Assembly: GCA_002415345.1 (NCBI GenBank)
Contig: DHXV01000002.1
Location: forward strand, 76,155-140,154
Direction: 5' to 3'
DNA from: Patescibacteria group bacterium UBA5147
GTDB taxonomy: Bacteria > Patescibacteriota > Saccharimonadia > UBA4664
Length of the DNA stretch: 64,000 nucleotides
In this document: positions 1 through 64,000 of the stretch, piece by piece
Layout of the letters: every line of letters starts with the position of its first letter
Position numbering within the stretch: position 1 is the stretch's first letter
Made by a program: the position numbers and the translations under genes
The notes under the pieces: model-generated
Told to the model about the DNA's origin: nothing
What the model saw: the letters and a program-made list of their open reading frames with translations, nothing else
Database searches by the model: none

Positions 1-1051
1 TTAGACCGGTAGTGTTACCGGACAGGTGGACGCAGATTGCGGCAAGTCCCAGCAGGAGAGCTGCACCGAGGGAAATGGCCGCCGACATCAGGCTCAGGTA
101 AGTGATGCGGTATCCATGGACGCTATCGGCGGTATCGCTCATTCCCTTGATGAAGGGCATGGAATATCCGGTGGTGGCAATTTCATTGGTGATGTTTAGG
201 GCCGCTACTCCCGGAACGTTGGTAATGAACGAGCGCAGGAGGTGGACGCTGCTGTTGGCTAGCACACTCAGTCCCAAGAGCTCTCCGCCACGCCGATTAT
301 CGATAAGGAGGCCGAACACCCGTGCTGATATCACAGCGCTCACCAGTGTAATCGAAGACAGCGCTCCAACTTGCGCGTAAACGGCTGTCCCTGACCCGGC
401 CAGAACGATAATTGCGATGAAGAGGGACCACAGCGGTCCCGACGCCCCGAAATCGACGCCGGCCGCCGCTTGGGAAATCAGGTTGCGCCGGATGTGCCGC
501 AACTGCAGGCCCTTCATTTTCAGGACTTGACGGGTAGGAACCGGTTCCGGGGTAAAAAAGAGCGGTGCGGCAGCAATAATAAAGATTCCAGCGGCCACGA
601 CCATAGTAAACTGCGGGCCGAATAAACTCGCCGCAACGCCTCCGACCAGGGGACTCAAAGTCATCCCGATCTTGGTCATGATATAGAGGAAGCCCAGCTC
701 TTTGCCTTCATGGTCCAGGGCCTTGATCTTGGAAAAGTTAACGTTTGAACTGATATCATATAGCGTAACTGAAAGTCCTTGAAAAACCCCGGCAATAATC
801 AGTGAGGCGATGCCGAGCTGTGGCAGGGCGGCCAACACCAAGAGCGAGGGCACGTATAGTAGGTTACTGATCAGCGTACCGTGTTTTGGACCGATTCGGG
901 CCACCATATGAGCAGCGGGCCACACGAACAGGGCTCGAAACAAGTAATACAGACAAAAGTAACCCAGCGTGAATTCAACGCTGTAGCCGGTCCGTATCAA
1001 ATAAATCGCGATGAAGACGGAAATCATGCCTACGGCCAAGGCCCTAAGCAT
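1..1051 (-). CDS. Polytopic membrane transporter (MFS-like), C-terminus truncated by window edge
   Basis: Continuous minus-strand reading frame runs off position 1, which is why it is missing from the ORF track. Spot translations are hydrophobic and membrane-like (e.g. LSPLVGGVAASLFGPQFTM at ~600-660; RIGPKHGTLISNLLYVPSL at ~840-900). In-frame ATG at 1051 (MLRALAVG...) and upstream stop at 1187-1189; a TTG near 1117 is an alternative start. Confidence 0.45.
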   Translation of the reverse strand, partial: MLRALAVGMISVFIAIYLIRTGYSVEFTLGYFCLYYLFRALFVWPAAHMVARIGPKHGTLISNLLYVPSLLVLAALPQLGIASLIIAGVFQGLSVTLYDISSNVNFSKIKALDHEGKELGFLYIMTKIGMTLSPLVGGVAASLFGPQFTMVVAAGIFIIAAAPLFFTPEPVPTRQVLKMKGLQLRHIRRNLISQAAAGVDFGASGPLWSLFIAIIVLAGSGTAVYAQVGALSSITLVSAVISARVFGLLIDNRRGGELLGLSVLANSSVHLLRSFITNVPGVAALNITNEIATTGYSMPFIKGMSDTADSVHGYRITYLSLMSAAISLGAALLLGLAAICVHLSGNTTGL

Positions 1052-1304
1052 TCGCGTGGCATATAACTCAGCGATTTCACTAAAATCGGCAGCTCGCCAG
1101 AAATGACGCTTCAACAATAGGCGATGGATTAATCGGGTGAGCAAAACGGACTCCGGTAGGTCAGCTGATAGTATCTGTCTATTCCATCATAACCGTAAGC
1201 TTTATACAAATGGATATTGCCACTGATTGTCCAAGATGAAACCCGCCACAAGCGGTGGAGGATTCCATCGTTCGTGGCGGGCGTTTGGCAATTACTTGCG
1301 CTGG

Positions 1305-1754
1305 CTACATGAGCTCGTCGAATCCTTCTAAGGTGTCGCGCAGCTCGTGCTCATCGACGAGCCGATGGGCCAGATGAGTCCAGTTGGTGGTGAAGAGAAC
1401 CTCGGAACTCTTGTTGGGTGTTGATCTTGCGGCCTCAACTCTGAGGCCTAATGAGGCGGATCCGATCGCTTTGATGAGCTCAGCGAAGTGTATTCGCATC
1501 ACTATGCCGCGGTTGTCTTTGCCGCCGATTCGGTTGTCGAGGACATAGTCGGCAAGACTTTGAAAGCGCGACGCCGCGTGGTAAAGCTTATTCAGCACGT
1601 TACTAGGCGTAAAAGGATGCGCCAGGTCCCAAGTCATGAGGTAATCTGATAACTCAGGGGACTCATCGACAGCGTAGCCGAATTTATGTTCGGCTCTCAT
1701 AACGTCAGCATAGGCAACCAGTGGGCTGAACGTTTGGGTCATCGGAAGGTTCAT
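1305..1754 (-). CDS. Hypothetical protein (possible DinB-like fold; motif YLMTWDLAHP)
   Basis: ORF 1305..1835. Internal Met at 1754 (MNLPMTQTF) preferred as start; the N-terminal extension lies in AT-rich sequence. Weak resemblance to the HTWDLA motif of the 9816 gene. Confidence 0.35.
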   Translation of the reverse strand: MNLPMTQTFSPLVAYADVMRAEHKFGYAVDESPELSDYLMTWDLAHPFTPSNVLNKLYHAASRFQSLADYVLDNRIGGKDNRGIVMRIHFAELIKAIGSASLGLRVEAARSTPNKSSEVLFTTNWTHLAHRLVDEHELRDTLEGFDELM

Positions 1755-1951
1755 GTCAATATCCAAATCGTTGCAGGGAATTGGGTTGCTTGTCCGGGTC
1801 GTGGGATAAATCCTGCGAATGGGGCAGTTATACAATTAAACTATATTTCTGTAAAAAAAGCAACAAAACATTCTTAACCTTTGTCTCGAATTACGTCATG
1901 GTCACGATAAAACCCGCCACTGGCGGTGACGGGTTCATCGCTGGTGGCGGG

Positions 1952-2533
1952 TTAGGGGACGTAGAGGATTGATCGGCTGGTGTTGAGATCGAGCCCGACG
2001 AACGGAGCCATCCTGGCCTCTCTGAACGATATCCAAGCGTCGTCATCCAGCGATCGCCCTACGGTGAAGCCCGGCTCTAGAGTTACCAGGCGTATCTGGC
2101 CGCAATCTTCGAGACGGACGCTGCGCGCCTTTGGGTGCGTCCCTAGCTTTGTCAGGTTGTCGTCCAGTTCCAACACGAGGAACTTGGTTGTGCGTAGTTC
2201 ACGGATAGTTTGGACAAGGCCCAATTGCAGCAACCGGTGGCGGTTCCTGCTGGAACGTTTGTAATTAAGCCAGATACAGCCTAGAACGATGAACAGAACA
2301 ACAAAGGTGAGGTTCCAGATATGATCAAAGCTGTATTTAGCAGCTAGCACGATGGAAAGCAGAATAATGACCCCGACTACCGGCATTTGCAGGGAGTCAT
2401 TGTCAGGATTGGCTCGTAGTACTTCTGCCAACCGTACGTCATAAAACGCCGGGTCGATAGTGGGCCGTTGGGAGCTTGGAGATTTGTTAGCCTCCACGCT
2501 TCCCTGATTGGATGCGTTGGTCGAGGTATTCAT
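1952..2533 (-). CDS. Membrane protein with two TM helices and PH-like C-terminal domain (hypothetical)
   Basis: ORF 193 aa; hydrophobic stretches VVGVIILLSIVLAAKY and LTFVVLFIVLGCIWL; no conserved catalytic motif seen. Confidence 0.4.
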   Translation of the reverse strand: MNTSTNASNQGSVEANKSPSSQRPTIDPAFYDVRLAEVLRANPDNDSLQMPVVGVIILLSIVLAAKYSFDHIWNLTFVVLFIVLGCIWLNYKRSSRNRHRLLQLGLVQTIRELRTTKFLVLELDDNLTKLGTHPKARSVRLEDCGQIRLVTLEPGFTVGRSLDDDAWISFREARMAPFVGLDLNTSRSILYVP

Positions 2534-2638
2534 GGTGCAATCCTTTCGCAGGAGGGTGGGGTAACGCGCGAAAAGTCTATCTGCATATTATAGCAAATCG
2601 CGAGTGCTTTGTCAAATAGCCAATTCAGCTGAGCTTAC

Positions 2639-2667
2639 TTGAAAAAGAGCTCACAATCGGGTAATAT
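2639..2667 (+). promoter_or_regulatory. Sigma70-like promoter upstream of fusA (TTGAAA-17-TAATAT)
   Basis: -35 TTGAAA at 2639-2644, 17-nt spacer, -10 TAATAT at 2662-2667; 72 nt upstream of the fusA ATG. Confidence 0.35.
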
Positions 2668-2739
2668 TAAGGTAATCAGTGCGGTTAGCGCTGTTTTCTT
2701 TTGCGCCAAGTTAAATATAAGTGGAATCAATAACGAATC

Positions 2740-4821
<2,082 letters not shown>

Positions 4822-4837
4822 GGCCTATCTCAATTAA

Positions 4838-4863
4838 AAGGCCCGCTTCGGCGGGCCCTTTTG
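4838..4863 (+). terminator. Intrinsic terminator after fusA
   Basis: GGCCCGC-ttcg-GCGGGCC followed by CTTTTG. Confidence 0.75.
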
Positions 4864-5446
4864 TTAATAGACTTATGCTTGCAAGCTCTTTGACCAGCTA
4901 TTACACTGATTTCACGTCTAATTGATACGAATTGAGTTAGAAGTTCTTTTTTAAGCCACGCCAATAAAGGCAGCTCAGCGAGGCTGCATTGGCGGTACAC
5001 CCGCGGCTCGTTCTCCGCTCTTGTTCATACCAAGAGCGTACGCGACCGCAACCGGCTCCTAGGGTGGCCGGTATCTCGCGAGGACGTGAATTAGTAGGGG
5101 GTCGGTCCCCCGAGCATTCAGACGTTATGCGAGAGCGGTGGGTGCGGTTCGGACCATAAACAGGCGCACGGCGCAGCTGTAGTGCCCCGTCTGTTGGTTC
5201 GTTCCGCATCCACCTTGAACTTGGCTGCTCGCCAGAGCTGCCGTATGACTGCCGGAACGGCTTGGTACAATTCCCTGAGCCGAGTCGTTCCGGCACAACC
5301 CGTCGGGCGGCGGCGCACACCGAGGTGTCCCCCGCCCTGCTGCAGTTCTTGGAGCTGTAACTCCGAGGATAGTCGCCGTCCGGCCCATACCTTCATTGCC
5401 CTCTGCTGTTACAGCGGAGGGTTTCCTAGTTTAAGACCCCAGCCCT

Positions 5447-5475
5447 TTACAATTCGGGCGTAATTTGCCTATAAT
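5447..5475 (+). promoter_or_regulatory. Sigma70-like promoter for tuf (TTACAA-17-TATAAT)
   Basis: -35 TTACAA 5447-5452, 17-nt spacer, consensus -10 TATAAT 5470-5475; implies ~155 nt 5' leader. Confidence 0.45.
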
Positions 5476-5638
5476 ACGTAGGTCTGAAAGCGGACGATAT
5501 TTTTTTATTGTCCAAGCAAATATAAGGTTAACTATCCGGTTCTATGGCAGATAGCTGATGCGGCGCCTCACGGCACTAGCCGCTTTAAGGCCCACGGCCA
5601 CATTATCCATCTGGAATAGAACTAAAAAAGGAGTACGA

Positions 5639-6820
5639 ATGGCAACATTTGAGCGTAACAAGCCGCATCTTAACGTCGGTACCATGGGTCACGTCGACCA
5701 CGGCAAGACCACCCTCACCGCGGCTATCACAATGGTTCTGGCTAAGCATTTCCCATCAGACATCAACAAGGCCGTAAATTACGACCAGATCGACAATGCT
5801 CCTGAAGAGCGCTTGCGCGGTATTACCATCGCTACTTCCCACCAGGAGTACGAGAGCGAGAAGCGTCACTACGCCCACGTCGACATGCCAGGTCACGCCG
5901 ACTACGTCAAGAACATGATTACCGGTGCCGCTCAGATTGACGGTGCTATCCTCGTAGTTTCCGCCGCCGACGGCCCGATGCCTCAGACCCGCGAGCACAT
6001 TCTGCTAGCCAAGCAGGTTGGTGTTCCTTCGGTCCTCGTCTTCATGAACAAGATGGACATGGCCGACCCGGAGCTCGCCGAGCTAGTTGAGATGGAAATC
6101 CGCGAACTGCTCGAAAAGAACGGTTTCGACGAGAATGCCCCGATTATCAGCGGTTCCGCTCTTAAGGCCGTCGAAGGCGACGCCGATGCTGAGGCCAAGA
6201 TCCTCGAGCTGGTCAAGGCCATGGATGACTACTTCACCGACCCCGTCCGCGAAACCTCCAAGCCGTTCCTCATGCCGATCGAAGACGTCTTCTCAATCAA
6301 GGGCCGTGGAACCGTTGCTACCGGCCGTATCGAGCAGGGTGTCGTCAAAGTTAACGACTCGGTTGAAATCGTGGGTATCCGCCCAACCAAGACCACGACC
6401 GTAACCGGCGTCGAGATGTTCAAGAAATTGCTTCCTGACGCTCAGGCCGGTGACAACGTCGGAGCCTTGCTCCGCGGAATTGAGCGAACTGATATCGAGC
6501 GCGGCCAGGTTCTGGCTAAGCCCGGTTCGGTTACCCCGCACACCGACTTTGACGCTGAAGTCTACGTCCTGAGCAAAGACGAGGGCGGCCGCCACACCCC
6601 ATTCTTCAAGGGCTACAAGCCTCAGTTTTACATCCGCACCACTGACGTCACGGGTGCCGTAACTCTGCCGGAAGGTGTCGAGATGGTTATGCCAGGCGAC
6701 ACAATCAAGATGAAAGTTGAGCTTATTGCTCCAATCGCCATGGAAGAAGGCCTCCGCTTCGCTATCCGCGAAGGCGGCCGTACCGTTGGCGCTGGTGTCG
6801 TAACCAAAATCAACAAGTAG
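5639..6820 (+). CDS. tuf: Elongation factor Tu
   Basis: 394 aa from the ATG at 5639 (RBS AAAAAGGAG 7 nt upstream); [21 protein letters not shown] motifs. The ORF-track 5' extension (5558) is not supported. Confidence 0.97.
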
Positions 6821-6836
6821 TTTGACCACTACCGAT

Positions 6837-6866
6837 AAAAGAGCGGGCTTCGGCCCGCTCTTTTGT
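6837..6866 (+). terminator. Intrinsic terminator after tuf
   Basis: GAGCGGGC-ttcg-GCCCGCTC followed by TTTTGTT. Confidence 0.8.
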
Positions 6867-6891
6867 TGAGAGATCCAGCCGATAAGCATTC

Positions 6892-6920
6892 TTGTCAATT
6901 ATGACTATTAAGGTTATAAT
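6892..6920 (+). promoter_or_regulatory. Sigma70-like promoter for rpsJ (TTGTCA-17-TATAAT)
   Basis: -35 TTGTCA 6892-6897, 17-nt spacer, -10 TATAAT 6915-6920; ~88 nt leader to rpsJ. Confidence 0.45.
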
Positions 6921-7007
6921 CGCACCATTACCATTTAATTTGTACCGAGAACTCATCCGGTTAAACCCCGCGAAGAGGTTACGGTATCGCACCAGGAGAC
7001 CCAGTAC

Positions 7008-7340
7008 ATGGCAACAGCCGCCGATAAGACCCCCGAGAAGCAACGAATTCGTATTCGCCTTAAGGCTTATGACTCAAAAGTCATCGACCAGAGCGCCAAG
7101 CAGATCATCGACACCGCAATCCGCACGGGAGCCAAAGTAGCCGGCCCCATTCCGCTGCCGACCGAGCGCAACTCAATGACCGTGCTCCGCTCGCCCCACG
7201 TCTACAAGGACGCCCGTGAACAGTTCGAAATGCGCACCCACAAGCGCCTCATCGACATCACCGAGCCAACCCCCAAGACCATCGACGCCCTGATGAACCT
7301 CAACCTGCCGGCAGGTGTGGACATCGAAATTAAGATGTAA
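7008..7340 (+). CDS. rpsJ: 30S ribosomal protein S10
   Basis: 110 aa; [11 protein letters not shown]...[25 protein letters not shown] is typical S10. Confidence 0.95.
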
Positions 7341-7347
7341 TCTTACT

Positions 7348-7376
7348 TAAAAGCTCCGCTTAGGCGGAGCTTTTAA
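7348..7376 (+). terminator. Intrinsic terminator immediately after rpsJ
   Basis: AGCTCCGC-ttag-GCGGAGCT followed by TTT. It separates rpsJ from the downstream genes. Confidence 0.7.
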
Positions 7377-7391
7377 GTAAACTGGGAATAA

Positions 7392-8177
7392 ATGAAACAC
7401 CTTTCAAAGGTAACACGATTCACATATAGGCATCCGACTACTAGCGTTGTGGCAATCCTTATCGTATTTAGTGCGCTTTTCTTATACCTAGGTTTTCACA
7501 CGGCAGTCCATGCAAATCCAGCTGACCTCTATATCAACTTAGCGGCAGGTGGTATATTTTCCATCTTCGCATTACTATTTATTGAACTTTTTAGGGATAG
7601 ACAGCGCAGCTTTAGCGGCAAGGAGGGGCGTTTTGCCGCTACATCGGATGCTAATAGAATGAGCAGAATGCTTGTTGAGTGGGCAGCGGGAAACTTCGGC
7701 GAGTCAGTGCTCACTTACAAGATCGATCCAAATAATGAAGATATTTCTCGGAATCAAAATGCGATAGTGATGTCACAAAAAATGATGGCTCTATCAATGA
7801 TTAATGCTTTACGAGAATTTAGTCCAGGCAAATGGCAAATTCTACGTGATAACCTTATTGGGCTGAAAGGGCAGGTTAATGAATTCGCCGAGTACTATAA
7901 GGAGATGACCCCATTAGATGTTTATGGCAAATATCTGGAGGTAAGGCGATTGCACATGGGTATGGTTACGAGCTTTGCCCCGAACCCATTTAGCGATCTG
8001 CTCACGAAACCTGAGGATGAATGGGCTCATAACAAGTATGGTGTTGTTTATATGCGTCAACTTCGTGAAAACCAGTTAACTCAAATGGCTGAGATGTACG
8101 AGAAGTACATTTCGTCGCTAGTCAGCTTTCATCTGGCTGTAGTCTGCTGGTTTGACTTGGAGGATGGCCGCAAATAG
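7392..8177 (+). CDS. Hypothetical membrane-anchored protein (AT-rich gene)
   Basis: 261 aa; two N-terminal TM helices; local GC is clearly lower than the flanks; no recognisable domain. Confidence 0.4.
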   Translation: MKHLSKVTRFTYRHPTTSVVAILIVFSALFLYLGFHTAVHANPADLYINLAAGGIFSIFALLFIELFRDRQRSFSGKEGRFAATSDANRMSRMLVEWAAGNFGESVLTYKIDPNNEDISRNQNAIVMSQKMMALSMINALREFSPGKWQILRDNLIGLKGQVNEFAEYYKEMTPLDVYGKYLEVRRLHMGMVTSFAPNPFSDLLTKPEDEWAHNKYGVVYMRQLRENQLTQMAEMYEKYISSLVSFHLAVVCWFDLEDGRK

Positions 8178-8229
8178 CAAATCTAACTTTAGATTTGGTT
8201 CACGGGCATAGTGCCTGTTAATCTTCTGA

Positions 8230-8817
8230 TTAAATAAGAGGTGGCTCTGTGATTGTGTCTGTGATAGTCGCGTGTAAGTGTTGGGCGGAGGCCTGATATT
8301 TGCTTGGAGCGATTACAATGAGACGCTGCGCAAGAGGCAGATACAGCGCCCTGGTTTCTTCGTTTTTACGGATTTGCTTGGCTGGGCTGCATGAACCTAG
8401 CGTTCGCTGGTTATGCAGCCGGTCCGACAGCTTAATGATAAGCGTCTGCCAATCAGCCTTTTCTAATCCTGCGTAATAGTTGACCCCCGACTGCTTGGTA
8501 AGCAGGTCAAGACGGTCGGCGACTTCATCGCCGAAATTCACGCGTACCCGGTGGTCACTTAAGAGGAAGGTGTCTTCGCGCACGTCGTGGAGCAGGGCGG
8601 TAATGATGATTTTCTCATCGTAGACGTGCAACTCATCGATGAGGATCATCGCGACGGCCTTGGGGTGCTCAAAGTACCTCTCACCGCTGGAACGGGTTTG
8701 GCCGCGGTGGGCGTATTTGCTGAAGATGTAGGCTGCTTCGACAGCTTCCAACTCCAGGTGTGACATTGTAGGCGCGAGTCGGGCTAAAAATTCTGGTCGT
8801 CCGATTTTGTGGGTCAT
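8230..8817 (-). CDS. HD-domain (p)ppGpp hydrolase, SpoT/Mesh1-like small alarmone hydrolase
   Basis: Start ATG at 8817 with AAGGAG RBS. HD motif ALLHDVREDT and EHP... typical of the RelA/SpoT hydrolase domain. ~195 aa with no synthetase domain. Confidence 0.65.
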   Translation of the reverse strand: MTHKIGRPEFLARLAPTMSHLELEAVEAAYIFSKYAHRGQTRSSGERYFEHPKAVAMILIDELHVYDEKIIITALLHDVREDTFLLSDHRVRVNFGDEVADRLDLLTKQSGVNYYAGLEKADWQTLIIKLSDRLHNQRTLGSCSPAKQIRKNEETRALYLPLAQRLIVIAPSKYQASAQHLHATITDTITEPPLI

Positions 8818-8950
8818 GATATTCTCCTTGCCTTCGTTTCTCCGGAATCGAAAAAGAATAAAAAAGGCGGCTTGGAACAAGGAACGATTCCTTGTAGTAG
8901 CCGCAATAGACGCCTGATGGCCGCTGTCCTAATACAATGTGATTATAACA

Positions 8951-9358
8951 TTATGTGGCGTTACTAGCAATCGGCGGTGTCGGGTTTTCCTGTAAGAGTT
9001 CGAAATGAATCGCCAAGACCCCGTATTCAGCTTCTTCGGTAGCTGGGTATATGCCGCGATAAATTGTTATTCCGTCTGCAATGGATTTGGTACGCGGTAA
9101 CACTTGTTCCAGCCCGGTTAGCATAAGCATTCTTTCGAATGTCGGGAATGAGTCAACGAAAGTGATTTTCAATAGCGCACGGTTGGGAATTTCGCGAACC
9201 GTACCGTCTGGCAGCGTGACGTCCTCGCGTAAGTATATTAGATCACCTGGTTGGTACTGGCTGAACTTACCGCGATTGAGCCGACCTTCGACGGTCTTGG
9301 CTCCGGCTAGGATGTCGTTGATATATTCGGTCGAACGGCCAGCTTCAAAGATTTGCAT
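8951..9358 (-). CDS. ASCH-domain protein
   Basis: 135 aa; MQIFEAG...KTVEGRLNRGKF...GDLIYL resembles ASCH/PUA-like beta-barrel proteins. Confidence 0.55.
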   Translation of the reverse strand: MQIFEAGRSTEYINDILAGAKTVEGRLNRGKFSQYQPGDLIYLREDVTLPDGTVREIPNRALLKITFVDSFPTFERMLMLTGLEQVLPRTKSIADGITIYRGIYPATEEAEYGVLAIHFELLQENPTPPIASNAT

Positions 9359-9390
9359 TAGATTAGTATAACAAATATACGCAATGAAAG

Positions 9391-9418
9391 GGCCCTGTCG
9401 CTGTTAAGCGACAGGGCC
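9391..9418 (-). terminator. Perfect 11-bp hairpin (GGCCCTGTCGC/GCGACAGGGCC); likely terminator of the 9431..9646 gene
   Basis: Hairpin lies 12 nt downstream of the minus-strand stop, followed on the minus strand by CCTTTCATT. Confidence 0.5.
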
Positions 9419-9430
9419 GGGGTGGATGGG

Positions 9431-9646
9431 TTATTTACTCCCCTTGATGAAGAAGATTGTGCGGGCCTGTTCGCCGGGTTCGGGGTGGTGGCAGGTTTCG
9501 TGCGCGGTCGCAAAGTTCTGAAGGCAAACCTGGCGGTTGATCTCGAAGTTGTAGACATAGCCTGTGCCTGCCGTGAACAGGGAAAAAAATGCAAAGAGCG
9601 CGACCCAGAAGGATCGCGAGGGTCGTATCATCGCTTTCCGGGACAT
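9431..9646 (-). CDS. Small secreted/membrane protein (hypothetical)
   Basis: 71 aa; N-terminal hydrophobic signal-like segment WVALFAFFSLFTAG; followed by the hairpin terminator. Confidence 0.3.
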   Translation of the reverse strand: MSRKAMIRPSRSFWVALFAFFSLFTAGTGYVYNFEINRQVCLQNFATAHETCHHPEPGEQARTIFFIKGSK

Positions 9647-9815
9647 GAGAGCTCCAATGTCGAAGGTTCGGGACTGAAGATATTATATAACGTTTATGAT
9701 TGGAAGTCATTCTTTGTGGTCAGTACTTGCTGAATAGATTTGATGGATTGCATATGGCAAAAGAGGGCTATTTGGAGTAGAAATGACGCATAATCCCTTA
9801 AGCGAGGAATAAGCA

Positions 9816-10391
9816 ATGACTGAACTCGAAGCTTTCAAACGGGCGGACGCCTGTTTTCTGGCCGTATTAGGTAAGGTTGGCGAGCACCAATGGAAGGATC
9901 CTACACCGAACCCAGGGTGGAGTGTGACCGACTTGGCGGGGCATATTATGGAGGGAATCGTCTGGGTGGGGCACGTACTGTTAGGAGCGAGTATTGCGGC
10001 GGCCGGTGACAAATTCAGCGGCGACCTGTTGGGTGACGATCCTAAGGCTGCTGCGGAGCGGGCCTGCCGTGAGGCGGAAGCGGCCATAGATAAGACGGGC
10101 GACCTGGAAGCCATAGTGCATCTAAGCTATGGAGACGTCCCCGCCCGGACCTATTTGCGGCAGCAGATAATCGATATCACGATTCATACTTGGGACCTGG
10201 CGCGGGGCATTGGCGTCGACGAAAAATTAGACTCGGACCTGGTTGCCATAGTTTATGACTGGTTTGCGCCCGAAGCGGAGGGCTGGCGCGAAGCAGGCCT
10301 GCTGAAGCCAGCCGTTCCGGTTCCCGCCGATGCCGACCTCCAAACCAGGCTGCTCGCTTTATCAGGCCGCCAAGCCGTAATGGCGGATTAG
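9816..10391 (+). CDS. DinB-like protein, TIGR03086 / mycothiol-maleylpyruvate-isomerase N-terminal domain family
   Basis: 191 aa; motifs GWSVTDLAGHI and IHTWDLARG are typical of this family. Confidence 0.55.
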   Translation: MTELEAFKRADACFLAVLGKVGEHQWKDPTPNPGWSVTDLAGHIMEGIVWVGHVLLGASIAAAGDKFSGDLLGDDPKAAAERACREAEAAIDKTGDLEAIVHLSYGDVPARTYLRQQIIDITIHTWDLARGIGVDEKLDSDLVAIVYDWFAPEAEGWREAGLLKPAVPVPADADLQTRLLALSGRQAVMAD

Positions 10392-10494
10392 GTATATTAT
10401 GGGAGGACAGTATAGGAAACCCCGCCATGCATGAATCAAAGACCCTTATCCTCGCCTGCCGCCAGCCCGACGGAACATATGATGGTAAAAAAGT

Positions 10495-11058
10495 ATGACG
10501 ACAGTCTATTTCGATTATGCTTGCGAATATACCTACCGTCTCCAACGACTTTTGGATATGGCCGACGTTCAGGCGGACTGGCAACCTTTTTCTCTGGCGC
10601 AGGCCAAACGGGGGGAAACCGAAACTCCGGTTTGGAATCTTGCGGGTAGCGACCTTCCTGTGAGTGTGTTAGCCCTGGCCGGTCATGAATTTGTCAAAGC
10701 CCAGGGCGGTCCGGGTATCAAAGCTTACCGCCAGGAAGTCTCGCATTTGTTCCATGAAGTCGGCCACGAGCCTGACGCCGGCCAAATCTGGCATTTGGTT
10801 GAGAAGTTTACGGGTTACGCTAAAGCCGACCTCGATCTTGAGGGAGCGCTGGAGCGGGTTAAAACCAGTCATGAGTTAGCCGAAGCCAAACGGGTGTTCG
10901 ATACCCCGACGCTGTTTATCGACGAGAGCGACAAGCCGTACTTTATCCGGCTGGAGGCGATTCCCGAAACGCCACAGGCCGCTAAAGCCCTCTGGAAGTC
11001 GCTGCCAAAATCAGCCCATCATTTTCCGCGACCGATAACTATTGAGGCGGTGGACTAG
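10495..11058 (+). CDS. DsbA-like thioredoxin-fold protein (Rv2466c-like)
   Basis: 187 aa; N-terminal VYFDYACEYTYRL resembles the DSBA-like thioredoxin domain with a CxxT/CxxC-variant active site. Confidence 0.5.
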   Translation: MTTVYFDYACEYTYRLQRLLDMADVQADWQPFSLAQAKRGETETPVWNLAGSDLPVSVLALAGHEFVKAQGGPGIKAYRQEVSHLFHEVGHEPDAGQIWHLVEKFTGYAKADLDLEGALERVKTSHELAEAKRVFDTPTLFIDESDKPYFIRLEAIPETPQAAKALWKSLPKSAHHFPRPITIEAVD

Positions 11059-11154
11059 CAGGGGATTCAAGTTAATAGTCCGCAACATTTGGAGCTCTGC
11101 CCAATTAGTCTGTCGGCTATCTTATTTATGATGGTGTGGTAAGAGGAGAAGACG

Positions 11155-11427
11155 ATGCAATACACCGATACCAATGAGTATCTGCGGAGAATACTTATGC
11201 TTGAAGAGGTAGTACAACACCATCCGAAAATAATGGAGGCCGTGACCGATGGTGATAGAGTAATGTTGCAGCGGTATTTCCTCGGAGCAACTACGGCCGT
11301 TGATGTTACCGAGTATCGGCGTCAGGTAATAAAATCCGACCCCAAAATTGAAATTCAGGCAAACAAGGCCTACGAACGTTTTATGGCCGAAGCCGGCATG
11401 TCGGAGACTTTACTGCCTGTTCGATAG
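11155..11427 (+). CDS. Hypothetical protein
   Basis: 90-aa ORF in a compact intergenic slot; no domain recognised. Confidence 0.3.
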   Translation: MQYTDTNEYLRRILMLEEVVQHHPKIMEAVTDGDRVMLQRYFLGATTAVDVTEYRRQVIKSDPKIEIQANKAYERFMAEAGMSETLLPVR

Positions 11428-11520
11428 TATTGACACGATAACGAACGCCACCCGAAAGGGTGGCGTTTTCGTTTTGACGCAGTAAACCCCCGGAATCGAG
11501 GACCTACCGTGAGCCGGGGC

Positions 11521-11949
11521 TCAAGTTGATCTGGTTTTCCGGGGGCTAATTGGGATGTTCGGCACTAGGACGAACAGCGGACTGAGTTGGCCGGTGAAGC
11601 AGACGGTTGATGGGAATTCAACCTTCCGTTCAATAACTCGGCGTTGCTTCGGAGTAAATAGCATGCGATCGCGTTCGCCACGGTGCGCCTTTAAGAAAAA
11701 GGTTTTCCCTGACAAAAAGAGCACAGCTAATCCAAAGGACCGTTGAAGTACCAGACTTCCAGCGGTTGGGCTGGATAACTGCCGGATGACCGACAATACG
11801 TCTGCATCGTCGATCCCGACAAGACTTACCTCAGTTTGTTGTTTAAGGTAGGCGACCGCAAGTGCGTCAAGAATTCTGGATTTATCAAGCTCGGCCTGAG
11901 CGGCGAATTCTTGCTCGTAGGTCCGGTTGGGCCGGGTAATAGTTATCAC
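11521..11949 (-). CDS. Hypothetical protein
   Basis: 142-aa ORF; no domain recognised. Confidence 0.3.
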   Translation of the reverse strand: MITITRPNRTYEQEFAAQAELDKSRILDALAVAYLKQQTEVSLVGIDDADVLSVIRQLSSPTAGSLVLQRSFGLAVLFLSGKTFFLKAHRGERDRMLFTPKQRRVIERKVEFPSTVCFTGQLSPLFVLVPNIPISPRKTRST

Positions 11950-12113
11950 CGAATCTCATTTCATTTTCGGAGGACAGGGGCTACCGAGATTGCAGTTCGC
12001 AATCTGAGCATGGTTACAAATGTTAGCACGGGAGGGTATCTCTGTCAATAGTGACAATTAATTCCAACAGATATAAAACGAACACTTACCGAACGCCATG
12101 ATATACTATTACT

Positions 12114-13328
12114 ATGAATCTATTCGGTGAAATGAATCGGCCGTTGGCCGACAGGGTGAGGCCTCAAACTATCGACGAAGTGATCGGGCAAGGTCAAGTG
12201 GTCGGCGAGGGCCAGTTCCTGCGGACCATCGTGACTAACGGCATTCCGACGTCGCTGATTCTCTGGGGGCCGCCGGGAACCGGCAAGACGACGCTGGCCC
12301 GCATCATCGCGCGAGGCGGGGACTACGCTTTTGAAGAAATCTCCGCCGTTACCAGCGGTTTGCCGGACGTCAAGAAGGTGATCGAACGGTCCAAGGAACG
12401 CCGTCGGGCGGGCCAGACGACGCTGTTGTTCGTCGATGAAATCCATCGGTTCAACAAGGCCCAGCAAGACGCGTTCTTGCCACATATGGAAAACGGCACC
12501 ATCGTGCTGATTGGGGCGACAACCGAGAACCCGTCGTTTGAGGTCATTGGGCCGCTGTTGTCCCGCAGCCGGGTGGTGGTGCTGGAAAAATTAACAGTTC
12601 CACAGCTGGTGGCCATTTTGGACCGCGGGCTAAAGGAATTGGGCGGTCGGGCCATGAAGCCGGACGCCAAACAAATGCTGGCCGAGCTGGCCGGCGGCGA
12701 CGCACGGGTAGCTTTGGGCGGATTGGAAGCCGCCGCTACTCTGACATCGGGTGAAATAACCCTCGAACACGTCAAGCAGGCCATGCAGAAAACCGCACTG
12801 CGCTATGACAAGTCCGGCGAATACCACTACAACCTGATATCGGCTTACATCAAAAGCCTGCGCGGCTCGGCGGTGGACGCCGCTCTTCTGTATCTGGCGC
12901 GCATGCTCGAAAGCGGGGAAGACGCCAAGTTCATTGCCCGGCGGTTGGTGATTTTCGCCTCCGAGGATATCGGTACGGCCGACAACACCATGCTGACGCT
13001 GGCCGTCAGTACGTTCCAAGCCATCGAGCGCATCGGTATGCCCGAAGGCCGCATTATCCTGTCCCAGGCGACAGTGGCTCTGGCATTGGCGCCCAAGAAC
13101 CGCGACGCCTATGACGCCATCGGCCGGGCTATCGGCGCGGTCCAGAGCAATCCGGGCATGGATGTGCCGGCTCACCTCCGTAATGCTCCCACCAAACTCA
13201 TGAAAGAGCTGGAATACGGCAAGGGCTACCAGTGGGAACCGGGTTTTGAGCATCCCGACGGTTTCATGCCGACTCAAGTCCGAGGTCAAAAGTTTTATCG
13301 GCCGCACGACAAGAAATCGTCCAAATAA
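12114..13328 (+). CDS. rarA: Replication-associated recombination protein A (MgsA/RarA, AAA+ ATPase)
   Basis: 404 aa; Walker A GPPGTGKTT, Walker B LFVDEIHRFNK, and the C-terminal MgsA helical domain (KSLRGS...ALLYLARMLESGED). Confidence 0.9.
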   Translation: MNLFGEMNRPLADRVRPQTIDEVIGQGQVVGEGQFLRTIVTNGIPTSLILWGPPGTGKTTLARIIARGGDYAFEEISAVTSGLPDVKKVIERSKERRRAGQTTLLFVDEIHRFNKAQQDAFLPHMENGTIVLIGATTENPSFEVIGPLLSRSRVVVLEKLTVPQLVAILDRGLKELGGRAMKPDAKQMLAELAGGDARVALGGLEAAATLTSGEITLEHVKQAMQKTALRYDKSGEYHYNLISAYIKSLRGSAVDAALLYLARMLESGEDAKFIARRLVIFASEDIGTADNTMLTLAVSTFQAIERIGMPEGRIILSQATVALALAPKNRDAYDAIGRAIGAVQSNPGMDVPAHLRNAPTKLMKELEYGKGYQWEPGFEHPDGFMPTQVRGQKFYRPHDKKSSK

Positions 13329-13353
13329 AATAGCCCTCATAAACAGAGGGCTG

Positions 13354-14001
13354 TTAGGGGTTCCATTCGCGGATGAATTCGCCGCATGCGCGGCAGTATA
13401 GGTCTGCTTCCCGCAGTACCTCATTGAAGTTGCGCCATTCTACGCTTCCCTCACCGGCGCCGCAGTGAGGGCAACCGAACAGGGTATCTCTCTGAAATTG
13501 CGGGGTCGTACCAAGGCGTGCGGGCACTGCCTGATTGATAGCTGCGCCAATAAGTCCGTAAATCTCCCAGTCGTAAACTGCGGTCACCGATTTGACCTTG
13601 TCGTGTTCGCTCATAACATAAATGTAATGAGGGAGTCCGCTCCATTCACCGAAATGAACGACGATTTCATTAATACGGCTTGGGGCTGCCGCTGGACTGT
13701 CGACCAGGATCCGCTCCATAATAAGTCCGATCCCGGTATGGGCGGGATGCTCATTATGCCGCCACGCCCGGATGATCTGCGGGATGCATTCGGCAGTTAG
13801 CGCGGTAAAGGTGTTTTTTCCGCAATGTGAGCAGAACAGTGCCGCTTGACCGAGTCCCAGCATCCCGGTAAACGGAAGCATGAAGTCGTCCGGAGGTGCC
13901 ACACACCATTTGCAGGGTTTCAGCGGTATAGAATCTTTGACGAGTCGTTCGACGGCGATGGCGTCTTGGAGCTGGAAATCCAGGGTGATTAATCCGGTCA
14001 T
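13354..14001 (-). CDS. Cys-rich protein with multiple Zn-ribbon-like CxxC pairs (hypothetical)
   Basis: 215 aa; CKWC, CSHCG, CPHCG, CRACG motifs. Confidence 0.4.
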   Translation of the reverse strand: MTGLITLDFQLQDAIAVERLVKDSIPLKPCKWCVAPPDDFMLPFTGMLGLGQAALFCSHCGKNTFTALTAECIPQIIRAWRHNEHPAHTGIGLIMERILVDSPAAAPSRINEIVVHFGEWSGLPHYIYVMSEHDKVKSVTAVYDWEIYGLIGAAINQAVPARLGTTPQFQRDTLFGCPHCGAGEGSVEWRNFNEVLREADLYCRACGEFIREWNP

Positions 14002-14108
14002 TATGGCCTCCGGTTGATGTTAAAGGACTAATTCCACCCTAGGCGGAATTGTCACGGACTGGTAGCAAATTATTTTGTACTTCACGGATGTGGAGTATCT
14101 TAATACAC

Positions 14109-14768
14109 ATGCACTGGATTGCCCGTCACATCCTGAAGCGGCTGGCTTTTGCCGACCATTTGACCTACTCGGAGCTGAAACCGGATCAGGTTGAAGGCAA
14201 TCTGTTCCAATACTATGCCCGGAGCTTAGAGAAGGAAGGCCTGATAACCCGCGGTGTGGACGGATATGCTCTGACTTCCGCCGGTAAGGCAGTTGTGGCC
14301 GATTTGAGCCAAACCCAGCTCATGCGGCGCCACGAGCAGCCTCAGCCTATGGTGGCGGCTTTTGTCAGGAGAGGAACACAGATTCTGCTGTTCGAATGGA
14401 AGCGCCATCCTTACCGAGGGATGGTCAGTCTGTCCATGGGTCGACACGGAATCGAGATGGATTTGGTTACGGCAGCCGCCGATCAGTTGTTCTGGAAAGC
14501 CGGGCTGGCAGGTACGGCTGAATATATCGGTCAAATTGAATTAATTTCCCACGACGGCGATAATCGCGAGGCGCACACCCTCATTAATGTAGTTGAGTTT
14601 AGCGATGTAGCGGAAGTAGCAGCAACTGATGGTTTGACCGGACAATATTTCTGGTCGGAAATGGACCGGACTAAGACCGATACCTTGGTACCGGGATTCA
14701 GTGAAATTTTGGATTGGTGCAACGATGATGCACGACCGGCGTATTTATTGATCAAAACAACCCGATAG
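14109..14768 (+). CDS. Hypothetical protein, possible winged-helix N-terminus
   Basis: ORF 14049..14768; internal Mets at 14088 and 14109 are plausible starts; LKPDQVEGNLFQYYARSLEKEGLITRG is wHTH-like. Confidence 0.35.
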   Translation: MHWIARHILKRLAFADHLTYSELKPDQVEGNLFQYYARSLEKEGLITRGVDGYALTSAGKAVVADLSQTQLMRRHEQPQPMVAAFVRRGTQILLFEWKRHPYRGMVSLSMGRHGIEMDLVTAAADQLFWKAGLAGTAEYIGQIELISHDGDNREAHTLINVVEFSDVAEVAATDGLTGQYFWSEMDRTKTDTLVPGFSEILDWCNDDARPAYLLIKTTR

Positions 14769-14863
14769 CCCGTTATAGCGTAATTTATTTGGAACATACA
14801 CCAGTACCAACGCAACGCCGTTCGTCATAGGCTAGGAGTAAGCACTATAACGAGGGGAACAGC

Positions 14864-15412
14864 ATGGATTTAACTGACATCAAAATTGCTATTATCGCGA
14901 CGGATTTATTTGAAGAGACCGAGCTGATTGAACCCAAAAAAGCCTTCGAGGAGGCCGGCGCCGAAGTAACGGTCATAGCTCCGGACGAAGGCGATATCCA
15001 GGGGGTGAACCATCACGAAGATGGCCGCAGCGTGGCAGTAGATCAGACGTTGGACGGTGCTGATCCTGCCGATTACGACGCCGTATTTCTGCCCGGGGGC
15101 GTCATGAACGCCGACGCACTTCGGGTAAATCAAAAAGCCCAGGCCTTCGTTCAGGCCATGGACGCCGATGACAAGCCGCTGGGAGTAATTTGCCACGGCT
15201 CATGGCTGCTCGTCGATGCCGGTCTGGTTGACGGCCGCAGTATGACAAGCTCTCACGCCATGGCTGAAGATTTAAAGAATGCCGGGGCCGAGTGGGCGGA
15301 TAAAGAGGTGGTGGTAGATGGCAATTGGGTTTCTTCCCGCAAGCCGGATGACCTGCCGGCCTTTATCCGGGCCTTCATGGAACTTACTGAAGACTCAGCC
15401 GAAGAAGAGTAG
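14864..15412 (+). CDS. DJ-1/PfpI family protein (class I glutamine amidotransferase-like)
   Basis: 182 aa; nucleophile elbow VICHGSWLL, acidic C-terminus. Confidence 0.8.
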   Translation: MDLTDIKIAIIATDLFEETELIEPKKAFEEAGAEVTVIAPDEGDIQGVNHHEDGRSVAVDQTLDGADPADYDAVFLPGGVMNADALRVNQKAQAFVQAMDADDKPLGVICHGSWLLVDAGLVDGRSMTSSHAMAEDLKNAGAEWADKEVVVDGNWVSSRKPDDLPAFIRAFMELTEDSAEEE

Positions 15413-15446
15413 TGTCAAATCATTATTCTTATGCTTTAATATAGCT

Positions 15447-15707
15447 ATGAAGAAATCAACCGGCACCAAACACATCGCCAAAGAAACCGATAGCGTTTAT
15501 TTCTTAAAAATCCTGGTGTTTTTTGTGCTGGGTTCGATTTGGGTCAAATACCACGGCGTCGTAGTTTTCCCCGCCGGTTTGGTTTTAGGGGTAGCCCTGA
15601 CGGCTCACGACCACTTTGCAATTGACCGTAAGGTGGAATACGCGGTCCTTATTGTCTCAGCGCTGCTTACACTCGCCACGGGCTACGTAGTTTTCGTCGT
15701 CGTTTAA
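15447..15707 (+). CDS. Small membrane protein (2-3 TM, hypothetical)
   Basis: Start at the internal ATG 15447 (MKKSTG...) of ORF 15318..15707; hydrophobic. Confidence 0.4.
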   Translation: MKKSTGTKHIAKETDSVYFLKILVFFVLGSIWVKYHGVVVFPAGLVLGVALTAHDHFAIDRKVEYAVLIVSALLTLATGYVVFVVV

Positions 15708-15710
15708 GGC

Positions 15711-15920
15711 TTAGAAGTCTTCGAGGATCGTTTTTAACACGTAGGCCATTGTTGCAGCCATGGCTACGAATTGTAATATATCGATGATGCCACGACCGAC
15801 CGTCATATTTATCGGTAGAAACCCGTAGGCGAAGCTCAGGACAATGACCACGCTCATCAGCAGGCTAAAATTGCTGATGAAGGATTTAGTTCGCGCGCGA
15901 GCCGTAAAGCGGTTATACAT
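15711..15920 (-). CDS. Small membrane protein (2 TM, hypothetical)
   Basis: 69 aa; hydrophobic; convergent with the previous gene. Confidence 0.4.
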   Translation of the reverse strand: MYNRFTARARTKSFISNFSLLMSVVIVLSFAYGFLPINMTVGRGIIDILQFVAMAATMAYVLKTILEDF

Positions 15921-16004
15921 CAGCTCATTCTAGCATATATCACCGCTTATGTCAAGATTTGGGTTCTCTAGGTGACAGTTGCGCCTTTTACCCTGGCCTA
16001 GGTG

Positions 16005-16034
16005 TTGACAGAGCTCAGCCAGATAAGCTATAGT
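16005..16034 (+). promoter_or_regulatory. Sigma70-like promoter for the rplC operon (TTGACA-18-TATAGT)
   Basis: Consensus -35 TTGACA 16005-16010, -10 TATAGT 16029-16034; ~125 nt leader before rplC. Confidence 0.45.
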
Positions 16035-16159
16035 CACATGGTATTTGTTCGCCGCAACTGATGCGGTGCAATCAATCTAGGTAGCAAGCAGGTCTGATAG
16101 ATACCACTTGTAACCTGGAATTTACGTTTGTCGCAGATGTCGCATAACAAGGATCAATC

Positions 16160-16816
16160 ATGAAGGCCCTCCTCGGAATAAAACTCGGCATGACCCAGAT
16201 CTTCAGTGAAGACGGTAACGTTATGCGTCTGACCCTCGTCCAGGCTGGTCCCTGCACGGTGACCCAGGTCAAGACAGTCGACTCGGACGGTTACAACGCC
16301 GTCCAGCTTGGTTTTGGCGACGCCAAACACCAGCCAAAGCCTCAGGCCGGACATCTCAAAGACTCAGGCAGCAATGCTAAGACCATGCAGGAAGTCCGCA
16401 TCGACGACGTCCAGGCCGGCCACCCCAAGGCCAAAGCCCTACAGGCCACGGCTGACGAGGCCATGGCCTTAACGGTCGGGGCGACTATCGACGTCAACTC
16501 GTTCGAGGTCGGCGATGCAGTTCAGGTTACGGGAACTTCCAAAGGCAAGGGCTTTGCCGGTACCATCAAGCGCCACAACTTCTCCCGCGGACCCAAGACC
16601 CACGGTTCCCGCAACTACCGCGCCCCCGGTTCGATCGGCTCCGGTTATCCTGAGCACGTTTTCAAGGGTATGAAAATGGCCGGCCGCATGGGTCACGATC
16701 AGGTTACCGTCAAGGGGCTGAAGGTAATGGTAATTGACGCCGAGCAGAACATCCTGGGTATTTCCGGTGCTATTCCGGGCCCCAAGCGTGGCACAGTAAT
16801 GATTAAGGGATTCTAA
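16160..16816 (+). CDS. rplC: 50S ribosomal protein L3
   Basis: 218 aa; LLGIKLGMTQIF...GKGFAG...RMAGRMG is typical L3. Confidence 0.95.
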   Translation: MKALLGIKLGMTQIFSEDGNVMRLTLVQAGPCTVTQVKTVDSDGYNAVQLGFGDAKHQPKPQAGHLKDSGSNAKTMQEVRIDDVQAGHPKAKALQATADEAMALTVGATIDVNSFEVGDAVQVTGTSKGKGFAGTIKRHNFSRGPKTHGSRNYRAPGSIGSGYPEHVFKGMKMAGRMGHDQVTVKGLKVMVIDAEQNILGISGAIPGPKRGTVMIKGF

Positions 16817-17451
16817 TGGTAAAAGCGGTATCATTCTCCAGGACCGGCACCAAGCAAGAAACAGCTGCCAAGCTTAACGATGCTATCTTCGGTGTCGAGG
16901 CTAACCACGAACTTATCGGGCAGGCATATCGTACGTATATGGCTAACGGCCGCAGTGCCGGTGCCTCTACGCTCAAGCGCGGCGAAGTCAGAGGCGGCGG
17001 TAAGAAGCCATGGCGTCAGAAAGGCACCGGCCGAGCGCGCGTCGGTTCCATTCGTGTGCCTAACTGGCGCGGCGGCGGTGTGGTCTTCGGACCGACCGGC
17101 AACGAAAACTTTACTTTGGCATTCCCGGTCAAGATGAAACGGGCTGCTATTCGCCAGGCATTGAGCCTGCAGGCCACATCCGGCCTGATCAGCGTCATCG
17201 ACGCCTACGAGTCCACCGACGGCAAGGTCAAAGCGACACAGGCTCTGTTGACCAAGCTTGAGCTGGATGGCAATATCCTTCTGGTCGTCAATGAAAAGAC
17301 CGACCTTGTGCTGCGCGCAACTAACAACGTCGCCGGCCTGAACGTCGTCTCCGCAAATTATCTGAACGTATTTACCATCATGAACGCCGATCATATCGTC
17401 TTCACCAAGGACGCGCTTGAGACCGTTGACGGATGGTTGGGAGAGAAATAA
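16816..17451 (+). CDS. rplD: 50S ribosomal protein L4
   Basis: 211 aa; KPWRQKGTGRARVGSIRVPNWRGGGVVFGP is typical L4. Confidence 0.95.
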   Translation: MVKAVSFSRTGTKQETAAKLNDAIFGVEANHELIGQAYRTYMANGRSAGASTLKRGEVRGGGKKPWRQKGTGRARVGSIRVPNWRGGGVVFGPTGNENFTLAFPVKMKRAAIRQALSLQATSGLISVIDAYESTDGKVKATQALLTKLELDGNILLVVNEKTDLVLRATNNVAGLNVVSANYLNVFTIMNADHIVFTKDALETVDGWLGEK

Positions 17452-17731
17452 TGAGCCAGGTAACCCTAACTCCAAAGATCAGCGAGAAGGCAATCGCCCT
17501 CGCCGAACAGAATATCTACGTCTTTGAAGTACCAGTCGGTACCAATAAGATTGAAGTCAAGAAGGCCGTTGAGGCCGCTTTCAAGGTCTCGGTCATCGAC
17601 GTCAACATGGTCGTCGTCAAAGGCAAGCTCAAACGCTTCAAGCAAGTCATGGGCCGCCAGCGTGACACTAAAAAGGCCATGGTCAAGGTTAAAGCCGGTC
17701 AGAGCATAACCCTGTTCGAGGTGGCAAAATA

Positions 17732-17732
<1 letters not shown>
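17451..17732 (+). CDS. rplW: 50S ribosomal protein L23
   Basis: Start ATG at 17451 (MSQVTL...), overlapping the rplD stop; KNKIEVKKAVEAAFKVSV is typical L23. Confidence 0.9.
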
Positions 17733-18583
<851 letters not shown>

Positions 18584-18856
18584 ATGAGTCGTTCACTCAA
18601 AAAAGGACCATACGTAGACGAGCGACTGCAGGGCCGCGTTGAAGCCCTGACGGCCGGTGATAAGACCGTGCTTAAGACTTGGTCGCGTGACAGTACCGTT
18701 TCCCCGGAAATGGTCGGCTTCACGATCGCTGTTCACAACGGTCGCATTCATATGCCGGTCTTCGTCTCGGAAAACATGGTCGGCCACAAGCTCGGTGAGT
18801 TTGCCCCCACCCGTAAGTTCCGTACCCACGGCGGTAAGTTAGCGAAGGGTAAATAA
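18584..18856 (+). CDS. rpsS: 30S ribosomal protein S19
   Basis: 90 aa; SLKKGPYVD...TWSRDSTV...HNGR is typical S19. Confidence 0.95.
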
Positions 18857-19320
18857 TGAAGACCAGCGCCACAGCTAAGTTCATTGGGACATCCGCTCGC
18901 AAGACCGGACTTGTCGCTGCCCTTATTCGTGGTCGTCGCGCAATCGACGCCCAGACTATTTTGCGCAATACCGACAAACGCGCGACCATCCCGGTAGGCA
19001 AAGCTTTGGCCAGTGCCATCGCCAACGCCGAGAACAACAACAACTCACGTCTAGCCGACCTCGTTATCGAGAGCATCCTTATCGGACCTGGTCCATCGCT
19101 CAAGCGTTCCCGGCCTCGCGCCAAGGGCAGCTCCTCGGCTATCCTTAAGCGCTCGAGCCACATCACGGTCGTCGTGTCCGACGGTAAGCCGGAAGTATCG
19201 GCCAAGGCCGTCACTGCGCCAGTAGCTTCAACGGAAGCCGCTCCTGCAATCGAGACCAAAACAGCCGACGCTAAGGTTAAAGCGCCTCGCAAGACGGCAG
19301 CTAAGAAGGAGGCTAAATAA
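18856..19320 (+). CDS. rplV: 50S ribosomal protein L22 with Ala/Lys-rich C-terminal extension
   Basis: 154 aa; N-terminal L22 core (ARKTGLVAALIRG...) plus a low-complexity tail. Confidence 0.9.
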   Translation: MKTSATAKFIGTSARKTGLVAALIRGRRAIDAQTILRNTDKRATIPVGKALASAIANAENNNNSRLADLVIESILIGPGPSLKRSRPRAKGSSSAILKRSSHITVVVSDGKPEVSAKAVTAPVASTEAAPAIETKTADAKVKAPRKTAAKKEAK

Positions 19321-19946
19321 TGGGACAGAAAATCAATCCACGCAGCATGCGCCTGCAGATCGACCACGACTGGCAGTCACACTGGTACGCCGACCGCGAT
19401 TACGCGACCTTCCTGATCCAGGACCTCAAGCTGCGTGCCGCCGTCTCCAAGATGCTTAACAAGCGCGCTGGCGTCGCCCGTATCGACATTGAACGTTCAC
19501 CTGGCCAGCTCATCGTTACCATCCATACATCCAAGCCCGGCGTTGTCATCGGCCGCGGCGGTTCCGGTGCCGAAGCCCTCAAGACCATGCTGGCGAAAAT
19601 CGCCCTGGGTCCGGTCAAGGTTTCCATCGAAGAAGTCAAGAAGCCGGAAACCAACGCCATGCTCGTCGCCGAGAACATCGCCGGTCAGCTGGAGCGCCGT
19701 ATATCTTTCCGCCGCGCGATGAAGATGTCAGTTGAAAACGCCATGAAGAGCGGCGCCCTCGGTGCCAAGGTGACCATCGCCGGCCGCCTCAACGGCACGG
19801 AAATGGCTCGTCGCGAGACCGTGACGCAGGGCAGCGTCCCATTGCACACGCTCCGCGCCGACATCGATTACGCCAACGCTCTGGCTCGGACCACTTTCGG
19901 CGTCATCGGCGTCAAGGTCTGGGTCTATAAAGGCACGAAGTTTTAG
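19320..19946 (+). CDS. rpsC: 30S ribosomal protein S3
   Basis: 208 aa; MGQKINP..., KH domain, GRLNGTEMAR motif. Confidence 0.96.
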   Translation: MGQKINPRSMRLQIDHDWQSHWYADRDYATFLIQDLKLRAAVSKMLNKRAGVARIDIERSPGQLIVTIHTSKPGVVIGRGGSGAEALKTMLAKIALGPVKVSIEEVKKPETNAMLVAENIAGQLERRISFRRAMKMSVENAMKSGALGAKVTIAGRLNGTEMARRETVTQGSVPLHTLRADIDYANALARTTFGVIGVKVWVYKGTKF

Positions 19947-19955
19947 GAATTTATT

Positions 19956-20381
19956 ATGTTACTACCAAAGAAAACTAAATACCGCAAGCAAATGAAGCTG
20001 CGCAACAACGGTAACGCCACTCGTGGTACCGAAATTGCGTTCGGCTCATACGGCCTCAAGGCTGAAACCGCCGAGCGCATTACCAGCCGTCAGATCGAGG
20101 CTGCCCGTCGTGCCATGACCCGTTACGTAAAGCGTGGCGGTAAGATCTGGATCCGTATCTTCCCCGATACCCCAATCACCAAGAAGCCGGCCGAAGTCCG
20201 CATGGGTAGCGGTAAGGGTGCAGTCGACCATTACGCTGCCAAGGTTAAGCCCGGCCGCATCATGTTCGAGATGGACGGCGTTACCGAGGAAGTCGCCAAA
20301 GAGGCAATGCGTTTGGCCGCCCACAAGCTGCCGGTCCGCACCCGCTTCATTGTAAAGCACGTCCCGGGAGAGGCAGAATAA
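19956..20381 (+). CDS. rplP: 50S ribosomal protein L16
   Basis: 141 aa; [12 protein letters not shown]...IWIRIFPD is typical L16. Confidence 0.96.
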
Positions 20382-20587
20382 TGAAACTTCAAGAGATCAT
20401 CAAGAAAAACGACCAGGAACTAGCCGAGTTGCTATCTGGTGCACGCTCCGACTTGGCCAAGGCCATAATCGACAGCCGTACCAAGGAAATCCGTGACGTC
20501 AAGCAGCTTGGCCGATTAAAGAAAACGGTAGCCCGCGCCCTGACGATCACTCGTGAGCGCGAAATCGCCAAGCAGGAGCAAGCATAA
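20381..20587 (+). CDS. rpmC: 50S ribosomal protein L29
   Basis: 68 aa coiled-coil; position between rplP and rpsQ. Confidence 0.9.
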
Positions 20588-20838
20588 TGATACGTACACT
20601 ACGTGGGACGGTTGTCTCCGACAAGATGGACAAGACGGTGGTCGTCGCTGTTTCCACTTTGAAGGAACACCCGATTTACCGCAAGAAATATAAAGTAACG
20701 ACCAAGTTCAAGGCCCACGACGAAAACAACGAGTGCAAAGAGGGCGATCTGGTAGAGATCACCGAGACTCGTCCGATCAGCCGTGACAAGCGTTGGAACG
20801 TGGCCCGCAAGATGTCGGCCAAGGACATGGAGGCGTAA
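20587..20838 (+). CDS. rpsQ: 30S ribosomal protein S17
   Basis: 83 aa; [14 protein letters not shown]...[15 protein letters not shown] is typical S17. Confidence 0.95.
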
Positions 20839-20839
20839 G

Positions 20840-21208
20840 ATGATTCAAGCTGAAACACGACTCAAAGTTGCCGACAACTCCGGCGCCAAGGACCTCTACT
20901 GCATCAAGGTATTGGGTGGTTCACGCCGCCGTTACGCCGGTGTCGGTGATATCATCACCTGCAGCGTGAAGTCGGCCTTGCCCGGCGCCGCCGTCAAGAA
21001 AAAAGACATCGTCCGGGCGGTCGTCGTCCGTACCATTAAAGAAACCAAGCGCGCCGACGGCTCGAGTATCCGCTTTGACGAGAACGCCGCCGTGCTGATT
21101 ACCAAAGACGGCCAGCCGCGCGGTACCCGTATCTTCGGACCGATTGCCCGCGAGCTGCGCGAAGGCGGTTATATGAAGATAATTTCGCTCGCACCGGAGG
21201 TATTGTAA
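20840..21208 (+). CDS. rplN: 50S ribosomal protein L14
   Basis: Start ATG 20840 ([17 protein letters not shown]); 122 aa; the ORF-track 5' extension is rejected. Confidence 0.96.
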
Positions 21209-21612
21209 TGAAACTCCGAAAAGAAGATAACGTTATCGTCATCGCCGGTCGCGACAAGGGTAAGACCGGTAAGGTCCTGTCCGTAATCCCGACCGAGAAT
21301 AAGGTGCTGGTCGAGGGGATCAACGTTTCCAAGCGCCACACCAAGCCGACTGAAAAACTCCCACGCGGCGGCATCCTGGATGTCACCAAGGCGATTGACG
21401 CCTCGAAGGTCATGGTAGTTGACCCGACCACCGGCAAGCCGGCTCGCATCGGTTACGCATTTAAGGCTGACGGTACCAAGGAACGAATTTTCAAGGTCAG
21501 CGCCAGCGCCAAGGCATCCGCCAAAAAGGCCAAGCCGGCCGAGAAAAAAACTACAGAGAACAAGACTAAAGAAGCCGAGTCCGACAAGGGCGCTAAGGCA
21601 GGTAAGAAATGA
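21208..21612 (+). CDS. rplX: 50S ribosomal protein L24 with Lys/Ala-rich C-terminal tail
   Basis: KOW motif VIVIAGRDKGKTGKV; 134 aa. Confidence 0.93.
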   Translation: MKLRKEDNVIVIAGRDKGKTGKVLSVIPTENKVLVEGINVSKRHTKPTEKLPRGGILDVTKAIDASKVMVVDPTTGKPARIGYAFKADGTKERIFKVSASAKASAKKAKPAEKKTTENKTKEAESDKGAKAGKK

Positions 21613-22154
21613 CACGTTTTAAAGACAAGTACATAGAAATCGCCGTACCGGCGCTCAAGGAAGAGTTCAAGTACACCAATTCCCATCAAGTACCTCGTAT
21701 CACGAAGGTCGTGGTGAGTGCCGGTGTGGGTCGCGCAGTCGCGGATAGCAAACATCTGGACGCCGTGGCCGAGACTCTTGAGCGCGTCACCGGTCAGCAT
21801 CCTGTAACTACCGTCGCCCGCAAGAGCATCGCGTCGTTCAAGCTGCGTGACGGCAACAAAATCGGAACCACCGTGACGCTTCGCGGCAAGCGGGCTGATG
21901 AGTTCCTGGACCTGTTGGTCAGCGTCGTTCTGCCTCGTATCCGCGACTTCCGCGGTATATCCGATACCGCCTTCGACGATCATGGCAACTATTCGTTGGG
22001 TATCGTCGAGCAGTCGATCTTTCCGCAGATTGCTTTTGAAGACATCGGTACCCCGCACGGACTACAGGTAAATATCGTAACTACGGCAAAGTCGGGAGCT
22101 GAGTGCAAGAAGTTGCTCACACTGATGGGCTTTCCGTTCAGGAGGAACGCGTAA
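21609..22154 (+). CDS. rplE: 50S ribosomal protein L5
   Basis: 181 aa; typical L5 sequence and position. Confidence 0.95.
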
Positions 22155-22339
22155 TGGCACGAACTTCAATGATCGTTAAAGCCGCACGTAAGCCGAAGTT
22201 CTCGACTCGAAAAGTGAACCGGTGCCAGGTGTGCGGTCGTCCACATGGTTATATTCGAAAATTTGCGCTCTGCCGTATCTGCTTCCGTGAGTTCGCCTCA
22301 CGCGGTCAGATTCCAGGCGTAACTAAGGCAAGTTGGTAA
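22154..22339 (+). CDS. rpsN: 30S ribosomal protein S14 type Z (zinc-binding)
   Basis: Start ATG 22154; 61 aa; [20 protein letters not shown] zinc ribbon. Confidence 0.93.
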
Positions 22340-22350
22340 AGGAGATGGGA

Positions 22351-22737
22351 ATGTTTAACGATTCAATCGCTGATATGCTGACCCGGATCCGCAACGCCGC
22401 CACCGCGCGCCGTACGGACGTGGTCATGCCATATTCGAAGATGCGCGAGTCAATCGCAGTCATCCTCAAAAAGAACGGCTACCTAATCGACTACAAAGTA
22501 GCCGAAGACGGTACCTTCAAAGCCTTGGAAGTAACTCTTCCGAGCGATCCAGAAGTAATCACGGCCCTGATCCGGGTTTCCAAGCCGGGCCGCCGCGTTT
22601 ATGTCGCCAAGAGCGAAATCCCGAGTGTGCTCGGAGGCCGCGGACTGGTAATTCTCTCAACATCAAGCGGTGTCATGACCGGCCGTGAAGCCCGCAAGCA
22701 GGGCCTCGGCGGTGAACTAATCTGTAAGGTATGGTAA
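22351..22737 (+). CDS. rpsH: 30S ribosomal protein S8
   Basis: Start at ATG 22351 (MFNDSIADMLTRIRNA) after GGAG; an alternative ATG lies at 22345. Confidence 0.93.
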   Translation: MFNDSIADMLTRIRNAATARRTDVVMPYSKMRESIAVILKKNGYLIDYKVAEDGTFKALEVTLPSDPEVITALIRVSKPGRRVYVAKSEIPSVLGGRGLVILSTSSGVMTGREARKQGLGGELICKVW

Positions 22738-22738
22738 G

Positions 22739-23278
22739 ATGAGCCGAATTGGACGAAAACCAATTACTGTTCCTGCCGGAGTTACGGTTGGACAGAATGA
22801 CCGTCACATAACAGTGACCGGTCCCAAAGGAACGCTTGAGCTAGAGCTCATGCCCGACCTTAAGCTTGAGCAGGAGAACGGTGTTCTCACGCTTTCGCGA
22901 GTCGTCGAGACTCCTGAGACGCAGCGCACGTTCGGCCTGATGCGGACCCTGATCGCCAACATGGTTTCGGGTGTGTCCGAAGGTTTTACGCGTCAGCTCG
23001 AAATCAACGGTGTCGGTTTCCGCGCCGCTGTTGCTGGCAACATGATAACTTTTGCCCTGGGTTTCTCCCACCCTATCCTGTTTGAACTGCCAGAGGGCGT
23101 CGAGGCCAAGATTGAGCGCAACCTCATTACCGTCAGCGGTTTTGACAAGCAGGCTGTCGGACAGGTGGCCGCCAACATTCGAGCGCTCAAGAAGCCGGAG
23201 CCATACAAGGGCAAAGGTATTAAATATGTAGAAGAGCGGATCCGCCGTAAGGCTGGTAAGACCGCGGCGAAGGGATAA
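22739..23278 (+). CDS. rplF: 50S ribosomal protein L6
   Basis: 179 aa; SRIGRKPITVPAGV is typical L6. Confidence 0.95.
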   Translation: MSRIGRKPITVPAGVTVGQNDRHITVTGPKGTLELELMPDLKLEQENGVLTLSRVVETPETQRTFGLMRTLIANMVSGVSEGFTRQLEINGVGFRAAVAGNMITFALGFSHPILFELPEGVEAKIERNLITVSGFDKQAVGQVAANIRALKKPEPYKGKGIKYVEERIRRKAGKTAAKG

Positions 23279-23282
23279 GATC

Positions 23283-23627
23283 ATGGCAAATATACACTCA
23301 CAACTCATGCGTCGCCGTGCTCGCGTTCGCAGCAAGGTTTCCGGTACCGTGGAACGTCCACGTCTGTCGGTTAAGATCACGCTGCTTAACGTTACTGCCC
23401 AAATCATCAACGATGTTACCGGTACTACTCTCGCTTACGCCACTACGGCCGGTCAGGACGTCAAAGGGACGATGACCGACAAGGCCGTTTGGGTCGGCAA
23501 GAAAATCGGTTCAGAAGGCAAAGCCAAGAAGATCACGAAAGTCGTCTTCGACCGCAACGGCCGCATTTACCACGGACGGCTTCACGCCTTAGCGGAAGCC
23601 GCACGTCAAGCAGGATTGGAGTTTTAA
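23283..23627 (+). CDS. rplR: 50S ribosomal protein L18
   Basis: 114 aa; RPRLSV...FDRNGRIYHGR is typical L18. Confidence 0.93.
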   Translation: MANIHSQLMRRRARVRSKVSGTVERPRLSVKITLLNVTAQIINDVTGTTLAYATTAGQDVKGTMTDKAVWVGKKIGSEGKAKKITKVVFDRNGRIYHGRLHALAEAARQAGLEF

Positions 23628-23628
23628 G

Positions 23629-24126
23629 ATGGCTATTGAACAACAGCCCAAAGAGTTCGAAGAGAAGGTCATAGCCATCGACCGCGTTGCCCGTGTGGTA
23701 AAGGGCGGTCGCCGTTTCCGTTTCCGTGCCACCGTGGTTATCGGTGACGGTAAGGGCCGGGTCGGCGTCGGTGTCGGCAAGGGTGGCGAGGTTATGACCT
23801 CGATCGCCAAGGCCGTCTCACGAGCCAAGGCTCAGATGATTACCGTCCCGCTGCGCGACCACACTATCCCGCACGAAATCGAAGTCCGCTTCGCCGGTGC
23901 CCAGGTTCTGCTTAAGCCGGCTTCAGCCGGTACCGGCGTCATCGCCGGAGGTGCCGTGCGTAACGTCGTCGAGGCGGCCGGTATTCGTGACCTCTTGAGC
24001 AAGTCGCTCGGATCCAGTAATAAAGTAAACAACGCTTACGCCACAATCGCAGCCCTGTCCCAACTTAGGGCCGTGCCTGAGAAGAAGGCCAAGCCTGAAG
24101 CCAAACCTGAAAAAGTAACGGCGTAG
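23629..24126 (+). CDS. rpsE: 30S ribosomal protein S5
   Basis: 165 aa; VVKGGRRFRFRATVVIGDGKG is typical S5. Confidence 0.95.
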   Translation: MAIEQQPKEFEEKVIAIDRVARVVKGGRRFRFRATVVIGDGKGRVGVGVGKGGEVMTSIAKAVSRAKAQMITVPLRDHTIPHEIEVRFAGAQVLLKPASAGTGVIAGGAVRNVVEAAGIRDLLSKSLGSSNKVNNAYATIAALSQLRAVPEKKAKPEAKPEKVTA

Positions 24127-24136
24127 GAAAATAGTC

Positions 24137-24637
24137 ATGAAAATTCACGAATTACAACTTTCCGCCAGCAAAGACCGTAAGCGCGTCGGTCGCGGTATCG
24201 GCTCCGGTTACGGCAAGACGGCCGGCCGCGGTACCAAAGGTCAGAACTCCCGAACCGGTGGGGGCGTCCGCGTCGGTTTCGCCGGCGGACAGAACCCGCT
24301 CTCCAAACTGTTGCCAAAAAAGCGCGGTTTCCGCTCGCTCAACCCAACCCACTACCAGGTAGTCGCGGTTTCGTTGCTGAACGGCTTCAAGGACGGCGAC
24401 ACGGTCAATGCCAAGCACATGGCCGAAGTAGGCCTGGTTAAGAAGCACGATGCTCTCATAAAGCTGCTGGCCGGCGGCGAGGTCGAGCGCAAGCTCACCG
24501 TCCACGTCAACGCTGCCAGTGCCACGGCTATCGCAGCCATCGAGAAGGCCGGCGGCAGCGTCGTCATCACGCCGCTTCCGAAGACTCCTAAAAAAGCCAC
24601 CCGCCCTCAAATCACTGAGGCACCGAGCGCCGAATGA
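24137..24637 (+). CDS. rplO: 50S ribosomal protein L15
   Basis: 166 aa; KRVGRGIGSGYGKTAGRGTKGQ is typical L15. It follows rpsE after a 10-nt gap, leaving no room for rpmD (L30). Confidence 0.95.
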   Translation: MKIHELQLSASKDRKRVGRGIGSGYGKTAGRGTKGQNSRTGGGVRVGFAGGQNPLSKLLPKKRGFRSLNPTHYQVVAVSLLNGFKDGDTVNAKHMAEVGLVKKHDALIKLLAGGEVERKLTVHVNAASATAIAAIEKAGGSVVITPLPKTPKKATRPQITEAPSAE

Positions 24638-25947
24638 ATTTAGCGACGTTTCGCCAAGTCTTTCGTTCGCCTGACTTGCGCCGTCGTGTTCTCATGGTGG
24701 TGGCATTACTGATCGTATTCCGATTCCTGTCCCATGTCCCGGTCCCGGTTCCGGATAACGCGGCCTTGGCCAACTTCCTGAAGACCCTGTTTAACTCAAA
24801 CAAGGTTCTGGGCTTCGCCAACCTATTTTCCGGCGGCGCTCTGACCAACTTCTCCATCATCCTGATGGGAGTCGGTCCCTACATCAACGCCTCGATTATT
24901 ATTCAGCTCCTCACTCAGGTGATACCCAGCCTGGAATCCCTCAGCAAAGAGGGTGAGGCGGGACGGAAGAAAATCAACCAATATACCCGACTGTTGACCT
25001 TGCCGCTAGCCTTTCTTCAGTCGATCGGCATGGTCTTGCTGGTGCAGCAGAGTTCCAAGCAGATTACCGGACTGGACCTGATCGGAAAACCGAACCTGTT
25101 CCAGTGGGCCCTCATGACATTGACGATTACCGCCGGAACAATCCTGGTGATGTGGCTAGGCGAGCTGATTACCGAAAAAGGCGTTGGCAACGGTATATCA
25201 CTGATTATCTTCGCCGGAATCGTGGCTCAGCTGCCAAAGACGGCGGCGCAATTCCAGTCGCTGGTTAGCGGTGATACGGGCAAACTGTTTACGCTGTTCT
25301 TCTTCCTGGCGGCATCTTTACTGGTGGTTGCATTCATTGTCATCCTTAACGAGGGTCAACGAAACATCCCGGTTTCATACGCTAAGCGGACAAGAGGGGA
25401 TAGGGTTTACGCCGGCGTCGATACCCATTTGCCGCTCAGGGTCATCACGGCCGGTGTAATCCCGATAATCTTCGCTCTGGCCTTCCTGTCTATACCAGGC
25501 ATCGTCGGACAGCTCCTGCAGAGCGCTAAGACGCCGTGGGTGGCCAGCGCCGCTCGTAGCCTGACGACGATATTCTCGTCATCCGGGCCGACCTATGCCA
25601 TAGCGTATTTCCTGCTGGTTGTCGGTTTCACCTTCTTCTACACCTCGGTGGTGTTCAAGCCCGATGAGATCGCTGAGAACCTGCAGAAACAAGGGGGCTT
25701 CGTGCCGGGTATCAGGCCGGGCAATCAGACCGCTGCCTACCTGAAGCGCGTGATCAACCGGATTACGCTTGCCGGTGCGCTTGGGCTTGGCTTGATCGCA
25801 GTGCTGCCGTTTATCGTTCAGGGGTTCACTAAGAGCCAGGTACTTACGTTCGGCGGTACGGGAATTTTGATCGTCGTCAGCGTAGCGATCGAAACCATGA
25901 AACAGCTTGAGGCTCAGGCGGTTACCACCTCCTATGAGCAGTATTAA
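24634..25947 (+). CDS. secY: Preprotein translocase subunit SecY
   Basis: 437 aa; ~10 TM helices; SecY signature GVGPYINASIIIQLL. Confidence 0.95.
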   Translation: MNLATFRQVFRSPDLRRRVLMVVALLIVFRFLSHVPVPVPDNAALANFLKTLFNSNKVLGFANLFSGGALTNFSIILMGVGPYINASIIIQLLTQVIPSLESLSKEGEAGRKKINQYTRLLTLPLAFLQSIGMVLLVQQSSKQITGLDLIGKPNLFQWALMTLTITAGTILVMWLGELITEKGVGNGISLIIFAGIVAQLPKTAAQFQSLVSGDTGKLFTLFFFLAASLLVVAFIVILNEGQRNIPVSYAKRTRGDRVYAGVDTHLPLRVITAGVIPIIFALAFLSIPGIVGQLLQSAKTPWVASAARSLTTIFSSSGPTYAIAYFLLVVGFTFFYTSVVFKPDEIAENLQKQGGFVPGIRPGNQTAAYLKRVINRITLAGALGLGLIAVLPFIVQGFTKSQVLTFGGTGILIVVSVAIETMKQLEAQAVTTSYEQY

Positions 25948-26029
25948 CCATAAGGAAGTCTCGATAAGGTAGAATAGGCCTTTACAAGGGCCGACTAACT
26001 ATCTATAATCGACAATTGTAGTCATAGAC

Positions 26030-26263
26030 ATGTCAGAATCAAACAAAGTCACAAAGGAAGTAATCGAGTTCGAAGGCACTGTCATCGAAACTCTGCCCAA
26101 CGCCTTGTTCAAAGTGGAGCTGGCGAACGGGCATGTCGTGTTGGCTCATATATCTGGCAAGATGCGGATGCACTACATCCGAATCATCCCAGGTGACCGT
26201 GTCACTCTTGAGATGACACCGTATGACCTGTCCAAGGGTCGTATCACCTACCGGCACAAGTAA
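26030..26263 (+). CDS. infA: Translation initiation factor IF-1
   Basis: 77 aa; S1-like domain; [17 protein letters not shown] is typical. Confidence 0.95.
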
Positions 26264-26289
26264 CTAATTATTTAACGAGGACAGTAGCC

Positions 26290-26406
26290 GTGAAAGTACG
26301 CGCAAGCGTTAAGAAAATGTGCGAATCTTGCAAAGTCGTGCGTCGCGAAGGCGTCGTGCGGGTTATCTGCTCGGCTAAGCCTCGTCATAAACAGAGGCAG
26401 GGTTAA
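26290..26406 (+). CDS. rpmJ: 50S ribosomal protein L36
   Basis: GTG start; 38 aa [38 protein letters not shown] with a C4-type zinc site. Below the ORF-track size cutoff. Confidence 0.9.
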
Positions 26407-26793
26407 ATGGCACGTATAGCAGGTGTTAACATTCCGGATGCCAAGCGCGTCGAAATTGCCCTTACCTACGTATTTGGTATCGGCAATACCACCAGCCGCA
26501 AGATTCTTGAGGCAACTGGTGTCGACCCGAACACCCGGGTCAAGGACTTGAGCGAGGCTGATACTTCCAAGCTTCGTGAACATATCGACAAGAACCTTCA
26601 GGTTGAAGGGGATCTCCAACGCCAGGTTGCGCTTAACATCGCCCGGCTCAAGGAAATAAACTCGTATCGTGGTCTCCGCCACAAGGCCAACCTCCCGGTT
26701 CATGGCCAGCGTACCAAGACCAACGCCCGCACCAAGCGCGGCCGGAAGATAACGATGGGAAGCGGCCGTAAGAAATCCGCAGCTAAGACTTAA
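26407..26793 (+). CDS. rpsM: 30S ribosomal protein S13
   Basis: 128 aa; [26 protein letters not shown] is typical S13. Confidence 0.96.
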
Positions 26794-26802
26794 GGACAGA
26801 AT

Positions 26803-27207
26803 ATGGCAAAGACACCTACTAAATCCACAACCGCTGCCCGACGTCGCAAGATCAAGCGTACGGTCGCGACCGGGCAGATGCACGTTCAGGCAACGTTCAA
26901 CAATACTATAATCTCGTTCACTGATGAACGCGGCAACCTGTTGTCGTGGTCCAGTGCAGGGTCAGCCGGGTTCAAGGGCTCTCGCAAGAGCACTCCCTTT
27001 GCCGCCCAGACTGCCGCAGAAAAGGCTGCTACGATCGCCAAAGACTTCGGTCTTAGCCGAGTAGACGTCTTTGTGCGCGGCGTCGGCAGCGGTCGGGAGT
27101 CAGCTATTCGCGCCCTCATCACGGCCGGCATCGCTGTTTCGAGCATCAAGGACGTCACGGGCATTCCCCACAATGGCTGCCGTCCGCGAAAGGCACGGAG
27201 AGTCTAA
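26803..27207 (+). CDS. rpsK: 30S ribosomal protein S11
   Basis: 134 aa; typical S11 core. Confidence 0.95.
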
Positions 27208-27824
27208 TGGCACGTAACCTTACTCCAATCGTCAAATTGTCCCGCCGCGAGAAGACTCCGCTGCACCCCAAGGCCATCAAGGCCATGGTCAAGCGTCCGT
27301 ACGGCCCCGGCCAGCACGGTCCGTCGGCCGGCCGCCAGAAGCTGAGCCAGTATGCTATCCAACTGCGTGAAAAGCAGAAAGTTAAGCGTATGTACGGCCT
27401 GCTCGAGAAGCAGTTCGTCCGCGTTATCAAAGAAGCTGAGCGCCGCCAGGGCGTCAGCGGTGAAATCATGGTCCAACTGCTCGAGCAGCGTCTGGATAAC
27501 GCCGTATACCGTCTGGGATTGGCTCCATCACGCCAGGCCGCCCGTCAGGTGGTTACCCATGGCCACGTCATGCTCAACGGACGTCGCGTCGACATCCCGT
27601 CAATCCTGCTCAAGGCTGGCGATGAATTCAGTGTCCGTCCGAAAAGCGCCAGCAACAACTACTTCAAGGCTGTTTCTGCCGAGCTTAAAGGCAACGTTCC
27701 ATCGGTCCGTTGGCTGAGTCTGGATGCTGATAAACTTTCCGCTAAGGTCACCGGCCTCCCTGCCCGTGAAGACGTTAACGAAGAGATCCACGAACAACTA
27801 ATAATTGAATTTTACTCAAGGTAA
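27207..27824 (+). CDS. rpsD: 30S ribosomal protein S4
   Basis: 205 aa; S4 domain (YRLGLAPSRQAARQVVTHGHVMLNGRRVDIPS). Confidence 0.95.
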   Translation: MARNLTPIVKLSRREKTPLHPKAIKAMVKRPYGPGQHGPSAGRQKLSQYAIQLREKQKVKRMYGLLEKQFVRVIKEAERRQGVSGEIMVQLLEQRLDNAVYRLGLAPSRQAARQVVTHGHVMLNGRRVDIPSILLKAGDEFSVRPKSASNNYFKAVSAELKGNVPSVRWLSLDADKLSAKVTGLPAREDVNEEIHEQLIIEFYSR

Positions 27825-27839
27825 GGAAAGGACGATACC

Positions 27840-28784
27840 GTGTTATACCCGATTCAACTTCCAGAGCTCAAGACCGTCAATGAAGACGGCAATAAAGCCA
27901 CATTTGCGATCGAGCCGCTTCACTCCGGTTACGGCATGACTTTGGGCAACTCGCTTCGCCGAGTTATCCTCTCCAGCCTGAGCGGCGCCGCCGTTACGGC
28001 CGTCAAGATTGACACCGTCGCGCATGAATTCTCAACCATCGCCGGTGTCAAAGAAGACGTCGTCGAGATCATCCTTAACCTCAAGCGCCTGCGGTTTAGA
28101 GTTTATTCCGAGGAGCCTCAGTACCTTATGTTGACCGCCTCCGGTCAGGGTGAAGTAACCGCCGCTTCCATCAAAACGACCTCCGATGTCGAAATCGTCA
28201 ATCCGGAGCAAATCATTGCGACCCTGGATACCGCCAAGACCAAGATCGGTATGGAAATCAAAGTCGAGAAGGGCCGTGGATACGTCCCGGTCGAGAGCCG
28301 AGAGGCTGAGAAGCTCGAAGTCGGTATGATTGCCGTCGATGCCCTGTATTCACCCGTTCAGCGCGTTCGCTACAACGTTGAGAACACCCGCGTCGGTCAG
28401 ATGACGGACCTCGACCGTCTGATTATGGAAATCGAGACTGACGGCACAATTACTCCTCAGGACGCTATCCGCCAGGCGGCCGAGCTCCTGGTTGAGCACT
28501 TCCACGTTATCGCCGGCAACCCGGTTGGTGCCGTCGCCGCCGTCGCCGCTGCCGAAGAGCGCACCGAGACTGGCGCGTCTAAGATCAGTATTGAAGAAAT
28601 CAACTTAACTCCCCGCACCACCAACGCCCTCATCAACAATGAGATCAAGAGTGTTAAAGACCTGCTGAAGCTGAGCGACCAAGAACTCCGCGAGCTTAAA
28701 GGCTTCGGTTCCAAGGCTTACGAAGAGGTCAAGGACAAGATTGCTGAGCTCGGGTTCGCTTCAGCGGAGAAGGTAGGCTCGTAA
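27840..28784 (+). CDS. rpoA: DNA-directed RNA polymerase subunit alpha
   Basis: GTG start; 314 aa; N-terminal dimerisation domain plus C-terminal domain (ELRELKGFGSKAYEEV). Confidence 0.95.
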   Translation: MLYPIQLPELKTVNEDGNKATFAIEPLHSGYGMTLGNSLRRVILSSLSGAAVTAVKIDTVAHEFSTIAGVKEDVVEIILNLKRLRFRVYSEEPQYLMLTASGQGEVTAASIKTTSDVEIVNPEQIIATLDTAKTKIGMEIKVEKGRGYVPVESREAEKLEVGMIAVDALYSPVQRVRYNVENTRVGQMTDLDRLIMEIETDGTITPQDAIRQAAELLVEHFHVIAGNPVGAVAAVAAAEERTETGASKISIEEINLTPRTTNALINNEIKSVKDLLKLSDQELRELKGFGSKAYEEVKDKIAELGFASAEKVGS

Positions 28785-29242
28785 TGCATCGCCACGGATA
28801 TCAGGGGCGCAAGCTCCAACTCGCAGCCGGCCCGCGCCGCGCTCTCATACGCGGTCAGCTGACGTCGCTTGTGCTGCACGAAGCCATCACGACAACCGAA
28901 GCCAAGGCCAAGGAAATGGCCCCACGTTTTGAGCGTCTGGTAACGCACGCCAAGAAGGGCACACTGGCTGGCGGACGGATGTTGCGTAAGGATCTGCTCA
29001 CCGAAAACGCCACCCAAAAAATGCTGCTTGAACTGGCTCCGGCCTTTGCCGAGCGCCAGGGCGGCTACACCCGAATCATCAAGCTCGAGAATCGCCGCGG
29101 TGACAACGCTCCGATGGCCCGCCTGTCGCTCGTTCTTGACGACGTCAAGACGCCTGCCGAGGCTCCCAAGAAGGCTGTCAAGGCCGCTAAGCCCGAGGTG
29201 TTGACTGCCGAAGTTAAGGAAACCGCCGAGGTAACAGCATGA
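28784..29242 (+). CDS. rplQ: 50S ribosomal protein L17
   Basis: 152 aa; MHRHGYQGRKL...; C-terminal Ala/Lys-rich tail. Confidence 0.93.
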   Translation: MHRHGYQGRKLQLAAGPRRALIRGQLTSLVLHEAITTTEAKAKEMAPRFERLVTHAKKGTLAGGRMLRKDLLTENATQKMLLELAPAFAERQGGYTRIIKLENRRGDNAPMARLSLVLDDVKTPAEAPKKAVKAAKPEVLTAEVKETAEVTA

Positions 29243-29676
29243 TAAAAACCTATTCGCCTAAACCATCTGAAATTACCCATGACTGGTACGTCATCGACGC
29301 CACCGATCAGGCGTTGGGTCGTCTGTCGACTCAGGCCGCAACCTATCTGATGGGCAAGCACAAGCCGCAATTCAGCGGGCACATTGATTGCGGTGACAAC
29401 ATCGTCATCATCAATGCCAGCAAGATCCGTCTGACGGGCAACAAGCTTGAAGACAAGAAGTACTACCGTCACTCGGGTTACCCGGGCGGTATCAAGGAGA
29501 CCAGCGCGGCCGACCTCATTGAGCGCAACCCGGCTCGTATCCTTGAGACCGCTATCGCCGGCATGCTGCCCAAGAACAAGCTGCGCGATGACCGTCTCTA
29601 CCGTCTTAAAGTTTATCCAACGGCCGAGCATCCACACGGTCCTCAGTCGCCTAAGCCTCTTCAGGAGAATAAATAA
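29239..29676 (+). CDS. rplM: 50S ribosomal protein L13
   Basis: 145 aa; typical L13 (DWYVIDA...GRLS). Confidence 0.95.
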   Translation: MIKTYSPKPSEITHDWYVIDATDQALGRLSTQAATYLMGKHKPQFSGHIDCGDNIVIINASKIRLTGNKLEDKKYYRHSGYPGGIKETSAADLIERNPARILETAIAGMLPKNKLRDDRLYRLKVYPTAEHPHGPQSPKPLQENK

Positions 29677-30077
29677 TGGCTGAAATCAAAGATCACTATC
29701 ATTACGCACGCGGCCGCCGCAAGGAAGCCGTTGCAACCGTCCGTCTTTACCCTGGTAAGGGTGAGTTCATTGTCAACGACCAGCCGGCCGCAACTTACTT
29801 CAACAACGACGCCCTGATCGCCGTCGTCGAGCGTCCGGTGAAACTGACCGGTAACGACCAGAAGTTCAAAGTCAGCCTGCATGTTTCGGGCGGCGGCAAG
29901 CGCGGACAGGCCGATGCTGCCAGCCTGGCTATTGCCCGTGCCCTTAACGTCATGAGTGAAGACCTACGGCCGACGCTTAAGAAAGCTGGCATGCTGACCC
30001 GCGATCCTCGCGAAAAGGAACGCATGAAGCCAGGCCTGAAGAAGGCCCGCAAAGCCTCGCAGTTCTCGAAGCGTTAA
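29676..30077 (+). CDS. rpsI: 30S ribosomal protein S9
   Basis: 133 aa; C-terminal ...RKASQFSKR. Confidence 0.95.
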   Translation: MAEIKDHYHYARGRRKEAVATVRLYPGKGEFIVNDQPAATYFNNDALIAVVERPVKLTGNDQKFKVSLHVSGGGKRGQADAASLAIARALNVMSEDLRPTLKKAGMLTRDPREKERMKPGLKKARKASQFSKR

Positions 30078-30085
30078 TACTTCCA

Positions 30086-30116
30086 AAAAGCAGCCCTACG
30101 GGGCTTCTTTTTTGGT
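30086..30116 (+). terminator. Intrinsic terminator after rpsI
   Basis: CAGCCC-tacg-GGGCTT followed by CTTTTTTGG. Confidence 0.65.
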
Positions 30117-30152
30117 ATCGCGCGTACAGCATAAGCACGATATAATACGTAC

Positions 30153-31148
30153 ATGGATTCGCAGAAACATATTAGGGTATGGTGGTTGCTGGCGGTCGTC
30201 GTCCTGCTATTCGGAGCTGGTACGGTTGGTTTCAATGTTTTTGCCGGCCTGTCTTATTTGGATGCGTCGTATGAAACAGTCATCCTGCTGTTGACGCACT
30301 TCGACCATCATGGCTTTTCCGACGTCGGTTCTCGGACATTAGTAATAATAATGATTCTCTCAAGTTTCGGCTTGGTCGCTTATTTGCTTAAGTGGTTTGC
30401 CGAATATATGATGGGATTAAGCGACAACGTACGTCGCAGACGGGTAAAAGTGAAAGTCGATAAACTCAAAAATCATTATATTGTCTGCGGCCTTGGCCGC
30501 GTCGGTTATCAAGTTGCGCGGGAAATGCACAACGAGGGAGTGGCTTTCGTGGCGCTCGACCGCGATCCCGCCAAGGTTGAAGAAGCCTTGTCCGCCGGGT
30601 TCCTGGCGATGACACTCGACAGTTCCGACGAGGAAGCCCTCAAGGCTGCCGGTATCGACCGCGCGGCCGGCTTGGTGGCGGGACTCGGCGAGGATTCACT
30701 CAACCTGTTCATTGTCCTGGCGGCGCGGTCACTCAACCCCAACCTGCTGATTGTGGCGCGGGCCAACCGCTCCGAAAACGAAGTCAAACTCAAACGGGCC
30801 GGCGCCAACCGGGTGGCTCTGCCGTATCAGATCGGCGGCTACCACATGGCTTCTATGGCCCTGCGTCCCAACGTGGTTGATTACATGGATATCGTTTCGA
30901 GCAGAAACGGCACCGCCGACCTTGAAGTGGAAGAGATGGTCGTTAACGAGACTTCGCCCTTGTCCGGTCACCGGCTTGGCAAAATGTTGGCGGAAGGGGA
31001 AATCGGCGCCACGGTCATCGCCATTAACGGCGCGGACGGAACCAGCCGCGTCCGTCCGACCGGTAAGGAAATCATTTACCCGGGCGATCGACTTATTATA
31101 CTGGGATCGAAGCGGGACCTGACTGCCGCATCGGCAATGATCAGGTGA
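30153..31148 (+). CDS. RCK/TrkA-domain ion channel-like protein (2-3 TM + TrkA_N + TrkA_C)
   Basis: 331 aa; N-terminal TM helices; Rossmann motif IVCGLGRVGYQVAREM; C-terminal RCK_C-like segment. Confidence 0.65.
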   Translation: MDSQKHIRVWWLLAVVVLLFGAGTVGFNVFAGLSYLDASYETVILLLTHFDHHGFSDVGSRTLVIIMILSSFGLVAYLLKWFAEYMMGLSDNVRRRRVKVKVDKLKNHYIVCGLGRVGYQVAREMHNEGVAFVALDRDPAKVEEALSAGFLAMTLDSSDEEALKAAGIDRAAGLVAGLGEDSLNLFIVLAARSLNPNLLIVARANRSENEVKLKRAGANRVALPYQIGGYHMASMALRPNVVDYMDIVSSRNGTADLEVEEMVVNETSPLSGHRLGKMLAEGEIGATVIAINGADGTSRVRPTGKEIIYPGDRLIILGSKRDLTAASAMIR

Positions 31149-32035
31149 CCAGGGCTCTGACTGTTCCCCAAGGAGTCGCCCCCGGGCGGCTCGATGTGTA
31201 TTTGGCGGCCGAAACGGGTGAGCCGCGCAGCGCCTTGCAACGGCTCATTAAGGCCGACCTGGTATTGGTTAACGGCGTACCGGGGCGGGGCAGTTACAAA
31301 GTGGCCGTCGGCGATGTCATCGAGCTGCGGGATCCGCCGCCTCCCGAACCGGAGGCTTTTACTCTGAAACTGCCTGTCCTGTACCAGGACGACGACGTGG
31401 TAATCATTGATAAGCCGGCCGGGCTGTCGGTGCATCCGGGTAACGGCCGCCAGACCGAGGCGACCGTCGCGACGTTCGCCAAGACAGTCACAACCGACAT
31501 CGACGGCGACCGGCCCGGCATCGTGCACCGCTTGGACCGCGATACCTCCGGCGTGCTAATTATCGCCCGATCCACTAACGCTAAGACGTTTCTGCAGAAC
31601 GAGTGGCAAAGCCATCGGGTCGTCAAAACCTATCAACTGCTGACGATCGGCAGCGTACGGCCGTTGGAGGCAACAATCGACCTGCCGCTCAACCGCGATC
31701 CCTCGCGCCCGACACGCCGCCGTGTCATGGCGGGCGGCCGACCGTCGAAAACCCGCTATAAGGTACTGGAAGAGTATCCCGGGTTTTCTTTGGTAGAGGC
31801 ATCTCCTGAAACCGGCCGCACCCATCAGCTGCGAGTTCACTTTGCGGCCACCGGCCATCCCATCGCCGGCGATACGACCTATGGCACCCCCAAACGAGTG
31901 CTGGGACTGAAGCGCCAGTTCCTCCATGCCTCGCGCCTGAGCATTGTCGTTCCCAGCGGTAAGACCGTCACCGTGGAGAGCCCGTTGCCGCCGGATCTCA
32001 AAGAAGTTATCGATAAGCTGTATCTCAGCATATAA
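31145..32035 (+). CDS. RluA-family 23S rRNA pseudouridine synthase (RluD-like) with N-terminal S4 domain
   Basis: GTG start overlapping the upstream stop; catalytic motif HRLDRDTSGVLI. Confidence 0.8.
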   Translation: MTRALTVPQGVAPGRLDVYLAAETGEPRSALQRLIKADLVLVNGVPGRGSYKVAVGDVIELRDPPPPEPEAFTLKLPVLYQDDDVVIIDKPAGLSVHPGNGRQTEATVATFAKTVTTDIDGDRPGIVHRLDRDTSGVLIIARSTNAKTFLQNEWQSHRVVKTYQLLTIGSVRPLEATIDLPLNRDPSRPTRRRVMAGGRPSKTRYKVLEEYPGFSLVEASPETGRTHQLRVHFAATGHPIAGDTTYGTPKRVLGLKRQFLHASRLSIVVPSGKTVTVESPLPPDLKEVIDKLYLSI

Positions 32036-32042
32036 TATAGCT

Positions 32043-32930
32043 ATGAGCCTACTCCTTCACTCCCATACCGTCCGCCAACTGGGTGAGATTGTGAACGGGA
32101 CTTTGATGCACGGCTACGTCTTCCATGGCCCGGCCGGTATAGGGAAAGCCACGGCAGCACGTGATTTGTCCAAGCGTTTGAACTGCCGGCAGGGCGGCAA
32201 TGACGCCTGCATTATCTGTCGCCAAATCGACTCCGGATCTTATCCCAACGTTATAGTGGTCCGACCGCAGGACAAACCGAGTATCGGCATCGACCAGATA
32301 CGCGATCTTGGTCAAATGTTATCGCTGCAACCGTATGTTAAGTCCGGCCGGCGGGTCGTGATCATTGATGAGGCCCAGGCAATGACGCGGGAGGCACAAA
32401 ACGCCCTGCTGAAGTTCATCGAGGAGCCGCCGCCGGCGACGTTGCTCATCCTGATTTCACCGACCCTCCAAACGCTGCTGCCAACGGTAACCTCGCGGCT
32501 TGGGGCAGTGTATTTCCAGCCGCTGGATGAAACGGCCGTGGCGGCCTGGCTCATGGCCGACCGCAACGCCAGCAGCCTGGACTCAACCACGGCCGCAGCA
32601 CGGTCGGGCGGACGTCCTGGACTGGCCGTAACGCTGCTTGGGGCTGGGGGCTCGGCCGTAGAGTCCGCCGTGTCGGCCGCCGCCAAGCTCACCCACGGAA
32701 CACTCTTTGCTCGGCTGGTGGAAGCTGCCAGGATCGCCGCCGCCAAGGAGGACGCCAGTGCGGTAGCAGACGCCCTGCACGCTGCGGCTGCCGAAAACCT
32801 TAAGAATGACACTATGCCGCCGGCAGCCGCCGGCCGGATGATGGAGGCCGCCGAACGGATGAAGCGCTATCTCGGCTCAAATGTAACGCCTCGCTCCGCC
32901 TTGGAGCGGTTCGTATTGGAGGTCGTATGA
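32043..32930 (+). CDS. holB: DNA polymerase III subunit delta'
   Basis: Start at the internal ATG 32043 of ORF 31944 (the upstream part overlaps rluD); GPAGIGKATAA...CxxC motif is typical HolB. Confidence 0.8.
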   Translation: MSLLLHSHTVRQLGEIVNGTLMHGYVFHGPAGIGKATAARDLSKRLNCRQGGNDACIICRQIDSGSYPNVIVVRPQDKPSIGIDQIRDLGQMLSLQPYVKSGRRVVIIDEAQAMTREAQNALLKFIEEPPPATLLILISPTLQTLLPTVTSRLGAVYFQPLDETAVAAWLMADRNASSLDSTTAAARSGGRPGLAVTLLGAGGSAVESAVSAAAKLTHGTLFARLVEAARIAAAKEDASAVADALHAAAAENLKNDTMPPAAAGRMMEAAERMKRYLGSNVTPRSALERFVLEVV

Positions 32931-33616
32931 TTGAGCTTGTTATCGTTCTCCTGGCGGCCGGGGTGGCTTACTGGCAGATCTCACGCTCCGGAGCCAATCA
33001 ACCGGGCATGGCACCCTTGGCGCCGTCATCGGCCAAATCGCCTCAACTCGCCCAGCTGATCGAGTATGCCAACCGTCTCTACGGCGAAAAGAAGTGGCTA
33101 TCGGCTGAGAAAGCCTTTTTGAACGTCCTCAAACTTGATCACAAGAACGTCGGTGCCTACAGCCACCTGGGCATAATCTATTCGATGCAAAAGAACCTGC
33201 CGGACGCAATCGAGTGCTTTGAGATCGCGGCCCGCTTGCGCCCGTCAGGCAGCACCTACCAAAATTTGGGCATGGCCTACTATGAAAACAAAAATTCCGT
33301 TAAATCTGCCGCCGCCTTCGATAAATCAATCATGTTCGAGCCGTCGGTAAGTCGCTACATCGGGCTTAGCAAAGCCAAGAAGCAACTGTCGGATCCCAAT
33401 GGGACCATCCGCGCTTTGGAGCAGGCCGCCAAGCTTGAGCCAAGTGAGCGAATCCTGCTTCTCCTGGAAACCGCCTACATCGAGGGCAAACGGCGCGATG
33501 AGGGCCGTGCCATCAAGGACCGCATCGCCGCACTCTCGAAAGAAAGTGGGGGATACATCCCGAAGCGGGCCGCCGCCCAACCGCGTCCGACCGCCGCCCG
33601 AACCCATAGCGCTTGA
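32927..33616 (+). CDS. Membrane-anchored TPR-repeat protein
   Basis: 229 aa; N-terminal TM then TPR-like repeats (AYSHLGIIY..., YQNLGMAYY...). Confidence 0.5.
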   Translation: MIELVIVLLAAGVAYWQISRSGANQPGMAPLAPSSAKSPQLAQLIEYANRLYGEKKWLSAEKAFLNVLKLDHKNVGAYSHLGIIYSMQKNLPDAIECFEIAARLRPSGSTYQNLGMAYYENKNSVKSAAAFDKSIMFEPSVSRYIGLSKAKKQLSDPNGTIRALEQAAKLEPSERILLLLETAYIEGKRRDEGRAIKDRIAALSKESGGYIPKRAAAQPRPTAARTHSA

Positions 33617-33693
33617 TATTAACCCGCTCTACTGGTACGATAACGTGGTTGAAATCGAGCTGCCGAGAGTGATTCTTCGGCGTTAAATATACG

Positions 33694-33768
33694 CCGGTGT
33701 AGCTCAATGGTAGAGCAACTGTTTTGTAAACAGTAGGTTACGGGTTCAATTCCTGTCACCGGCTCCAG
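33694..33768 (+). tRNA. tRNA-Thr (anticodon TGT)
   Basis: Cloverleaf read by hand: acceptor GCCGGTG/CACCGGC, anticodon stem ACTGT/ACAGT with loop TTTGTAA, T-loop GGTTCAATTCC, 3' CCA encoded. Confidence 0.85.
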
Positions 33769-33786
33769 TTTTGCCTCAACAACCTG

Positions 33787-33871
33787 CCGGGTTACTCAAG
33801 TGGCCAACGAGGGCTGACTGTAAATCAGCTGACTTTCGTCTTCGGGGGTTCAAATCCCTCACCCGGCACCA
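33787..33871 (+). tRNA. tRNA-Tyr (anticodon GTA) with long variable arm
   Basis: Acceptor GCCGGGT/ACCCGGC, anticodon loop CTGTAAA, 85 nt, 3' CCA encoded. Confidence 0.8.
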
Positions 33872-33907
33872 TAAACTCTGCTCATGCTCAAGCAGCTTGG
33901 GCTACAA

Positions 33908-33982
<75 letters not shown>

Positions 33983-34005
33983 TTAACAAGGTATCATTAC
34001 CCGTC

Positions 34006-34194
34006 ATGAAACGATTGACGCTCAGCCAATCCGACAAGAAACTGACCGGCCTCTGCGGAGGAATCGCGGCCTATTTCGACGTCGACCCGACGGTTGTGCG
34101 GCTAATCACCCTGACAATTATTATTATGACCCCGCCGTTCGGAGCAATCGCATACCTGCTCGGAGCCGTGATCACACCAAAAGGAGACAATTAA
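34006..34194 (+). CDS. PspC-domain small membrane protein
   Basis: Start at internal ATG 34006 (ORF-track start 33922 would overlap the tRNA). [21 protein letters not shown] is a typical PspC domain. Confidence 0.6.
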
Positions 34195-34195
34195 C

Positions 34196-34357
34196 GTGCC
34201 AAAGCGCAACCGACCATATGTGGCCCTGGAATGCCAGAGCTGCCATAACCGTAACTACACCACATCCAAGAACCCCAAGAACACCACTGATCGCCTGGAA
34301 CTGAAGAAGTTTTGTAAGCACGAGCAGAAGGTCCTGGCCCACAAAGAGACTAAGTAA
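34196..34357 (+). CDS. rpmG: 50S ribosomal protein L33
   Basis: GTG start; 53 aa [53 protein letters not shown] with Zn-ribbon Cys pairs. Below the ORF-track cutoff. Confidence 0.9.
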
Positions 34358-34519
34358 CCCCTTAGCGCCTCAAAACGCTCCTGGAGGCTCATAGACCGGC
34401 TACACAGCCCTTACCTATGGGCCTCTCGGCATGTCCAGGGACTTTCAGGCGCGTTACGTAGCGGTAAGGCTGTACCACACGGCGTGCCTTAGGTTACAAT
34501 AAGCGGGTTCGACACATTT

Positions 34520-34594
34520 AGGGGTATAGTACAGCGGTTAGTACAAGGGTCTCCAAAACCTTAGACCGTGGTTCGATTCCACGTACCCCTGCCA
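34520..34594 (+). tRNA. tRNA-Trp (anticodon CCA)
   Basis: Acceptor AGGGGTA/TACCCCT, anticodon loop CTCCAAA, T-loop GGTTCGATTCC, 3' CCA encoded. Confidence 0.85.
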
Positions 34595-34970
34595 TATAGT
34601 TTTTGGCTTTCCTAAGCCGACAAATCGTGCAATTTTAGTGTATAATTCTGCTAACGTAAAATTATACTTTCCTAGAGCCATTATTCAGTTCGAATCCTAT
34701 CACCCATATCGTCAAACAGCACATATATCGTTCAATACACACGTGACGGTCTTGTGTAAACAACTGACAGCATTAATTTAATATGGTACCTGATTATAAC
34801 TAAATATTTGCCCATATTTCCCCAGAGTATTTGGGCTCTATGGCACGAATACCCTGGGGTATTAACTATTATCCAGAAGTAGCTGACGGCAATTTGGCTG
34901 TACAAAGCACTACCATTAACCTATCGTTAATACGGCTCGGAAAATCCGAGCTGTATTTCGACAAAAGGAG

Positions 34971-37067
34971 GTGGGCGTCGTGAGACGACGCTCAACGCGA
35001 GGAGCAATTCTCGCCATCGTACCTTTAGCACTGGCCATAATGGCCAGCGTATCGGGGCAGTCTCCCGCTAGTGCATCGGTCACCACCAATGTATTCGCAG
35101 GGACCGGTACAGCTGGTTTTAGTGGCGACACCGGAAACGCAACGGGCGCTGAGCTCAACGCGCCACAGGGAGTAGCTGCAGATGCCGCTGGTAACGTCTA
35201 CATCTTTGATAGTCAGAACCACCGAATTAGAGAAGTAGGCATCGACGGAAACATTCAGACAATCGCCGGGAACGGCTCAGGGTGCAGCACAACAGGGCTC
35301 AGCAACGTGTTCGGACCTGACAATCCAGGCATCTGTTCAAGTAGTTACCCTGTGGGCTTTGCCTCAGATGCGGCTGGTGAACTCTACTTTAATAATGGCG
35401 GCTGGGTAGATGAGACATCCTCGAATGGGTCACTCGACCACATCGCTGGCAAGGTAACTGGGAACTATTACCCAGGTGACGGCACCGCATTCAGTGTCAA
35501 TGTCGCCCCCAATAGTCTTGCCTCTGACGGCCAAGGTGGGCTGTATATTGCTGAAGGTAGCACCAGTGGCGTGCCGGGCTACAGCATAAAGTACTTGAGT
35601 TCAGACGGAATTGTCAGCACTTCCGCAGGAATGGCTAGTACCTCACTGTGCAACTCTTACCCCTACGATGGAGAAGCGGCTGCTGGAGCTTGCATCCACC
35701 CCCAAGACCTCACTCTATGGGGCCACTACCTGTACTTCTTCGACACATCGTCCGGCTATCAAGGCCCAGAAATGTATCGGATCGACCTCAGTCAGTCTAC
35801 GCTTTACCTAACAAAAATCGCAGGTACGGGGAGCTGGAGCGATTACGGTAACACCGGACTTGCGGTTAACGCCGGCATTAGCCATGTTGGCCCAATCGCT
35901 GTAAGCAGTACGGGACAGGTATACTTTGGTAACATTAGTACTGGTGAAATACGTACAATTGACTCATCCGCAGATGTTCAAGACGTCACCACTTTTTCAT
36001 CGGGCATAAATAGTATGGCTTTCGCCGCGGATGATATCCTGTACGCCTCAGTGCCAAGTAGCAATAAAGTGATGAAGGTAACGGGTCTTGGTTCTGTGGC
36101 AAACAATGGAAGACTGGTTTCTCTAGGCGACAGTGTCGCAGCTGGTGAGGGTATCAACTACGGCTTTGTATGGAATGGCTCTGGATGGACTCAGTCCGGA
36201 CCCACAAGTCCAACATGGACCGATACAACCTCAGCAACTGGAAGTAACTATCAAGTCTGCCACCAGTCAGCTTTTGCTTACAGTCGACTTCTTTACACGA
36301 GGTACCAAGTCCAGAACATGGCCTGCACTGGGGCAAGTGCCGTGCTGAATGGCATACTCGATGACCAGATAATCGGCAGTACCGACGTCCCTGCACAGCT
36401 TGGATGGTGTGGATCGAGTTGTAGTGGTGGAGAGCCTAACACGTATTACGATGGTACCTCTCATAGTAACGAACCCGATGTAGTAACCTTGACGGTCGGT
36501 ATGGATGATATCGATTTCGGATATTGGCTCAACCAATGCTATCAGCCGCTAGCAGGCGACTGTAATACCGACCCTAACGATGCCGAGGTCGATAGCTCAA
36601 TATCGGCGGCGGAGGCAGGACTGAATGGAGTCCTTCAAGAGATACATGACCGCGGGGTTGCGGCGGGTAAGTTGCCGCATGTTTTCGTGACTGGCTATTA
36701 CAATCCGTTCCCGTCTACATATCCGGGCAGCCCTTGCAAGGATCTAGTGCCGGTTGGCTGGGCCAACGCTGGTCTTAGTCCAAATGAAGCCGGTTGGATA
36801 GAAGATGAGCTTGGTCTCATGAATAGCAACATCAGCTACGAGGCGAGTTTGTTCGCCAATGTCACCTATGTGGATATGTCGACCGTAATCAACGGCCACG
36901 GAATATGCTCATCTGATCCCTGGGTCTTTGGAGCTTCTATTGACGCGCCGGCCATCTTCGGCGGCACCGGACTCTCCGGCAACATGGCACCTTTTCATCC
37001 GACACCAGCCGGGCAGTACGCTATGTATCAGGCTGTGAACGCCGAGATGGTGTCACTAGGATACTAG
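34971..37067 (+). CDS. Secreted NHL-repeat beta-propeller protein fused to C-terminal SGNH/GDSL hydrolase domain
   Basis: GTG start at 34971 or 34980 with AAAAGGAGG RBS; signal peptide AILAIVPLALAIMASVS; NHL repeat NAPQGVAADAAGNVYIFDSQNHRIREV; SGNH blocks VSLGDSVAAGEG, GYYNP, APFHPTPAGQ. Confidence 0.6.
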   Translation: MGVVRRRSTRGAILAIVPLALAIMASVSGQSPASASVTTNVFAGTGTAGFSGDTGNATGAELNAPQGVAADAAGNVYIFDSQNHRIREVGIDGNIQTIAGNGSGCSTTGLSNVFGPDNPGICSSSYPVGFASDAAGELYFNNGGWVDETSSNGSLDHIAGKVTGNYYPGDGTAFSVNVAPNSLASDGQGGLYIAEGSTSGVPGYSIKYLSSDGIVSTSAGMASTSLCNSYPYDGEAAAGACIHPQDLTLWGHYLYFFDTSSGYQGPEMYRIDLSQSTLYLTKIAGTGSWSDYGNTGLAVNAGISHVGPIAVSSTGQVYFGNISTGEIRTIDSSADVQDVTTFSSGINSMAFAADDILYASVPSSNKVMKVTGLGSVANNGRLVSLGDSVAAGEGINYGFVWNGSGWTQSGPTSPTWTDTTSATGSNYQVCHQSAFAYSRLLYTRYQVQNMACTGASAVLNGILDDQIIGSTDVPAQLGWCGSSCSGGEPNTYYDGTSHSNEPDVVTLTVGMDDIDFGYWLNQCYQPLAGDCNTDPNDAEVDSSISAAEAGLNGVLQEIHDRGVAAGKLPHVFVTGYYNPFPSTYPGSPCKDLVPVGWANAGLSPNEAGWIEDELGLMNSNISYEASLFANVTYVDMSTVINGHGICSSDPWVFGASIDAPAIFGGTGLSGNMAPFHPTPAGQYAMYQAVNAEMVSLGY

Positions 37068-37216
37068 CATCGGCGATAAGCATACCGGGAGGGGATGACC
37101 TTCCTGGTTAAATAGGTGTCAGCCCTGGCCAACTCACGAGTAATACTCGTGCAGATTGAGCCAGGACTGACACCATTAGCATTATGTTATTGTTGTAATA
37201 AATAAGGACTACTTCA

Positions 37217-37507
37217 TTGAAAAATATCAACCGTTACCCACTTGCTGCAATATTCGCCGTAATAAGTTTGATTTGTACTCGTACTGCAAATCTTAATACA
37301 ACTAGTATTTATCCTCATGTAGTTTTCTATATTTTTTGGGTTAGTCTTGGCCTAACATTTATATTGGGCGTTTATGGTTTACTGAGTGCAATTATGCGGC
37401 AAAGAAGCTGGATATTGGGGATTTCTGACTTATTGTCATTGGGTATATTAATTGGGTATGCATGGATATTAGTTATCCTAGAACATAGTCTTCGCTTTAC
37501 TCCTTAA
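37217..37507 (+). CDS. Small membrane protein (hypothetical, AT-rich)
   Basis: 96 aa; 3 hydrophobic helices; low-GC segment. Confidence 0.35.
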   Translation: MKNINRYPLAAIFAVISLICTRTANLNTTSIYPHVVFYIFWVSLGLTFILGVYGLLSAIMRQRSWILGISDLLSLGILIGYAWILVILEHSLRFTP

Positions 37508-37742
37508 GTTGCCGAACTTAGCGCACTCCCACAAACACAGCTTTAGTATTAGTGGGAGCCCACATGGGATGACACGAGACCTGTGGCTATCGAGGAAAAT
37601 ATCTCGTCTCGAATCAATTTAGGGTCTAGTTTGATTCACCTGTACGAATTCGATAAGCGGGATCATCAAAGTATTAAATATAGGTCCATCTAAGCTCCCT
37701 TAACGCCTCGGATAGTTCATTGTTACCTATAGTTGAGTCCTA

Positions 37743-38222
37743 TTACAAGAATCTGCTTAGTTTCACGAACGCTAGCATCTCCCCTGAAATCTCCTCAGAC
37801 TCAATTCGTCGCATAACCTCACAACTCGAATTTTGAGACAGTATATTAAGACTGCCTTCATACAAAATATTGCCATCTAGAATAGCCAACTTCCGGTGGT
37901 GGTTATTCGTGTATAGCACCTGAACACCCATCTCCTGCAGCTCAGTTATGGCATTGCCGGCTTCAGCCGTCATGCGCAGGTCGTGCTCCTGCGGGTCCCT
38001 GGTATTAATTATTACTCGAACTCCTCGTTTCGTAAGCCTACGAAACGTGGGGTAAAGCGCAATCATGCGCTTACGGGTTATAAAGGGGCTCTCAATGACC
38101 ACCTCGCGGCTACACTTACTTAAGTCGTTCAGGAACGCAGGGTAAAACGATTCTTCATTGTACAGTCTGGACGAGAGTAGGGGAGTCGGGTCAGCCCGCT
38201 TGCAGATGTATTTGAATATCAT
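37743..38222 (-). CDS. Phospholipase D-family HKD nuclease (Nuc-like)
   Basis: 159 aa; HKD motif HRKLAILDGNILYEGSLN; size and motif fit the single-HKD Nuc endonuclease type; low-GC gene. Confidence 0.6.
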   Translation of the reverse strand: MIFKYICKRADPTPLLSSRLYNEESFYPAFLNDLSKCSREVVIESPFITRKRMIALYPTFRRLTKRGVRVIINTRDPQEHDLRMTAEAGNAITELQEMGVQVLYTNNHHRKLAILDGNILYEGSLNILSQNSSCEVMRRIESEEISGEMLAFVKLSRFL

Positions 38223-38393
38223 GAGGTCGGCTCCTCGTCCTCGCTTTCATCGGGTGCATCTTCAAACAGGGCTCGGATTTCATCGGGATTGCACTCGACG
38301 TCTTGGTCAAAAGTTTGGTTCCAGAACATCCTCCCCTGCCAGTACTCATGCAAGGCTCTGTAGAGCCAAAAAACAATATAATATTCCAACCTA
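38223..38393 (-). CDS. Small acidic ORF translationally coupled to the HKD nuclease (hypothetical)
   Basis: Minus-strand frame ...MFWNQTFDQDVECNPDEIRALFEDAPDESEDEEPTS, whose stop TGA overlaps the nuclease ATG (ATGA). Start ambiguous: ATG gives ~36 aa, an upstream TTG gives ~57 aa. Below the ORF-track cutoff. Confidence 0.3.
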
Positions 38394-38529
38394 ATTTTCA
38401 GTAACTGAATGAATAGACAAAGTTGTTGAGTTAATTCTACTTATCCAGAGCCATAAAAGTTTGCAATCAATAGGCAATCCTTCATACTCGTAGAGTCCAC
38501 CTGCAACTTCGCAGTGGACGCTCTTCGAA

Positions 38530-40827
38530 ATGAAAGGTGTTGTCGTGTCTAATCGACCGGCACCAAATGTAAGACAGGGGCTTGGCTTCGCGCTCAGCCT
38601 CGTACTCGGGCTAGGAATCCTAGTCGGAATCCCTGTCGCCGTCATCGTGGCGACGCCACAAACGGCCCACGCTTCCGTTGCTAGTGGCGAGATCGCCTTC
38701 GTGCGACATTCAACGAGTGGAATCGTGGTGAACAAGCTCGCAATCCGTCATTCGAATGGCAGCGTCACGGACATCTTGACGCTTGACTCCAATGACTACG
38801 ACGCAGTGCCGGTCGTCTCCCCAGATGGTAGTCAGATCGCGTTCTGGAGCCGCCGATTCTGTTACGGCTCCTGCGGTGCTGGGATCATGGTAGTCAACAG
38901 TGACGGCAGTAACCTTCAGGCACTCACCACGCCATCATCGAGCAATGTCTTCGTCGACTGGTACCCCTCCTGGTCACCGGACGGCCAATGGTTAGCCTTC
39001 CGAGAGGACGTTGGCAGCAACCCACCGCAGATCAAAAAAATTCAGGCAGACGGCACGTCTGAGTCTACGGTGAGCCAGGACAGCACCAAGATCTATGACC
39101 ACCCCGCCTGGTCGCCCAACACGACCGGAACGCAGAAGATAGCCTTCTCGCGCTACGGCGGTGCGGACGCCCAAATCTACACGATGAACACGGACGGCTC
39201 TAGTGAGACGGCCGTACCAAGCCAACCGAGCCGGTACAACGACGAGGTCGTCTTTGACCCGAGCAACAGCTCACGCCTGTACTTCCATAGTATGGGCTAT
39301 GGCGGGTACTCGTTCATTTACGGTATCGACACTAACGGCAGCAATCTGGTTCAGGTGGCTTCACCCGGCTACGAGGACCCAGAGTCTCCGACTGTGTCGC
39401 CCGACGGCAGCAAAGTCTCATATTACCTCTTCCCCGACCTCTATGAGGCCAACACTGATGGCACAGGGTCGGAGATCGATCTGACGAGCAGCTCTGGTAA
39501 CGTCAACCTGAGCCCTGCCTATGTGTCTGCAACCTGGCCGCCAGTTCCGCCCAGCAACGCAACCGTGGCCGTAAATGCAGCCACGGCGCATGATGCGCCG
39601 TACACACGCCAGATCACGGTCGGTCTATCGGCAGCGGGCAACAAGTGGTACGACTACGGCTGGTCTACCTCGAGCACTGTGGCTCCAACGAGCAACCTGC
39701 AGCGGTCTACCGACATGGTTAATCGCAATGGAGTACTCAACTACATGGGTATAGAGGTCGGGTCAACCACTACGTGGAATGGAGGAACTCAACCGGGACA
39801 GAACTGGTACCTATGGGTGCGCTCGGTTCAGACCAACGGCACGATCAACGCCTGGGGCACTCCGCTGTTGGTGCATACGCCAAGACGACCTGTCTGGGTA
39901 GGCGTTGGGGACTCGTACAGCAGCGGGCATCACCAGGATTCGGACGAACCATGGTGCCCGAATCAGAGTGACACTGGGTTCCCTGAAACCTACATCAACT
40001 GTCCAGCAGGCGGACTTGATCTCACCCCGAACGACCTTAATTACTCTTGGGTCAAGAAAGCTGTAGACAGCTACAACACAGCCCTGCATGCGCCCACCGA
40101 TCCCACAACGGGATGGTCGTACGGCCTCGATCTAGTCGCCGCAAGTGGCGCCTGGACGTCGTCGTTCGGTGTAGCCGAAACCACCCCTGGCACCGACGAG
40201 TGGGCAAGCGGTACTGCGCAGTCCTACTCCATTCGGTCGGACCTTTACGGCCTCTACGACTCATGGCCTGTAGTGAGCATGACTGGAGGAGCCAACGACA
40301 CCAATTGGGCAGACAAGCTGAGTGATTTCTACAAAAGGCACTTCACAGAGCTGTCACCTGTTGCACCATGGGCCGTATCGACTTCAGATCCCTCCACTGA
40401 TTGCCCCGACAGTCAGTCGGTCTGGAATTGGCTCAAAGCCAACCAGCTCGATGGTCGGACCCTGGACGCACACATCCAAACTAACCTCCAGGGCATCGTC
40501 ACAGTAGCCACCCGCTACTCATCAGGAGTGCGGGTAATCAACATGGGTTACCCCTACATGGTGAACGCGGCGAACAGCTGCTCAGCCGATTCGGGTTCTT
40601 GGCATGGGTCGAAGAGTGTGATCGATGACCTAAACGCCGTTCATACGGCTGTCACCGGCGCCAATGTCCACTACATCAGCCTCACTGCGGCTACCGGCTT
40701 CGGGCCGAACCCCATTGCTGCCGGTGACCTTCAGCTACGAAGGTTGTACGGCTATCCGCATCCGGTAGACACCGGCCAGACGGTAATGGCTAACATATCC
40801 GTCAGCAATCTGAGCGGCGCTTGGTAA
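38530..40827 (+). CDS. Secreted PD40/TolB-like beta-propeller protein fused to SGNH/GDSL hydrolase domain
   Basis: 765 aa; signal/TM LGFALSLVLGLGILVGIPVAVIVA; PD40-like repeats (VVSPDGSQIAFWS, SWSPDGQWLAFRE, AWSPNTTGTQKIAFSR); SGNH blocks VGVGDSYSSG and MTGGANDTNW. Confidence 0.6.
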   Translation: MKGVVVSNRPAPNVRQGLGFALSLVLGLGILVGIPVAVIVATPQTAHASVASGEIAFVRHSTSGIVVNKLAIRHSNGSVTDILTLDSNDYDAVPVVSPDGSQIAFWSRRFCYGSCGAGIMVVNSDGSNLQALTTPSSSNVFVDWYPSWSPDGQWLAFREDVGSNPPQIKKIQADGTSESTVSQDSTKIYDHPAWSPNTTGTQKIAFSRYGGADAQIYTMNTDGSSETAVPSQPSRYNDEVVFDPSNSSRLYFHSMGYGGYSFIYGIDTNGSNLVQVASPGYEDPESPTVSPDGSKVSYYLFPDLYEANTDGTGSEIDLTSSSGNVNLSPAYVSATWPPVPPSNATVAVNAATAHDAPYTRQITVGLSAAGNKWYDYGWSTSSTVAPTSNLQRSTDMVNRNGVLNYMGIEVGSTTTWNGGTQPGQNWYLWVRSVQTNGTINAWGTPLLVHTPRRPVWVGVGDSYSSGHHQDSDEPWCPNQSDTGFPETYINCPAGGLDLTPNDLNYSWVKKAVDSYNTALHAPTDPTTGWSYGLDLVAASGAWTSSFGVAETTPGTDEWASGTAQSYSIRSDLYGLYDSWPVVSMTGGANDTNWADKLSDFYKRHFTELSPVAPWAVSTSDPSTDCPDSQSVWNWLKANQLDGRTLDAHIQTNLQGIVTVATRYSSGVRVINMGYPYMVNAANSCSADSGSWHGSKSVIDDLNAVHTAVTGANVHYISLTAATGFGPNPIAAGDLQLRRLYGYPHPVDTGQTVMANISVSNLSGAW

Positions 40828-40839
40828 TAAGCATCAAAA

Positions 40840-40877
40840 AGTCCTGGTCCCTAGCAATTTTGCGAGGGACCAGGACT
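40840..40877 (+). terminator. 13-bp perfect hairpin after the 38530 gene
   Basis: AGTCCTGGTCCCT-(12 nt)-AGGGACCAGGACT, 13 nt after the stop; weak T-tract. Confidence 0.5.
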
Positions 40878-40917
40878 TAAACTTTATTGATTACAAGTAA
40901 TTTTCCATGTAGCATAA

Positions 40918-41190
40918 GTGGTAATGGCAAAATCATCCTTTTCAAATCTGAAGCTCGGAGTTGTCTCGATAATTCTCGGCATACTGTCGTGGCTGATGTA
41001 CTTTTCGCCCCTTTCTCAAGTCTCGATACCCCATAGAACTGCTAGTGCTGTTCTGGGCATAGTGGGGTTTGCGTTTGGTGCAATGAGCGTAAAAACCAAA
41101 GCCGGCGTTGTAGGCATAGCCCTGAGTCTACTCGCAGTTATGTATGCTTTGTTTTTCGTCGTGTTAGCAGCTATGTACCTGAATAGCTAG
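40918..41190 (+). CDS. Small membrane protein (3 TM, hypothetical)
   Basis: 90 aa; hydrophobic. Confidence 0.4.
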   Translation: MVMAKSSFSNLKLGVVSIILGILSWLMYFSPLSQVSIPHRTASAVLGIVGFAFGAMSVKTKAGVVGIALSLLAVMYALFFVVLAAMYLNS

Positions 41191-41481
41191 TTCTCTGGCT
41201 CCGGTTCGAGCACAATATTGTGTATGAAGGCTCGGTAGAACTAATCCTCATCGTGAAGCGTTGACGTTAATAAATCGGCTGGAGCGGGTTTATTGCGGGT
41301 TAGAAGGTCGAACATGATAGTGATCCTAGTTTAAGTTACTCAGAAGTTTCAAACGGGGTCATACATCTCGTATCAAATTTAAGGGGGAAGTTCTATCATC
41401 GGACTGAGCGCCCTGCCATGGAATTATGATTTCTTCTGAAGCTTCGTTGTAGTAAACGAAAGCAGGGCGTAGAATCGGCCT

Positions 41482-41874
41482 ATGAATGGGATACTTAACA
41501 CTGGATTAAACTTCTGGCAATTCATTGTTGCCATTTTTACTATTGTTTTTAGCTTTGTCGCAATCAAAATAAGCTTTAATTTTGACCTCAACAAGTATCT
41601 GGAAAGTAGGCGGGACTCATATACCCAGAAACTCAAAAATGCCTGCACTCACGTGCAGCTTAAGCCTACAAACGATGGCCAAATCCAAGGGCAATCACTA
41701 TATGTCTCTCCCCGGGGGACTATACAGTGGCAATGCCAGCGCTGCGGAAATGTTACCCACGACCTAGGAGATGAATTTCAGGGGGCAGTGAGTTACTACC
41801 TTAAAAACATAGACGAATATCATAAGAAAAATAAGAGGTTTAGCAAGCTCTTAAAGAAGAGTGGCCAAGTTTAG
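41482..41874 (+). CDS. Membrane-anchored hypothetical protein with CxxC pair (AT-rich gene)
   Basis: 130 aa; N-terminal TM; CQRCG motif; low GC. Confidence 0.35.
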   Translation: MNGILNTGLNFWQFIVAIFTIVFSFVAIKISFNFDLNKYLESRRDSYTQKLKNACTHVQLKPTNDGQIQGQSLYVSPRGTIQWQCQRCGNVTHDLGDEFQGAVSYYLKNIDEYHKKNKRFSKLLKKSGQV

Positions 41875-42019
41875 CTCAACAGAGATTGCAGATTTGCGAT
41901 TGCACCTGCGTGAGTCTCTACCGGAGCGGTTCGAAACTCGGACTGCCACCCCTGCCAGGAATTATTGGAACCCGATTTTTGGATTCTTTTGTTTGGTCTA
42001 AACGCGGATATCTCGTAAC

Positions 42020-42892
42020 ATGGAGCCAATGAAATACTCCACCGGACAAGCTTTTCTTGATGACCCAAGCAAGCGGGTAGCACTCATGGGTTTGAGCGGC
42101 GTCGGAAAGACAACTGCCTCCCGGCTCTTGTCGCCTGACGCGTGGTTTACTTATTCAGTTGATTACCGCATCTGGACGCATTATTTAGGCGATCAACTTA
42201 ATGATTACCTCAAGTCACTGGCTATGACGCACCCCGTATTAGGGGATCTGCTGCGCCGCGATGCCATCACTATCGAGCACCGTGTCGGTTTCGACAACTT
42301 GCTGGCCACCAGTGCCTTTATGGGCATGCTCGGCAACCCCGATCAGGGCGGCTCGACCACAGCCGATTTTGGGTTGCGCATGGCCGACCACGCCCGGGCC
42401 GAAGTTCAGGCCATGCTCGATATCCCGAACTTTATTCGTCGGGCCGAGCGGCTATACGGATATTCCAACTTCCTGGTTGATGCCACCGGTAGCGCCTGTG
42501 AGGTAATCGAGCCCGAAAATCACGATGATCCGGCCTTGAAAGTGCTCGAAGATACCTGTGTCGTCATCTATATCGAGGCTACCGCCGAACATCAACAGGA
42601 ACTAATCCGCCGTGCGGCCAGCTATCCCAAGCCCATCTATTACCGTCCCGACTTCATCGATGCCAACTTGCCGGGGCTGTTGGCCGACGAAAATACCGAG
42701 CGCGTCGAGAACCTTGATCCGAAAGTGGTGGGCCGCTACTTATATCCCAGGTTGCTAGAACACCGTGCCCAACGCTACGGTGCCATCGCCGAACGTATCG
42801 GTTACACAGTGTCGATGGCTGACGTCATCGGAGTCAAAACCGGCCAGTCCGTACTGGAACTTGTCGCCGCCGCAATCGAGGAGCGAAAGTAG
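42020..42892 (+). CDS. P-loop NTPase/kinase-like protein
   Basis: 290 aa; Walker A LMGLSGVGKTTASR near the N-terminus; no other signature recognised. Confidence 0.45.
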   Translation: MEPMKYSTGQAFLDDPSKRVALMGLSGVGKTTASRLLSPDAWFTYSVDYRIWTHYLGDQLNDYLKSLAMTHPVLGDLLRRDAITIEHRVGFDNLLATSAFMGMLGNPDQGGSTTADFGLRMADHARAEVQAMLDIPNFIRRAERLYGYSNFLVDATGSACEVIEPENHDDPALKVLEDTCVVIYIEATAEHQQELIRRAASYPKPIYYRPDFIDANLPGLLADENTERVENLDPKVVGRYLYPRLLEHRAQRYGAIAERIGYTVSMADVIGVKTGQSVLELVAAAIEERK

Positions 42893-42956
42893 CCATTCCT
42901 AATGAATTTTATTGACTGCCGGGAGTATAATTCAGGATGAAATGAGGAATGTTATT

Positions 42957-43217
42957 ATGGGCAACTGGGATGGATACGGGATGATGTACGGCAATCAGTG
43001 GGGCGGTCTGTTTTCGTTTATTTTTATGATCCTAATTCTTGCGGCTATCGGGGTTGGCGCGGCGGTTTTACTGCGTCGTTTGCCCCAAGGAACCGCCCAG
43101 GGTGGGAGGACCGAGATGAGCGCCTTGGATGTGCTCAATCAGCGTTATGCCAAGGGAGAGATTACTCAGGAAGAGTATCGCAATATCAAGAAGGAAATCG
43201 CTCAAGGCGACAAATAA
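42957..43217 (+). CDS. SHOCT-domain membrane protein
   Basis: Start at internal ATG 42957; one TM; C-terminal LDVLNQRYAKGEITQEEYRNIKKEI is a typical SHOCT motif. Confidence 0.5.
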   Translation: MGNWDGYGMMYGNQWGGLFSFIFMILILAAIGVGAAVLLRRLPQGTAQGGRTEMSALDVLNQRYAKGEITQEEYRNIKKEIAQGDK

Positions 43218-43343
43218 CTAATCTCGATTTTAGACAAAGAAGAAGCCCCACTCATAAATGAGGGGGCTCTTTTTGGATCGGACGGAATGTCCTACCGTGA
43301 GGGGCCGCCGAAGTGACGACCCCTCACGGGTGAGGGTAATGGT

Positions 43344-44777
43344 CTAGTTGACCGTGATGTTCACCAAGTTGTTGGTGAGCAGCGGAGCAGTACGGGCAGC
43401 GTCACGGAAAGCCGTGAATCTGACAATCACTGTCGATCCGGCACTGATGGTGCCAGACTTGATGATAGTCACCTGACCGTTGACCAAATCCTGCGTCTGA
43501 GTCACTACTCCGTTGATACTGACGGACCCGCGGTAGAACCGTGGGCTGCCAGCCGGGGCAGTGATGGTAGCAGAAGATGTCTTGGCGGTGCAGTTGCATG
43601 AAACCGTGAACGAGGCGACGGCCCAGGCTGGGCAGACGATCTCGAACGGTGTGGCAACTACGACGGTGGCCGTGGTGCAAGCTCCACCGAGCACGGTGCC
43701 GGTGTAGCAATATGACGACGAGGTAATGATCTTGCCGTCAGTGAGACGCGCGACCGCGGAACCGGTGGTTCCGGGCTTCGCGCTCAGCGTTGCAACCACG
43801 ACCGTTCCGACCTTCTCGGTCCACTTGATGGCCTGCGTTCCCGAAGGGTTCGCAAACTTGAAAGTGACCGTGGACAGGCCGTTACAGTCGGTGTCACACA
43901 CTGAGGTGATGGACGGACGACCGGCCAGCTTGTTGTACGAATAGTACGCGACCGCACTTTCGGTGTAGCCGCCACTCAACGTACGTTGGTGACCTGCCGA
44001 GGAAATGCTGATCCCCGCCGTCGCGGACGACGGTGAGGTGAGCACTGCTTTGAAGGTGGCAGCTCCGGTGTTGGTGCGCTGGTTCGTGAACACTACTCCG
44101 GTTGACCGGGTGGTGCCCTTGGATCCTGCAACACCGTTGACCGTGAGAATCTTGGCGCCGGTAGCCGTCAGGGTGACGGTGCGGCCGACGGCAGGTTTGC
44201 CGTTGCTGCCCAGAACCTTGACTGCTCCGCTACCAATCTGACCGGGCAGCACCTGGGAGGTGCTTTCGCTCATCTTGTAGGGGGCGTGCTGTGTGGCGTC
44301 GGCCAGCATGGCGTTGACGGCGTTGTAACGCGCCGCCGTAATGACACCGTGCGACCGGGCCCAGCTGTACCACGTGTTGAACGCGGCATCGTGCTGACGC
44401 ACCCAAATTGCAAGGGAAGCATTGGCGGCTGTCTCAGGTGACGTCGTGGCCGCGTACTTGTTGGCAATGAACTTAGCCTGTTTGGATTCTTCGGCGTTCA
44501 TTCCCGGAACTAGAGCGGATGCGGAGAGGACGGTCGTACCGGCTCGGTTCGGCATTGCCTTACCGAAGTCGATACAGAATCCTCTCTTGCCGTTGTTCCA
44601 GGTAGTTGCCGACACGGTTGCCCAGTGGCCGGGGCCACCTTTGAAGCTGAGGCCCACGGCGCGGGTTGCCGTGAGGTAGGTGGCAGCCGTCGCAGTGACC
44701 GTGGTCGTTCCAATGGAGAGGCTGAGCAACAGTGCGCTCAGAAGGACGATGAAGAGCTTTCTGACAAAGCTGAACAT
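43344..44777 (-). CDS. Secreted Thr/Ser/Gly-rich surface protein with Ig-like beta-sandwich repeats (hypothetical)
   Basis: 477 aa; signal peptide LFIVLLSALLLSLSIG; AGGGAG RBS; repeated beta-strand-rich low-complexity T/S/G/V/A composition; several Cys pairs. Confidence 0.4.
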   Translation of the reverse strand: MFSFVRKLFIVLLSALLLSLSIGTTTVTATAATYLTATRAVGLSFKGGPGHWATVSATTWNNGKRGFCIDFGKAMPNRAGTTVLSASALVPGMNAEESKQAKFIANKYAATTSPETAANASLAIWVRQHDAAFNTWYSWARSHGVITAARYNAVNAMLADATQHAPYKMSESTSQVLPGQIGSGAVKVLGSNGKPAVGRTVTLTATGAKILTVNGVAGSKGTTRSTGVVFTNQRTNTGAATFKAVLTSPSSATAGISISSAGHQRTLSGGYTESAVAYYSYNKLAGRPSITSVCDTDCNGLSTVTFKFANPSGTQAIKWTEKVGTVVVATLSAKPGTTGSAVARLTDGKIITSSSYCYTGTVLGGACTTATVVVATPFEIVCPAWAVASFTVSCNCTAKTSSATITAPAGSPRFYRGSVSINGVVTQTQDLVNGQVTIIKSGTISAGSTVIVRFTAFRDAARTAPLLTNNLVNITVN

Positions 44778-45060
44778 TTGAACTCCCTGATTGTAAACGC
44801 ATATGCTCTATGCCAGTCGGCAACGAACACTTGGACTTCCGCACCTGCATAGACAGTCAAACTGTTGACAATATGACGTATCGAGTGCGCAGTATGTTGG
44901 ACAGGTAATATAGTAAACTAGTTATGCTAAAAAGTCAATGGTTTTCTCGCATCGCATTCACTACCCCAGGGGCAGAGTGGTGTGAAATTTGTGAATAAAA
45001 CCATTACAAAAGCAAAAACCATAGCCTAACTTTTAGGTATGCAGGTAACAGGGGGCAGCC

Positions 45061-45951
45061 ATGAAATTTCAAGATCGTACTCAGGCAGGCCAGCTATTAG
45101 CCAGGTCGCTGGCGCGTTATAAGGGGCGGGATGTAGTGGTTTATGCGTTACCGCGGGGAGGAGTATTGGTTGCCGCCGAAGTAGCAGCATATCTTAAAGC
45201 ACCCTTGGAATTAATCATTGCCCGTAAAATCGGCCATCCGATGTCCCCGGAATATGCCATCGGTGCGGTTACCGAAACCGGCCACCCCGTTTGGAACGAA
45301 TCCGAGCTTGGCTTCACCGAGCCGGGATGGCGCCTCAGTAAAATTGCATTAGCCCGTCAGGAGGCCAAGCGCCGGCGCATCAAGTATCAGGGCGATCGAG
45401 GACCAGCCGATCCTCAAGGGAAAGTCGCGGTTATCGTCGATGACGGCATCGCCACCGGCCTTACTATGGTAGCGGCCGTCAAAGACGTGTTGAAACAACG
45501 CCCGAAGGCGGTCGTCGTCGCCGTGCCGGTAGCGGCCGAATCCGCCCTGGATCAACTGGTTCCATTCATCGATGAGCTAGTAGCCCTTAACGTTCTAAGC
45601 GGCTATTTCGGCTCAGTGGGCGAGTATTTCGATAACTTTCCTCAAGTTGATGATGAGGAAGTACGCGTCTGCATTGAGGCCTACAGAACAGTTGCCGATA
45701 ATACGCTGGACCTGAGCGCTTTGAACTCGGTCCTCGCCACCGTAAAACAATATCCTGCGACCAGTGGTGACTTGGCCGCCAGAGCCAAACGCTTGCATTC
45801 GCCCGCAAGCGTGGTGAATTTCTTTGAATCCATCCCCAACGACGTTGAATTCACGGATCAGGCCGACGTGATGCGGCGCTCGGAAATTGCTGAATTGATC
45901 ATGGAAGAGGAGACTGTGCAACCGGATGAATCCCTGCGGAGTTATGACTAA
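45061..45951 (+). CDS. Phosphoribosyltransferase-family protein
   Basis: 296 aa; PRPP-binding motif VAVIVDDGIATGLTM. Confidence 0.6.
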   Translation: MKFQDRTQAGQLLARSLARYKGRDVVVYALPRGGVLVAAEVAAYLKAPLELIIARKIGHPMSPEYAIGAVTETGHPVWNESELGFTEPGWRLSKIALARQEAKRRRIKYQGDRGPADPQGKVAVIVDDGIATGLTMVAAVKDVLKQRPKAVVVAVPVAAESALDQLVPFIDELVALNVLSGYFGSVGEYFDNFPQVDDEEVRVCIEAYRTVADNTLDLSALNSVLATVKQYPATSGDLAARAKRLHSPASVVNFFESIPNDVEFTDQADVMRRSEIAELIMEEETVQPDESLRSYD

Positions 45952-45977
45952 GTCAATGCGGTGTAATTATTAAAGCT

Positions 45978-46009
45978 TAGGGCCCCCTGAATTAGTACAG
46001 GGGGCCCTA
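45978..46009 (+). terminator. Bidirectional hairpin terminator between convergent genes
   Basis: TAGGGCCCCCTG-aattagta-CAGGGGGCCCTA; perfect 12-bp stem. Confidence 0.6.
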
Positions 46010-46036
46010 TAGGGTATTTATCATGGTGGCCCCGTC

Positions 46037-46294
46037 TCACTTGAGGACATAGATCATGTGCTTATGGAAGTTGGTTTCCATCTGGAGCACGGGCACGCCA
46101 CGATATCGCGGTGGGTGGTGAGGGTCCTTGCATGGGTTGACCGTACGCCCGCGCCGGCTGACCAGCCGGTTCCGTTTGCCGCCGGGATTTGCCATTGCGG
46201 CCGCATTGCCGGCCGATCTGGTGCTGCTGGGGGGCTTTTTTGCGGTCGGCTTGGGCCCGCCCTGCTTGTTCTTACCTTTGGCCATTTCGTTCAC
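46037..46294 (-). CDS. Small highly basic protein (hypothetical)
   Basis: 85 aa; Lys/Arg/Gly/Pro-rich; start could be Met1 or Met4. Confidence 0.3.
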   Translation of the reverse strand: MNEMAKGKNKQGGPKPTAKKPPSSTRSAGNAAAMANPGGKRNRLVSRRGRTVNPCKDPHHPPRYRGVPVLQMETNFHKHMIYVLK

Positions 46295-46424
46295 CTCTTT
46301 CGAAGGTGGTAGGATGTGTCAAACCAGAGCCTGGATCGGCTCTGCCGACATTCTAGCATTTTTTCGGATGCATAAGCTTAATTAAGTCACTGCCGAGACT
46401 GCAAAAGGTATATACTGAGGTCAC

Positions 46425-47084
46425 ATGAAGTTACCTCAACCCAAACCAGATCAAGAAACATCAGCGACTGCTAGTTTGCGAGTTGCCACAGCCATAACGG
46501 TCGGGGTTGTCGGCGGGCTGATGGTCGGTTTTTTTGGAGCCTGGAAATATGCGCCTCTGGCCGTTTGGGACTTGGCCGCAATTACTTTTCTGGTTTGGAT
46601 ATGGGCCGCGTTGTACGGGCGCGACGCCCAACAAACGGCCAATCTGGCGGTACGGGAAGATCCGGGCCGCGGGGCCACCGATTTGCTGCTGGTGCTGGCC
46701 AGCGTGGCTAGTTTAGCAGCCGTCGGCGTTCTGCTGGCTCAGACTAAAAATTCGTCCGGAATAACCGAGATTCTTCAAATCGGGCTGGGAATCGCCAGCG
46801 TGGTAGCGTCGTGGGCCGTGGTCCATACGGTCTTCGCGCTGCGTTACGCCAGGATATATTACAGCAAGCATGGCGGTATAGACTTCAACAGTGACCAGCC
46901 GCCTCAATATTCCGATTTCGCCTACCTGGCGTTTACCATTGGCATGACTTTTCAAGTGTCTGACACGGCCTTCAGCACCCCGGAACTGCGGCATATTGCG
47001 CTACGCCAAGCGTTACTGTCATACCTGTTCGGCACGGTAATCGTGGCAACCACCATCAATTTGATTGCCGGACTTGGCAAATGA
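46425..47084 (+). CDS. Integral membrane protein (4-5 TM, hypothetical)
   Basis: 219 aa; multiple hydrophobic helices; no catalytic motif seen. Confidence 0.4.
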   Translation: MKLPQPKPDQETSATASLRVATAITVGVVGGLMVGFFGAWKYAPLAVWDLAAITFLVWIWAALYGRDAQQTANLAVREDPGRGATDLLLVLASVASLAAVGVLLAQTKNSSGITEILQIGLGIASVVASWAVVHTVFALRYARIYYSKHGGIDFNSDQPPQYSDFAYLAFTIGMTFQVSDTAFSTPELRHIALRQALLSYLFGTVIVATTINLIAGLGK

Positions 47085-47353
47085 TCAACAAAGTCTTTAT
47101 CGCCGGATTAGATTTTGGCATCGACGACGCCGCCCTGCTGGATTTATTCTCGGCCTGCGGTGAAGTGCTGAGCGCTCGCGTTGCCTTGGACCGGGAGACC
47201 GGCCAATCACGCGGCTTTGGCTTCGTGGAAATGGCCAGCGACGAGGAGGCCGAGGAAGCCATTCGCGCTTTGGACGGCAAGAATCTGGCCGGTCGTACTC
47301 TCGTAGTGAACTTAGCTAAGTCTACTGGTGGCGGCCGGGGCGGCCGGTCTTAG
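47081..47353 (+). CDS. RRM-domain RNA-binding protein with Gly/Arg-rich tail
   Basis: 90 aa; RNP-2 KVFIAGL and RNP-1 RGFGFVEM; C-terminal GGGRGGRS; the ATGA overlaps the upstream stop. Confidence 0.75.
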   Translation: MINKVFIAGLDFGIDDAALLDLFSACGEVLSARVALDRETGQSRGFGFVEMASDEEAEEAIRALDGKNLAGRTLVVNLAKSTGGGRGGRS

Positions 47354-47595
47354 GCGCGCAGGATCGCACTAATGGTTCCTCCAAAATTGCGAGATAATTA
47401 ATATTAAGCATATTTAGGTAAATTCATCGAATTTATTGACTAAGATGTATAAATATTGTAATCTTTTACCCATGTTGCCAAGTTAACAGATAAAGTTGGC
47501 TGGCACGCAGCTTCACATCATAAGTCCAAAAACAATCTCGGATGATGATGCATGTCATCCGATTCCTGTCCATTCCCCAAGATTGAGGGAGCATC

Positions 47596-49065
47596 ATGTC
47601 AAGTACACGGATCCAAATTGCGCCAGCTTCGCGTGATGCCACCCGTGGCAATATGCGCGTTCCGGCTGGTCTGTTTCATGCCTTCGCTCATCTTCTCCAT
47701 AAATGGCGGCCCGTAGTCTTTATCATTCTTTTTCTCGGAATTGTCGTGGCACCGTTCTACGTTGTCACGCAAGCCTTAGAGAGTGGTGACGGCTGTTCCG
47801 CGGTCAGCGCAACGCCAAAACGTGACGCTGAGGCAACCGTTTCAAAACCTGGCCCTCTTCCGAGTGTCGGATTCGAAAGCTATCCCGGTAATCCTAACCA
47901 GGTATTGGCAAAGTCTCGCTGCGTCTTCGACTCCAACCTGGAGCGCGTGGGCGTGGCTCAGTCAACCGCGCTGTCCAGTTCGGAGAGTGCCATCAATGAC
48001 TTTGCAGCCAGCAAGATGGGAAGCCTATCGGTTTTTTCGTTCCTGCTTTTCATCTTCGCAGCTGTTTCCTGTCTCTATTACTGGGTCAACCGGAAAGGTT
48101 CGCCTGATCGGAAGAAGGCGAGTAGTGATGATCTGTCCATGCGCGGCCGGCTCTTTGTCGGACCTGTCGCCTGGTTGATTATGGGGCTTTCGTTGCTCTA
48201 TTCGCAGAATGCCCTTGTCCTGCTGAACGCTCCGAGCCACGGCATAGTAGCCCTTAGCAGTGTGGGTTCCCTGTCGAACGACAACCTGTCCAACTACACC
48301 TACCGCACAGCAGAGCTGAACCCTTTTGGTAGCGTGATGTACGGCTACGACCGTCAGTCCGAGTTCAAAGCCTCCGCCCCACATATCGATGCCTACCTCA
48401 GTGGGAGGCCGGTGAGTCAGGTGGAGTATAAGAATTATGCCGCGCTCTATAACCAGCGGGTCATAGCCGACGATAAGGTCGGATCCATGCAGAACACCGC
48501 CAAAGCGGTCGAACGCTTTGGAACCAGCCTGAACACCACTTCAGGAATCTTGGCTCAGGCCGTGAATATCCTGCGGTCGGCTTTTTTGGCGATTTTTGTA
48601 GGCAGCTTCTTTATCTTGGTTGCCCTGTGCGCGGTCCGACCCGTGAGAGCCAGGCGTTACTTCAAGCGCTGGTTCTTTGCCAACGCGGCACCGTTTGGCC
48701 TGCTAATTCTCAGTCTCATTGTCCTGTTGGGCGTCAACTGGGGAGGCATCTACGCGGTATCCTTTGCTACAGCCCCCGAAATGTGGGGAGTGGTGTGGGG
48801 TTGGACGTTAGCCGCCTACATAGTTCAAGTGATCGGGTATCTCGTGCCTTGGTTGCTGGTCTATTCGGTTTACCGGTACTACCGGCACACCTCCGGATGG
48901 ATGCTTCAGTCGATGGCCACATCCGACGACAGGTGGGTAATGGAAGTAGGCAACCGGCTCGTTGCGGCGCGCGAACAGCGTGCCATCACGGGCAGACTGC
49001 TTCTCAAAATCCCATATTTCCGCCGTAGGCAACTTACCGCCGCTCGGGTTGGTGGCACACCATGA
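47596..49065 (+). CDS. Polytopic membrane protein (hypothetical) preceding the tandem hydrolase genes
   Basis: 489 aa; at least 7 hydrophobic helices; it ends ...GGTP with TGA overlapping the next ATG, the same junction as the next gene. Confidence 0.45.
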   Translation: MSSTRIQIAPASRDATRGNMRVPAGLFHAFAHLLHKWRPVVFIILFLGIVVAPFYVVTQALESGDGCSAVSATPKRDAEATVSKPGPLPSVGFESYPGNPNQVLAKSRCVFDSNLERVGVAQSTALSSSESAINDFAASKMGSLSVFSFLLFIFAAVSCLYYWVNRKGSPDRKKASSDDLSMRGRLFVGPVAWLIMGLSLLYSQNALVLLNAPSHGIVALSSVGSLSNDNLSNYTYRTAELNPFGSVMYGYDRQSEFKASAPHIDAYLSGRPVSQVEYKNYAALYNQRVIADDKVGSMQNTAKAVERFGTSLNTTSGILAQAVNILRSAFLAIFVGSFFILVALCAVRPVRARRYFKRWFFANAAPFGLLILSLIVLLGVNWGGIYAVSFATAPEMWGVVWGWTLAAYIVQVIGYLVPWLLVYSVYRYYRHTSGWMLQSMATSDDRWVMEVGNRLVAAREQRAITGRLLLKIPYFRRRQLTAARVGGTP

Positions 49066-49291
49066 CCACGACGACTGCCGCACCTCAAGATACGGTGCGG
49101 CAGTCGGGCCAGAGTGGAACCGGAAGCAAAGGTAATCTTTTCGTTGCCGCTGCTTTGCTACTGGCTCTGGCCTTTCTCACGGGGCTGAACCCTGCTAATG
49201 CCCGTGCTGCAACATGGGACGCGGTTCAGTCCATCGCCAAACTCGACGGCAGCGGTCTATCCAAGACCATTGTCAAGGCGGGGGACAAGGC
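49051..49291 (+). repeat. Direct repeat copy 1 (241 bp) spanning gene junction plus N-terminal module
   Basis: Identical to 49806..50046 except one substitution (A 49113 vs G 49868). Confidence 0.85.
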
Positions 49292-49820
49292 TAAGAGCCA
49301 GGCAGAGAGCAAAGGGCTCGTGAACCCCGTTACCAAGGCCGGATACCGGTATGTGGCGATGGATAGTTCATGGGTTGGTAGCTTACCTAACGGGTGCGCG
49401 AACAAAGCTCATCCCTACATCGGCATGATGAATAATTCAGCCAAACAGGCTGACGTCGATGTCCGGCTCGTTGGGTCACTAACTTGCCACGAGTCCGGTT
49501 TTTCTCCAACCGTCTGTTCAGGCGCTGGGGCCTGCGGACTCGATCAGTTAATGCCTGCAACAGCCCGAGGGCTCGGAGTAACAAACCGGAGCGACCCCCA
49601 ACAGTCCCTGAATGGTGGCGCACGCTACCTGAGGGGTCAGTTGGATCGATTCGGCAAATTATCCTTGGCTTTGGCTGCGTATAATGCCGGATCCAATGCA
49701 GTTCTCGGTTATGAGAAAGGTGTAAAGGTCCGCGGTGTCGGTGTTCCGCCCTACGGTGAGACGATCAGTTACGTCGCAAGGATCCAAAACACCTACCGGG
49801 CAACCGGTGGCACACCATGA
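49062..49820 (+). CDS. Membrane-anchored lytic transglycosylase (SLT domain)
   Basis: 252 aa; signal-anchor LFVAAALLLALAFLTGL; SLT motifs CHESGF (catalytic Glu), GLDQLMPATA, AYNAGSNAV. Confidence 0.65.
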   Translation: MTTTTAAPQDTVRQSGQSGTGSKGNLFVAAALLLALAFLTGLNPANARAATWDAVQSIAKLDGSGLSKTIVKAGDKAKSQAESKGLVNPVTKAGYRYVAMDSSWVGSLPNGCANKAHPYIGMMNNSAKQADVDVRLVGSLTCHESGFSPTVCSGAGACGLDQLMPATARGLGVTNRSDPQQSLNGGARYLRGQLDRFGKLSLALAAYNAGSNAVLGYEKGVKVRGVGVPPYGETISYVARIQNTYRATGGTP

Positions 49821-50046
49821 CCACGACGACTGCCGCACCTCAAGATACGGTGCGGCAGTCGGGCCAGGGTGGAACCGGAAGCAAAGGTAATCTTTTCGTT
49901 GCCGCTGCTTTGCTACTGGCTCTGGCCTTTCTCACGGGGCTGAACCCTGCTAATGCCCGTGCTGCAACATGGGACGCGGTTCAGTCCATCGCCAAACTCG
50001 ACGGCAGCGGTCTATCCAAGACCATTGTCAAGGCGGGGGACAAGGC
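49806..50046 (+). repeat. Direct repeat copy 2 (241 bp)
   Basis: See copy 1; both start with GGTGGCACACCATGACCACGACG. Confidence 0.85.
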
Positions 50047-50590
50047 CCAGCAGAAGGCGCAGTCCCAAGGTTTGGTTAACCCGTCAGACAATTCTGTTTC
50101 ACGCCGCGGACAAGCGTTAGTTGCCAGTGGGAGCGTAACAACCATCTCGATTGGCAAATGCAGGCCGCTACTCGATCTCAAGTCGGGTAAAATGTTCCCC
50201 CAGGCTATTACGTATCTGGAGAAACTGGCAAAAGCGGGTTTCACAGTTGAGATTAGTTGCATCTTTACCGGGCACACCTGGAACGTAGCGGGTACCAACC
50301 GAACCTCACTCCACTTCAAGGGGCAGGCGTTCGATATCACCCGCGTCAACGGTCAGCCGATCTGCGATGTCATGGTCGGTTCAGTCGACAGTCATCACGA
50401 CACACGTCACTGTTCAAAGCCGTCCGCTGCTAGCAAGAAACTCACTCACTGGCTCTTCGCCCAAGCTAACAGCCAACTTCCCTTTGAGGTTGGTGGGCCG
50501 TTTAGTACAGGGAGTCGTGACAAATCCAACGGTGGTCGGTTTTTCACCAACACCGGTCATCAGACCCATTTCCATTTCGGCTTCAAGTAG
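49817..50590 (+). CDS. Membrane-anchored peptidase M15-like peptidoglycan hydrolase
   Basis: 257 aa; first ~76 aa are nearly identical to the previous gene; C-terminal SLHFKGQAFDI (SxHxxGxAxD) and HQTHFHF (HxH) fit zinc D,D-peptidase M15. Confidence 0.55.
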   Translation: MTTTTAAPQDTVRQSGQGGTGSKGNLFVAAALLLALAFLTGLNPANARAATWDAVQSIAKLDGSGLSKTIVKAGDKAQQKAQSQGLVNPSDNSVSRRGQALVASGSVTTISIGKCRPLLDLKSGKMFPQAITYLEKLAKAGFTVEISCIFTGHTWNVAGTNRTSLHFKGQAFDITRVNGQPICDVMVGSVDSHHDTRHCSKPSAASKKLTHWLFAQANSQLPFEVGGPFSTGSRDKSNGGRFFTNTGHQTHFHFGFK

Positions 50591-50651
50591 ACTGACCCCA
50601 ATTTGCCAAGCGGAACTTGGCGGGGAGGTTCCTAGAATTAAGTTCGTTCCG

Positions 50652-50686
50652 TGGGCCCGCTCGATTTCGATCGAGCGGGCCCCTTT
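50652..50686 (+). terminator. Intrinsic terminator after the hydrolase pair
   Basis: GGGCCCGCTCGAT-ttcg-ATCGAGCGGGCCC followed by CTTTTCATTT. Confidence 0.8.
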
Positions 50687-50808
50687 TCATTTATTGCCTG
50701 GAAACTGCAAATATGATGAAACTATATATGAGATAATTTCGTTTCAAAAAGTTAATACTGTACTTAAAATCAAAAAATGATACTTAAAATAAAAATTCTT
50801 AGTAACTA

Positions 50809-50837
50809 TTGACAGTAGCTGACAACATGCCTAGAAT
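50809..50837 (+). promoter_or_regulatory. Strong sigma70-like promoter (TTGACA-17-TAGAAT) for the T4SS-like cluster
   Basis: Consensus -35 with a near-consensus -10, embedded in a very AT-rich upstream tract; ~175 nt leader to the ATG at 51014. Confidence 0.5.
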
Positions 50838-51013
50838 AGAGAAAATACAACGAGGTGGATTCTGGTCGAGTGCTGCCTCTCGAAAATTCATTTTTCGGAA
50901 GACAGGTTTCGACGAGACTGTCGGGGCTAAAGTTTCTTTGATCGAGATCTCTGTTCTTTGAATTTATGTGTCAGGAATACCGTACCCACCACACCCTCTG
51001 AAAGGGGGCCGCA

Positions 51014-53173
51014 ATGACAATGCTAGCGGGTGACTCAGCGGATGAGGCAAATCGACCTCGACCACGTACGCTTCAAGGAAGAATCAACCAGGCCATCGGA
51101 CTGACAAAAGTCTTCTCCCTCGAGGAGATGACCGAATTTCACTCCGAAGCCATCCTGTTTGCGCTGCAACAGCGCGAAGAGGCGGCCAGGAACGAGCTCG
51201 GTAGTGCGACCTTTAACGGGCCGGCTGTCGTTGCGACTTTTTCGCCCAAGGGCGGGCCGGGTAAAACGACCATTGGTGCTGGCGAAGCCATCACCTGGAG
51301 TACAGCTCGGCGCCGCGACCGCGCGGTCGTCATCGGAGCCGACTCCAACGCCGGCACACTCAGCGTCAAGATGGGGCAGACAAAGGGTTGGTCACTCCAG
51401 ATGCTTGCCGATAAGCACGACGACATCGACTCCTATGAGAAACTCATCTGGGCCTTCGGGTTCCAGGGCGAGGGTGTCATGGTGGTCGCATCCGACCCGA
51501 GCGCCGAACGCGACAATGAGAACGCCACCGACTTCAAGAAGGTGGTTAATCATCTCTCCACCTATCTCAACGTTTTCAAGATCGACTGTGGAATTGATTT
51601 CAATAATCCGCTCACGCAGTCGGTGCTTGAAGCCACGGATATCCTCGTTCTTGTGACCGATCCCACCCGGGACTGTCTCACGACGATCGACGAACTCGTT
51701 CGCAAGCAGGGTAACGCCCCCATGTTTGGTCCGCTCATGGCAAATGGCATCCTCGTGATCAACAAGGTCAAGGATGACACACCATACCTTGACCGCATCA
51801 TCGCTCGCTACGAGCGGTTCTTCTCTCGGATCCTCATCGTCAACTACGACCGCCAGCTCGACACCGGCGGCGAAATCGTCATGGAGGACCTGGATTACGA
51901 GACCCGCGTCCAGTTCACCGAGCTGTCGGCGGCAATCGCCGGTTGTCTCTCGCGCGTTCGGCCACAGCGGCCGGAGGACCAGCTTGAGGTACCGGAGATT
52001 GACTCGAACCTTGCATGGCTTACCGCTCCGGAGACGCAGCCCTATGGCCTCGCTCCGCTCGACGGTGAGGATTTTGACTGGAGTCAGAAAAAGACTCCGG
52101 TGACCGTTCACGCACAGGTCACGTCAGCACAGCTCCACAACCCCGTCTTGGTTGGTGACCCTGGTCACCACTCAATGCGTTTCGGCGGAGTTGTGAGGAT
52201 CACCAAGGCAGCAACCATTGCCGCCATCGGTGCGGCCGGGCTTGGGGGAATATTCCCAACGGTCGCCATTGCCGACTCTGGCAGCGGACAGCCACTCTCA
52301 TCGGTTTCGGACGGTGCATCGAATGACGGAGCCTCGACAAGTGTCGAGACGCCGCCGTCTGTGGCCCCCGAGGCTCCAGCAGCTCCTGCGGGTGATACCG
52401 CTGTCAAGGTGCAAAGCGGCGCTGGTGTCACGGCAGATGTCGGTGCTTCGACGAGCGATGTTCCTACAGCGCAGGTTGAAGTACCACCAACGGCCTCTCC
52501 CGTGATTACGGATCCACAGCCTGCAGCAATAGGCGAGAGCCAACGGCATGGCAATCAGGCAACCACGGGCAAGCACAGAAGGCCCATTCCAACAGTTCAA
52601 CCTGAAGCACAGGTTTCAACTAGCCCGCCCCAACAGGTGCAGGCTGAAAGCCCTCGACCAGTAGTTGCCGATCAGGCAGCACCTCAAGTGGTTACTTCAC
52701 ATCCATCAGCCGCCTCACATCCGTCAACGACGGTTACGGGCACAACAGCCGATGGAGTCTCTCCGAAGTCACCGGTGTACCAAGCACCTGTTCAGGCGCA
52801 ACGTATCCATAACGAGGCTCAAGCCGCACCTCGCGTCTACTCGTCAACCGGCAAGCCGCAGGCATCCGCCAATGTGGCCGTTAGTTCCACCGAGAAATCG
52901 GCGACCGGCATATCGCAGTCCAACGAGCCAGCCAGCTCCGCGGCACCCGAATCACCGATGGTCGGCACTGTCTTCGTTACCAACGGGGACTCTCTTTGGA
53001 AAATTGCCGAAGATGCGCTTACGGTGCATCTGAGCAGGCAGCCTACGAATCATGAGATCGACCTCTACTGGCACCAGATTTATCAGGTGCCGGCAAACCA
53101 TGAGGTTATTGGCGGAAACGACGATTTGATCCTTCCCGGACAACGTCTGGAGCTGCCGGCTTTCCATTCCTGA
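51014..53173 (+). CDS. ParA/MinD-like P-loop ATPase - TM helix - Pro/Ser/Thr-rich linker - C-terminal LysM domain protein
   Basis: 719 aa; deviant Walker A FSPKGGPGKTT; one TM (ITKAATIAAIGAAGLGGIFPTVAIA) around residue 400; ~250-aa low-complexity linker; C-terminal LysM (GDSLWKIAE...IYQVPANHEVIGGNDDLILPGQRLELP). Confidence 0.55.
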   Translation: MTMLAGDSADEANRPRPRTLQGRINQAIGLTKVFSLEEMTEFHSEAILFALQQREEAARNELGSATFNGPAVVATFSPKGGPGKTTIGAGEAITWSTARRRDRAVVIGADSNAGTLSVKMGQTKGWSLQMLADKHDDIDSYEKLIWAFGFQGEGVMVVASDPSAERDNENATDFKKVVNHLSTYLNVFKIDCGIDFNNPLTQSVLEATDILVLVTDPTRDCLTTIDELVRKQGNAPMFGPLMANGILVINKVKDDTPYLDRIIARYERFFSRILIVNYDRQLDTGGEIVMEDLDYETRVQFTELSAAIAGCLSRVRPQRPEDQLEVPEIDSNLAWLTAPETQPYGLAPLDGEDFDWSQKKTPVTVHAQVTSAQLHNPVLVGDPGHHSMRFGGVVRITKAATIAAIGAAGLGGIFPTVAIADSGSGQPLSSVSDGASNDGASTSVETPPSVAPEAPAAPAGDTAVKVQSGAGVTADVGASTSDVPTAQVEVPPTASPVITDPQPAAIGESQRHGNQATTGKHRRPIPTVQPEAQVSTSPPQQVQAESPRPVVADQAAPQVVTSHPSAASHPSTTVTGTTADGVSPKSPVYQAPVQAQRIHNEAQAAPRVYSSTGKPQASANVAVSSTEKSATGISQSNEPASSAAPESPMVGTVFVTNGDSLWKIAEDALTVHLSRQPTNHEIDLYWHQIYQVPANHEVIGGNDDLILPGQRLELPAFHS

Positions 53174-53184
53174 CAACCGCTTTT

Positions 53185-53218
53185 ATCCCTCCGGGTCCAG
53201 CAATGGACCCGGAGGGAT
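53185..53218 (+). terminator. 15-bp perfect hairpin after the ParA-LysM gene
   Basis: ATCCCTCCGGGTCCA-gcaa-TGGACCCGGAGGGAT, 12 nt after the stop; no clean U-tract. Confidence 0.5.
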
Positions 53219-53351
53219 ACCAACTTTATCCGACTCAAGTACAGTCTAGTTTTTGAGCCGGGTCGTGTTGAAAGATACTGGCCCCTATTGCAGTAAATCT
53301 GCAAGTTCTTTTCCAATTGAATCGATACAACAACGAGAAGAGGTTATTCTT

Positions 53352-54380
53352 ATGCGCTTTCCAAGCCGTAAGCGCTTCGCGCCCAGAAATGGGGGGAGCC
53401 CTCAGTTTCCAACTTCCAAGCTCCGCGCCGAAGGCGCGAGCGTTTGGATGGCCATCCGACTGCATCACATACTTCGCTACTTGCTAGCTGGCATCATTGG
53501 TGCTGCTCTTGTGGGTACGCCACTGCTTGTTAATGCAGCCCAGATACGTAGCGATAACACCAAAACAGCTAGTGAAAACGCTGTGAGGGACTCGCGTCTA
53601 AATAGTCGCATCGATGCATTTGCAGCTAGTTGCGAGGGCAAAGGAACGTGTAAAACGTTCCCGTTCACGCGAGCGTTGCAGGTCACACAGCTCTACGCCA
53701 TTACCTGCTTTAACTACAGTGCTCAGAGCCCCACCGACGATCAGCCCATTCGGCTGAAGGCGGTGCCGGGCGCGGGCGCAAGCTGTGGGTGGGGCGGGGA
53801 CGGAAGCTCGACAACCGTCGCCGTGGTGCCGGACTCCAGCTACCAGCTGGGTGTTCCAACCGCTGACGGAAAGGCACAGGACGCCTCCGTTGGTATTACC
53901 GGTGTCAGCGTTCTGCTGGCCGGCCAACAGGACGTTCTGAGTTACGTTGTTCCGCTCAAGACGACGCCATCCGGTGTCGTGATTGCATCACCAGGAGCAT
54001 TTTACTCCACACCACCGAACACACTCATACGCAGTTGTTCGCCCGACACCGTCTTCAGTGATAGTGAGGGAATTCAGAAGCGTCTCCAGCAAATGGAGGC
54101 TGGTCGTGCTCGCACACCCAACATTGATCCTCGCGACTACCTGATGCCGGGGCGTACCATCGGTACGTTCGGTAAGAGTGTCACCAAGATTACTGTGACG
54201 GGAGTTACTGTCTGCCAGGGTTCGTCCGACAACGTACGAACCGTGGTTTCGCAAGAACGTTTCGACGGCCCCACTCTGGGGAGCCACTTTGACTTTTCGC
54301 TCGGGTACGTCCTGCAGCTGATTGATAATAAGTGGTATGTACTCAACTGGGGCCCCGTCTTGAACCAGAGCTCCCTCTAG
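53352..54380 (+). CDS. Membrane-anchored/secreted protein (possible VirB8/TcpC-like NTF2-fold component)
   Basis: Start ATG 53352 with GAGAAGAGG RBS; hydrophobic anchor LLAGIIGAALVGTPLLVNAA; no enzyme motif. Any VirB8 link rests on position and architecture only. Confidence 0.35.
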   Translation: MRFPSRKRFAPRNGGSPQFPTSKLRAEGASVWMAIRLHHILRYLLAGIIGAALVGTPLLVNAAQIRSDNTKTASENAVRDSRLNSRIDAFAASCEGKGTCKTFPFTRALQVTQLYAITCFNYSAQSPTDDQPIRLKAVPGAGASCGWGGDGSSTTVAVVPDSSYQLGVPTADGKAQDASVGITGVSVLLAGQQDVLSYVVPLKTTPSGVVIASPGAFYSTPPNTLIRSCSPDTVFSDSEGIQKRLQQMEAGRARTPNIDPRDYLMPGRTIGTFGKSVTKITVTGVTVCQGSSDNVRTVVSQERFDGPTLGSHFDFSLGYVLQLIDNKWYVLNWGPVLNQSSL

Positions 54381-54398
54381 TCGCCGAAGGAGGCGAAC

Positions 54399-54857
54399 AT
54401 GGGTTACAACGACCCGTCGCTCCCACCGGCGACAACGGAATATGGTTACGGAGTGAACTACAAGGACATTTTTGCTGAGTATCGTCACATCCCTTGGCTC
54501 AATGGGGGATATACCACTTTTCAACTCATGGTCTTTGGTGCTATTCCGGTGTTTCTTGCCGGCGGCCTGACACTTATTGGTTATGTCGTGAGCTTGAAGT
54601 CTGTTTATGCGGGTGGCACGTTCTACGTCATCGCACCGGCCAGCTTCATACTTGGCATGTACCTCAGCGCGCAGCTGGCAATAAGTGTAGGTAAGACCGA
54701 ACGGCATGGAAATACACAAGCACAATACTTGTGGGACAAACTGAAGTACCACTTTGCCTCGCGACACATCGTCAACGGGCATCCGCATTACGACAGCCTG
54801 CATCGCAGGCAGTCAGTTCTTTCCACTCATTCCTCCAAGGAGGCGGCACCACGATGA
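54399..54857 (+). CDS. VirB3-like small membrane protein (2 TM)
   Basis: 152 aa; two TM helices; AAGGAGG RBS; overlaps the start of the VirB4-like ATPase gene, as VirB3/PrgI-like genes do. Confidence 0.35.
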   Translation: MGYNDPSLPPATTEYGYGVNYKDIFAEYRHIPWLNGGYTTFQLMVFGAIPVFLAGGLTLIGYVVSLKSVYAGGTFYVIAPASFILGMYLSAQLAISVGKTERHGNTQAQYLWDKLKYHFASRHIVNGHPHYDSLHRRQSVLSTHSSKEAAPR

Positions 54858-57409
54858 AGTTTTCAAGTCCATTCGGACGAACGAAGTTGTCAGGCAAGCC
54901 GCCCCTCGGGGTACTTGCCGTCGATCGAATCGCCAGCCTAGTGACGCTATTCGGAACCTCATCGCCCATTCGGGATATCGACGGGTGTTTCCTGAAAAGC
55001 GCCAAGGGGCAATGGGAGGCCTGGTTCCGGATCGATCTGATCCGGGCCTATGACCTACTCTCAAGCGGCGAAAAGATGGGCGCATTTGAACGTCACCTCA
55101 AGCTAGTCGAAGAACTGGTCGGAAAAGTAGTTCACCTCGAAATTCTCGGCGTTCCTGTCGGGTATGAAGAGCGTTACCGCCGTTTCCGGCTTCACGAGCT
55201 CGACGATAAGAACCCGCTTCGAGGTGATCCAGAATGGGAGAAGTCTCGCCATGACCGGGTTCATGACATGGCGACCTGGCTACAGGAGAACGGCGACTTC
55301 GAGTCCCGAGCCTACCTTGGCATTTCTGTTTCGCCGTCGCCAGTCAATCGTCTATCGGCAGAGGCTTTCGCGCAGCTGCCGTTGGACGAACGATTCGGAG
55401 TAAGTTACTACCAGAACAGCCACCTCATCCCCGAGGCAGCACGTCTGCAGTTGTTAATGAAGGCCGCTTGGGGTGGCAAAGTCGACCCCTTGGACCGCGA
55501 CGAACTGGATGTCCTGCTGTCTCTTACTAACTGGCCGGGGCAACCGCAGATATTTGCGCCTGATCATACGGTCGGAGCTATCGGTGGGAGAGACACAGAA
55601 ATCAGCCACTATGGCAGCAGTAACTACAAAGTGGCGGCGCCGGGGGTACTTGAGTTTGAATATCTCGGCACCCCGTCCTTCGCCAGCTTCGTTCCATTGG
55701 TAATTGCAACTGCCCGGGAGTTTTTGCCAGAGACCGAAGAGGAGTTCGCCTTCTGTACCGACGGTGCGGGCAGGCGGCTTCGAATCAGTTGGCGATTCAA
55801 AGTGTGGAAGGGTCTGGATCTTCTCAATTTTGCCCGTAAAACTGCTCGACGGAACGCTAACCATCAGGTATACCTCGGTGAAAACGAGGGACAAATGGTG
55901 GATCTCGATACGGCTGTGGCATCAGCTCAGTCATTCTACAAGCACCTGCTCGATGACGGCATCGCCATCGTCGGCCCGTGCGTGTTGGTGGTAACCGGAG
56001 ATAGCGTCAAATCGGTACAGCAGGAAGTCCGAAATCAGGCCAACAGCCTGAAGAGGAAGGCTCACCTGGTAATCGATGCCGAAGAGTATCAGCAGGCGCT
56101 TTACGAGCACTGCCGTCCAGGTTCAGCCAGGTATCTCAACCGTTTCGTGCAGTATCTCATCCCAGAGGCCTTTGCTCGAGGTATGGCGTTCGTAACGTCA
56201 GCGCCACGGACGATGGGGCCCGATTTACTGGGATGGGTACGTGGGCGAGAGGGCGTCCCTTATACAGGGGGATACGACTTGGCAACTCTCCTTCCCGGCA
56301 CCAACGTATCGCCCACGAATTTGTGGTGCGGTCCTTCGGGAGGCGGGAAAACCACTTCAATCACCGATCAGTTGATTGCGCTCGTCGAGCGGGCAGGGTA
56401 TGTCGGCTTCATTTTCGAGCTTCTCAAAGACGACACCCGTCGTCTACTCGGACGCACGCCCTTAGGCATCACCGTCAGGGCATTTACTCTCGAGAATCAC
56501 CCTGGCCTGCTCAATCCGGCCGGATTCGCTACGATTCCTTCCGAGCGCGTGGATTGCATGAGCGACTTTTTGAAAGCCTGCATCGGCACCATTCGCTGGC
56601 GGGATGAATTTGAAGATCCTTTACGGAGCGCCTGTAAAACGGCAATTCGTGAGGCCGATGAAGCGGGCAACATGAGACCCGATCTCTACCGTGTAGTTGA
56701 GCTCCTCGACGGAGTTAAACTCATCGGATCGCTACTGGAGAAGGTAGCCGGCGACCAAAAAGTTGCTCCGGTTTTCTTTTCCAATCACTACGACCAATCG
56801 CTGATTGATACAATGACCCAGCCGGGTCTGAATATCATCGGCCAGGAGCATTTCAGTATCCCCGATCGTGACAACTTCGCTGATTACACACCGCAGAACT
56901 GGCTGGCACTGGCCGGACTCGACATCGTATCCATGCTTGCACGCAAGGTCGCACATGACCGAGATATTCGCGTGGCGATGGCAACGGTCGAGTTCTGGCG
57001 CACTGCCAGGCTCTCCCGGGGCGCAACCGAAGCGGCCTACATGGGGCGTGTCGGAAGAAGCCTGAATTGTGCTTCCGGCTACGACACTCAATTCCCAGAC
57101 GATGTTGATGAAACCCTGACCAAGCAGGTAACGACTAAGCTGGCATTCTCCGTCATAGGGGCGGAGGAGGTAGAGAAGTCGCTCCATCTGGTTAGTCAGG
57201 AGATTACTCCCAAGTCCATCAGAATGTTTGAGACGATGGCAATGGATACCGAAGACGGAACGGATATCAACAAGGGGACGCACATCGTGCAACTCCCAAC
57301 TCTGGAGACACTCCGTGTCCAGAGCCTGCGCTGGTATTTGCCTGCGGGCAGGACCACCGCATCAGATCTGCCGGAACAAACTCCGGCACCAATCCCCAAG
57401 GAGGGATGA
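54854..57409 (+). CDS. VirB4/TrbE/CagE-family type IV secretion ATPase-like protein
   Basis: Start ATG 54854 with AAGGAGG RBS (ORF-track start 54731 overlaps the previous gene); ~851 aa; Walker A GPSGGGKTT around residue 495; size and context fit VirB4. Confidence 0.5.
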   Translation: MKFSSPFGRTKLSGKPPLGVLAVDRIASLVTLFGTSSPIRDIDGCFLKSAKGQWEAWFRIDLIRAYDLLSSGEKMGAFERHLKLVEELVGKVVHLEILGVPVGYEERYRRFRLHELDDKNPLRGDPEWEKSRHDRVHDMATWLQENGDFESRAYLGISVSPSPVNRLSAEAFAQLPLDERFGVSYYQNSHLIPEAARLQLLMKAAWGGKVDPLDRDELDVLLSLTNWPGQPQIFAPDHTVGAIGGRDTEISHYGSSNYKVAAPGVLEFEYLGTPSFASFVPLVIATAREFLPETEEEFAFCTDGAGRRLRISWRFKVWKGLDLLNFARKTARRNANHQVYLGENEGQMVDLDTAVASAQSFYKHLLDDGIAIVGPCVLVVTGDSVKSVQQEVRNQANSLKRKAHLVIDAEEYQQALYEHCRPGSARYLNRFVQYLIPEAFARGMAFVTSAPRTMGPDLLGWVRGREGVPYTGGYDLATLLPGTNVSPTNLWCGPSGGGKTTSITDQLIALVERAGYVGFIFELLKDDTRRLLGRTPLGITVRAFTLENHPGLLNPAGFATIPSERVDCMSDFLKACIGTIRWRDEFEDPLRSACKTAIREADEAGNMRPDLYRVVELLDGVKLIGSLLEKVAGDQKVAPVFFSNHYDQSLIDTMTQPGLNIIGQEHFSIPDRDNFADYTPQNWLALAGLDIVSMLARKVAHDRDIRVAMATVEFWRTARLSRGATEAAYMGRVGRSLNCASGYDTQFPDDVDETLTKQVTTKLAFSVIGAEEVEKSLHLVSQEITPKSIRMFETMAMDTEDGTDINKGTHIVQLPTLETLRVQSLRWYLPAGRTTASDLPEQTPAPIPKEG

Positions 57410-57645
57410 AAATGGTCAAAAACTCTGTGTTGGCCGCGATCGGTTTGATGATCCTCGTGATTGTTCTGATCGTGATGGTGATCGGTGCAAAATTCTTTTT
57501 CAAGGATCAACAGCACCGAATTGGCGGCACGGTGGTTAACGCCATCTTGCTTGTCGGCTTCGGGATTGTCGGATCTGGTGCGGGGATCGGGGTTCTTGCA
57601 AAAGGTCTCGGCGCCGACTTGAAGATCCCTGGCCTCGGCGGTTAG
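57406..57645 (+). CDS. Small hydrophobic protein (2 TM; possible pilin/VirB2-like or accessory subunit)
   Basis: 79 aa; AAGGAGG RBS; ATGA-coupled to the VirB4-like gene; Gly-rich C-terminus. Confidence 0.35.
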   Translation: MKMVKNSVLAAIGLMILVIVLIVMVIGAKFFFKDQQHRIGGTVVNAILLVGFGIVGSGAGIGVLAKGLGADLKIPGLGG

Positions 57646-57666
57646 TTCGTATCGATTCAACGTCTC

Positions 57667-57701
57667 ACCCCACTCCGGCCGCCATGTGCGGTCGGAGTGG
57701 G
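57667..57701 (+). terminator. 15-bp hairpin (one G-U) after the small TM gene; no U-tract
   Basis: CCCCACTCCGGCCGC-catgt-GCGGTCGGAGTGGGG. Confidence 0.4.
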
Positions 57702-57817
57702 GGCTCAACCAGAGTTCTTATTCTTGTTAATAAGGCCTGTGGTTGAGTCGCTCCGCGTCTCAAGTACCTGTTTACATTCAGACATCGTCTCAAACGATAT
57801 CAAAGGAGCTGATCCGC

Positions 57818-59929
57818 ATGGCCTCCGTACTTAAGTGCCGGGCCATAGCCCGGATCCTCATGACGGCAGTTTTGATGCTAATGTTGTCCTGTTTTGCTTC
57901 AAACGCTCAAGCGGCTACCAACATTACGGGTCCAACCGAGCTCAGTATTACCGCCGCCAAGGCTGATACCTCTACCGTTCAAGTATCATGGAAGCCACCA
58001 CTCGACTTTCTCGGACAGATTACGGCGTACTCCCTTCGGCTAGATGGCAATCAAGTTGCGCAGTTCAAAGTGATAAACGGTCTGCTTCCGAGCACCTATG
58101 TCATTCCGGCCGCGCCGTTCAATCCTGGTGGTGCCGTTACGGTAGTAGCTTTGTCCGGTACGGCGCAAGTTGGCGATCCGTCTAACACGGTAATCCTCAA
58201 CAAGAGTGCGTCTCCGGCGTCACAACCAACTGCCACCCAAGCCACTCCGTCCTCGTCATACCAGGACAATGGGTACGGCGGTGCTCTTCAGTCTCCGCCG
58301 TACGCCGACAAAAATCAGCCGTCACCTCTTGAGGTGTATGGCGCTGGCAGCGGCATCCGTAGCCTCATTACCACCAACAATGACGGCACCCAATGGATCT
58401 CGGCGGGCATGAACGGAACGGCTGGAGCAATTTGGTCGATGGCGGTCCTCCTGCAAATCGCAGGTAGCGCGATCTTCGGCTGGGCGCTCATCAAAAGCAT
58501 TTACGGTGCTCTCATCGGTGCGATCCTCGCACTCCTGAACAGCTTCAACGTGAGCCCTATCTTCGGTGACATCCTGCTCATAGCGGTGGCGGTTACCATG
58601 GCTTGGGGCGCAATCATGATGATTCGGGACGAAGATCGTATCCGTAAGGGTATCGGCACTGCGTTATTGGTGCTCCTCGCAGGTCTCACATTCTTTGGGA
58701 ATGCAGCGTCTTTGGTTCCTCAGGTAGTTGAGATGCCTGTTACGGTCACCCAGTTCGCAATGGCAGAGGTATCCAAATGGGAGGTTCCCGGCGACAAGCC
58801 GGAGGACTATAACCTTAGTGTCAAGCCGACCTACAATGGCAATGAGTTGGAGCAATCCATCCGGCGCTATCTGAACCAAAACTGGCTTCAGACTACTTAC
58901 CCGGCCTATTGCCAGCTGAACTTCGGAAGCGTTGCGTGGTCAACAACCCACATCGTGCCGAACGACAAAGACTTGCCTAAGTATAAGGACCTCACCTTCT
59001 GCGAGTACCTGTTGAAGGCGCAGACGGAGAACAACACCACTGCCCTCGACAAACTGCGCAGCAATGACAGCGCAGGAGGCGTTGTGGGGGCAGCTACTGG
59101 CGGTCTGCTAGGCCACCGTGTGGGATATGTAGAGGCGGCAAGCCCGGAAATCTGGAATAACTACCAAGCCAGTGCTCCGGAAGTGTCGTCGTTGCGAATG
59201 TTGTTCAGCATCGTTGCTTTGGGCTCAAACTTCATTGACTTCGTAATCAAGGCAGGTCTGGGATTGTTTATTTCCCTGACGGTTTTGCTGCTTGGAGTCA
59301 GTACCATCATGCTGGGTTTCATGCTCTTGGCCGCAGTGGCTCCGCCACTTCTCGATTACCTTTTTCAGCACCTCAAAGAGATGCTGGCGAGGACTTGGAA
59401 GCCGGGTCTGGTCATGGCGTTCTTCATGATCGTGGACAAGATCGTATCCATTCTCTTCACCGCCAGCGGTGTTCGCGGATGGCTAATTGAGACAATCCTC
59501 AGGGGCATCACCATGGTGGTGTTGCTCGGGTGGGGGCTCTTTAAGATCTTTAGGGGGCAACGTTCCCACCGCACAATACGCGAGCCCGGAGCGCCGACTC
59601 CGCCGGAGTACTATGACCGGCCAAGCACTCCCGCTTCACCAGGTTATACGGTTCCTCCGTCCCAGCCAGCCCCGGCTGCGTCTCGGCCGGTTCAGGATTG
59701 GGTGAAGGTTCCAAGTTCGCGGCCTACTGCACCGCCGCCGGCCGCCATCGGCGGTCCACGTGTCGTGCAGGGCCGGGTAATCAGCAGTCGGGATTACCCG
59801 GCAATTGGTTCGTCTGTTTCTCCGCGTGGTAGTGCCCAAGCATTACCAAGGTCCCTGCCTCCTGCACCAAGCCGACCCAGCTTAGGGTCGCCACCTGCAA
59901 AGGCGCTTCCGGCGGCTCCTCGCCGCTAA
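57818..59929 (+). CDS. VirB6/TrbL-like polytopic membrane protein with N-terminal FN3-like ectodomain and Pro-rich C-terminal tail
   Basis: Start ATG 57818 with AAAGGAG RBS; signal peptide; ~180-aa extracellular segment; at least 7 TM helices; C-terminal ~130 aa Pro/Ser/Ala-rich. Confidence 0.45.
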   Translation: MASVLKCRAIARILMTAVLMLMLSCFASNAQAATNITGPTELSITAAKADTSTVQVSWKPPLDFLGQITAYSLRLDGNQVAQFKVINGLLPSTYVIPAAPFNPGGAVTVVALSGTAQVGDPSNTVILNKSASPASQPTATQATPSSSYQDNGYGGALQSPPYADKNQPSPLEVYGAGSGIRSLITTNNDGTQWISAGMNGTAGAIWSMAVLLQIAGSAIFGWALIKSIYGALIGAILALLNSFNVSPIFGDILLIAVAVTMAWGAIMMIRDEDRIRKGIGTALLVLLAGLTFFGNAASLVPQVVEMPVTVTQFAMAEVSKWEVPGDKPEDYNLSVKPTYNGNELEQSIRRYLNQNWLQTTYPAYCQLNFGSVAWSTTHIVPNDKDLPKYKDLTFCEYLLKAQTENNTTALDKLRSNDSAGGVVGAATGGLLGHRVGYVEAASPEIWNNYQASAPEVSSLRMLFSIVALGSNFIDFVIKAGLGLFISLTVLLLGVSTIMLGFMLLAAVAPPLLDYLFQHLKEMLARTWKPGLVMAFFMIVDKIVSILFTASGVRGWLIETILRGITMVVLLGWGLFKIFRGQRSHRTIREPGAPTPPEYYDRPSTPASPGYTVPPSQPAPAASRPVQDWVKVPSSRPTAPPPAAIGGPRVVQGRVISSRDYPAIGSSVSPRGSAQALPRSLPPAPSRPSLGSPPAKALPAAPRR

Positions 59930-59941
59930 GTTCGTCCGTTC

Positions 59942-59975
59942 GCTCCACTATGCGTCGCAAGACGCATAGTGGAGC
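59942..59975 (+). terminator. 15-bp perfect hairpin after the VirB6-like gene; no U-tract
   Basis: GCTCCACTATGCGTC-gcaa-GACGCATAGTGGAGC; same GCAA tetraloop as the 53185 hairpin. Confidence 0.4.
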
Positions 59976-60052
59976 CCTAACCCGAGTATTCAATATTGGT
60001 TGAGTCATCGGGCTGGGAAATACCCAGCGATCCTTCACATCTAGGAGCACTA

Positions 60053-60670
60053 ATGACTCATGTCAGACGGCTCCTTATTGGAGCCTGCCTCGTTGCGATA
60101 GTGGCATTTGCTGCCTGGAGAGGAAATCAATTCCAGACAGCACAAGTTACTCCTCGGCAGTCGACGGCATCCAAGGCAAATACGCAAATGCTTCCCCCGG
60201 ATGCAATGTCTCCAGTGCCACTTCCAACGGCGACAAGCGAGGACTATCAACCGGTTGACTGCTCGCGCGTCATCTCCTCAAGTCAGTTGGGGGATATCTA
60301 TTCGGCCGCCAAACTTTACGCAGGCTTCCCATCGGCGAAGCCCGCGAAGCAGGATGCACTTTCGCTAGCCCGATACGTTCTCCCAGGTCCGTTTCTCAAG
60401 AACACTCAAAGCTCATGGTCGAACTCTGGTGCGCCCATTCGCCGTTCAACCGGCGTTAAGGTAATTGAGTGTTCCGCCGGAGACCAATCCAGTCTGATCC
60501 AGCTCCTGTCCGTCATCCTGAGCGTAAACTCCGTCGATACAAGCGGATATGCGAGGATGGATACGGTTTCCTACGACATGTCAGTCGTGCGTACGGCGGG
60601 CCGATATTTAGTTGTCTCCATCGTGCCTAAGGGCATGTATGGAGGTGGCGCAAATGCGGCCCCCAACTAA
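60053..60670 (+). CDS. Membrane-anchored extracytoplasmic protein (hypothetical T4SS accessory)
   Basis: Start ATG 60053 with AGGAG RBS; N-terminal TM LLIGACLVAIVAFAAW; ~180-aa soluble domain. Confidence 0.4.
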   Translation: MTHVRRLLIGACLVAIVAFAAWRGNQFQTAQVTPRQSTASKANTQMLPPDAMSPVPLPTATSEDYQPVDCSRVISSSQLGDIYSAAKLYAGFPSAKPAKQDALSLARYVLPGPFLKNTQSSWSNSGAPIRRSTGVKVIECSAGDQSSLIQLLSVILSVNSVDTSGYARMDTVSYDMSVVRTAGRYLVVSIVPKGMYGGGANAAPN

Positions 60671-61916
60671 TGCTCGGACGAACAACAAACGTCGTTTCGT
60701 CCGTAACACCGTCATTGCCTCCGTTCAAGCAGCTGCGGGTAATCCCGCTCCGCTTCTTAAACTGCTTCGACCGGTAATCGTAATTGGGTTGGCGGTAACG
60801 CTAGGCCTTTCAGCGGCTATCGGTGCGGCATTCGGGGTTGGGATGTCGCTCGCACACGCAGGGAGTGCGGCTAGCGCGAATAGTCAAAGCGGCGCTGCGA
60901 ACTGTCAAACAAAGACTGTTCGAACCGGCGCCCTCCCAACCAGCCTTCCGGTGGTATACCGCCAGATCTTTGTGAAGGCAGCAGCCTCTAAAGGCGCCGA
61001 CGTCAACCTGCTCGCGACCATATTCTGGGTCGAGAACGGTCAACGTTATCCCGATCCTCCATCACCGTATGGTTTGGGGCTTGGGTGGCCCGTATCCGGG
61101 CCAGGTGCCATGGGGCCATTCCAATTCATGCCGGGAACCTGGACAGGTTACGGCGTCGATGGGAATAGTGACGGTGTCGCTGATCCCAATGACCTGACGG
61201 ATGCCGCGTATTCTTCAGCCGCCTATCTTGTGAGTCTTGGCGGCAAGGCCGGGACACCTTTGGGGGATCCAGCAAATCCTCATGCTGCCAGCACGCTTGT
61301 AAAGGTAATGGCATCTTACAATGCCGGCCCGGCCGGCAACTTTGGCAACCCGGAGACTCAACGCTACATTCAACTTGGCGCGGCGCATTACCTGGATCTT
61401 ACCAGTGATCCGCTAGCTAACCCTGGAGCCACTTCGGTGGTGCAAATCTGCACGAATCAGGCACCGTCTGCAGCGCCTGCCCTATCAGTATCTTTACCAA
61501 CGGGCAAATGCGTTGCAGGTATAGACAAGGGTACGGCTGCTACATTTAATGCCAACACCATAACTCTGTGTGAAGTACGCGGAATATTGGTGAACGCATC
61601 GATTGCAAAGCAGATTGACTCTATGGTGGCCGCAGCCGCTAAAGACGGCATCACGCTTGCTGGTAGTGGGTTCCGCAGCTACAGGGAACAGGTAAGATTA
61701 CGAATCCAACATCACTGCGGTGATGTCTACACCGCGTCTTCAAACACCTGCTCGCCACCGACGGCAGTTCCAGGAACGTCGATGCACGAGCAAGGACTGG
61801 CGGTGGACTACAAGCTGTCTGCCGGTGTCTTCAATTGGCTTCAGCAGCACGCTGGCATCTACGGTTTCAAGAATCTGCCATCAGAAACGTGGCATTGGTC
61901 AGTCAACGGGGGCTAG
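60654..61916 (+). CDS. Bifunctional peptidoglycan hydrolase: SLT lytic transglycosylase + VanY/M15B D,D-carboxypeptidase domains (VirB1-like role)
   Basis: Start ATG 60654 with GGAGG RBS, overlapping the upstream stop; N-terminal TM; SLT motifs VENGQ...GPFQFMPGTW...AAYSSAAYL; C-terminal SGFRSYREQ, SMHEQGLAVDY, ETWHW fit VanY/M15B. Confidence 0.65.
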   Translation: MRPPTNARTNNKRRFVRNTVIASVQAAAGNPAPLLKLLRPVIVIGLAVTLGLSAAIGAAFGVGMSLAHAGSAASANSQSGAANCQTKTVRTGALPTSLPVVYRQIFVKAAASKGADVNLLATIFWVENGQRYPDPPSPYGLGLGWPVSGPGAMGPFQFMPGTWTGYGVDGNSDGVADPNDLTDAAYSSAAYLVSLGGKAGTPLGDPANPHAASTLVKVMASYNAGPAGNFGNPETQRYIQLGAAHYLDLTSDPLANPGATSVVQICTNQAPSAAPALSVSLPTGKCVAGIDKGTAATFNANTITLCEVRGILVNASIAKQIDSMVAAAAKDGITLAGSGFRSYREQVRLRIQHHCGDVYTASSNTCSPPTAVPGTSMHEQGLAVDYKLSAGVFNWLQQHAGIYGFKNLPSETWHWSVNGG

Positions 61917-61936
61917 AGCAATCTAGCACTCACTCG

Positions 61937-61983
61937 GGCGTCCGACTCTCTCCTACGATGGAGCAGGGTCGGACGCCTTTTTA
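61937..61983 (+). terminator. Intrinsic terminator after the T4SS-like cluster
   Basis: GGCGTCCGAC-(21 nt)-GTCGGACGCC followed by TTTTTA. Confidence 0.6.
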
Positions 61984-62001
61984 CGTTCTTATTATTTTGT
62001 A

Positions 62002-62030
62002 CAAAGAAAATTGGGGCGCCCGACAGAATC
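62002..62030 (-). terminator. 12-bp perfect hairpin terminator for the minus-strand gene 62055..62558
   Basis: TGGGGCGCCCGA-cagaa-TCGGGCGCCCCA; a T-rich tract follows on the minus strand. Confidence 0.6.
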
Positions 62031-62054
62031 GGGCGCCCCACTTGGGCGAAGCCG

Positions 62055-62558
62055 CTAGAAGCGGACAATGAGGAAATCTCCTGACGAATCGGAGGTAACG
62101 GTAACGCTGGCGCCACGGTCCTTGGCCCAGGTTATGAAGCGGCTGGCATACCCATCCGGGGATGTAACGCCCTGGCCATTGACCGAAATGATGTCAACTT
62201 CAGAGGTCTTGAATTCCCGGATACCTAGCTGGTAATATCTTGCCGCATCTTGCAGCATAGATACTATGGGCTCCCCGATGCAAGCCGTAACGGCTTCGTT
62301 GGCGGCGATATTCGGGACAGTGTGTCCCGCCGAGGCAAGTAGGTTTGGGTCCGCGTGAACGCAGGAAGCCTGTTGTCCCGAATTTTTTGTGTTTGTAGCG
62401 CTCGGAGAACCTTTCGAATCGAAAATAAGTGCGCTGACGGCGGCCAAAATGATAATGGCGACCGTAGCTAAGATTATTATCGTTCGTCGACTGGGCGGAG
62501 TAGTAAAGAGGTGCTGCTGACCGGGCGGTAGGCTCGGCTTCCGTATGTCGAGAGACAT
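62055..62558 (-). CDS. Membrane-anchored extracytoplasmic protein (hypothetical)
   Basis: 167 aa; N-terminal TM IIILATVAIIILAAVSALIF. Confidence 0.4.
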   Translation of the reverse strand: MSLDIRKPSLPPGQQHLFTTPPSRRTIIILATVAIIILAAVSALIFDSKGSPSATNTKNSGQQASCVHADPNLLASAGHTVPNIAANEAVTACIGEPIVSMLQDAARYYQLGIREFKTSEVDIISVNGQGVTSPDGYASRFITWAKDRGASVTVTSDSSGDFLIVRF

Positions 62559-62738
62559 GAATTGTCCTTTCGTAGCCGGTAGCTTATACCTTTATACAAT
62601 GCCTTCACCAAACTATCAAGGGAATGATATCTAATCTGCTCAGCAGTAGTGTAAATCATGATATTGCAAATTGACAGCTTAAGGGTACAATTGACCCTAT
62701 CGCTCCAGTTTGGAGAGTTCTTCGAAAGGATAAATGCC

Positions 62739-63260
62739 ATGTTTACCATTTCTGGAAGCACAATCTTGCTGACTCTGATTGTGTTTGTCATTCTGGCAAT
62801 TGCGGCGTGGATTCTCGCCCGCGGTGCCGGCGACCGTTCTGCTAACCGTCTGCAGGAGCTGATTGAGTACATTGAGCGGACACCCGATATGCGGCGAGTC
62901 ACAAAGGTACGGCGCAAGCAAGGGGTGTATCACCTGGACATCAGTGGGGAAGCGTTTGACGGTGACTGTACATATTCCCCAAGTTGGCTGCTCACAAGTG
63001 AGGTGTGCTATAGCAATAAAGATGGGCTGGAGGTAACGCACCCCATTCGTAGCGGTCGTCAGCAGGAAGATGTCGATACCTTCTTTGCCTCCTTGAATAT
63101 CCCTCACTCTCGGCCACCTCTAGCCGAGACTGTGGCTCAGTTGGATTATGATCGGGACCTCGAGCTCGATCCGGGGTCGAGTACGCCTGACACAGAGGTG
63201 ACATCCTTACCTCAACCTGAAGCCTCACAAGGTGACACAACCGTTTACCCCCGCACCTAA
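62739..63260 (+). CDS. Membrane-anchored hypothetical protein
   Basis: Start at the internal ATG 62739 of ORF 62658; TM ILLTLIVFVILAIAAWIL; acidic/Pro-rich C-terminus. Confidence 0.35.
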   Translation: MFTISGSTILLTLIVFVILAIAAWILARGAGDRSANRLQELIEYIERTPDMRRVTKVRRKQGVYHLDISGEAFDGDCTYSPSWLLTSEVCYSNKDGLEVTHPIRSGRQQEDVDTFFASLNIPHSRPPLAETVAQLDYDRDLELDPGSSTPDTEVTSLPQPEASQGDTTVYPRT

Positions 63261-63281
63261 ACCCACTTAACGTGGGTTCTT

Positions 63282-63764
63282 TTATTGCTTGAGGGTAATA
63301 GGGTTGCCAGATTCGGCCCGTGGAGCAGCGAATTCTATCTTATTATCGGTACCCATCACGACAGTGTAGCCGTTGCCTCCGTAACCCGGTCCGCCGACGG
63401 GATCGGTTGGAATGCTGGCCAGGCCAGTATCGGTTGAAACCAGGTAATTCAGATCGACCAGCTTGGTCTTCTTACACCCGGGGGTCGCCAGTGAACAAAT
63501 CTCCGTCGGGGTCTTTGGCAGAACATACGGCAACGTTTTGTGGCTGACTAGGTAGGTATTAAGGGCACCCTGAAGCTGTTTGAGGTCGGTCACACGCTTG
63601 GCATTTCGACTGACTGGCGTATCCGGGGAAGCTGATTTCACAGGCGCCGCAGTCCGGATATTGGACAAGGCGATAATGGCAATAAAGCTCCCAATCACGA
63701 GGGCGCCATACAAATATAACTTTCGGCGCTGTCGCGCGCGTTTAACATTTTCCCAAGGTTTCAT
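63282..63764 (-). CDS. Membrane-anchored secreted protein (hypothetical; possibly pseudopilin-like)
   Basis: Start ATG 63764 with AAAGGAG RBS; N-terminal [20 protein letters not shown]; Gly/Pro-rich C-terminal half. Confidence 0.35.
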
Positions 63765-63837
63765 AACTCCTTTGTACCATAAGCGACTTGATAAGACGAT
63801 GATACGTAAGCGTAATGGAAAGTGGTATAATTGTGCT

Positions 63838-64000
63838 ATGAACACTCCCAACGACACCATATACGACCTGATTATCATTGGAGCCGGGCCTACGGGTCTT
63901 GCGGCGGCCATTTATGCCTCGCGCGAGGGGATGTCGACGCTGGTTATTGAAAAGGGCATCATCGGCGGCATGGCGGCTATTACCGATGTCATCGATAATT
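63838..64000 (+). CDS. Thioredoxin-disulfide reductase-like FAD oxidoreductase, N-terminus only (truncated by window end)
   Basis: [40 protein letters not shown] is a Rossmann FAD-binding motif; the gene runs off the window. Confidence 0.55.

Follow-up and report, generated by a model that had tools for sequence, protein, structure and literature searches.

OLE, GOLLD, ROOL, HEARO/omega RNA, and raiA are large structured bacterial ncRNAs, some of them given a function only lately. They fold with multi-helix junctions and pseudoknots and carry unpaired nucleotides that are highly conserved. In the thrU-tyrU-glyT-thrT-tufB operon of E. coli, stable RNA genes are co-transcribed upstream of tufB, and the product of tuf is more abundant in the cell than any other protein. 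The genomes of CPR/Patescibacteria are small (~1 Mb) and densely packed. To our knowledge, almost nothing has been described of their regulatory RNAs, and we know of no large ncRNA in them beyond the universal ones. In the 64-kb stretch of DNA analysed here, referred to as the window, fusA and tuf are separated by a long spacer. On balance, this spacer probably holds an independent gene on the + strand, encoding a lineage-specific, fast-evolving structured ncRNA of ~520 nt that would act via its helices.

The spacer extends from the end of fusA (4821) to the start of tuf (5639) and measures 817 nt, longer than the ~700 nt given in an earlier reading made from the sequence only. The GC-rich character described in that reading is borne out, with a GC content of 0.62-0.64 over 5001-5400 compared to 0.47-0.48 in the flanks, and the only ORFs present, on both strands and 56-127 aa long, do indeed overlap one another. 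Both boundaries were also recovered by scans. The upstream boundary is the intrinsic terminator of fusA (4836-4863, +), AAAAGGCCCGC-ttcg-GCGGGCCCTTTTG, with a stem at 4840-4857 and a T run; it is kept with compensatory changes across 5 relatives (consensus fold, pairs 27-52). The downstream boundary is the tuf promoter (5446-5475, +), TTTACA-18-TATAAT, scoring 11/12, and the same 11/12 site is found in the related loci L083, L085, L087, and L088; the identity of the block is 86-94%. Two paired 11-mers and a GGGGG-tcggt-CCCCC motif quoted in the earlier reading are present, but each lies 1 base upstream of where it had been placed: GGTGGGTGCGG at 5137-5147, its partner CCGCATCCACC at 5204-5214, and the motif at 5097-5111. 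The tuf 5'UTR (5482-5638, +), a neighbour outside the ncRNA, is itself conserved and structured: it has a 5' hairpin with a T run (5482-5505), and further on 5539-5564 pairs with 5597-5622 in a long helix.

The consensus fold of the spacer contains local hairpins only, without multi-helix junctions or long-range helices. Eight independent hairpins of 20-83 nt, H1 to H8, span 4959-5384 on the + strand with linkers of 0-10 nt and combine long, near-perfect stems with short loops. H1 (4959-4994) pairs CGCCAAU with AUUGGCG and has an internal loop; its helices 1-2 are 91-97% paired, with 4 pairs changed on both sides. H2 (5003-5049) comprises consensus helices 3-5, and H3 (5051-5072) corresponds to helix 6, in which both sides changed in 6 of 9 pairs. 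H4 (5074-5134) contains helices 7-8, including the GGGGG-ucggu-CCCCC element at 5097-5111. H5 (5137-5214) is a long rod; the earlier reading had already seen the pairing that forms its basal stem, GGUGGGUGCGG/CCGCAUCCACC. The 31 pairs of its helices 9-11 include 12 that are invariant and 6 that changed on both sides; its tip varies in length among relatives (78-119 nt) and is lengthened by a nested hairpin in L090. Both sides changed in 5 of the 8 pairs of H6 (5223-5242, helix 12). H7 (5250-5295, helix 13) is a 17-bp stem that is missing as a unit in L092, and the H8 domain (5302-5384, helices 14-17) consists of a 13-bp GC-rich basal stem around two small hairpins.

Predicted signals for transcription flank the hairpins. 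The candidate promoter (4877-4907, +) has a -35 hexamer TTGCAA at 4879-4884, a 17-nt spacer, and a -10 hexamer TACACT at 4902-4907, and the -35 sits within a perfect 10-bp palindrome, GCTTGCAAGC, at 4877-4886. Both hexamers occur in all 5 aligned genus-level genomes (the -10 being TACAAT in L083), and the block is 76-88% identical compared to 51-61% at the 4-fold sites of fusA. The site scores 8/12 in the window, which is under the scan threshold, and 9/12 in L083; analogous + strand promoters were found by the scan in L085, L087, and L088. At the other end lies the predicted intrinsic terminator of the RNA (5399-5432, +), CCCTCTGCTG-tta-CAGCGGAGGG followed by TTTCCTAGTTT. It corresponds to consensus helix 18, which is 94% paired with 2 pairs changed on both sides, and it ends 14 nt before the -35 of tuf. 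The T run of the window itself is weak and those of relatives are better, the terminator scan recovering the site in L083, L085, L087, and L088. By consensus matches, the array carries its own putative promoter and intrinsic terminator, conserved in orthologues. The predicted primary transcript (4914-5432, +) is ~519 nt, its 5' end being placed ~7 nt past the -10 and its 3' end at the T run. It begins with an AU-rich segment (4914-4958, +) that is mostly unpaired in the consensus fold and poorly conserved, with indels and 26-82% identity to relatives. Within this region, an anti-Shine-Dalgarno role for the CU-rich tract at 4937-4953, which seemed complementary to the ribosome-binding site of tuf, was considered and rejected, as its duplexes with the start regions of tuf and fusA were no more stable than those of shuffles in any of 5 genomes (p = 0.24-0.85).

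Similar arrays are found throughout the sampled clade. All 11 other distinct genomes sampled (EF-G 85-98% identical) have a fusA-tuf spacer of 737-1622 nt with a GC-rich hairpin array, folding on the + strand with z of -6.5 to -13.6. Seven more distant genomes (EF-G 85-90%) retain the same order of promoter, GC-rich hairpin array, terminator, and tuf promoter. No homology between the hairpins of the window and those of these seven could be detected by blastn or by nhmmer with a single sequence or a 5-sequence profile, and covariance models of H8 and H5, run with filters off, matched only generic hairpins beyond the genus, on both strands, at E of ~0.004-1. Beyond the genus level, the putative family is thus defined by position and architecture. 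Array length ranges from ~450 to 900 nt, with turnover of hairpins between sublineages. Among the EF-G matches listed, which are mostly from other phyla and at best 71% identical, the fusA-tuf gap of ordinary bacteria is 40-260 nt; among those listed from other CPR classes, the gaps are AT-rich with a + strand ORF and hold no hairpin arrays. A metagenome scan with a conserved 19-mer of the tuf leader returned 28 loci, all unrelated coding sequence with no tuf or fusA near. The gene appears to be confined to a single clade of Saccharimonadia (TM7, CPR). In 12 of 12 genomes the array immediately precedes the tuf promoter and is co-oriented with it, even though the neighbours of fusA and tuf vary.

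This fixed position suggests a possible functional coupling to the expression of EF-Tu, and it is also an argument for regarding the array as a cis-acting leader or insulator of tuf, read from a distal promoter (P1) and partly terminated or processed before the proximal one, that would control or protect tuf transcription instead of acting in trans. The weak T run of the terminator in the window and the conserved, structured tuf leader downstream are consistent with this explanation, and the arrangement would have parallels in the stable-RNA genes that precede tufB in E. coli or in the structured leader regions of rRNA operons. Against it, most relatives have a strong hairpin and T-run terminator before an 11/12 tuf promoter, indicating that tuf does not need an upstream promoter. 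Moreover, the 5' segment of the RNA has no significant complementarity to the ribosome-binding region of tuf, and the array has no tRNA-like units. A cis-acting role of this kind is considered unlikely, though far from negligible.

The pattern of substitution argues for selection on pairing. Covariation, a check named in the sequence-only reading, was evaluated in 5 alignable sequences (the window and four genus-level relatives), the structure being predicted on that same alignment: both sides changed in 46 of 148 pairs, compared to 19.5±3.2 in shuffles, none of 500 of which reached 46. Paired cells amounted to 88.5%, falling to 37-43% when partners were slid, and the covariation score was 0.323 compared to 0.09 when slid. 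The spacers of L085 and L086 are 98.6% identical and have too few differences to inform on pairing. Identity is 67-75% in paired columns and 43-53% in unpaired columns, and the 4-fold sites of fusA, 51-61% identical across these genomes, were used as the neutral yardstick. As judged by this yardstick, the stems are constrained and the loops drift at about the neutral rate. Neither this pattern of constrained stems and free loops nor the array's own predicted promoter and terminator formed part of the earlier reading.

These data also bear on a selfish or neutral build-up of small palindromic insertions, similar to REP/BIME or MITE elements, at a tolerant intergenic site. Evolution of the array is modular, as would be expected from such insertions: the H7 unit is present or absent, the tip of H5 is extended in L090, and the array varies from ~450 to 900 nt. 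In the orthologous stems, on the other hand, compensatory change preserves the pairing, and their conservation exceeds that of 4-fold sites. Neither the 64-kb window nor the ~8-9 kb surrounding this locus in 10 relatives yielded a second copy of any hairpin, and a search of phage and plasmid sequences for the array gave no match. Families of direct repeats and tandem repeats both numbered 0, leaving no array of the CRISPR, TIGR, or type III antitoxin kind. On the sequence covered, an origin by palindromic insertion is held to be improbable.

The array folds far more strongly than expected. On the + strand, 4940-5450 reaches -253 kcal/mol (z = -10.4), an energy that 0 of 100 dinucleotide shuffles match, and the - strand of the spacer reaches -223.7 kcal/mol (z = -3.9, dinucleotide shuffles). 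When all 300-nt segments of the 64 kb, both strands included, are ranked by folding-energy excess over GC expectation, 5001-5300 (+) comes first (-4.4 sd). The consensus fold of the 5 orthologues has -154.7 kcal/mol on the + strand compared to -116.5 on the - strand, in 4 of 5 sequences the + strand folds more stably by 14-29 kcal/mol, and G-U outnumber A-C cells at predicted pairs by 74 to 23. The hairpin array is clearly strand-asymmetric, with the + strand favoured. A cruciform requires equal pairing on both strands, and the bias thus stands against an element acting as DNA, in which the RNA would have no role and the palindromes would serve as cruciforms or as protein-binding sites, for instance to absorb negative supercoils. 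The conserved promoter and terminator predicted for the array also count against such an element. The long near-perfect stems with short loops, the folding of both strands well beyond chance (for the - strand, z between -3.9 and -9), and the site upstream of the tuf promoter, a very strong one, would be compatible with it; as a whole it is judged very improbable.

Searches for known RNA families agree with the failure of the earlier reading to match the region to RNase P, tmRNA, SRP, or 6S consensus, and likewise the Rfam check proposed there matched no family at E<=10. The gathering-level scan of the whole window with Rfam 15 returned 4 tRNAs and Alpha_RBS only, all outside the spacer. With the threshold relaxed to E<=10, the ranges 4780-5680 and 4900-5440 gave only terminator look-alikes and models of miRNA or retroviral hairpins, at 9-21 bits compared to cut-offs of 37-99. 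In the 64-kb window ARAGORN located no tmRNA and only four tRNAs, all within 33.7-34.6 kb, and the CR-I/P4 motif of RNase P (GAGGAAAGUCCGGGC) had 0 matches in 64 kb with up to 3 mismatches. A divergent universal RNA (RNase P RNA, 6S, or tmRNA) missed by the thresholds of Rfam has a precedent, since some CPR RNase P RNAs score under the noise cut-off of Rfam and have to be refolded by hand (Lui et al. 2021, PMC8172020), and a size of 400-500 nt is compatible with it. Nevertheless, none of RNase P, 6S, tmRNA, and SRP was matched even down to ~9 bits, and for RNase P in particular the consensus fold lacks long-range helices such as P1, P2, P4, or P5 that would close a multi-domain fold, and the unpaired positions, which in RNase P form the catalytic core, are unconstrained in the array. 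This identity is regarded as highly improbable. A search of the literature, which did not cover one possibly relevant 2026 preprint, yielded no description of the hairpin array.

The sequence-only reading had left the choice between an ncRNA and a decayed gene. Covariation, the + strand asymmetry, and the putative promoter and terminator favour the first, and the second did not survive. A remnant of a degraded protein-coding gene, such as rpsL, rpsG, or an inserted gene, is effectively refuted in spite of the 56-127 aa ORFs on both strands and of the 165-aa ORF and 48-aa product predicted by gene callers in the spacers of L090 and L085, since the minus-strand ORFs of 127 aa (window) and 165 aa (L090) have no similarity (E = 3.2) where EF-G is 98% identical, Pfam matched no ORF of the spacer, its concatenated six-frame translation gave nothing at E<=1e-3 against 5.8 billion proteins, and its indels are not multiples of three while substitutions track base-pairing.

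In the preferred reading, that of an independent structured ncRNA, a sigma-70-type promoter at 4879-4907 would drive the transcript, which would open with ~45 unstructured AU-rich bases. Over 4959-5384 the transcript would then fold co-transcriptionally into the GC-rich hairpins H1-H8, eight in a row and all very stable, and transcription would stop at the RNA's own intrinsic terminator (5399-5432), before the -35 of tuf. Both the transcription as drawn and the action as RNA we infer from the sequence. The constrained stems, the neutral loops, the modular gain and loss of hairpins, and the lack of multi-helix junctions suggest that the helices themselves are the functional units. The most likely role of the RNA, proposed with low confidence, would be that of a platform or decoy for a helix-binding protein, one that is stable, rich in dsRNA, and resistant to Rho and RNase; as candidate partners, with equally low confidence, RNase III or some other protein associated with dsRNA or the ribosome is put forward. 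The array does not seem to resemble a ribozyme, a riboswitch, or a base-pairing antisense regulator, although this too is said with low confidence. A functional RNA that acts in trans would not usually have neutral loops and lack junctions, which counts against this reading.

A wider proposal is possible but doubtful: that a new class of bacterial long ncRNA, "hairpin-array RNA", exists at fusA-[RNA]-tuf across the Saccharimonadia clade, with fast turnover erasing homology within the family. If this is true, selection would act on double-strandedness and not on sequence or tertiary fold, which implies a helix-recognising partner (RNase III, a dsRNA-binding protein, or a defence or host-interaction factor) and could mean a role tied to EF-Tu production in reduced epibiotic genomes. 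At least half a kilobase of non-coding, GC-rich, selected helices beside tuf in every sampled member of the clade is unlikely to be idle. If transcribed, it would add a large ncRNA to CPR/Patescibacteria and an unusual evolutionary mode, consisting of constrained stems, neutral loops, and hairpin turnover. Such an RNA cannot be tracked by Rfam or covariance-model searches, so similar elements have probably been overlooked elsewhere. The conserved tuf leader together with the hairpin array offers a concrete target for metatranscriptome mining.

Compared to described systems, the array combines features of several. Like 6S RNA, it is mostly double-stranded and stable, with fast sequence divergence and pairing kept; 6S RNA, however, is a single rod of ~180 nt with a large central bubble, a form not seen here, whereas the array has eight separate, independent hairpins over ~430 nt and no Rfam 6S signal. 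With the divergent CPR RNase P RNAs (PMC8172020) it shares a CPR lineage, a structured length of ~400-500 nt, and escape from Rfam thresholds, and it differs from them in having no P4/CR-I motif, sub-threshold match, or long-range helices. REP/BIME elements likewise form clusters of stable GC-rich intergenic hairpins after a highly expressed gene, with gain and loss by units. Unlike them, the hairpins of the array are all different, have no copies elsewhere in the available sequence, appear to have their own conserved promoter, and show orthologous conservation with compensatory changes. OLE, GOLLD, ROOL, HEARO/omega RNA, and raiA are, as the array is, several hundred nt long, non-coding, supported by covariation, and restricted to lineages, the promoter and terminator of the array itself being predicted ones. 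In contrast to these RNAs, the array is a linear string of hairpins with neutral loops and linkers, has no covariance-model match, and loses detectable homology within one bacterial family. In the thrU-tyrU-glyT-thrT-tufB operon of E. coli the units are tRNAs, which those of the array are not, and in the array a terminator and a near-consensus tuf promoter intervene; in both, structured non-coding RNA lies directly upstream of tuf and in the same orientation.

The fusA gene (2740-4821, + strand) and the tuf gene (5639-6820, + strand) of the window, which comes from a metagenome-assembled genome of Saccharimonadia (Candidatus Saccharibacteria/TM7, CPR), are separated by a spacer of 817 nt. Among the matches listed with EF-G as the query, this gap is 40-260 nt in most bacteria. 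The closest named homologues of EF-G are annotated as Saccharimonadia or Saccharibacteria, and identical copies of the tuf product are carried by JGI contig Ga0120161_1000002 and GCA_002429365.1. The classical form of the str and S10 operons is fragmented in positions 1-17000 (L001, the window's own locus): no rpsL or rpsG lies upstream of fusA in the window, their place being taken by two minus-strand ORFs without a Pfam match, and about 9 kb separate S10 (7008-7340) from L3 (16160-16816), a stretch occupied by the unrelated genes HD_4, ASCH, MgsA-type AAA, and DJ-1.

The sequence-only reading had described this spacer as GC-rich and structured, and the observation is confirmed, far beyond chance. 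GC content is 0.62-0.64 over 5001-5400 versus 0.47-0.48 on either side, and the + strand of 4940-5450 folds at -253 kcal/mol (z = -10.4), which none of 100 shuffles equalled. When folding energy was regressed on GC across every 300-nt window of the 64 kb, both strands included, the top outlier was 5001-5300 (+) at -4.4 sd, followed by 5101-5400 (+). The spacer holds an extremely stable, + strand-biased hairpin chain. All of the motifs quoted in that reading are present, although their positions had been off by one base: GGTGGGTGCGG at 5137-5147 pairs with CCGCATCCACC at 5204-5214, and GGGGG-tcggt-CCCCC is located at 5097-5111. Elsewhere, the next most over-folded 300-nt windows are 36901-37300 (+), 61801-62200 (+), and 53001-53300 (-), at about -2.8 to -3.1 sd from the GC expectation.

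Related loci were taken at 85-98% EF-G identity, and a long fusA-tuf spacer was found in every distinct genome with a contig covering the region. Its length is 862 nt in L090, 875 nt in L083, 783 nt in L092, and 841 nt in L091, the genus-level relatives; in more distant loci of the clade it is 1028 nt (L085/L086), 1012 nt (L087), 737 nt (L088), 1622 nt (L121), 1335 nt (L122), and 920 nt (L123). Each related spacer contains a GC-rich block (0.52-0.64) folding far better than shuffles, with + strand z-scores of -6.5 to -13.6 that are stronger than those of the - strand in 10 of 11 cases. In L121, two small called ORFs of 72 and 61 aa occupy the 5' half of the spacer (5245-5767) and precede the GC-rich hairpin array; additional sequence can thus be gained at this locus. 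The stretch directly upstream of fusA varies among L090, L091, L092, L088, L121, and L122; small HTH_17 (excisionase-like) genes often occur there on the opposite strand, and a DDE transposase is present in L122, which together suggest an insertion hot spot adjoining fusA. Among the matches listed, enlarged gaps are also seen in other CPR classes (Falkowbacteria, Gracilibacteria, Moranbacteria, and others). Those of L006, L007, L013, and L060 (other CPR classes and a MAG labelled Gammaproteobacteria) differ in kind, since they are AT-rich (470-1080 nt) with one + strand open frame each of 113-171 aa, possibly a small inserted gene.

The window and its four genus-level relatives form the alignable set (alignment A3), in which EF-G is 95-98% identical. 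Four-fold degenerate sites of fusA are only 51-61% identical; neutral sites are therefore near saturation, and any conservation is informative. On this alignment, RNAalifold gave eight hairpin domains and a terminator, whose window coordinates, taken from the single-sequence fold, are H1 4959-4994, H2 5003-5049, H3 5051-5072, H4 5074-5134, H5 5137-5214, H6 5223-5242, H7 5250-5295, H8 5302-5384, and terminator 5399-5432. Standard pairs occupy 88.5% of cells, compared to 37-43% once the 3' partners have been displaced by 1-3 columns, and the covariation score is 0.323 versus 0.09 after such displacement. The covariation check proposed in the sequence-only reading showed both-side changes in 46 of 148 pairs; column shuffles gave 19.5±3.2, and 0/500 attained 46. 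At least one such pair is present in 16 of 18 helices. Identity to the window is 67-75% in paired columns and 43-53% in unpaired ones; the latter abound in indels and are hence at or below the neutral level. The array has been under selection for pairing, with near-neutral loops.

Beyond the genus-level group, alignment is confined to the tuf promoter and leader. Neither the five-sequence nhmmer profile nor the covariance models of H8 (R1) and H5 (R2) gave a significant or position-specific match in L085, L087, L088, or L121-L123; the best model matches were generic long hairpins on both strands (E ~0.004-1, by a rough calibration). Even L087 and L121/L122, with 94-95% EF-G identity, have in common only one stem and a stretch near the promoter. 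It can be seen that the arrangement and character of the element, rather than individual hairpins, are conserved across the clade.

Sequences resembling a promoter and a terminator bound the element and are conserved. The scan recovered two outer features named in the sequence-only reading, the fusA terminator (stem 4840-4857) and the tuf promoter (TTTACA-18-TATAAT, 5446-5475, 11/12). A block 3' of the fusA terminator is 76-88% identical, well above the neutral level, and contains a candidate + strand promoter, TTGCAA (4879-4884) and TACACT (4902-4907) with a 17-nt spacer. Its match of 8/12 is under the scan threshold; in L083, where the second hexamer is TACAAT, the site scores 9/12. A perfect 10-bp palindrome, GCTTGCAAGC (4877-4886), overlaps its -35. 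The palindrome is intact in four of five close relatives (L091 carries ACTTGCAATC) and could be a regulator binding site. The 3' end of the array is a hairpin and T run showing covariation (helix 18). In L085, L087, and L088, the same order of fusA terminator, + promoter, hairpin array, terminator, and tuf promoter (TTTACA-18-TATAAT) is found, with sigma-70-like + strand array promoters TTGACG-17-TAAAGT in L085, TTGACA-17-TATGAT or TTGACG-17-TAAGAT in L087, and TTGACT-17-TAATAT in L088. The promoter block, the covarying terminator, and this signal order support a transcription unit of its own, about 519 nt long, with predicted ends at roughly 4914-5432. We infer an independently transcribed ncRNA, and an independent structured ncRNA gene is the reading towards which we lean.

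The array might instead be a distal leader or insulator acting in cis on tuf, which we regard as unlikely. The fusA-[RNA]-tuf order is kept together among relatives although the outer flanking genes vary; 14 nt lie between the array terminator and the tuf -35 that follows it. The 5'UTR of tuf (5476-5638, +) is itself conserved in 11 of 11 related genomes of Saccharimonadia, and to a much greater degree than the array that precedes it. Its 5'-terminal hairpin, GTCTGAAAGCGGAC (5482-5495), precedes a T run, and 5539-5564 pairs with 5597-5622 in a long helix that covaries (UA<->CG in 5/10 sequences, UA<->AU in 4/11). No Rfam family matches this 5'UTR, a candidate for a new leader or attenuator of tuf. 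An exact 19-mer of this leader matched 28 metagenome contigs (L093-L120), none of them Saccharimonadia and the window's own JGI contig not among them; about a dozen share a conserved coding context in unrelated bacteria.

An accumulation of palindromic elements is improbable. The evolution of the array is modular: H7 is absent as a unit from L092, and the H5 tip varies from 78 to 119 nt among the aligned genomes. Repeat or mobile DNA is argued against by the lack of direct or tandem repeats, of a second copy of any part within the 64-kb window or the flanks of ten related loci, and of similarity to phage or plasmid records.

A DNA-level cruciform, which would need equal pairing on the two strands, is quite improbable. 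The - strand of 4940-5450 also folds (-223.7 kcal/mol, z = -3.9). Consensus energy is -154.7 kcal/mol on the + strand versus -116.5 on the - strand, and 4 of 5 single sequences favour the + strand by 14-29 kcal/mol. Predicted pairs include 74 G-U versus 23 A-C cells, a count somewhat biased because the structure was predicted on the + strand.

A divergent universal RNA is very improbable. At gathering thresholds, Rfam 15 found four tRNAs and Alpha_RBS in the whole window, all outside the spacer. Alpha_RBS, the alpha-operon ribosome-binding-site leader, is a family described from Gammaproteobacteria; its match at 26346-26439 (+) scores 38.4 against a gathering score of 38 and is either borderline or an interesting distant member in this CPR genome. 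At E<=10, 4780-5680 and 4900-5440 gave only 9-21 bit matches, namely terminator-like models at the fusA terminator and generic hairpins (miRNA precursors, a retroviral packaging signal). ARAGORN found neither tRNA nor tmRNA in the spacer. RNase P RNA was checked directly, since those of CPR may score under Rfam cut-offs (Lui et al. 2021, PMC8172020). No sign of it was found: the CR-I/P4 motif does not occur anywhere in the window at up to 3 mismatches, no sub-threshold match occurs in the spacer (E<=10), and the consensus fold has no long-range helices. The earlier failure to match RNase P or tmRNA by eye is thereby borne out.

A decayed gene is hardly credible: the spacer ORFs (56-127 aa) are overlapping, artefact-like frames without Pfam matches, the window and L090, whose EF-G proteins are 98% identical, show no relationship between their longest minus-strand ORFs (E = 3.2), and the concatenated six-frame translation found no protein at E<=1e-3 among 5.8 billion. 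The spacer shows no coding signal, and no relation to known RNA families or, within the stretches searched, to repeats. Of the proposal "candidate ncRNA or decayed gene", the decayed-gene half is not supported, and the ncRNA half is supported by covariation, strand bias, and promoter and terminator.

The element in the spacer is real and non-coding, its structure is under selection, and it is a candidate for a novel ncRNA gene of a hairpin-array type. Under the ncRNA-gene reading, the most economical mechanism would be that of a stable, dsRNA-rich RNA functioning through its helices. Such an RNA may serve a helix-binding protein as binding platform or decoy, and its heavy structure could shield the untranslated transcript from Rho and exonucleases; our confidence in this scaffold or decoy mechanism is low. 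Ribozymes, riboswitches, and RNase P carry conserved nucleotides in junctions and loops, and the array, in which stems are kept and loops drift, shows the reverse pattern. This pattern also argues against an antisense regulator with single-stranded seeds; the one candidate seed compared with the tuf ribosome-binding site was no better than shuffles. REP/BIME arrays are alike in appearance but, over the 64 kb and the ten related flanks searched, unlike in copy number. The E. coli tRNA-tufB operon is alike in placement, but the array has no tRNAs and is set apart from tuf by a terminator and a promoter. Large structured bacterial ncRNAs would be closest in working, although the array belongs to no named family by any membership test, and it is classed as a candidate structured ncRNA that is specific to its lineage and evolves in an unusual manner.

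Follow-up and report, generated by a model that had tools for sequence, protein, structure and literature searches.

In Escherichia coli, a leader that responds to L4 controls the S10 operon through both transcription attenuation and translational repression (Zengel and Lindahl; PMC3616713). In glaucophyte plastids, rps12-rps7-(fusA)-tufA-rps10 forms one cluster and rpl3-rpl23-rpl2-... forms another (PMC6330054), while in archaea uS10 is always separate from uL3-uL4-uL23(-uL2) (PMC10833476), so that the S10/L3 break point itself is already known from both groups. Candidate ribosomal protein leaders located upstream of rplC include the Archaeoglobi L4 motif (PMC7247131) and cyanobacterial rplC structures (PMC12873609). 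In another study, a TM7x P(rpsJ) fragment drove the hygromycin-resistance gene hph in Southlakia epibionticum (PMC10633639, Table S4); promoter and terminator regions of TM7x tuf were employed in the same work, as was a fusA terminator.

Here we analyze the organization of these genes in the window, a 64,000-nt stretch of DNA from a member of the Saccharimonadia (TM7/CPR), whose nearest S10 among species-representative genomes belongs to a Saccharibacteria MAG. In the window, 8,819 nt separate the stop codon of rpsJ from the start codon of rplC. We consider it highly probable that in Saccharimonadia rpsJ belongs to the elongation-factor side, that rplC...secY is a separate unit, and that the junction between them gathers accessory genes. 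Two side findings are new: a structured element in the rplC leader, and the homology of the rpsJ promoter and leader to the TM7x rpsJ promoter.

Organization of the rpsJ and rplC units

The features on either side of the interval are as follows, with gene identities backed by Pfam searches.

2740-4821, + strand: fusA (EF-G), a stand-alone unit
4840-4857, + strand: terminator-like hairpin followed by a T-run, after fusA (terminator scan)
5446-5475, + strand: tuf promoter-like site TTTACA-18-TATAAT, 11/12 consensus positions
5639-6820, + strand: tuf (EF-Tu), its ORF open from 5558; 393 aa are called in other assemblies
about 6837-6866, + strand: hairpin and T-run 3′ of tuf, seen in the sequence
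6892-6920, + strand: rpsJ promoter TTGTCA-17-TATAAT, 11/12 consensus positions
6943-6986, + strand: rpsJ 5′ leader hairpin UACCG-AGAACUC...GAGGUUA-CGGUA, kept in the window, L101 and TM7x
7008-7340, + strand: rpsJ (ribosomal protein S10/NusE), 110 aa (PF00338 Ribosomal_S10, 1.8e-38)
7343-7380, + strand: predicted intrinsic terminator 3′ of rpsJ, with perfect 17-nt arms (7343-7359 and 7364-7380) and a 4-nt loop
16005-16034, + strand: rplC operon promoter TTGACA-18-TATAGT, 11/12 consensus positions
16077-16118, + strand: rplC leader hairpin, with outer stem CUAGG/CCUGG and core AGG-UC[variable stem-loop]GA-WA-CC
16121-16131, + strand: U-rich tract after the rplC leader hairpin
16160-16816, + strand: rplC
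16816-17451, + strand: rplD
16160-29242, + strand: rplC-led cluster (ORFs and Pfam checks), its uninterrupted order identical in relatives

In a classical S10 operon, rpsJ lies directly 5′ of rplC on the same strand and in one unit, which is not the arrangement of the window. From rplC onward, the ORFs of the cluster follow the classical operon in the window and in all relatives, and the run from rplC to secY is without interruption in every locus examined. The hairpin after rpsJ is built like an intrinsic terminator, its G+C-rich stem-loop running straight into a U-run. Its G+C core begins 8 nt past the stop codon, its predicted folding energy is -31 kcal/mol, and its flanks are an A-run and a U-run (UUUU tail), so that it looks bidirectional. 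An equivalent hairpin and U-run follows rpsJ in 8/9 Saccharibacteria loci.

The promoter and terminator calls combine consensus matches with conservation, and the scan was permissive, returning 21 promoter-like sites (14.5 expected) and 30 terminator-like ones (18.5 expected). The promoter sites stand above chance because every relative retains the rplC promoter and leader, and because the rpsJ promoter can be aligned with one in experimental use, that of N. lyticus TM7x rpsJ, whose TTGATA-17-TATAAT occupies the equivalent position. The rplC promoter is part of a block, GTTGACA-N9-CAGATAAGCTATAGTCACATGGTATTT, with hardly any variation among closer relatives, the promoter being nearly unchanged among genomes whose L3 proteins are merely 74-79% identical; the form TTGACA-18-TAnAnT is also present upstream of rplC in L099, L100, L102 and L103. 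In the rpsJ leader, the basal stem carries compensatory changes, with double changes in 6/16 pairs in an alignment of only three sequences.

On the elongation-factor side, the gene that comes next after tuf, in the same orientation, is rpsJ. The hairpin and T-run after tuf, together with the promoter of rpsJ itself, argue against co-transcription of tuf and rpsJ in the window; the spacers of 10-31 nt in the deep loci L001, L099, L100, L102 and L103 argue for co-transcription there. No rpsL or rpsG is present in the 5.7 kb 5′ of fusA that the window and the longer contig L081 together cover. The run rpsL-rpsG-fusA is contiguous only in L103, which retains it together with rpoBC (rpoBC-rpsL-rpsG-fusA); in L001, L099 and L102, 2.7-4.5 kb lie between rpsL-rpsG and fusA.

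The original prediction had described a stand-alone rpsJ with its own promoter and a nearby intrinsic terminator, an rplC placed 8.8 kb downstream behind its own promoter and leader, and a fusA without a preceding rpsL-rpsG, and each of these elements is found as described. Its further proposal, that rpsJ and rplC are separate units with unrelated genes between them, which are found on both strands, agrees with the consensus sites and their conservation, from which we infer that transcription stops after rpsJ and restarts at 16035-16045.

Recurrence of the break across Saccharibacteria

Relatives were gathered by sequence similarity rather than by a designed phylogenetic sample, with L3 identity to the window down to 54%, and the source records of the L3 homologs assign them to Saccharimonadia or Saccharibacteria. 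Among the retrieved Saccharibacteria lineages, rpsJ is detached from rplC in 13/13, at the following distances.

L100: 0.85 kb
L099: 3.9 kb
L102: 4.7 kb
L103: 5.1 kb
L096: 5.9 kb
L091: 6.1 kb
L092: 6.2 kb
L095: 6.9 kb
window: 8.8 kb
L090: 9.7 kb
L097 and L101: >10 kb
L001: >2.2 kb

As a control, the same query found rplC less than 600 nt from rpsJ in 79/79 loci of other phyla. Because every retrieved Saccharibacteria lineage has the genes detached and every retrieved other-phylum locus has them adjacent, the split is the lineage-typical state of Saccharibacteria. The synteny comparison thereby overturns one part of the original prediction, which took the arrangement for a rearrangement of this particular genome and had named a lineage-typical split as the outcome that would speak against it.

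Genes in the interval

About 15 ORFs occupy the interval, and five run on the opposite strand.

7392-8177, + strand: AT-rich gene of 261 aa (mem261), with two N-terminal hydrophobic segments and no Pfam match
8230-11949, both strands: variable accessory block, holding the next four genes and also ORFs of 71 aa (- strand), 90 aa (+ strand) and 142 aa (- strand)
8230-8880, - strand: HD_4 hydrolase (Pfam)
8951-9358, - strand: ASCH (Pfam)
9816-10391, + strand: MDMPI_N/DinB_2, DinB-like (Pfam)
10495-11058, + strand: DSBA-like, a weak Pfam match (E 7e-4) below the cut-off
12114-13328, + strand: rarA/mgsA (RarA/MgsA, AAA+ replication-associated recombination protein; Pfam)
13354-14001, - strand: Zn-ribbon-like 215-aa protein, with weak Pfam matches only
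within 13354-15412, + strand: NUDIX-related 219/239-aa protein, the 239-aa ORF about 30% identical to NUDIX genes of L099 and L100
14864-15412, + strand: DJ-1/PfpI (Pfam)
15447-15707, + strand: h86, a small membrane protein of 86 aa with three hydrophobic segments
15711-15920, - strand: h69, a hydrophobic protein of 69 aa, with its own promoter TTGACA-17-TAGAAT at 15955-15927

This inventory reproduces the gene list first proposed for the interval, the DsbA-like and Zn-ribbon assignments resting on weak matches, and includes the AT-rich membrane-protein gene, which has a GC content of 0.434 and a GC3 of 0.447, compared with GC3 values near 0.70 for fusA, tuf, rpsJ and rplC. That gene has no homolog in the loci of relatives and is probably a recent acquisition. 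Across lineages, only rarA and h86 recur. The first is the sole large recurrent gene, present in 8 related loci and core-gene-like in composition (GC3 0.73), and the second is found again between rarA and rplC in relatives, weakly in L099. Within the variable block, counterparts exist only for MDMPI_N (three loci) and the 90-aa ORF (L095 only). Six genes (mem261, HD_4, ASCH, DsbA-like, h142 and Zn215) lack counterparts in the loci of relatives. These six species-specific genes, and the foreign GC3 beside rpsJ, indicate that part of the 8.8 kb is recent; only the content of the interval is recent, and the break point is older.

We also considered a genomic island or integrated mobile element, and rejected it. 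A Pfam search of the interval's genes found no integrase, transposase or recombinase domains, the interval holds no tRNA target and no meaningful flanking direct repeats, and foreign composition is clear only in its first gene.

A conserved structure in the rplC leader

The rplC leader is about 120 nt long. In an alignment of 11-12 sequences, 94% of cells pair according to the structure, compared with 85% in shuffled alignments (0/500 reach the observed value) and 31-53% in controls with slid partners. Compensatory changes occur in five pairs, giving a covariation score that is also reached by 0/500 shuffles; when counted by pairs or by types, the covariation is not significant (85 and 84 of 500 shuffles). 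The structure is retained across lineages whose flanking leader sequences cannot be aligned. Its place is invariably 3′ of the promoter and 5′ of the first gene's ribosome-binding site, and the U-rich tract always comes next. Hits of a covariance model for the element are confined to the region upstream of rplC in Saccharibacteria; they include L092, a locus outside the training set, and 1.5 Mb of S10 loci from other phyla gave none.

In a scan of positions 4800-16400 against Rfam 15, neither leader was matched at E <= 5. The sole Rfam matches in that region are chance hits on terminator hairpins. The rplC leader hairpin was not called by the terminator scan and is not a canonical terminator; its U-tract begins 0-3 nt after the stem, and the stem has large internal loops. 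As a conserved and covarying 5′ UTR structure of a ribosomal protein operon, the element has the structural characteristics of a candidate ribosomal protein leader, and it appears to be a separate RNA family. By analogy, the hairpin and U-tract may be an attenuator or operator that responds to a ribosomal protein of the operon, for which L4 is the E. coli precedent.

A probable boundary that gathers accessory genes

Our preferred explanation is that, in Saccharimonadia, rpsJ is not the first gene of the rplC-led operon but belongs to the tuf side, with a canonical intrinsic terminator after it, and that the rplC...secY cluster begins anew, with a strongly conserved sigma-70-type promoter and a leader whose structure is conserved. 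At such a terminator-to-promoter boundary, DNA could be inserted without disturbing either unit, and the accessory genes that have accumulated there differ by lineage. In this species, tuf and rpsJ are now also parted by a terminator and a promoter, so that fusA, tuf and rpsJ would each be single-gene units.

The original reading, in which a recent and genome-specific rearrangement or insertion split an ancestral rpsJ-rplC operon, draws on the six genes without counterparts and on the low GC3 of the gene beside rpsJ. It is nevertheless very improbable, since the break is shared by all 13 lineages at L3 identities down to 54%, rarA and h86 are common residents of the interval, conservation extends to the rplC promoter and leader, a terminator follows rpsJ, and no integrase, transposase, flanking tRNA or direct repeats were found. 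A composition dip at 7-9 kb could raise the suspicion of a misassembly or chimeric contig at 7.3-7.4 kb or 16.0-16.2 kb, but we found no support for it and regard it as scarcely credible. Positions 6800-16400 (9.6 kb) are 100% identical and collinear in four other contigs (L081, L083, L084 and L085), and three more (L082, L086 and L087) match the first 5.0-5.2 kb until the contigs end, one with a single 1-nt gap (99.98%). These contigs, one of them 267 kb long, come from JGI, ENA, NCBI and Logan assemblies; they could share a source population or stem from related data sets, and show assembler independence more than biological independence. The same split architecture is present in complete or near-complete relatives, including CP064960.1 (1.32 Mb), an 829-kb contig and one of 525 kb. 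The assembly-continuity check thus speaks against an artifact, with seven other contigs identical across all or part of the gap, and the presence of the gap in every related Saccharibacteria genome examined marks a lineage trait rather than a one-off rearrangement.

A single read-through transcript spanning rpsJ, the interval and rplC, with incidental promoter and terminator matches, could be entertained given how permissive the scans are. We give it very little weight, since five of the intervening genes lie on the opposite strand, the terminator after rpsJ, a perfect 17-bp stem and U-run in the window, recurs in 8/9 loci, the rplC promoter hardly varies at 74-79% L3 identity, and the homologous fragment from upstream of TM7x rpsJ is active as a promoter (PMC10633639). 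The rplC leader hairpin could be non-regulatory, either an RNA-stability or processing element or a structure kept by recent common descent, and the small alignment and the non-significant pair and type counts leave this a real though unlikely possibility. Against it stand the persistence of structure and compensatory changes where the flanking leader is unalignable, the fixed position between promoter and ribosome-binding site with its U-rich tract, and the structured leaders 5′ of rplC in cyanobacteria and Archaeoglobi (PMC12873609, PMC7247131).

Comparison with known systems

The preferred arrangement, a tuf-side rpsJ and a separate rplC-led unit, resembles that of plastids in that rpsJ comes right after tuf and the L3-led cluster starts apart. 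Free-living cyanobacteria, the group from which plastids descend, have the plastid-type arrangement too. The window differs from plastids in that a terminator and a promoter part tuf from rpsJ, and rpsL-rpsG is not beside fusA. Saccharibacteria differ more generally in that the two clusters stay neighbours in the same orientation, 0.85 to >10 kb apart, with lineage-variable accessory genes between them, rather than being dispersed around the genome. Archaea share the break between S10 and L3; they form another domain, we do not infer common descent, and the resemblance may reflect a natural operon boundary at the S10/L3 junction.

Like the S10 leader of E. coli, the rplC leader is a structured 5′ leader of an operon with L3, L4, L23 and L2, and in both a U-rich tract comes after a hairpin, as would be expected of an attenuator. 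However, the E. coli leader precedes rpsJ, whereas that of the window precedes rplC with rpsJ elsewhere, and the two have no sequence or Rfam similarity. The Archaeoglobi and cyanobacterial candidates are alike in being conserved 5′ UTR RNAs of an rplC-led operon with rpsJ detached; they differ in that no Rfam 15 family, some published candidates presumably included, matched the leader of the window. For rpsJ, the closest counterpart is the TM7x fragment, which has a homologous -35/-10 and leader hairpin, CGAGAACUC...AGAGGUUACG; PMC10633639 treats this fragment solely as a strong promoter and, in the passages searched, leaves operon organization and leader structure undiscussed.

Gene organization of the window locus

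The gene list of the original prediction is borne out by Pfam scans, and its description of separated rpsJ and rplC genes, with their promoters and terminator, proved accurate (Pfam, consensus scan and inverted repeat). The gap between the rpsJ stop and the rplC start is 8,819 nt long, and beyond it the S10-spc-alpha cluster runs uninterrupted from rplC through rplQ, ending at 29242 (ORFs and Pfam).

Features of the locus (window coordinates, strand, description)
2740-4821, +, fusA (Pfam)
5558/5639-6820, +, tuf (Pfam)
6892-6920, +, rpsJ promoter-like site TTGTCA-17-TATAAT (consensus scan)
6943-6986, +, rpsJ leader hairpin, common to the window, L101 and TM7x
7008-7340, +, rpsJ (Pfam)
7343-7380, +, terminator hairpin after rpsJ, perfect 17 bp, A and U flanks
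7392-8177, +, 261-aa gene, no Pfam family, first in the gap
8230-8880, -, HD_4 (RelA/SpoT-type HD) hydrolase (Pfam)
8951-9358, -, ASCH (Pfam)
9816-10391, +, MDMPI_N/DinB-like protein (Pfam)
10495-11058, +, DsbA-like protein (Pfam, weak)
between the DsbA-like gene and rarA, two small ORFs
12114-13328, +, rarA/mgsA (Pfam)
13354-14001, -, Zn-ribbon protein (Pfam, weak)
14049/14109-14768, +, NUDIX-related ORF
14864-15412, +, DJ-1/PfpI (Pfam)
15447-15707, +, small hydrophobic protein, 86 aa
15711-15920, -, small hydrophobic protein, 69 aa
16005-16034, +, rplC promoter-like site TTGACA-18-TATAGT (consensus scan)
16077-16118, +, rplC leader hairpin, between promoter and ribosome-binding site
16160-16816, +, rplC, followed by rplD

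The split is shared by the lineage

We compared the window with related Saccharibacteria loci (handles L001 and L090-L103), picked by sequence similarity. Measured against the window, their L3 proteins range from 79% down to 54% identity, and the set is therefore deep. rpsJ and rplC are apart in every Saccharibacteria locus compared, and the rplC-to-secY block is interrupted in none.

Distance from rpsJ to rplC
L100, 0.85 kb, with a single opposite-strand gene between
L099, 3.9 kb
L102, 4.7 kb
L103, 5.1 kb
L096, 5.9 kb
L091, 6.1 kb
L092 (complete genome CP064960.1), 6.2 kb
L095, 6.9 kb
window, 8.8 kb
L090, 9.7 kb
L097 and L101, >10 kb
L001, >2.2 kb, a lower bound set by the contig end

An S10 query of a genome collection kept 80 loci, only one of them from Saccharibacteria because S10 is too conserved; the remaining 79 served as the other-phylum control, and in all 79 rplC lies within 600 nt of rpsJ. 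Since every Saccharibacteria locus is split, the split is the normal state of the lineage. The original prediction had read it as a rearrangement of this one genome and had named a lineage-typical arrangement as the finding that counts against that reading, which is accordingly abandoned. Among the matches listed, the nearest S10 in species-representative genomes belongs to a Candidatus Saccharibacteria MAG (82% identity), followed by Firmicutes and Actinobacteria at no more than 76%, and L3 homologs at 74-100% identity carry the source labels Saccharimonadia, Saccharimonadales or Saccharibacteria.

A misassembly joining two loci is ruled out. The window's S10 protein is found on 13 contigs from JGI, ENA, NCBI (GCA_002429365.1) and Logan assemblies, one matching contig being 267 kb long. 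Over 9.6 kb covering both junctions, four contigs are collinear with the window at 100% identity, and three more match the first 5.0-5.2 kb of this segment up to the contig end, one with a single 1-nt gap. Because the contigs are identical, they show the independence of the assemblers more than that of the populations, and it is the same split in related Saccharibacteria that is decisive.

When L099-L103 and L001 are set against the window clade across rpoBC-rpsL-rpsG/fusA/tuf/rpsJ/rplC, lineage-specific insertions occur at all four junctions in one Saccharibacteria lineage or another. The rpsG-fusA junction is intact in L103 and carries 2.7-4.5 kb in L001, L099 and L102; fusA and tuf are separated by one to four genes in L099, L100, L102 and L103. 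The tuf-rpsJ spacer is 10-31 nt in L001, L099, L100, L102 and L103, and two to five genes are inserted there in L091, L095, L096 and L101. The region upstream of fusA repeatedly contains a NUDIX gene and small ORFs on the reverse strand. In L091 (829 kb) and L092 (1.32 Mb), tuf, rpsJ and rarA appear to be split by frameshifts (L091 293-1466; L092 2209-3873 and 6683-7839). These are probably indel errors of long-read assembly, which account for missing gene calls there and lower our confidence in the L092 leader sequence.

Gene content of the gap

Among the window's gap genes, only rarA (8 loci) and the 86-aa membrane protein (8 loci, the L099 match being weak) are widespread in the relatives' gaps. 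The MDMPI_N gene has counterparts in three relatives' loci, while DJ-1, a 90-aa ORF and the 69-aa hydrophobic protein have theirs in L095 only; no relative's locus has a counterpart of the 261-aa gene, HD_4, ASCH, the DsbA-like gene, a 142-aa ORF or the Zn-ribbon gene. Directly after the rpsJ terminator, the 261-aa gene has a GC content of 0.43 and a GC3 of 0.45, compared with about 0.70 in core genes and 0.73 in rarA. It is compositionally foreign, lacks any Pfam match or homolog in the relatives' loci, and probably arrived by recent horizontal transfer.

We rejected the gap as a single mobile element: a search of the gap for mobile-element signatures returned no recombinase, tRNA or flanking repeat. 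Our reading is instead of a terminator-to-promoter boundary that appears to tolerate gene gain and loss piece by piece. The rpsJ-rplC boundary would then be a place where insertions are tolerated and accessory genes are gained and lost. That tolerance makes it a candidate neutral site for the genetic engineering of Saccharibacteria.

Probable separate transcription units

A canonical predicted terminator stands 3' of rpsJ in 8 of 9 loci, including L100 with its 850-nt gap. On the other side, the rplC promoter reads TTGACA-18-TAnAnT in all lineages, and in the closer relatives it lies within an almost invariant 43-nt block, though L3 identity is only 74-79%. A metagenome-wide scan for this block returned two contigs, both known beforehand, and added no leader sequences. 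The block was also considered as a shared r-protein promoter and rejected, as it is single-copy in the window and its loose resemblance to the region upstream of rpsJ is not significant. Within the window, a hairpin with a T-run stands 3' of fusA and another 3' of tuf, and tuf is preceded by TTTACA-18-TATAAT (consensus scan).

The promoter and 5' UTR of rpsJ in the window align with the published fragment 'P(Tm7x rpsJ)' from the cultured Nanosynbacter lyticus TM7x, which has TTGATA-17-TATAAT and then CGAGAACTC...AGAGGTTACG. As described in Table S4 of PMC10633639, this TM7x fragment drove a hygromycin-resistance gene in Southlakia epibionticum, and the same study (PMC10633639) also uses a fusA terminator and, from tuf of TM7x, promoter and terminator regions. 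The use of these rpsJ, tuf and fusA elements gives experimental support, from a cultured relative, for the window's one-gene-per-unit layout. Together, the terminator, the conservation of the rplC promoter and the TM7x fragment are evidence that the rpsJ and rplC halves would act as independent units.

A conserved structured leader upstream of rplC

Between promoter and ribosome-binding site, the rplC leader (window 16035-16159; L090 9911-9975; L099 14107-14176; L100 11064-11131; L102 14957-15022; L103 15340-15404) folds into a predicted hairpin with outer stem CUAGG/CCUGG and the core AGG-UC[variable stem-loop]GA-(A/U)A-CC, with a U-rich tract after it. The element is found in 12 of 12 lineages with sequence upstream of rplC, including those with 54-62% L3 identity. 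RNAalifold predicts the structure from a small alignment, with compensatory changes in 5 of 14 pairs; 94% of cells pair. Column shuffles give 85%, with none of 500 attaining 94%, and sliding the partners lowers the figure to 31-53%. The covariation score is 0.35 versus 0.19 in shuffles, while two counts (pairs and pair types) do not differ significantly from the shuffles.

Eleven sequences, L092 not among them, were used to train a covariance model, which recovers the leader in L092 at its expected position (E ~0.001). Over 1.69 Mb the model has no other convincing match, with none in the 79 other-phylum S10 loci and none further in the window; a single additional hit, inside L092, has E 0.52. 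Neither the rplC leader nor the rpsJ leader matches an Rfam 15 family, whether the cut-off is the gathering threshold or E <= 5. A crude search of E. coli 16S and 23S rRNA for the core GG-stem-NA-CC gave several loose matches, for example at 23S 880-898, and no convincing mimic. In one sub-clade (L090 9958-9975, L091, L092, L096, L097), a conserved TTATTTATGTAA follows the U-tract and includes a start-stop mini-ORF (ATG-TAA), placed after the hairpin and ahead of the ribosome-binding site of rplC; the window is without it.

The hairpin-then-U-tract layout recalls the E. coli S10 leader, an L4-responsive attenuator (PMC3616713), and structured leaders before rplC have been proposed for Archaeoglobi (PMC7247131) and cyanobacteria (PMC12873609). 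We infer a regulatory role for the rplC leader, which may represent a new r-protein leader or attenuator.

The rpsJ leader and a joint reading

The rpsJ promoter and leader region (window 6885-7007; L101 9880-10000) has a basal stem with compensatory changes, UACCG/CGGUA versus UCUCG/CGAGA, across three sequences, a number that makes a conserved leader structure no more than suggestive. The closer relatives L091, L092, L095 and L096 have another rpsJ upstream region, with promoter TTGACA-18-TTAAAT.

It is possible, although we hold it at somewhat less than an even chance, that the detachment of rpsJ from the L3 operon in Saccharibacteria was accompanied by two lineage-specific cis-regulatory RNAs, an rplC attenuator and an rpsJ leader. 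The rplC hairpin and U-tract would then be an r-protein-sensing (L4-like) attenuator of an origin independent of the E. coli S10 leader, and the stand-alone rpsJ would have a structured leader of its own, through which S10/NusE could be regulated separately. If true, the two leaders are two new RNA families; to our knowledge, very few regulatory RNAs are known in the lineage. The candidates are directly testable in genetically tractable Saccharibacteria strains. One of these candidate RNAs, the rpsJ leader, is contained in the promoter fragment already in use as a tool and could influence that tool's behaviour.

Other features of the window

An Rfam Alpha_RBS match (the S4-binding alpha-operon operator) at 26346-26439 overlaps the rpsM start and scores 38.4 against a gathering threshold of 38 bits. 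The reported distribution of this family is narrow, in Gammaproteobacteria (PMC3616713), so that in a CPR genome the match is either no more than a borderline false positive or deserves a closer look.

A tRNA cluster, Thr(UGU)-Tyr-Thr(GGU), occupies 33693-34594, with Trp(CCA) about 0.5 kb beyond and a 698-aa NHL/GDSL-lipase protein downstream. In many bacteria, Thr-Tyr-Thr-Trp-type tRNAs lie upstream of tuf and secE-nusG-rplK; the present setting is another sign of broken-up classical translation-gene neighbourhoods in this genome.

From about 47600 to 61900 lies a series of large ORFs that match no Pfam family. The region also contains a VirB4-like AAA_10 ATPase (54731-57409), two SLT lytic transglycosylases (49062-49820 and 60612-61916) and a VanY domain, and resembles a cell-envelope cluster related to type IV secretion or competence.

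Comparison with known arrangements

Phylogenetic placement of CPR genomes and the checking of bins make use of 16 'syntenic' ribosomal proteins, one of which is S10. With Saccharibacteria S10 up to more than 10 kb from L3, it will often be absent from the ribosomal block on fragmented contigs. The split itself matters mainly for practical and descriptive reasons. What is most novel at the locus is the conserved rplC leader and, with less certainty, that of rpsJ. We found no earlier description of the Saccharibacteria split in the open-access literature.

Glaucophyte plastids carry rps12-rps7-tufA-rps10 apart from rpl3-rpl23-rpl2-... (PMC6330054), and in archaea uS10 is always separate from uL3-uL4-uL23 (PMC10833476). 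The S10-L3 junction is an already known break point, and the Saccharibacteria arrangement is of a known kind. Free-living cyanobacteria have the plastid-type arrangement. Compared with plastids and archaea, Saccharibacteria are a further lineage, a bacterial one, with rpsJ on the tuf side; their own features are that the two clusters remain close and co-oriented, and that the interval between them is a variable accessory region.

Follow-up and report, generated by a model that had tools for sequence, protein, structure and literature searches.

Evidence for recent gene conversion in an old leader shared by two adjacent predicted peptidoglycan hydrolase genes of a Saccharimonadia-like bacterium

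In a window of 64,000 nucleotides, by which we mean the whole stretch of DNA that was analysed, two adjacent genes for predicted cell-wall hydrolases are alike over their first 241 bases because an old common leader appears to have been copied recently from one gene to the other. The DNA is chromosomal and comes from an uncultivated bacterium that is Saccharimonadia-like (Patescibacteria). Together with the gene of a membrane protein, the genes for the two enzymes, a lytic transglycosylase and a LAS peptidase, form a three-gene operon at the head of a type IV secretion-like locus (Table 1). We give a probability of roughly 80% to the whole account, in which the common leader is ancient, its near-identity stems from recent conversion, and the two enzymes would be targeted together and translated in a coupled manner.

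Table 1. Features of the hydrolase operon and its surroundings, in window positions
Feature	Position	Strand	Remarks
Polytopic membrane protein, 489 aa	47596..49065	+	First gene of the operon, taken from the ORF list; ends ...VGGTP
Predicted stem-loop 1	49049..49123	+	13-bp apical stem 49072-49084 / 49094-49106, 9-nt loop
Repeat copy 1	49051-49291	+	11-nt tail of the upstream gene (GGTGG ribosome-binding site + spacer), ATG, codons 1-76 of the SLT gene
Predicted family-1 lytic transglycosylase, 252 aa (gene 1)	49062..49820	+	Leader 1-76, linker, SLT domain ~123-220
Predicted stem-loop 2, same structure	49804..49878	+	At the LAS gene start; apical stem 49827-49839 / 49849-49861
Repeat copy 2	49806-50046	+	11-nt tail of the SLT gene, ATG, codons 1-76 of the LAS peptidase gene
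Predicted LAS-fold zinc peptidase, 257 aa (gene 2)	49817..50590	+	Leader 1-76, linker, catalytic domain ~88-257
Intrinsic-terminator-like hairpin	50653..50682	+	13 pairs (10 G-C), then CTTTTCATTT; closes the three-gene operon
VirB4-like ATPase of the T4SS-like cluster	54731..57409	+	PF12846 AAA_10, E 1.6e-9
Fused SLT_2 (MltB-type) + VanY (M15B) protein	60612..61916	+	Third hydrolase gene of the locus; different N-terminus

The two copies are direct repeats of 241 nt each, in which 240 of 241 bases are identical and the sole mismatch is A at 49113 versus G at 49868. Identity falls abruptly at 49050/49805 and 49292/50047, and a fainter similarity continues up to 49327/50082, giving 277 nt at 94% in total. 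Identity of this extent cannot be chance. The sequence GGTGGCACACC, which opens each copy, is the final 11 nt of the preceding gene, so that both upstream genes end in ...GGTP-stop; the stop overlaps the following start as ATGA, at 49062-49065 between membrane protein and SLT gene and at 49817-49820 between SLT and LAS gene. Both hydrolases share residues 1-76 except for S18/G18. An earlier note on this DNA had described the repeats with their single substitution, the junctions and the approximately 76 common N-terminal residues, and we recovered all three, the repeat coordinates exactly. A search of the window at the DNA and the protein level gave no third copy of the leader.

Repeats of this length break or corrupt short-read assemblies at the locus. 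Contigs L002 and L003 end inside the repeats (at window positions 49860 and 49967), L005 and L006 start inside them (49215 and 49269), L001 carries 243 N within copy 2, and one assembly, L004, has a 101-nt deletion within copy 1 whose junction coincides with the start of L005. Such breaks would fit a repeat, or a near-identity, that arose when metagenomic contigs were collapsed, gap-filled or joined into chimeras, but this explanation is hardly credible, as several assemblies from different samples and pipelines cross each copy with its unique flanks, namely L001, L002 and L003 for copy 1 and L004 to L008 for copy 2, with the copy-specific base present in every one. Independently assembled related genomes have the same layout as well. 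The tandem layout is therefore real, and since the repeat flanks the SLT catalytic segment on both sides, the only linear order is membrane protein gene, repeat, SLT, repeat, LAS. The check for assembly collapse or expansion which the earlier note had proposed is thereby answered at the level of contigs, whose consensus is also the basis of the exact window sequence within the repeats.

The SLT domain proposed for the first gene is confirmed by the Pfam model (Pfam: PF01464), which matches residues 123-220 with an E-value of 2.6e-21 and 75.8 bits against a cut-off of 21.3. Family-1 lytic transglycosylases are recognised by a catalytic Glu in an E-S motif and by GLMQ-like and AYNAG motifs. The translation of gene 1 carries CHESGF, GLDQLMP and AAYNAG, and its matches in the PDB are the catalytic domains of MltF, MltC and Slt70. 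Gene 1 is thus a confirmed member of the family-1 SLT lytic transglycosylases, as far as its sequence can tell.

The LAS superfamily takes in the M15 peptidases VanX and VanY, phage L-Ala-D-Glu peptidases, MepA (M74) and the Hedgehog N-domain. Its zinc-ligand pattern (H-x(3-6)-D, then H-x-H or a single downstream H) is found in gene 2 as S-L-H166-x6-D173 and H251-x-H253, of which H166-x6-D173 and H251-x-H253 do not vary in alignments of 46 and 93 homologues. The gene 2 product also agrees with the LAS fold (MEROPS clan MD), with MepA as the best structural match at 13-14% identity. It differs from MepA and the superfamily in having no significant sequence match to PDB chains and only sub-threshold matches to Pfam M15: family profiles of 8 and 46 sequences retrieved no PDB chain even at an E-value of 10, and nothing in Pfam or NCBIfam exceeded its threshold, the best being Peptidase_M15_3 (E 0.055, 14.1 bits versus a cut-off of 23.2 bits). 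Marginal M15_4 matches occur in 3 of the 46 family members. Aligning the family to the VanY domain of the third hydrolase with hhalign gave no relation, so gene 2 is not a recent paralogue of that domain. Membership in the Pfam M15 families (M15_3, M15_4, VanY) was rejected on the sub-threshold profile scores. We classify gene 2 as a divergent zinc peptidase of the LAS superfamily with a fold nearest to MepA, of which zinc binding and activity are predicted. The M15-type assignment of the earlier note stands at the superfamily level, but not in the sense of Pfam M15.

The family of gene 2 comprises about 240 representative clusters, none of which matches Pfam above threshold. On plasmid pMU3262 (Thermoanaerobacterium) a 553-aa protein with the annotation lytic transglycosylase carries this LAS domain as its C-terminal half; three genes upstream lies the gene of a DUF87-domain protein, which we take to be a VirB4-type ATPase. 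Fusions of LAS to transglycosylase-like domains are also present in P0014 and P0015.

In both hydrolases the leader consists of a long N-region, a hydrophobic core and a conserved 27-residue segment, ATWDAVQSIAKLDGSGLSKTIVKAGDKA. In the clade of the window a P-A-x-A-R-A|A-T-W site, read by eye, follows the hydrophobic core, and the leader may be a cleavable signal peptide with a putative cleavage at A-R-A|A instead of the signal-anchor suggested before. In L009, L010, L012, L014 and L015 a LAS gene comes after a transglycosylase gene and the N-termini of the two are homologous; L019, seen in part, has an SLT 3' end directly before the LAS gene. The full order of membrane protein, transglycosylase and LAS peptidase is found again in a Saccharimonadia MAG as well as in related contigs. 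When the first 80 residues are compared, identity between both leaders of the same genome is 38% in L012 and also in L015; leaders of the same type compared across deep lineages share about 21-31%. By these sequence comparisons, the sharing of the leader between the two enzymes is ancient.

The earlier note had read the repeats as recent duplication or cassette-like domain shuffling, whereby the leader was newly copied and joined to the other catalytic domain and is near-identical for being young. The 99.6% identity of the copies and the sharp repeat ends agree with this, as does L018, where the LAS gene follows the membrane protein gene directly and the transglycosylase is missing between them. 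In L018, however, the junction is different and the adjacent T4SS genes are missing too. The two-gene layout, with a ...TGGTP-type tail and the stop/start overlap, is already present in genomes that differ by 15-32% nearby, and layout and junction also occur in a distant Saccharimonadia MAG. Past the repeat, the linker is homologous yet diverged between the two genes and follows the gene type, and L009 has an independent, partly decayed tract. A recent duplication is thus largely refuted, and we regard it as quite unlikely.

Still less probable is programmed variation, in which catalytic cassettes would be swapped or deleted by way of the repeats. Recombination between direct repeats spaced 755 bp apart could drop the SLT catalytic part, and each repeat holds a perfect 13-bp palindrome, but no recombinase gene was recognised among the annotated genes between 43 and 64 kb. 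Neither a repeat-to-repeat deletion, which would remove the SLT catalytic part, nor a swapped or SLT-deleted form was present among the contigs compared, and no copy-number variation was found. A search of 5.8 billion proteins found the leader on these two enzyme types only; a third catalytic cassette was rejected, as it is absent from that search and from the window. The proposal that the locus is a recombination hotspot is plausible.

The near-identity of the window leaders is best read from the sequences as recent gene conversion, one of the mechanisms proposed in the earlier note. From the ATG to position +230, identity within a genome amounts to 99.6% for the window leaders, 93.6% for those of L009 and 82.6% for those of L010, while all values between genomes lie at 75-84%, a comparison that draws on complete close gene pairs from only three genomes. 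Synonymous sites are identical between the two leader copies of the window. Between genomes, divergence is 15-32% in the catalytic parts and in the upstream gene, and outside 49051-49291 the sequences cluster by gene type and not by genome. Within the genome the tract is thus more alike than between orthologues of different genomes, at synonymous sites as well, and the flanks follow orthology, which is the pattern of gene conversion. At the divergence of the L010 pair, one mismatch or none in 230 nt has a probability of about 1e-17 by hand arithmetic. The contigs were obtained by exact protein look-up, since the collection scans yielded few loci: two among 185,579 species genomes, one of them a Ca. 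Saccharimonadia MAG with the same gene order, and one in the metagenome collection.

Conversion would have replaced one leader over 241 bp or more, starting 11 nt ahead of the start codon and reaching codon 76, and the single substitution at 49113 would have followed that event. In relatives, SLT genes are followed by a junction of the type seen in copy 2, GGCACACC, and orthologues have in common the G of 49868. The peptidase copy (copy 2) was probably the donor and the transglycosylase copy the recipient, a direction based on about 11 nt of junction and an identity difference of 2-3%. In L009 the leader pair is 97.4% identical over the first 150 nt and 86% beyond, which would reflect a separate, shorter and older conversion in a sister lineage. 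L010 shows no recent conversion; it is probably not a chimeric contig, as its SLT leader is just 80% identical to that of L011, which has a similar N-terminus. Concerted evolution of tandem paralogues by partial gene conversion is known from tuf genes and from the leader regions of lipoprotein families. The locus shares with these cases copies that are closer within a genome than orthologues between genomes, a sharp tract and independent events in different lineages. It differs in that the tract is a translation-initiation region plus export leader, that the catalytic domains are unrelated, and that the last four codons of the upstream gene are rewritten as well.

The earlier account of the repeat was incomplete in one respect, as each copy begins with a conserved stem-loop of about 75 nt, which is new here. 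In its lower helix CCGG/UUGG, CAC, CC and the UG of the AUG pair with codons 16-21, and the CCGG/UUGG pairing overlaps the first bases of the ribosome-binding site. Stem-loop 2 folds with a minimum free energy of -51.9 kcal/mol (110 nt, z = -4.9), and none of 200 shuffles was as stable. Across eight gene starts from five lineages, 97.6% of cells are paired. Covariation is thin: two compensatory pairs and further G-U-compatible changes give a covariation score above 500 of 500 shuffles for these eight closely related sequences, whose relatedness alone can beat shuffles. Of the 12 third codon positions inside the hairpin 10 are invariant, compared with 15 of the 52 elsewhere in the leader (Fisher p = 0.0008). 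The more distant lineages L012, L014, L015 and L018 have no hairpin at the corresponding place. An Rfam search gave no family, only a chance microRNA-precursor match (E 0.96). The 13-bp half-site of the apical stem occurs without mismatch only in the two hairpins, and the palindrome is probably not a repeated operator.

Selection alone, with constraint on RNA structure and protein keeping the leaders identical and recombination not needed, could draw on the near-invariance of the hairpin in 8 of 8 gene starts and on the well-conserved mature N-terminal segment. It is nevertheless very unlikely. Away from the hairpin, about 45% of columns and about 70% of third codon positions vary among orthologous leaders, whereas the window copies are identical there too, synonymous sites included. 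Identity that is seen only within one genome cannot be explained by constraint.

Translational coupling, in which an mRNA structure occluding the start is opened by the ribosome terminating upstream, is an established mechanism. Both junctions combine the ATGA overlap with a stable helix that takes in the start codon together with bases beside the ribosome-binding site, and no promoter-like site lies before either hydrolase gene, which suggests such coupling here. Most likely, the ribosome ending the upstream gene would open the stem-loop, and only then would the hydrolase be translated. In this way, production of the two enzymes, which are potentially self-lytic, would be linked to the membrane protein. 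The element differs from known cases in being duplicated at two successive junctions, in lying mostly in coding sequence and in having no Rfam family.

The membrane protein has about five or six hydrophobic segments and belongs to no family in Pfam or NCBIfam; a homologue lies before the hydrolase genes in L009, L010, L012, L013, L015 and L018. A promoter is present downstream of the strong terminator of the operon. About 4.3 kb separate the hydrolase pair from the VirB4-like gene downstream, both inside the T4SS gene cluster, and the gene order around them is the same in L001, L004, L006, L009, L011 and L015. Against NCBIfam, the VirB4-like gene matches a TcpF-like model with an E-value of 4e-10 and 38 bits, far under the cut-off of 1100 bits. 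Gene calls in L001 place its start at 54854, overlapping a PrgI-like gene, itself a weak match. The fusion of SLT and VanY domains in one protein of the cluster, noticed before, is indeed present. The Saccharimonadia-like assignment of the organism is supported by the ribosomal genes S5 and L15, which are adjacent without L30 between them, and by the Ca. Saccharimonadia MAG as the one genome-collection match that has this gene order.

The T4SS of Patescibacteria is related to the conjugation machinery of monoderms (PMC12102498), and in Saccharibacteria a T4SS-like machine is essential for epibiotic growth on host bacteria (PMC10633639). A survey found VirB1 homologues seldom associated with virB4 in Patescibacteria (PMC12102498). 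In Gram positive conjugative T4SS, bifunctional VirB1-type hydrolases are represented by TraG of pIP501, PrgK of pCF10 and the TcpG/CD419 types (PMC12102498). Like these, the locus encodes glycan-cleaving SLT-type and peptide-cleaving domains in a T4SS cluster with a VirB4 ATPase, and its enzymes are predicted to be membrane-tethered or exported; the likeness rests on general SLT homology for gene 1 and, for gene 2, includes the fusion of its LAS domain to a lytic transglycosylase near the DUF87-domain ATPase of pMU3262. Here, however, each activity has a protein of its own, both with the same leader, the peptidase belongs to the LAS zinc enzymes and not to CHAP, NlpC/P60 or LytM, and the pair sits with a membrane protein in an operon of its own upstream of the VirB4 operon. 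The additional fused SLT_2 and VanY hydrolase is a further difference.

The common leader would give both enzymes one export route and one tether or docking surface, such that glycan and peptide cutting would act at one site of the wall. Two proteins would then do what a single fused VirB1-type hydrolase does in Gram positive conjugation. A more far-reaching reading, which we consider improbable, sees the module as a two-layer device of Saccharimonadia-type epibionts. The stem-loop would gate the translation of both hydrolases, and ATWDAVQSIAKLDGSGLSKTIVKAGDKA would serve as a signal for docking or export, by which they are passed to the T4SS-like machine or to the membrane protein encoded upstream. 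The enzymes would breach the wall of the host bacterium and not just their own. Recurrent conversion, for which the palindrome is a possible seed, would hold both signals in step with a partner that evolves fast.

The processes involved are known ones, of which the locus is a tidy case in a little-studied and topical system. With its membrane protein, lytic transglycosylase and previously unclassified LAS peptidase, it is a candidate wall-opening set for a T4SS-like machine. It lets targeting by the N-terminal segment, coupling by the stem-loop and a general link of the LAS family to T4SS be tested.

The two peptidoglycan hydrolase genes, encoding an SLT lytic transglycosylase (gene 1) and a LAS zinc peptidase (gene 2), open with the same direct repeat, and the copies differ by a single substitution, A in copy 1 and G in copy 2. 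Weaker similarity continues for about 36 nt beyond the 241-nt copies and ends at 49327 and 50082. The first 11 nt of either copy, GGTGGCACACC, are the 3' end of the preceding reading frame, which is why both upstream proteins end in GGTP. They are followed by the ATG, whose last two bases open the upstream stop codon (ATGA), and by the rest of the shared leader up to codon 76. Residues 1-76 are common to both hydrolases, with S18/G18 as the only difference. All of this had been described in the earlier note (two 241-bp repeats with one substitution, upstream genes ending in GGTP-stop over the ATG, about 76 shared residues), and alignment and translation bear it out; the finding is real and was well described. 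No third copy was found within the window at the DNA or protein level.

Features of the hydrolase locus and its surroundings (window coordinates)
Feature	Position	Remarks
Adjacent S5 and L15 genes	23629-24637	L15 follows S5 after 10 nt, no L30 gene between
DUF1345 membrane protein gene, then 90-aa RRM_1 RNA-binding protein gene	46425-47353	ATGA overlap at 47081-47084
Stem-loop, gene 1 start	49049-49123	about 75 nt
Repeat copy 1	49051-49291	241-nt direct repeat, A at 49113
Gene 1, SLT transglycosylase	49062-49820	SLT domain well over Pfam threshold
Stem-loop, gene 2 start	49804-49878	about 75 nt
Repeat copy 2	49806-50046	241-nt direct repeat, G at 49868
Gene 2, LAS peptidase	49817-50590	no Pfam or NCBIfam family
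Intrinsic-terminator-like hairpin	50653-50682	strong, 13-bp, G+C-rich, after the LAS gene
Near-consensus promoter of next operon	50809-50837	TTGACA, 17 nt, TAGAAT
719-aa protein gene	51014-53173	opens the operon that follows the hydrolase genes
Fused SLT_2 + VanY hydrolase gene	60612-61916	in the T4SS-like cluster

Assembly collapse or expansion could also produce such a layout, and this was checked on contigs from the same organism, eight independent ones (L001-L008) collected by exact-protein look-ups. Many of them break inside the repeats, and the scaffold L001 carries 243 N there. Copy 1 with both unique flanks is spanned by L001, L002 and L003 and copy 2 with both unique flanks by L004 to L008, and every spanning contig has the copy-specific base. 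Since the repeat adjoins the SLT catalytic segment on both sides, no linear arrangement other than the tandem one is possible, and the layout is upheld. In L004, a 266-kb JGI contig, window positions 49119-49219 are missing (contig positions 9395-9410), a frame-breaking 101-nt deletion inside copy 1. There is TGG microhomology at the deletion junction, which falls on the very base where contig L005 starts. Such breaks and deletions are the usual behaviour of short reads at a 178-nt exact repeat. The deletion is probably an assembly artefact, a real deletion allele being the less likely reading.

The same gene pair is found in related lineages. L009 (P0009 and P0002), L010 (P0008 and P0004) and the Saccharimonadia MAG L015 (with P0013) combine an SLT transglycosylase with a LAS peptidase, L012 and L014 have a transglycosylase of a different type with the LAS proteins P0007 and P0006, and L019 is partly seen, with only the SLT 3' end and the LAS protein P0003. 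In every related locus showing both gene starts (all but L019) the N-termini of both enzymes are homologous. Over the first 80 residues, the two leaders of one deep lineage agree at 38%, versus about 21-31% for leaders of the same type across lineages. The leader DNA (ATG to +230) is 99.6% identical between the two genes in the window, 93.6% in L009 (97.4% in its first 150 nt and 86% thereafter) and 82.6% in L010, while all between-genome comparisons give 75-84%. The same genomes diverge from one another by 15-32% in the catalytic parts and in the upstream gene, and directly beyond the tract the sequences group by gene type. These comparisons show an old shared leader whose near-identity is recent, and within-genome leader identity next to type-wise flanks is the signature of gene conversion. 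Conversion happened independently in the window lineage and in L009, with differing tract lengths, and has not been present since the L012/L014 split. The earlier note had offered duplication, gene conversion or cassette-like domain shuffling; gene conversion agrees with the leader identities (99.6% vs 75-84%), but cassette-style shuffling is unsupported because the leader is found on only these two enzyme types, a search of 5.8 billion proteins having detected it on no other.

The GGCACACC junction is the form found after the SLT genes in L009 and is nearly the same in L019, and in L009 and L010 the membrane-protein genes have tails unlike it. Because the junction is of the kind that follows SLT genes and the window leader is slightly nearer to LAS-type than to SLT-type orthologues, the LAS copy was probably the donor, although this direction is tentative. 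The orthologues share the G of 49868, so the A at 49113 is a later mutation. In L018 (1-1435), from another lineage, a homologue of the 489-aa membrane protein that precedes the hydrolases is directly followed by the LAS peptidase P0012, whose leader is related. L018 lacks a transglycosylase gene here and has no T4SS genes downstream, where we take the genes to encode a HAD-like hydrolase and CTP synthase. The functional core may be the membrane protein paired with the LAS peptidase.

The SLT assignment of gene 1 is confirmed by Pfam, and its product matches the solved structures of the MltF, MltC and Slt70 catalytic domains. The gene 2 product had been called an M15-type zinc peptidase. Pfam and NCBIfam searches gave no family for it, the best Pfam match being Peptidase_M15_3 with an E-value of 0.055, under the cut-off. 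Searching 1.8 billion representative proteins with a profile brought up 237 relatives at E-values up to 0.001, and in alignments of 46 and of 93 relatives D120, H153, H166, D173, H251 and H253 are invariant, making up the motifs S-x-H-x6-D and H-x-H. The structure of the catalytic domain predicted from the 93-sequence alignment has a pLDDT of 96.5 and a pTM of 0.91. From the invariant motifs and the confident model, M15-type is therefore right at the superfamily level; the protein itself belongs to none of the Pfam M15 families. No profile-level relation was detected between this LAS family and the VanY domain of the fused hydrolase.

Each repeat copy starts with a conserved stem-loop, which the earlier note had missed. 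At 10 nt past the ATG begins a perfect inverted repeat of 13 bp (CGACUGCCGCACC / GGUGCGGCAGUCG), whose arms enclose a loop of 9 nt. In the helix beneath it, codons 16-21 pair with CCGG, CAC, CC and the start codon's UG; this CCGG extends into the 5' end of the GGTGG ribosome-binding site. For the 110-nt segment the folding energy is -51.9 kcal/mol (z = -4.9), a stability that no sequence among 200 shuffles reached. Eight gene starts from five lineages were compared, with columns counted on a seven-sequence set, in which 34 of the 36 hairpin columns are invariant. Third codon positions are invariant in 10 of 12 cases inside the hairpin versus 15 of 52 in the rest of the leader (p = 0.0008), and 97.6% of cells are paired versus 27-43% with the partners slid. 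L019 has G-C in place of one apical A-U pair and a U-G wobble at another apical pair, and in the SLT gene of L010 and the LAS gene of L011 a lower-helix C-G pair is changed to G-C. Two compensatory pairs are present among the eight gene starts, and the support is real but thin. The hairpin was not found at the same position in distant lineages, and an Rfam search matched no family. The LAS gene start of L015 (4845-4900) has a different 8-bp stem, in which its own ribosome-binding site (GCGGAGCU) pairs with +22 to +30. Start-region occlusion may thus recur also in lineages that lack the 13-bp hairpin.

Stop/start overlaps join the two hydrolase genes and the gene for the 489-aa membrane protein into a unit of their own. 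No promoter-like site was found ahead of either hydrolase gene. The terminator-like hairpin and the next promoter, with an A+T-rich spacer between them, set this operon apart from the T4SS operon. Downstream of the hydrolase pair, the encoded proteins are successively MinD/ParA-like, weakly PrgI-like, a VirB4-like ATPase, a polytopic membrane protein and the fused SLT_2 + VanY hydrolase, in which the two activities are joined as the earlier note had stated. The 719-aa protein combines a MinD/ParA-like P-loop at its N-terminus (weak NCBIfam matches) with one hydrophobic segment, a long Pro/Ala/Ser-rich region and a C-terminal stretch that looks LysM-like by eye. Adjacent S5 and L15 genes without L30 between them characterise the candidate phyla radiation, and this S5-L15 order fits such an origin of the window, which is chromosomal (EF-G, EF-Tu, ribosomal-protein operon, SecY, RpoA and tRNA genes). 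For the gene order of the hydrolase locus, the species-genome collection had one match only, a Ca. Saccharimonadia MAG. The downstream gene set is consistent with a T4SS of the monoderm type, as described for Patescibacteria (PMC12102498); in Southlakia, the T4SS is essential for epibiotic growth (PMC10633639).

Given the ATGA overlaps, the proposed reading is translational coupling, in which termination by the upstream ribosome would open a start site occluded by the stem-loop. Two potentially self-lytic enzymes would then be made solely by ribosomes fresh from the upstream protein. In this clade, the leader contains a hydrophobic core followed by P-A-x-A-R-A|A, which looks like a candidate cleavable signal peptide, and the next 27 residues are strongly conserved. 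If cut behind A-R-A, the mature protein would begin with ATWD. Through the common leader both enzymes could share an export route and a tether or docking surface, which would co-locate glycan and peptide cleavage, comparable to the fused VirB1-type hydrolases of Gram-positive T4SS but split over two proteins. Such co-location is supported by fusions of the LAS domain to transglycosylase-like domains. One example is a 553-aa protein annotated as lytic transglycosylase on the Thermoanaerobacterium plasmid pMU3262 (NC_017998.1, 7765-9426), whose C-terminal half is a LAS domain homologue (32% identity, E 1e-11) and which is encoded three genes downstream from a DUF87-domain ATPase; P0014 and P0015 are further examples. 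Stand-alone LAS homologues, annotated as hypothetical or 'extensin family', are present on Rhodococcus plasmids.

The locus is best explained by a combination of known processes, namely partial gene conversion between tandem paralogues, wall hydrolases associated with a T4SS and, probably, translational coupling. Its new elements are the unclassified LAS peptidase family, the previously undescribed start-site stem-loop and the division of the two activities between separate enzymes that carry a homogenised leader.
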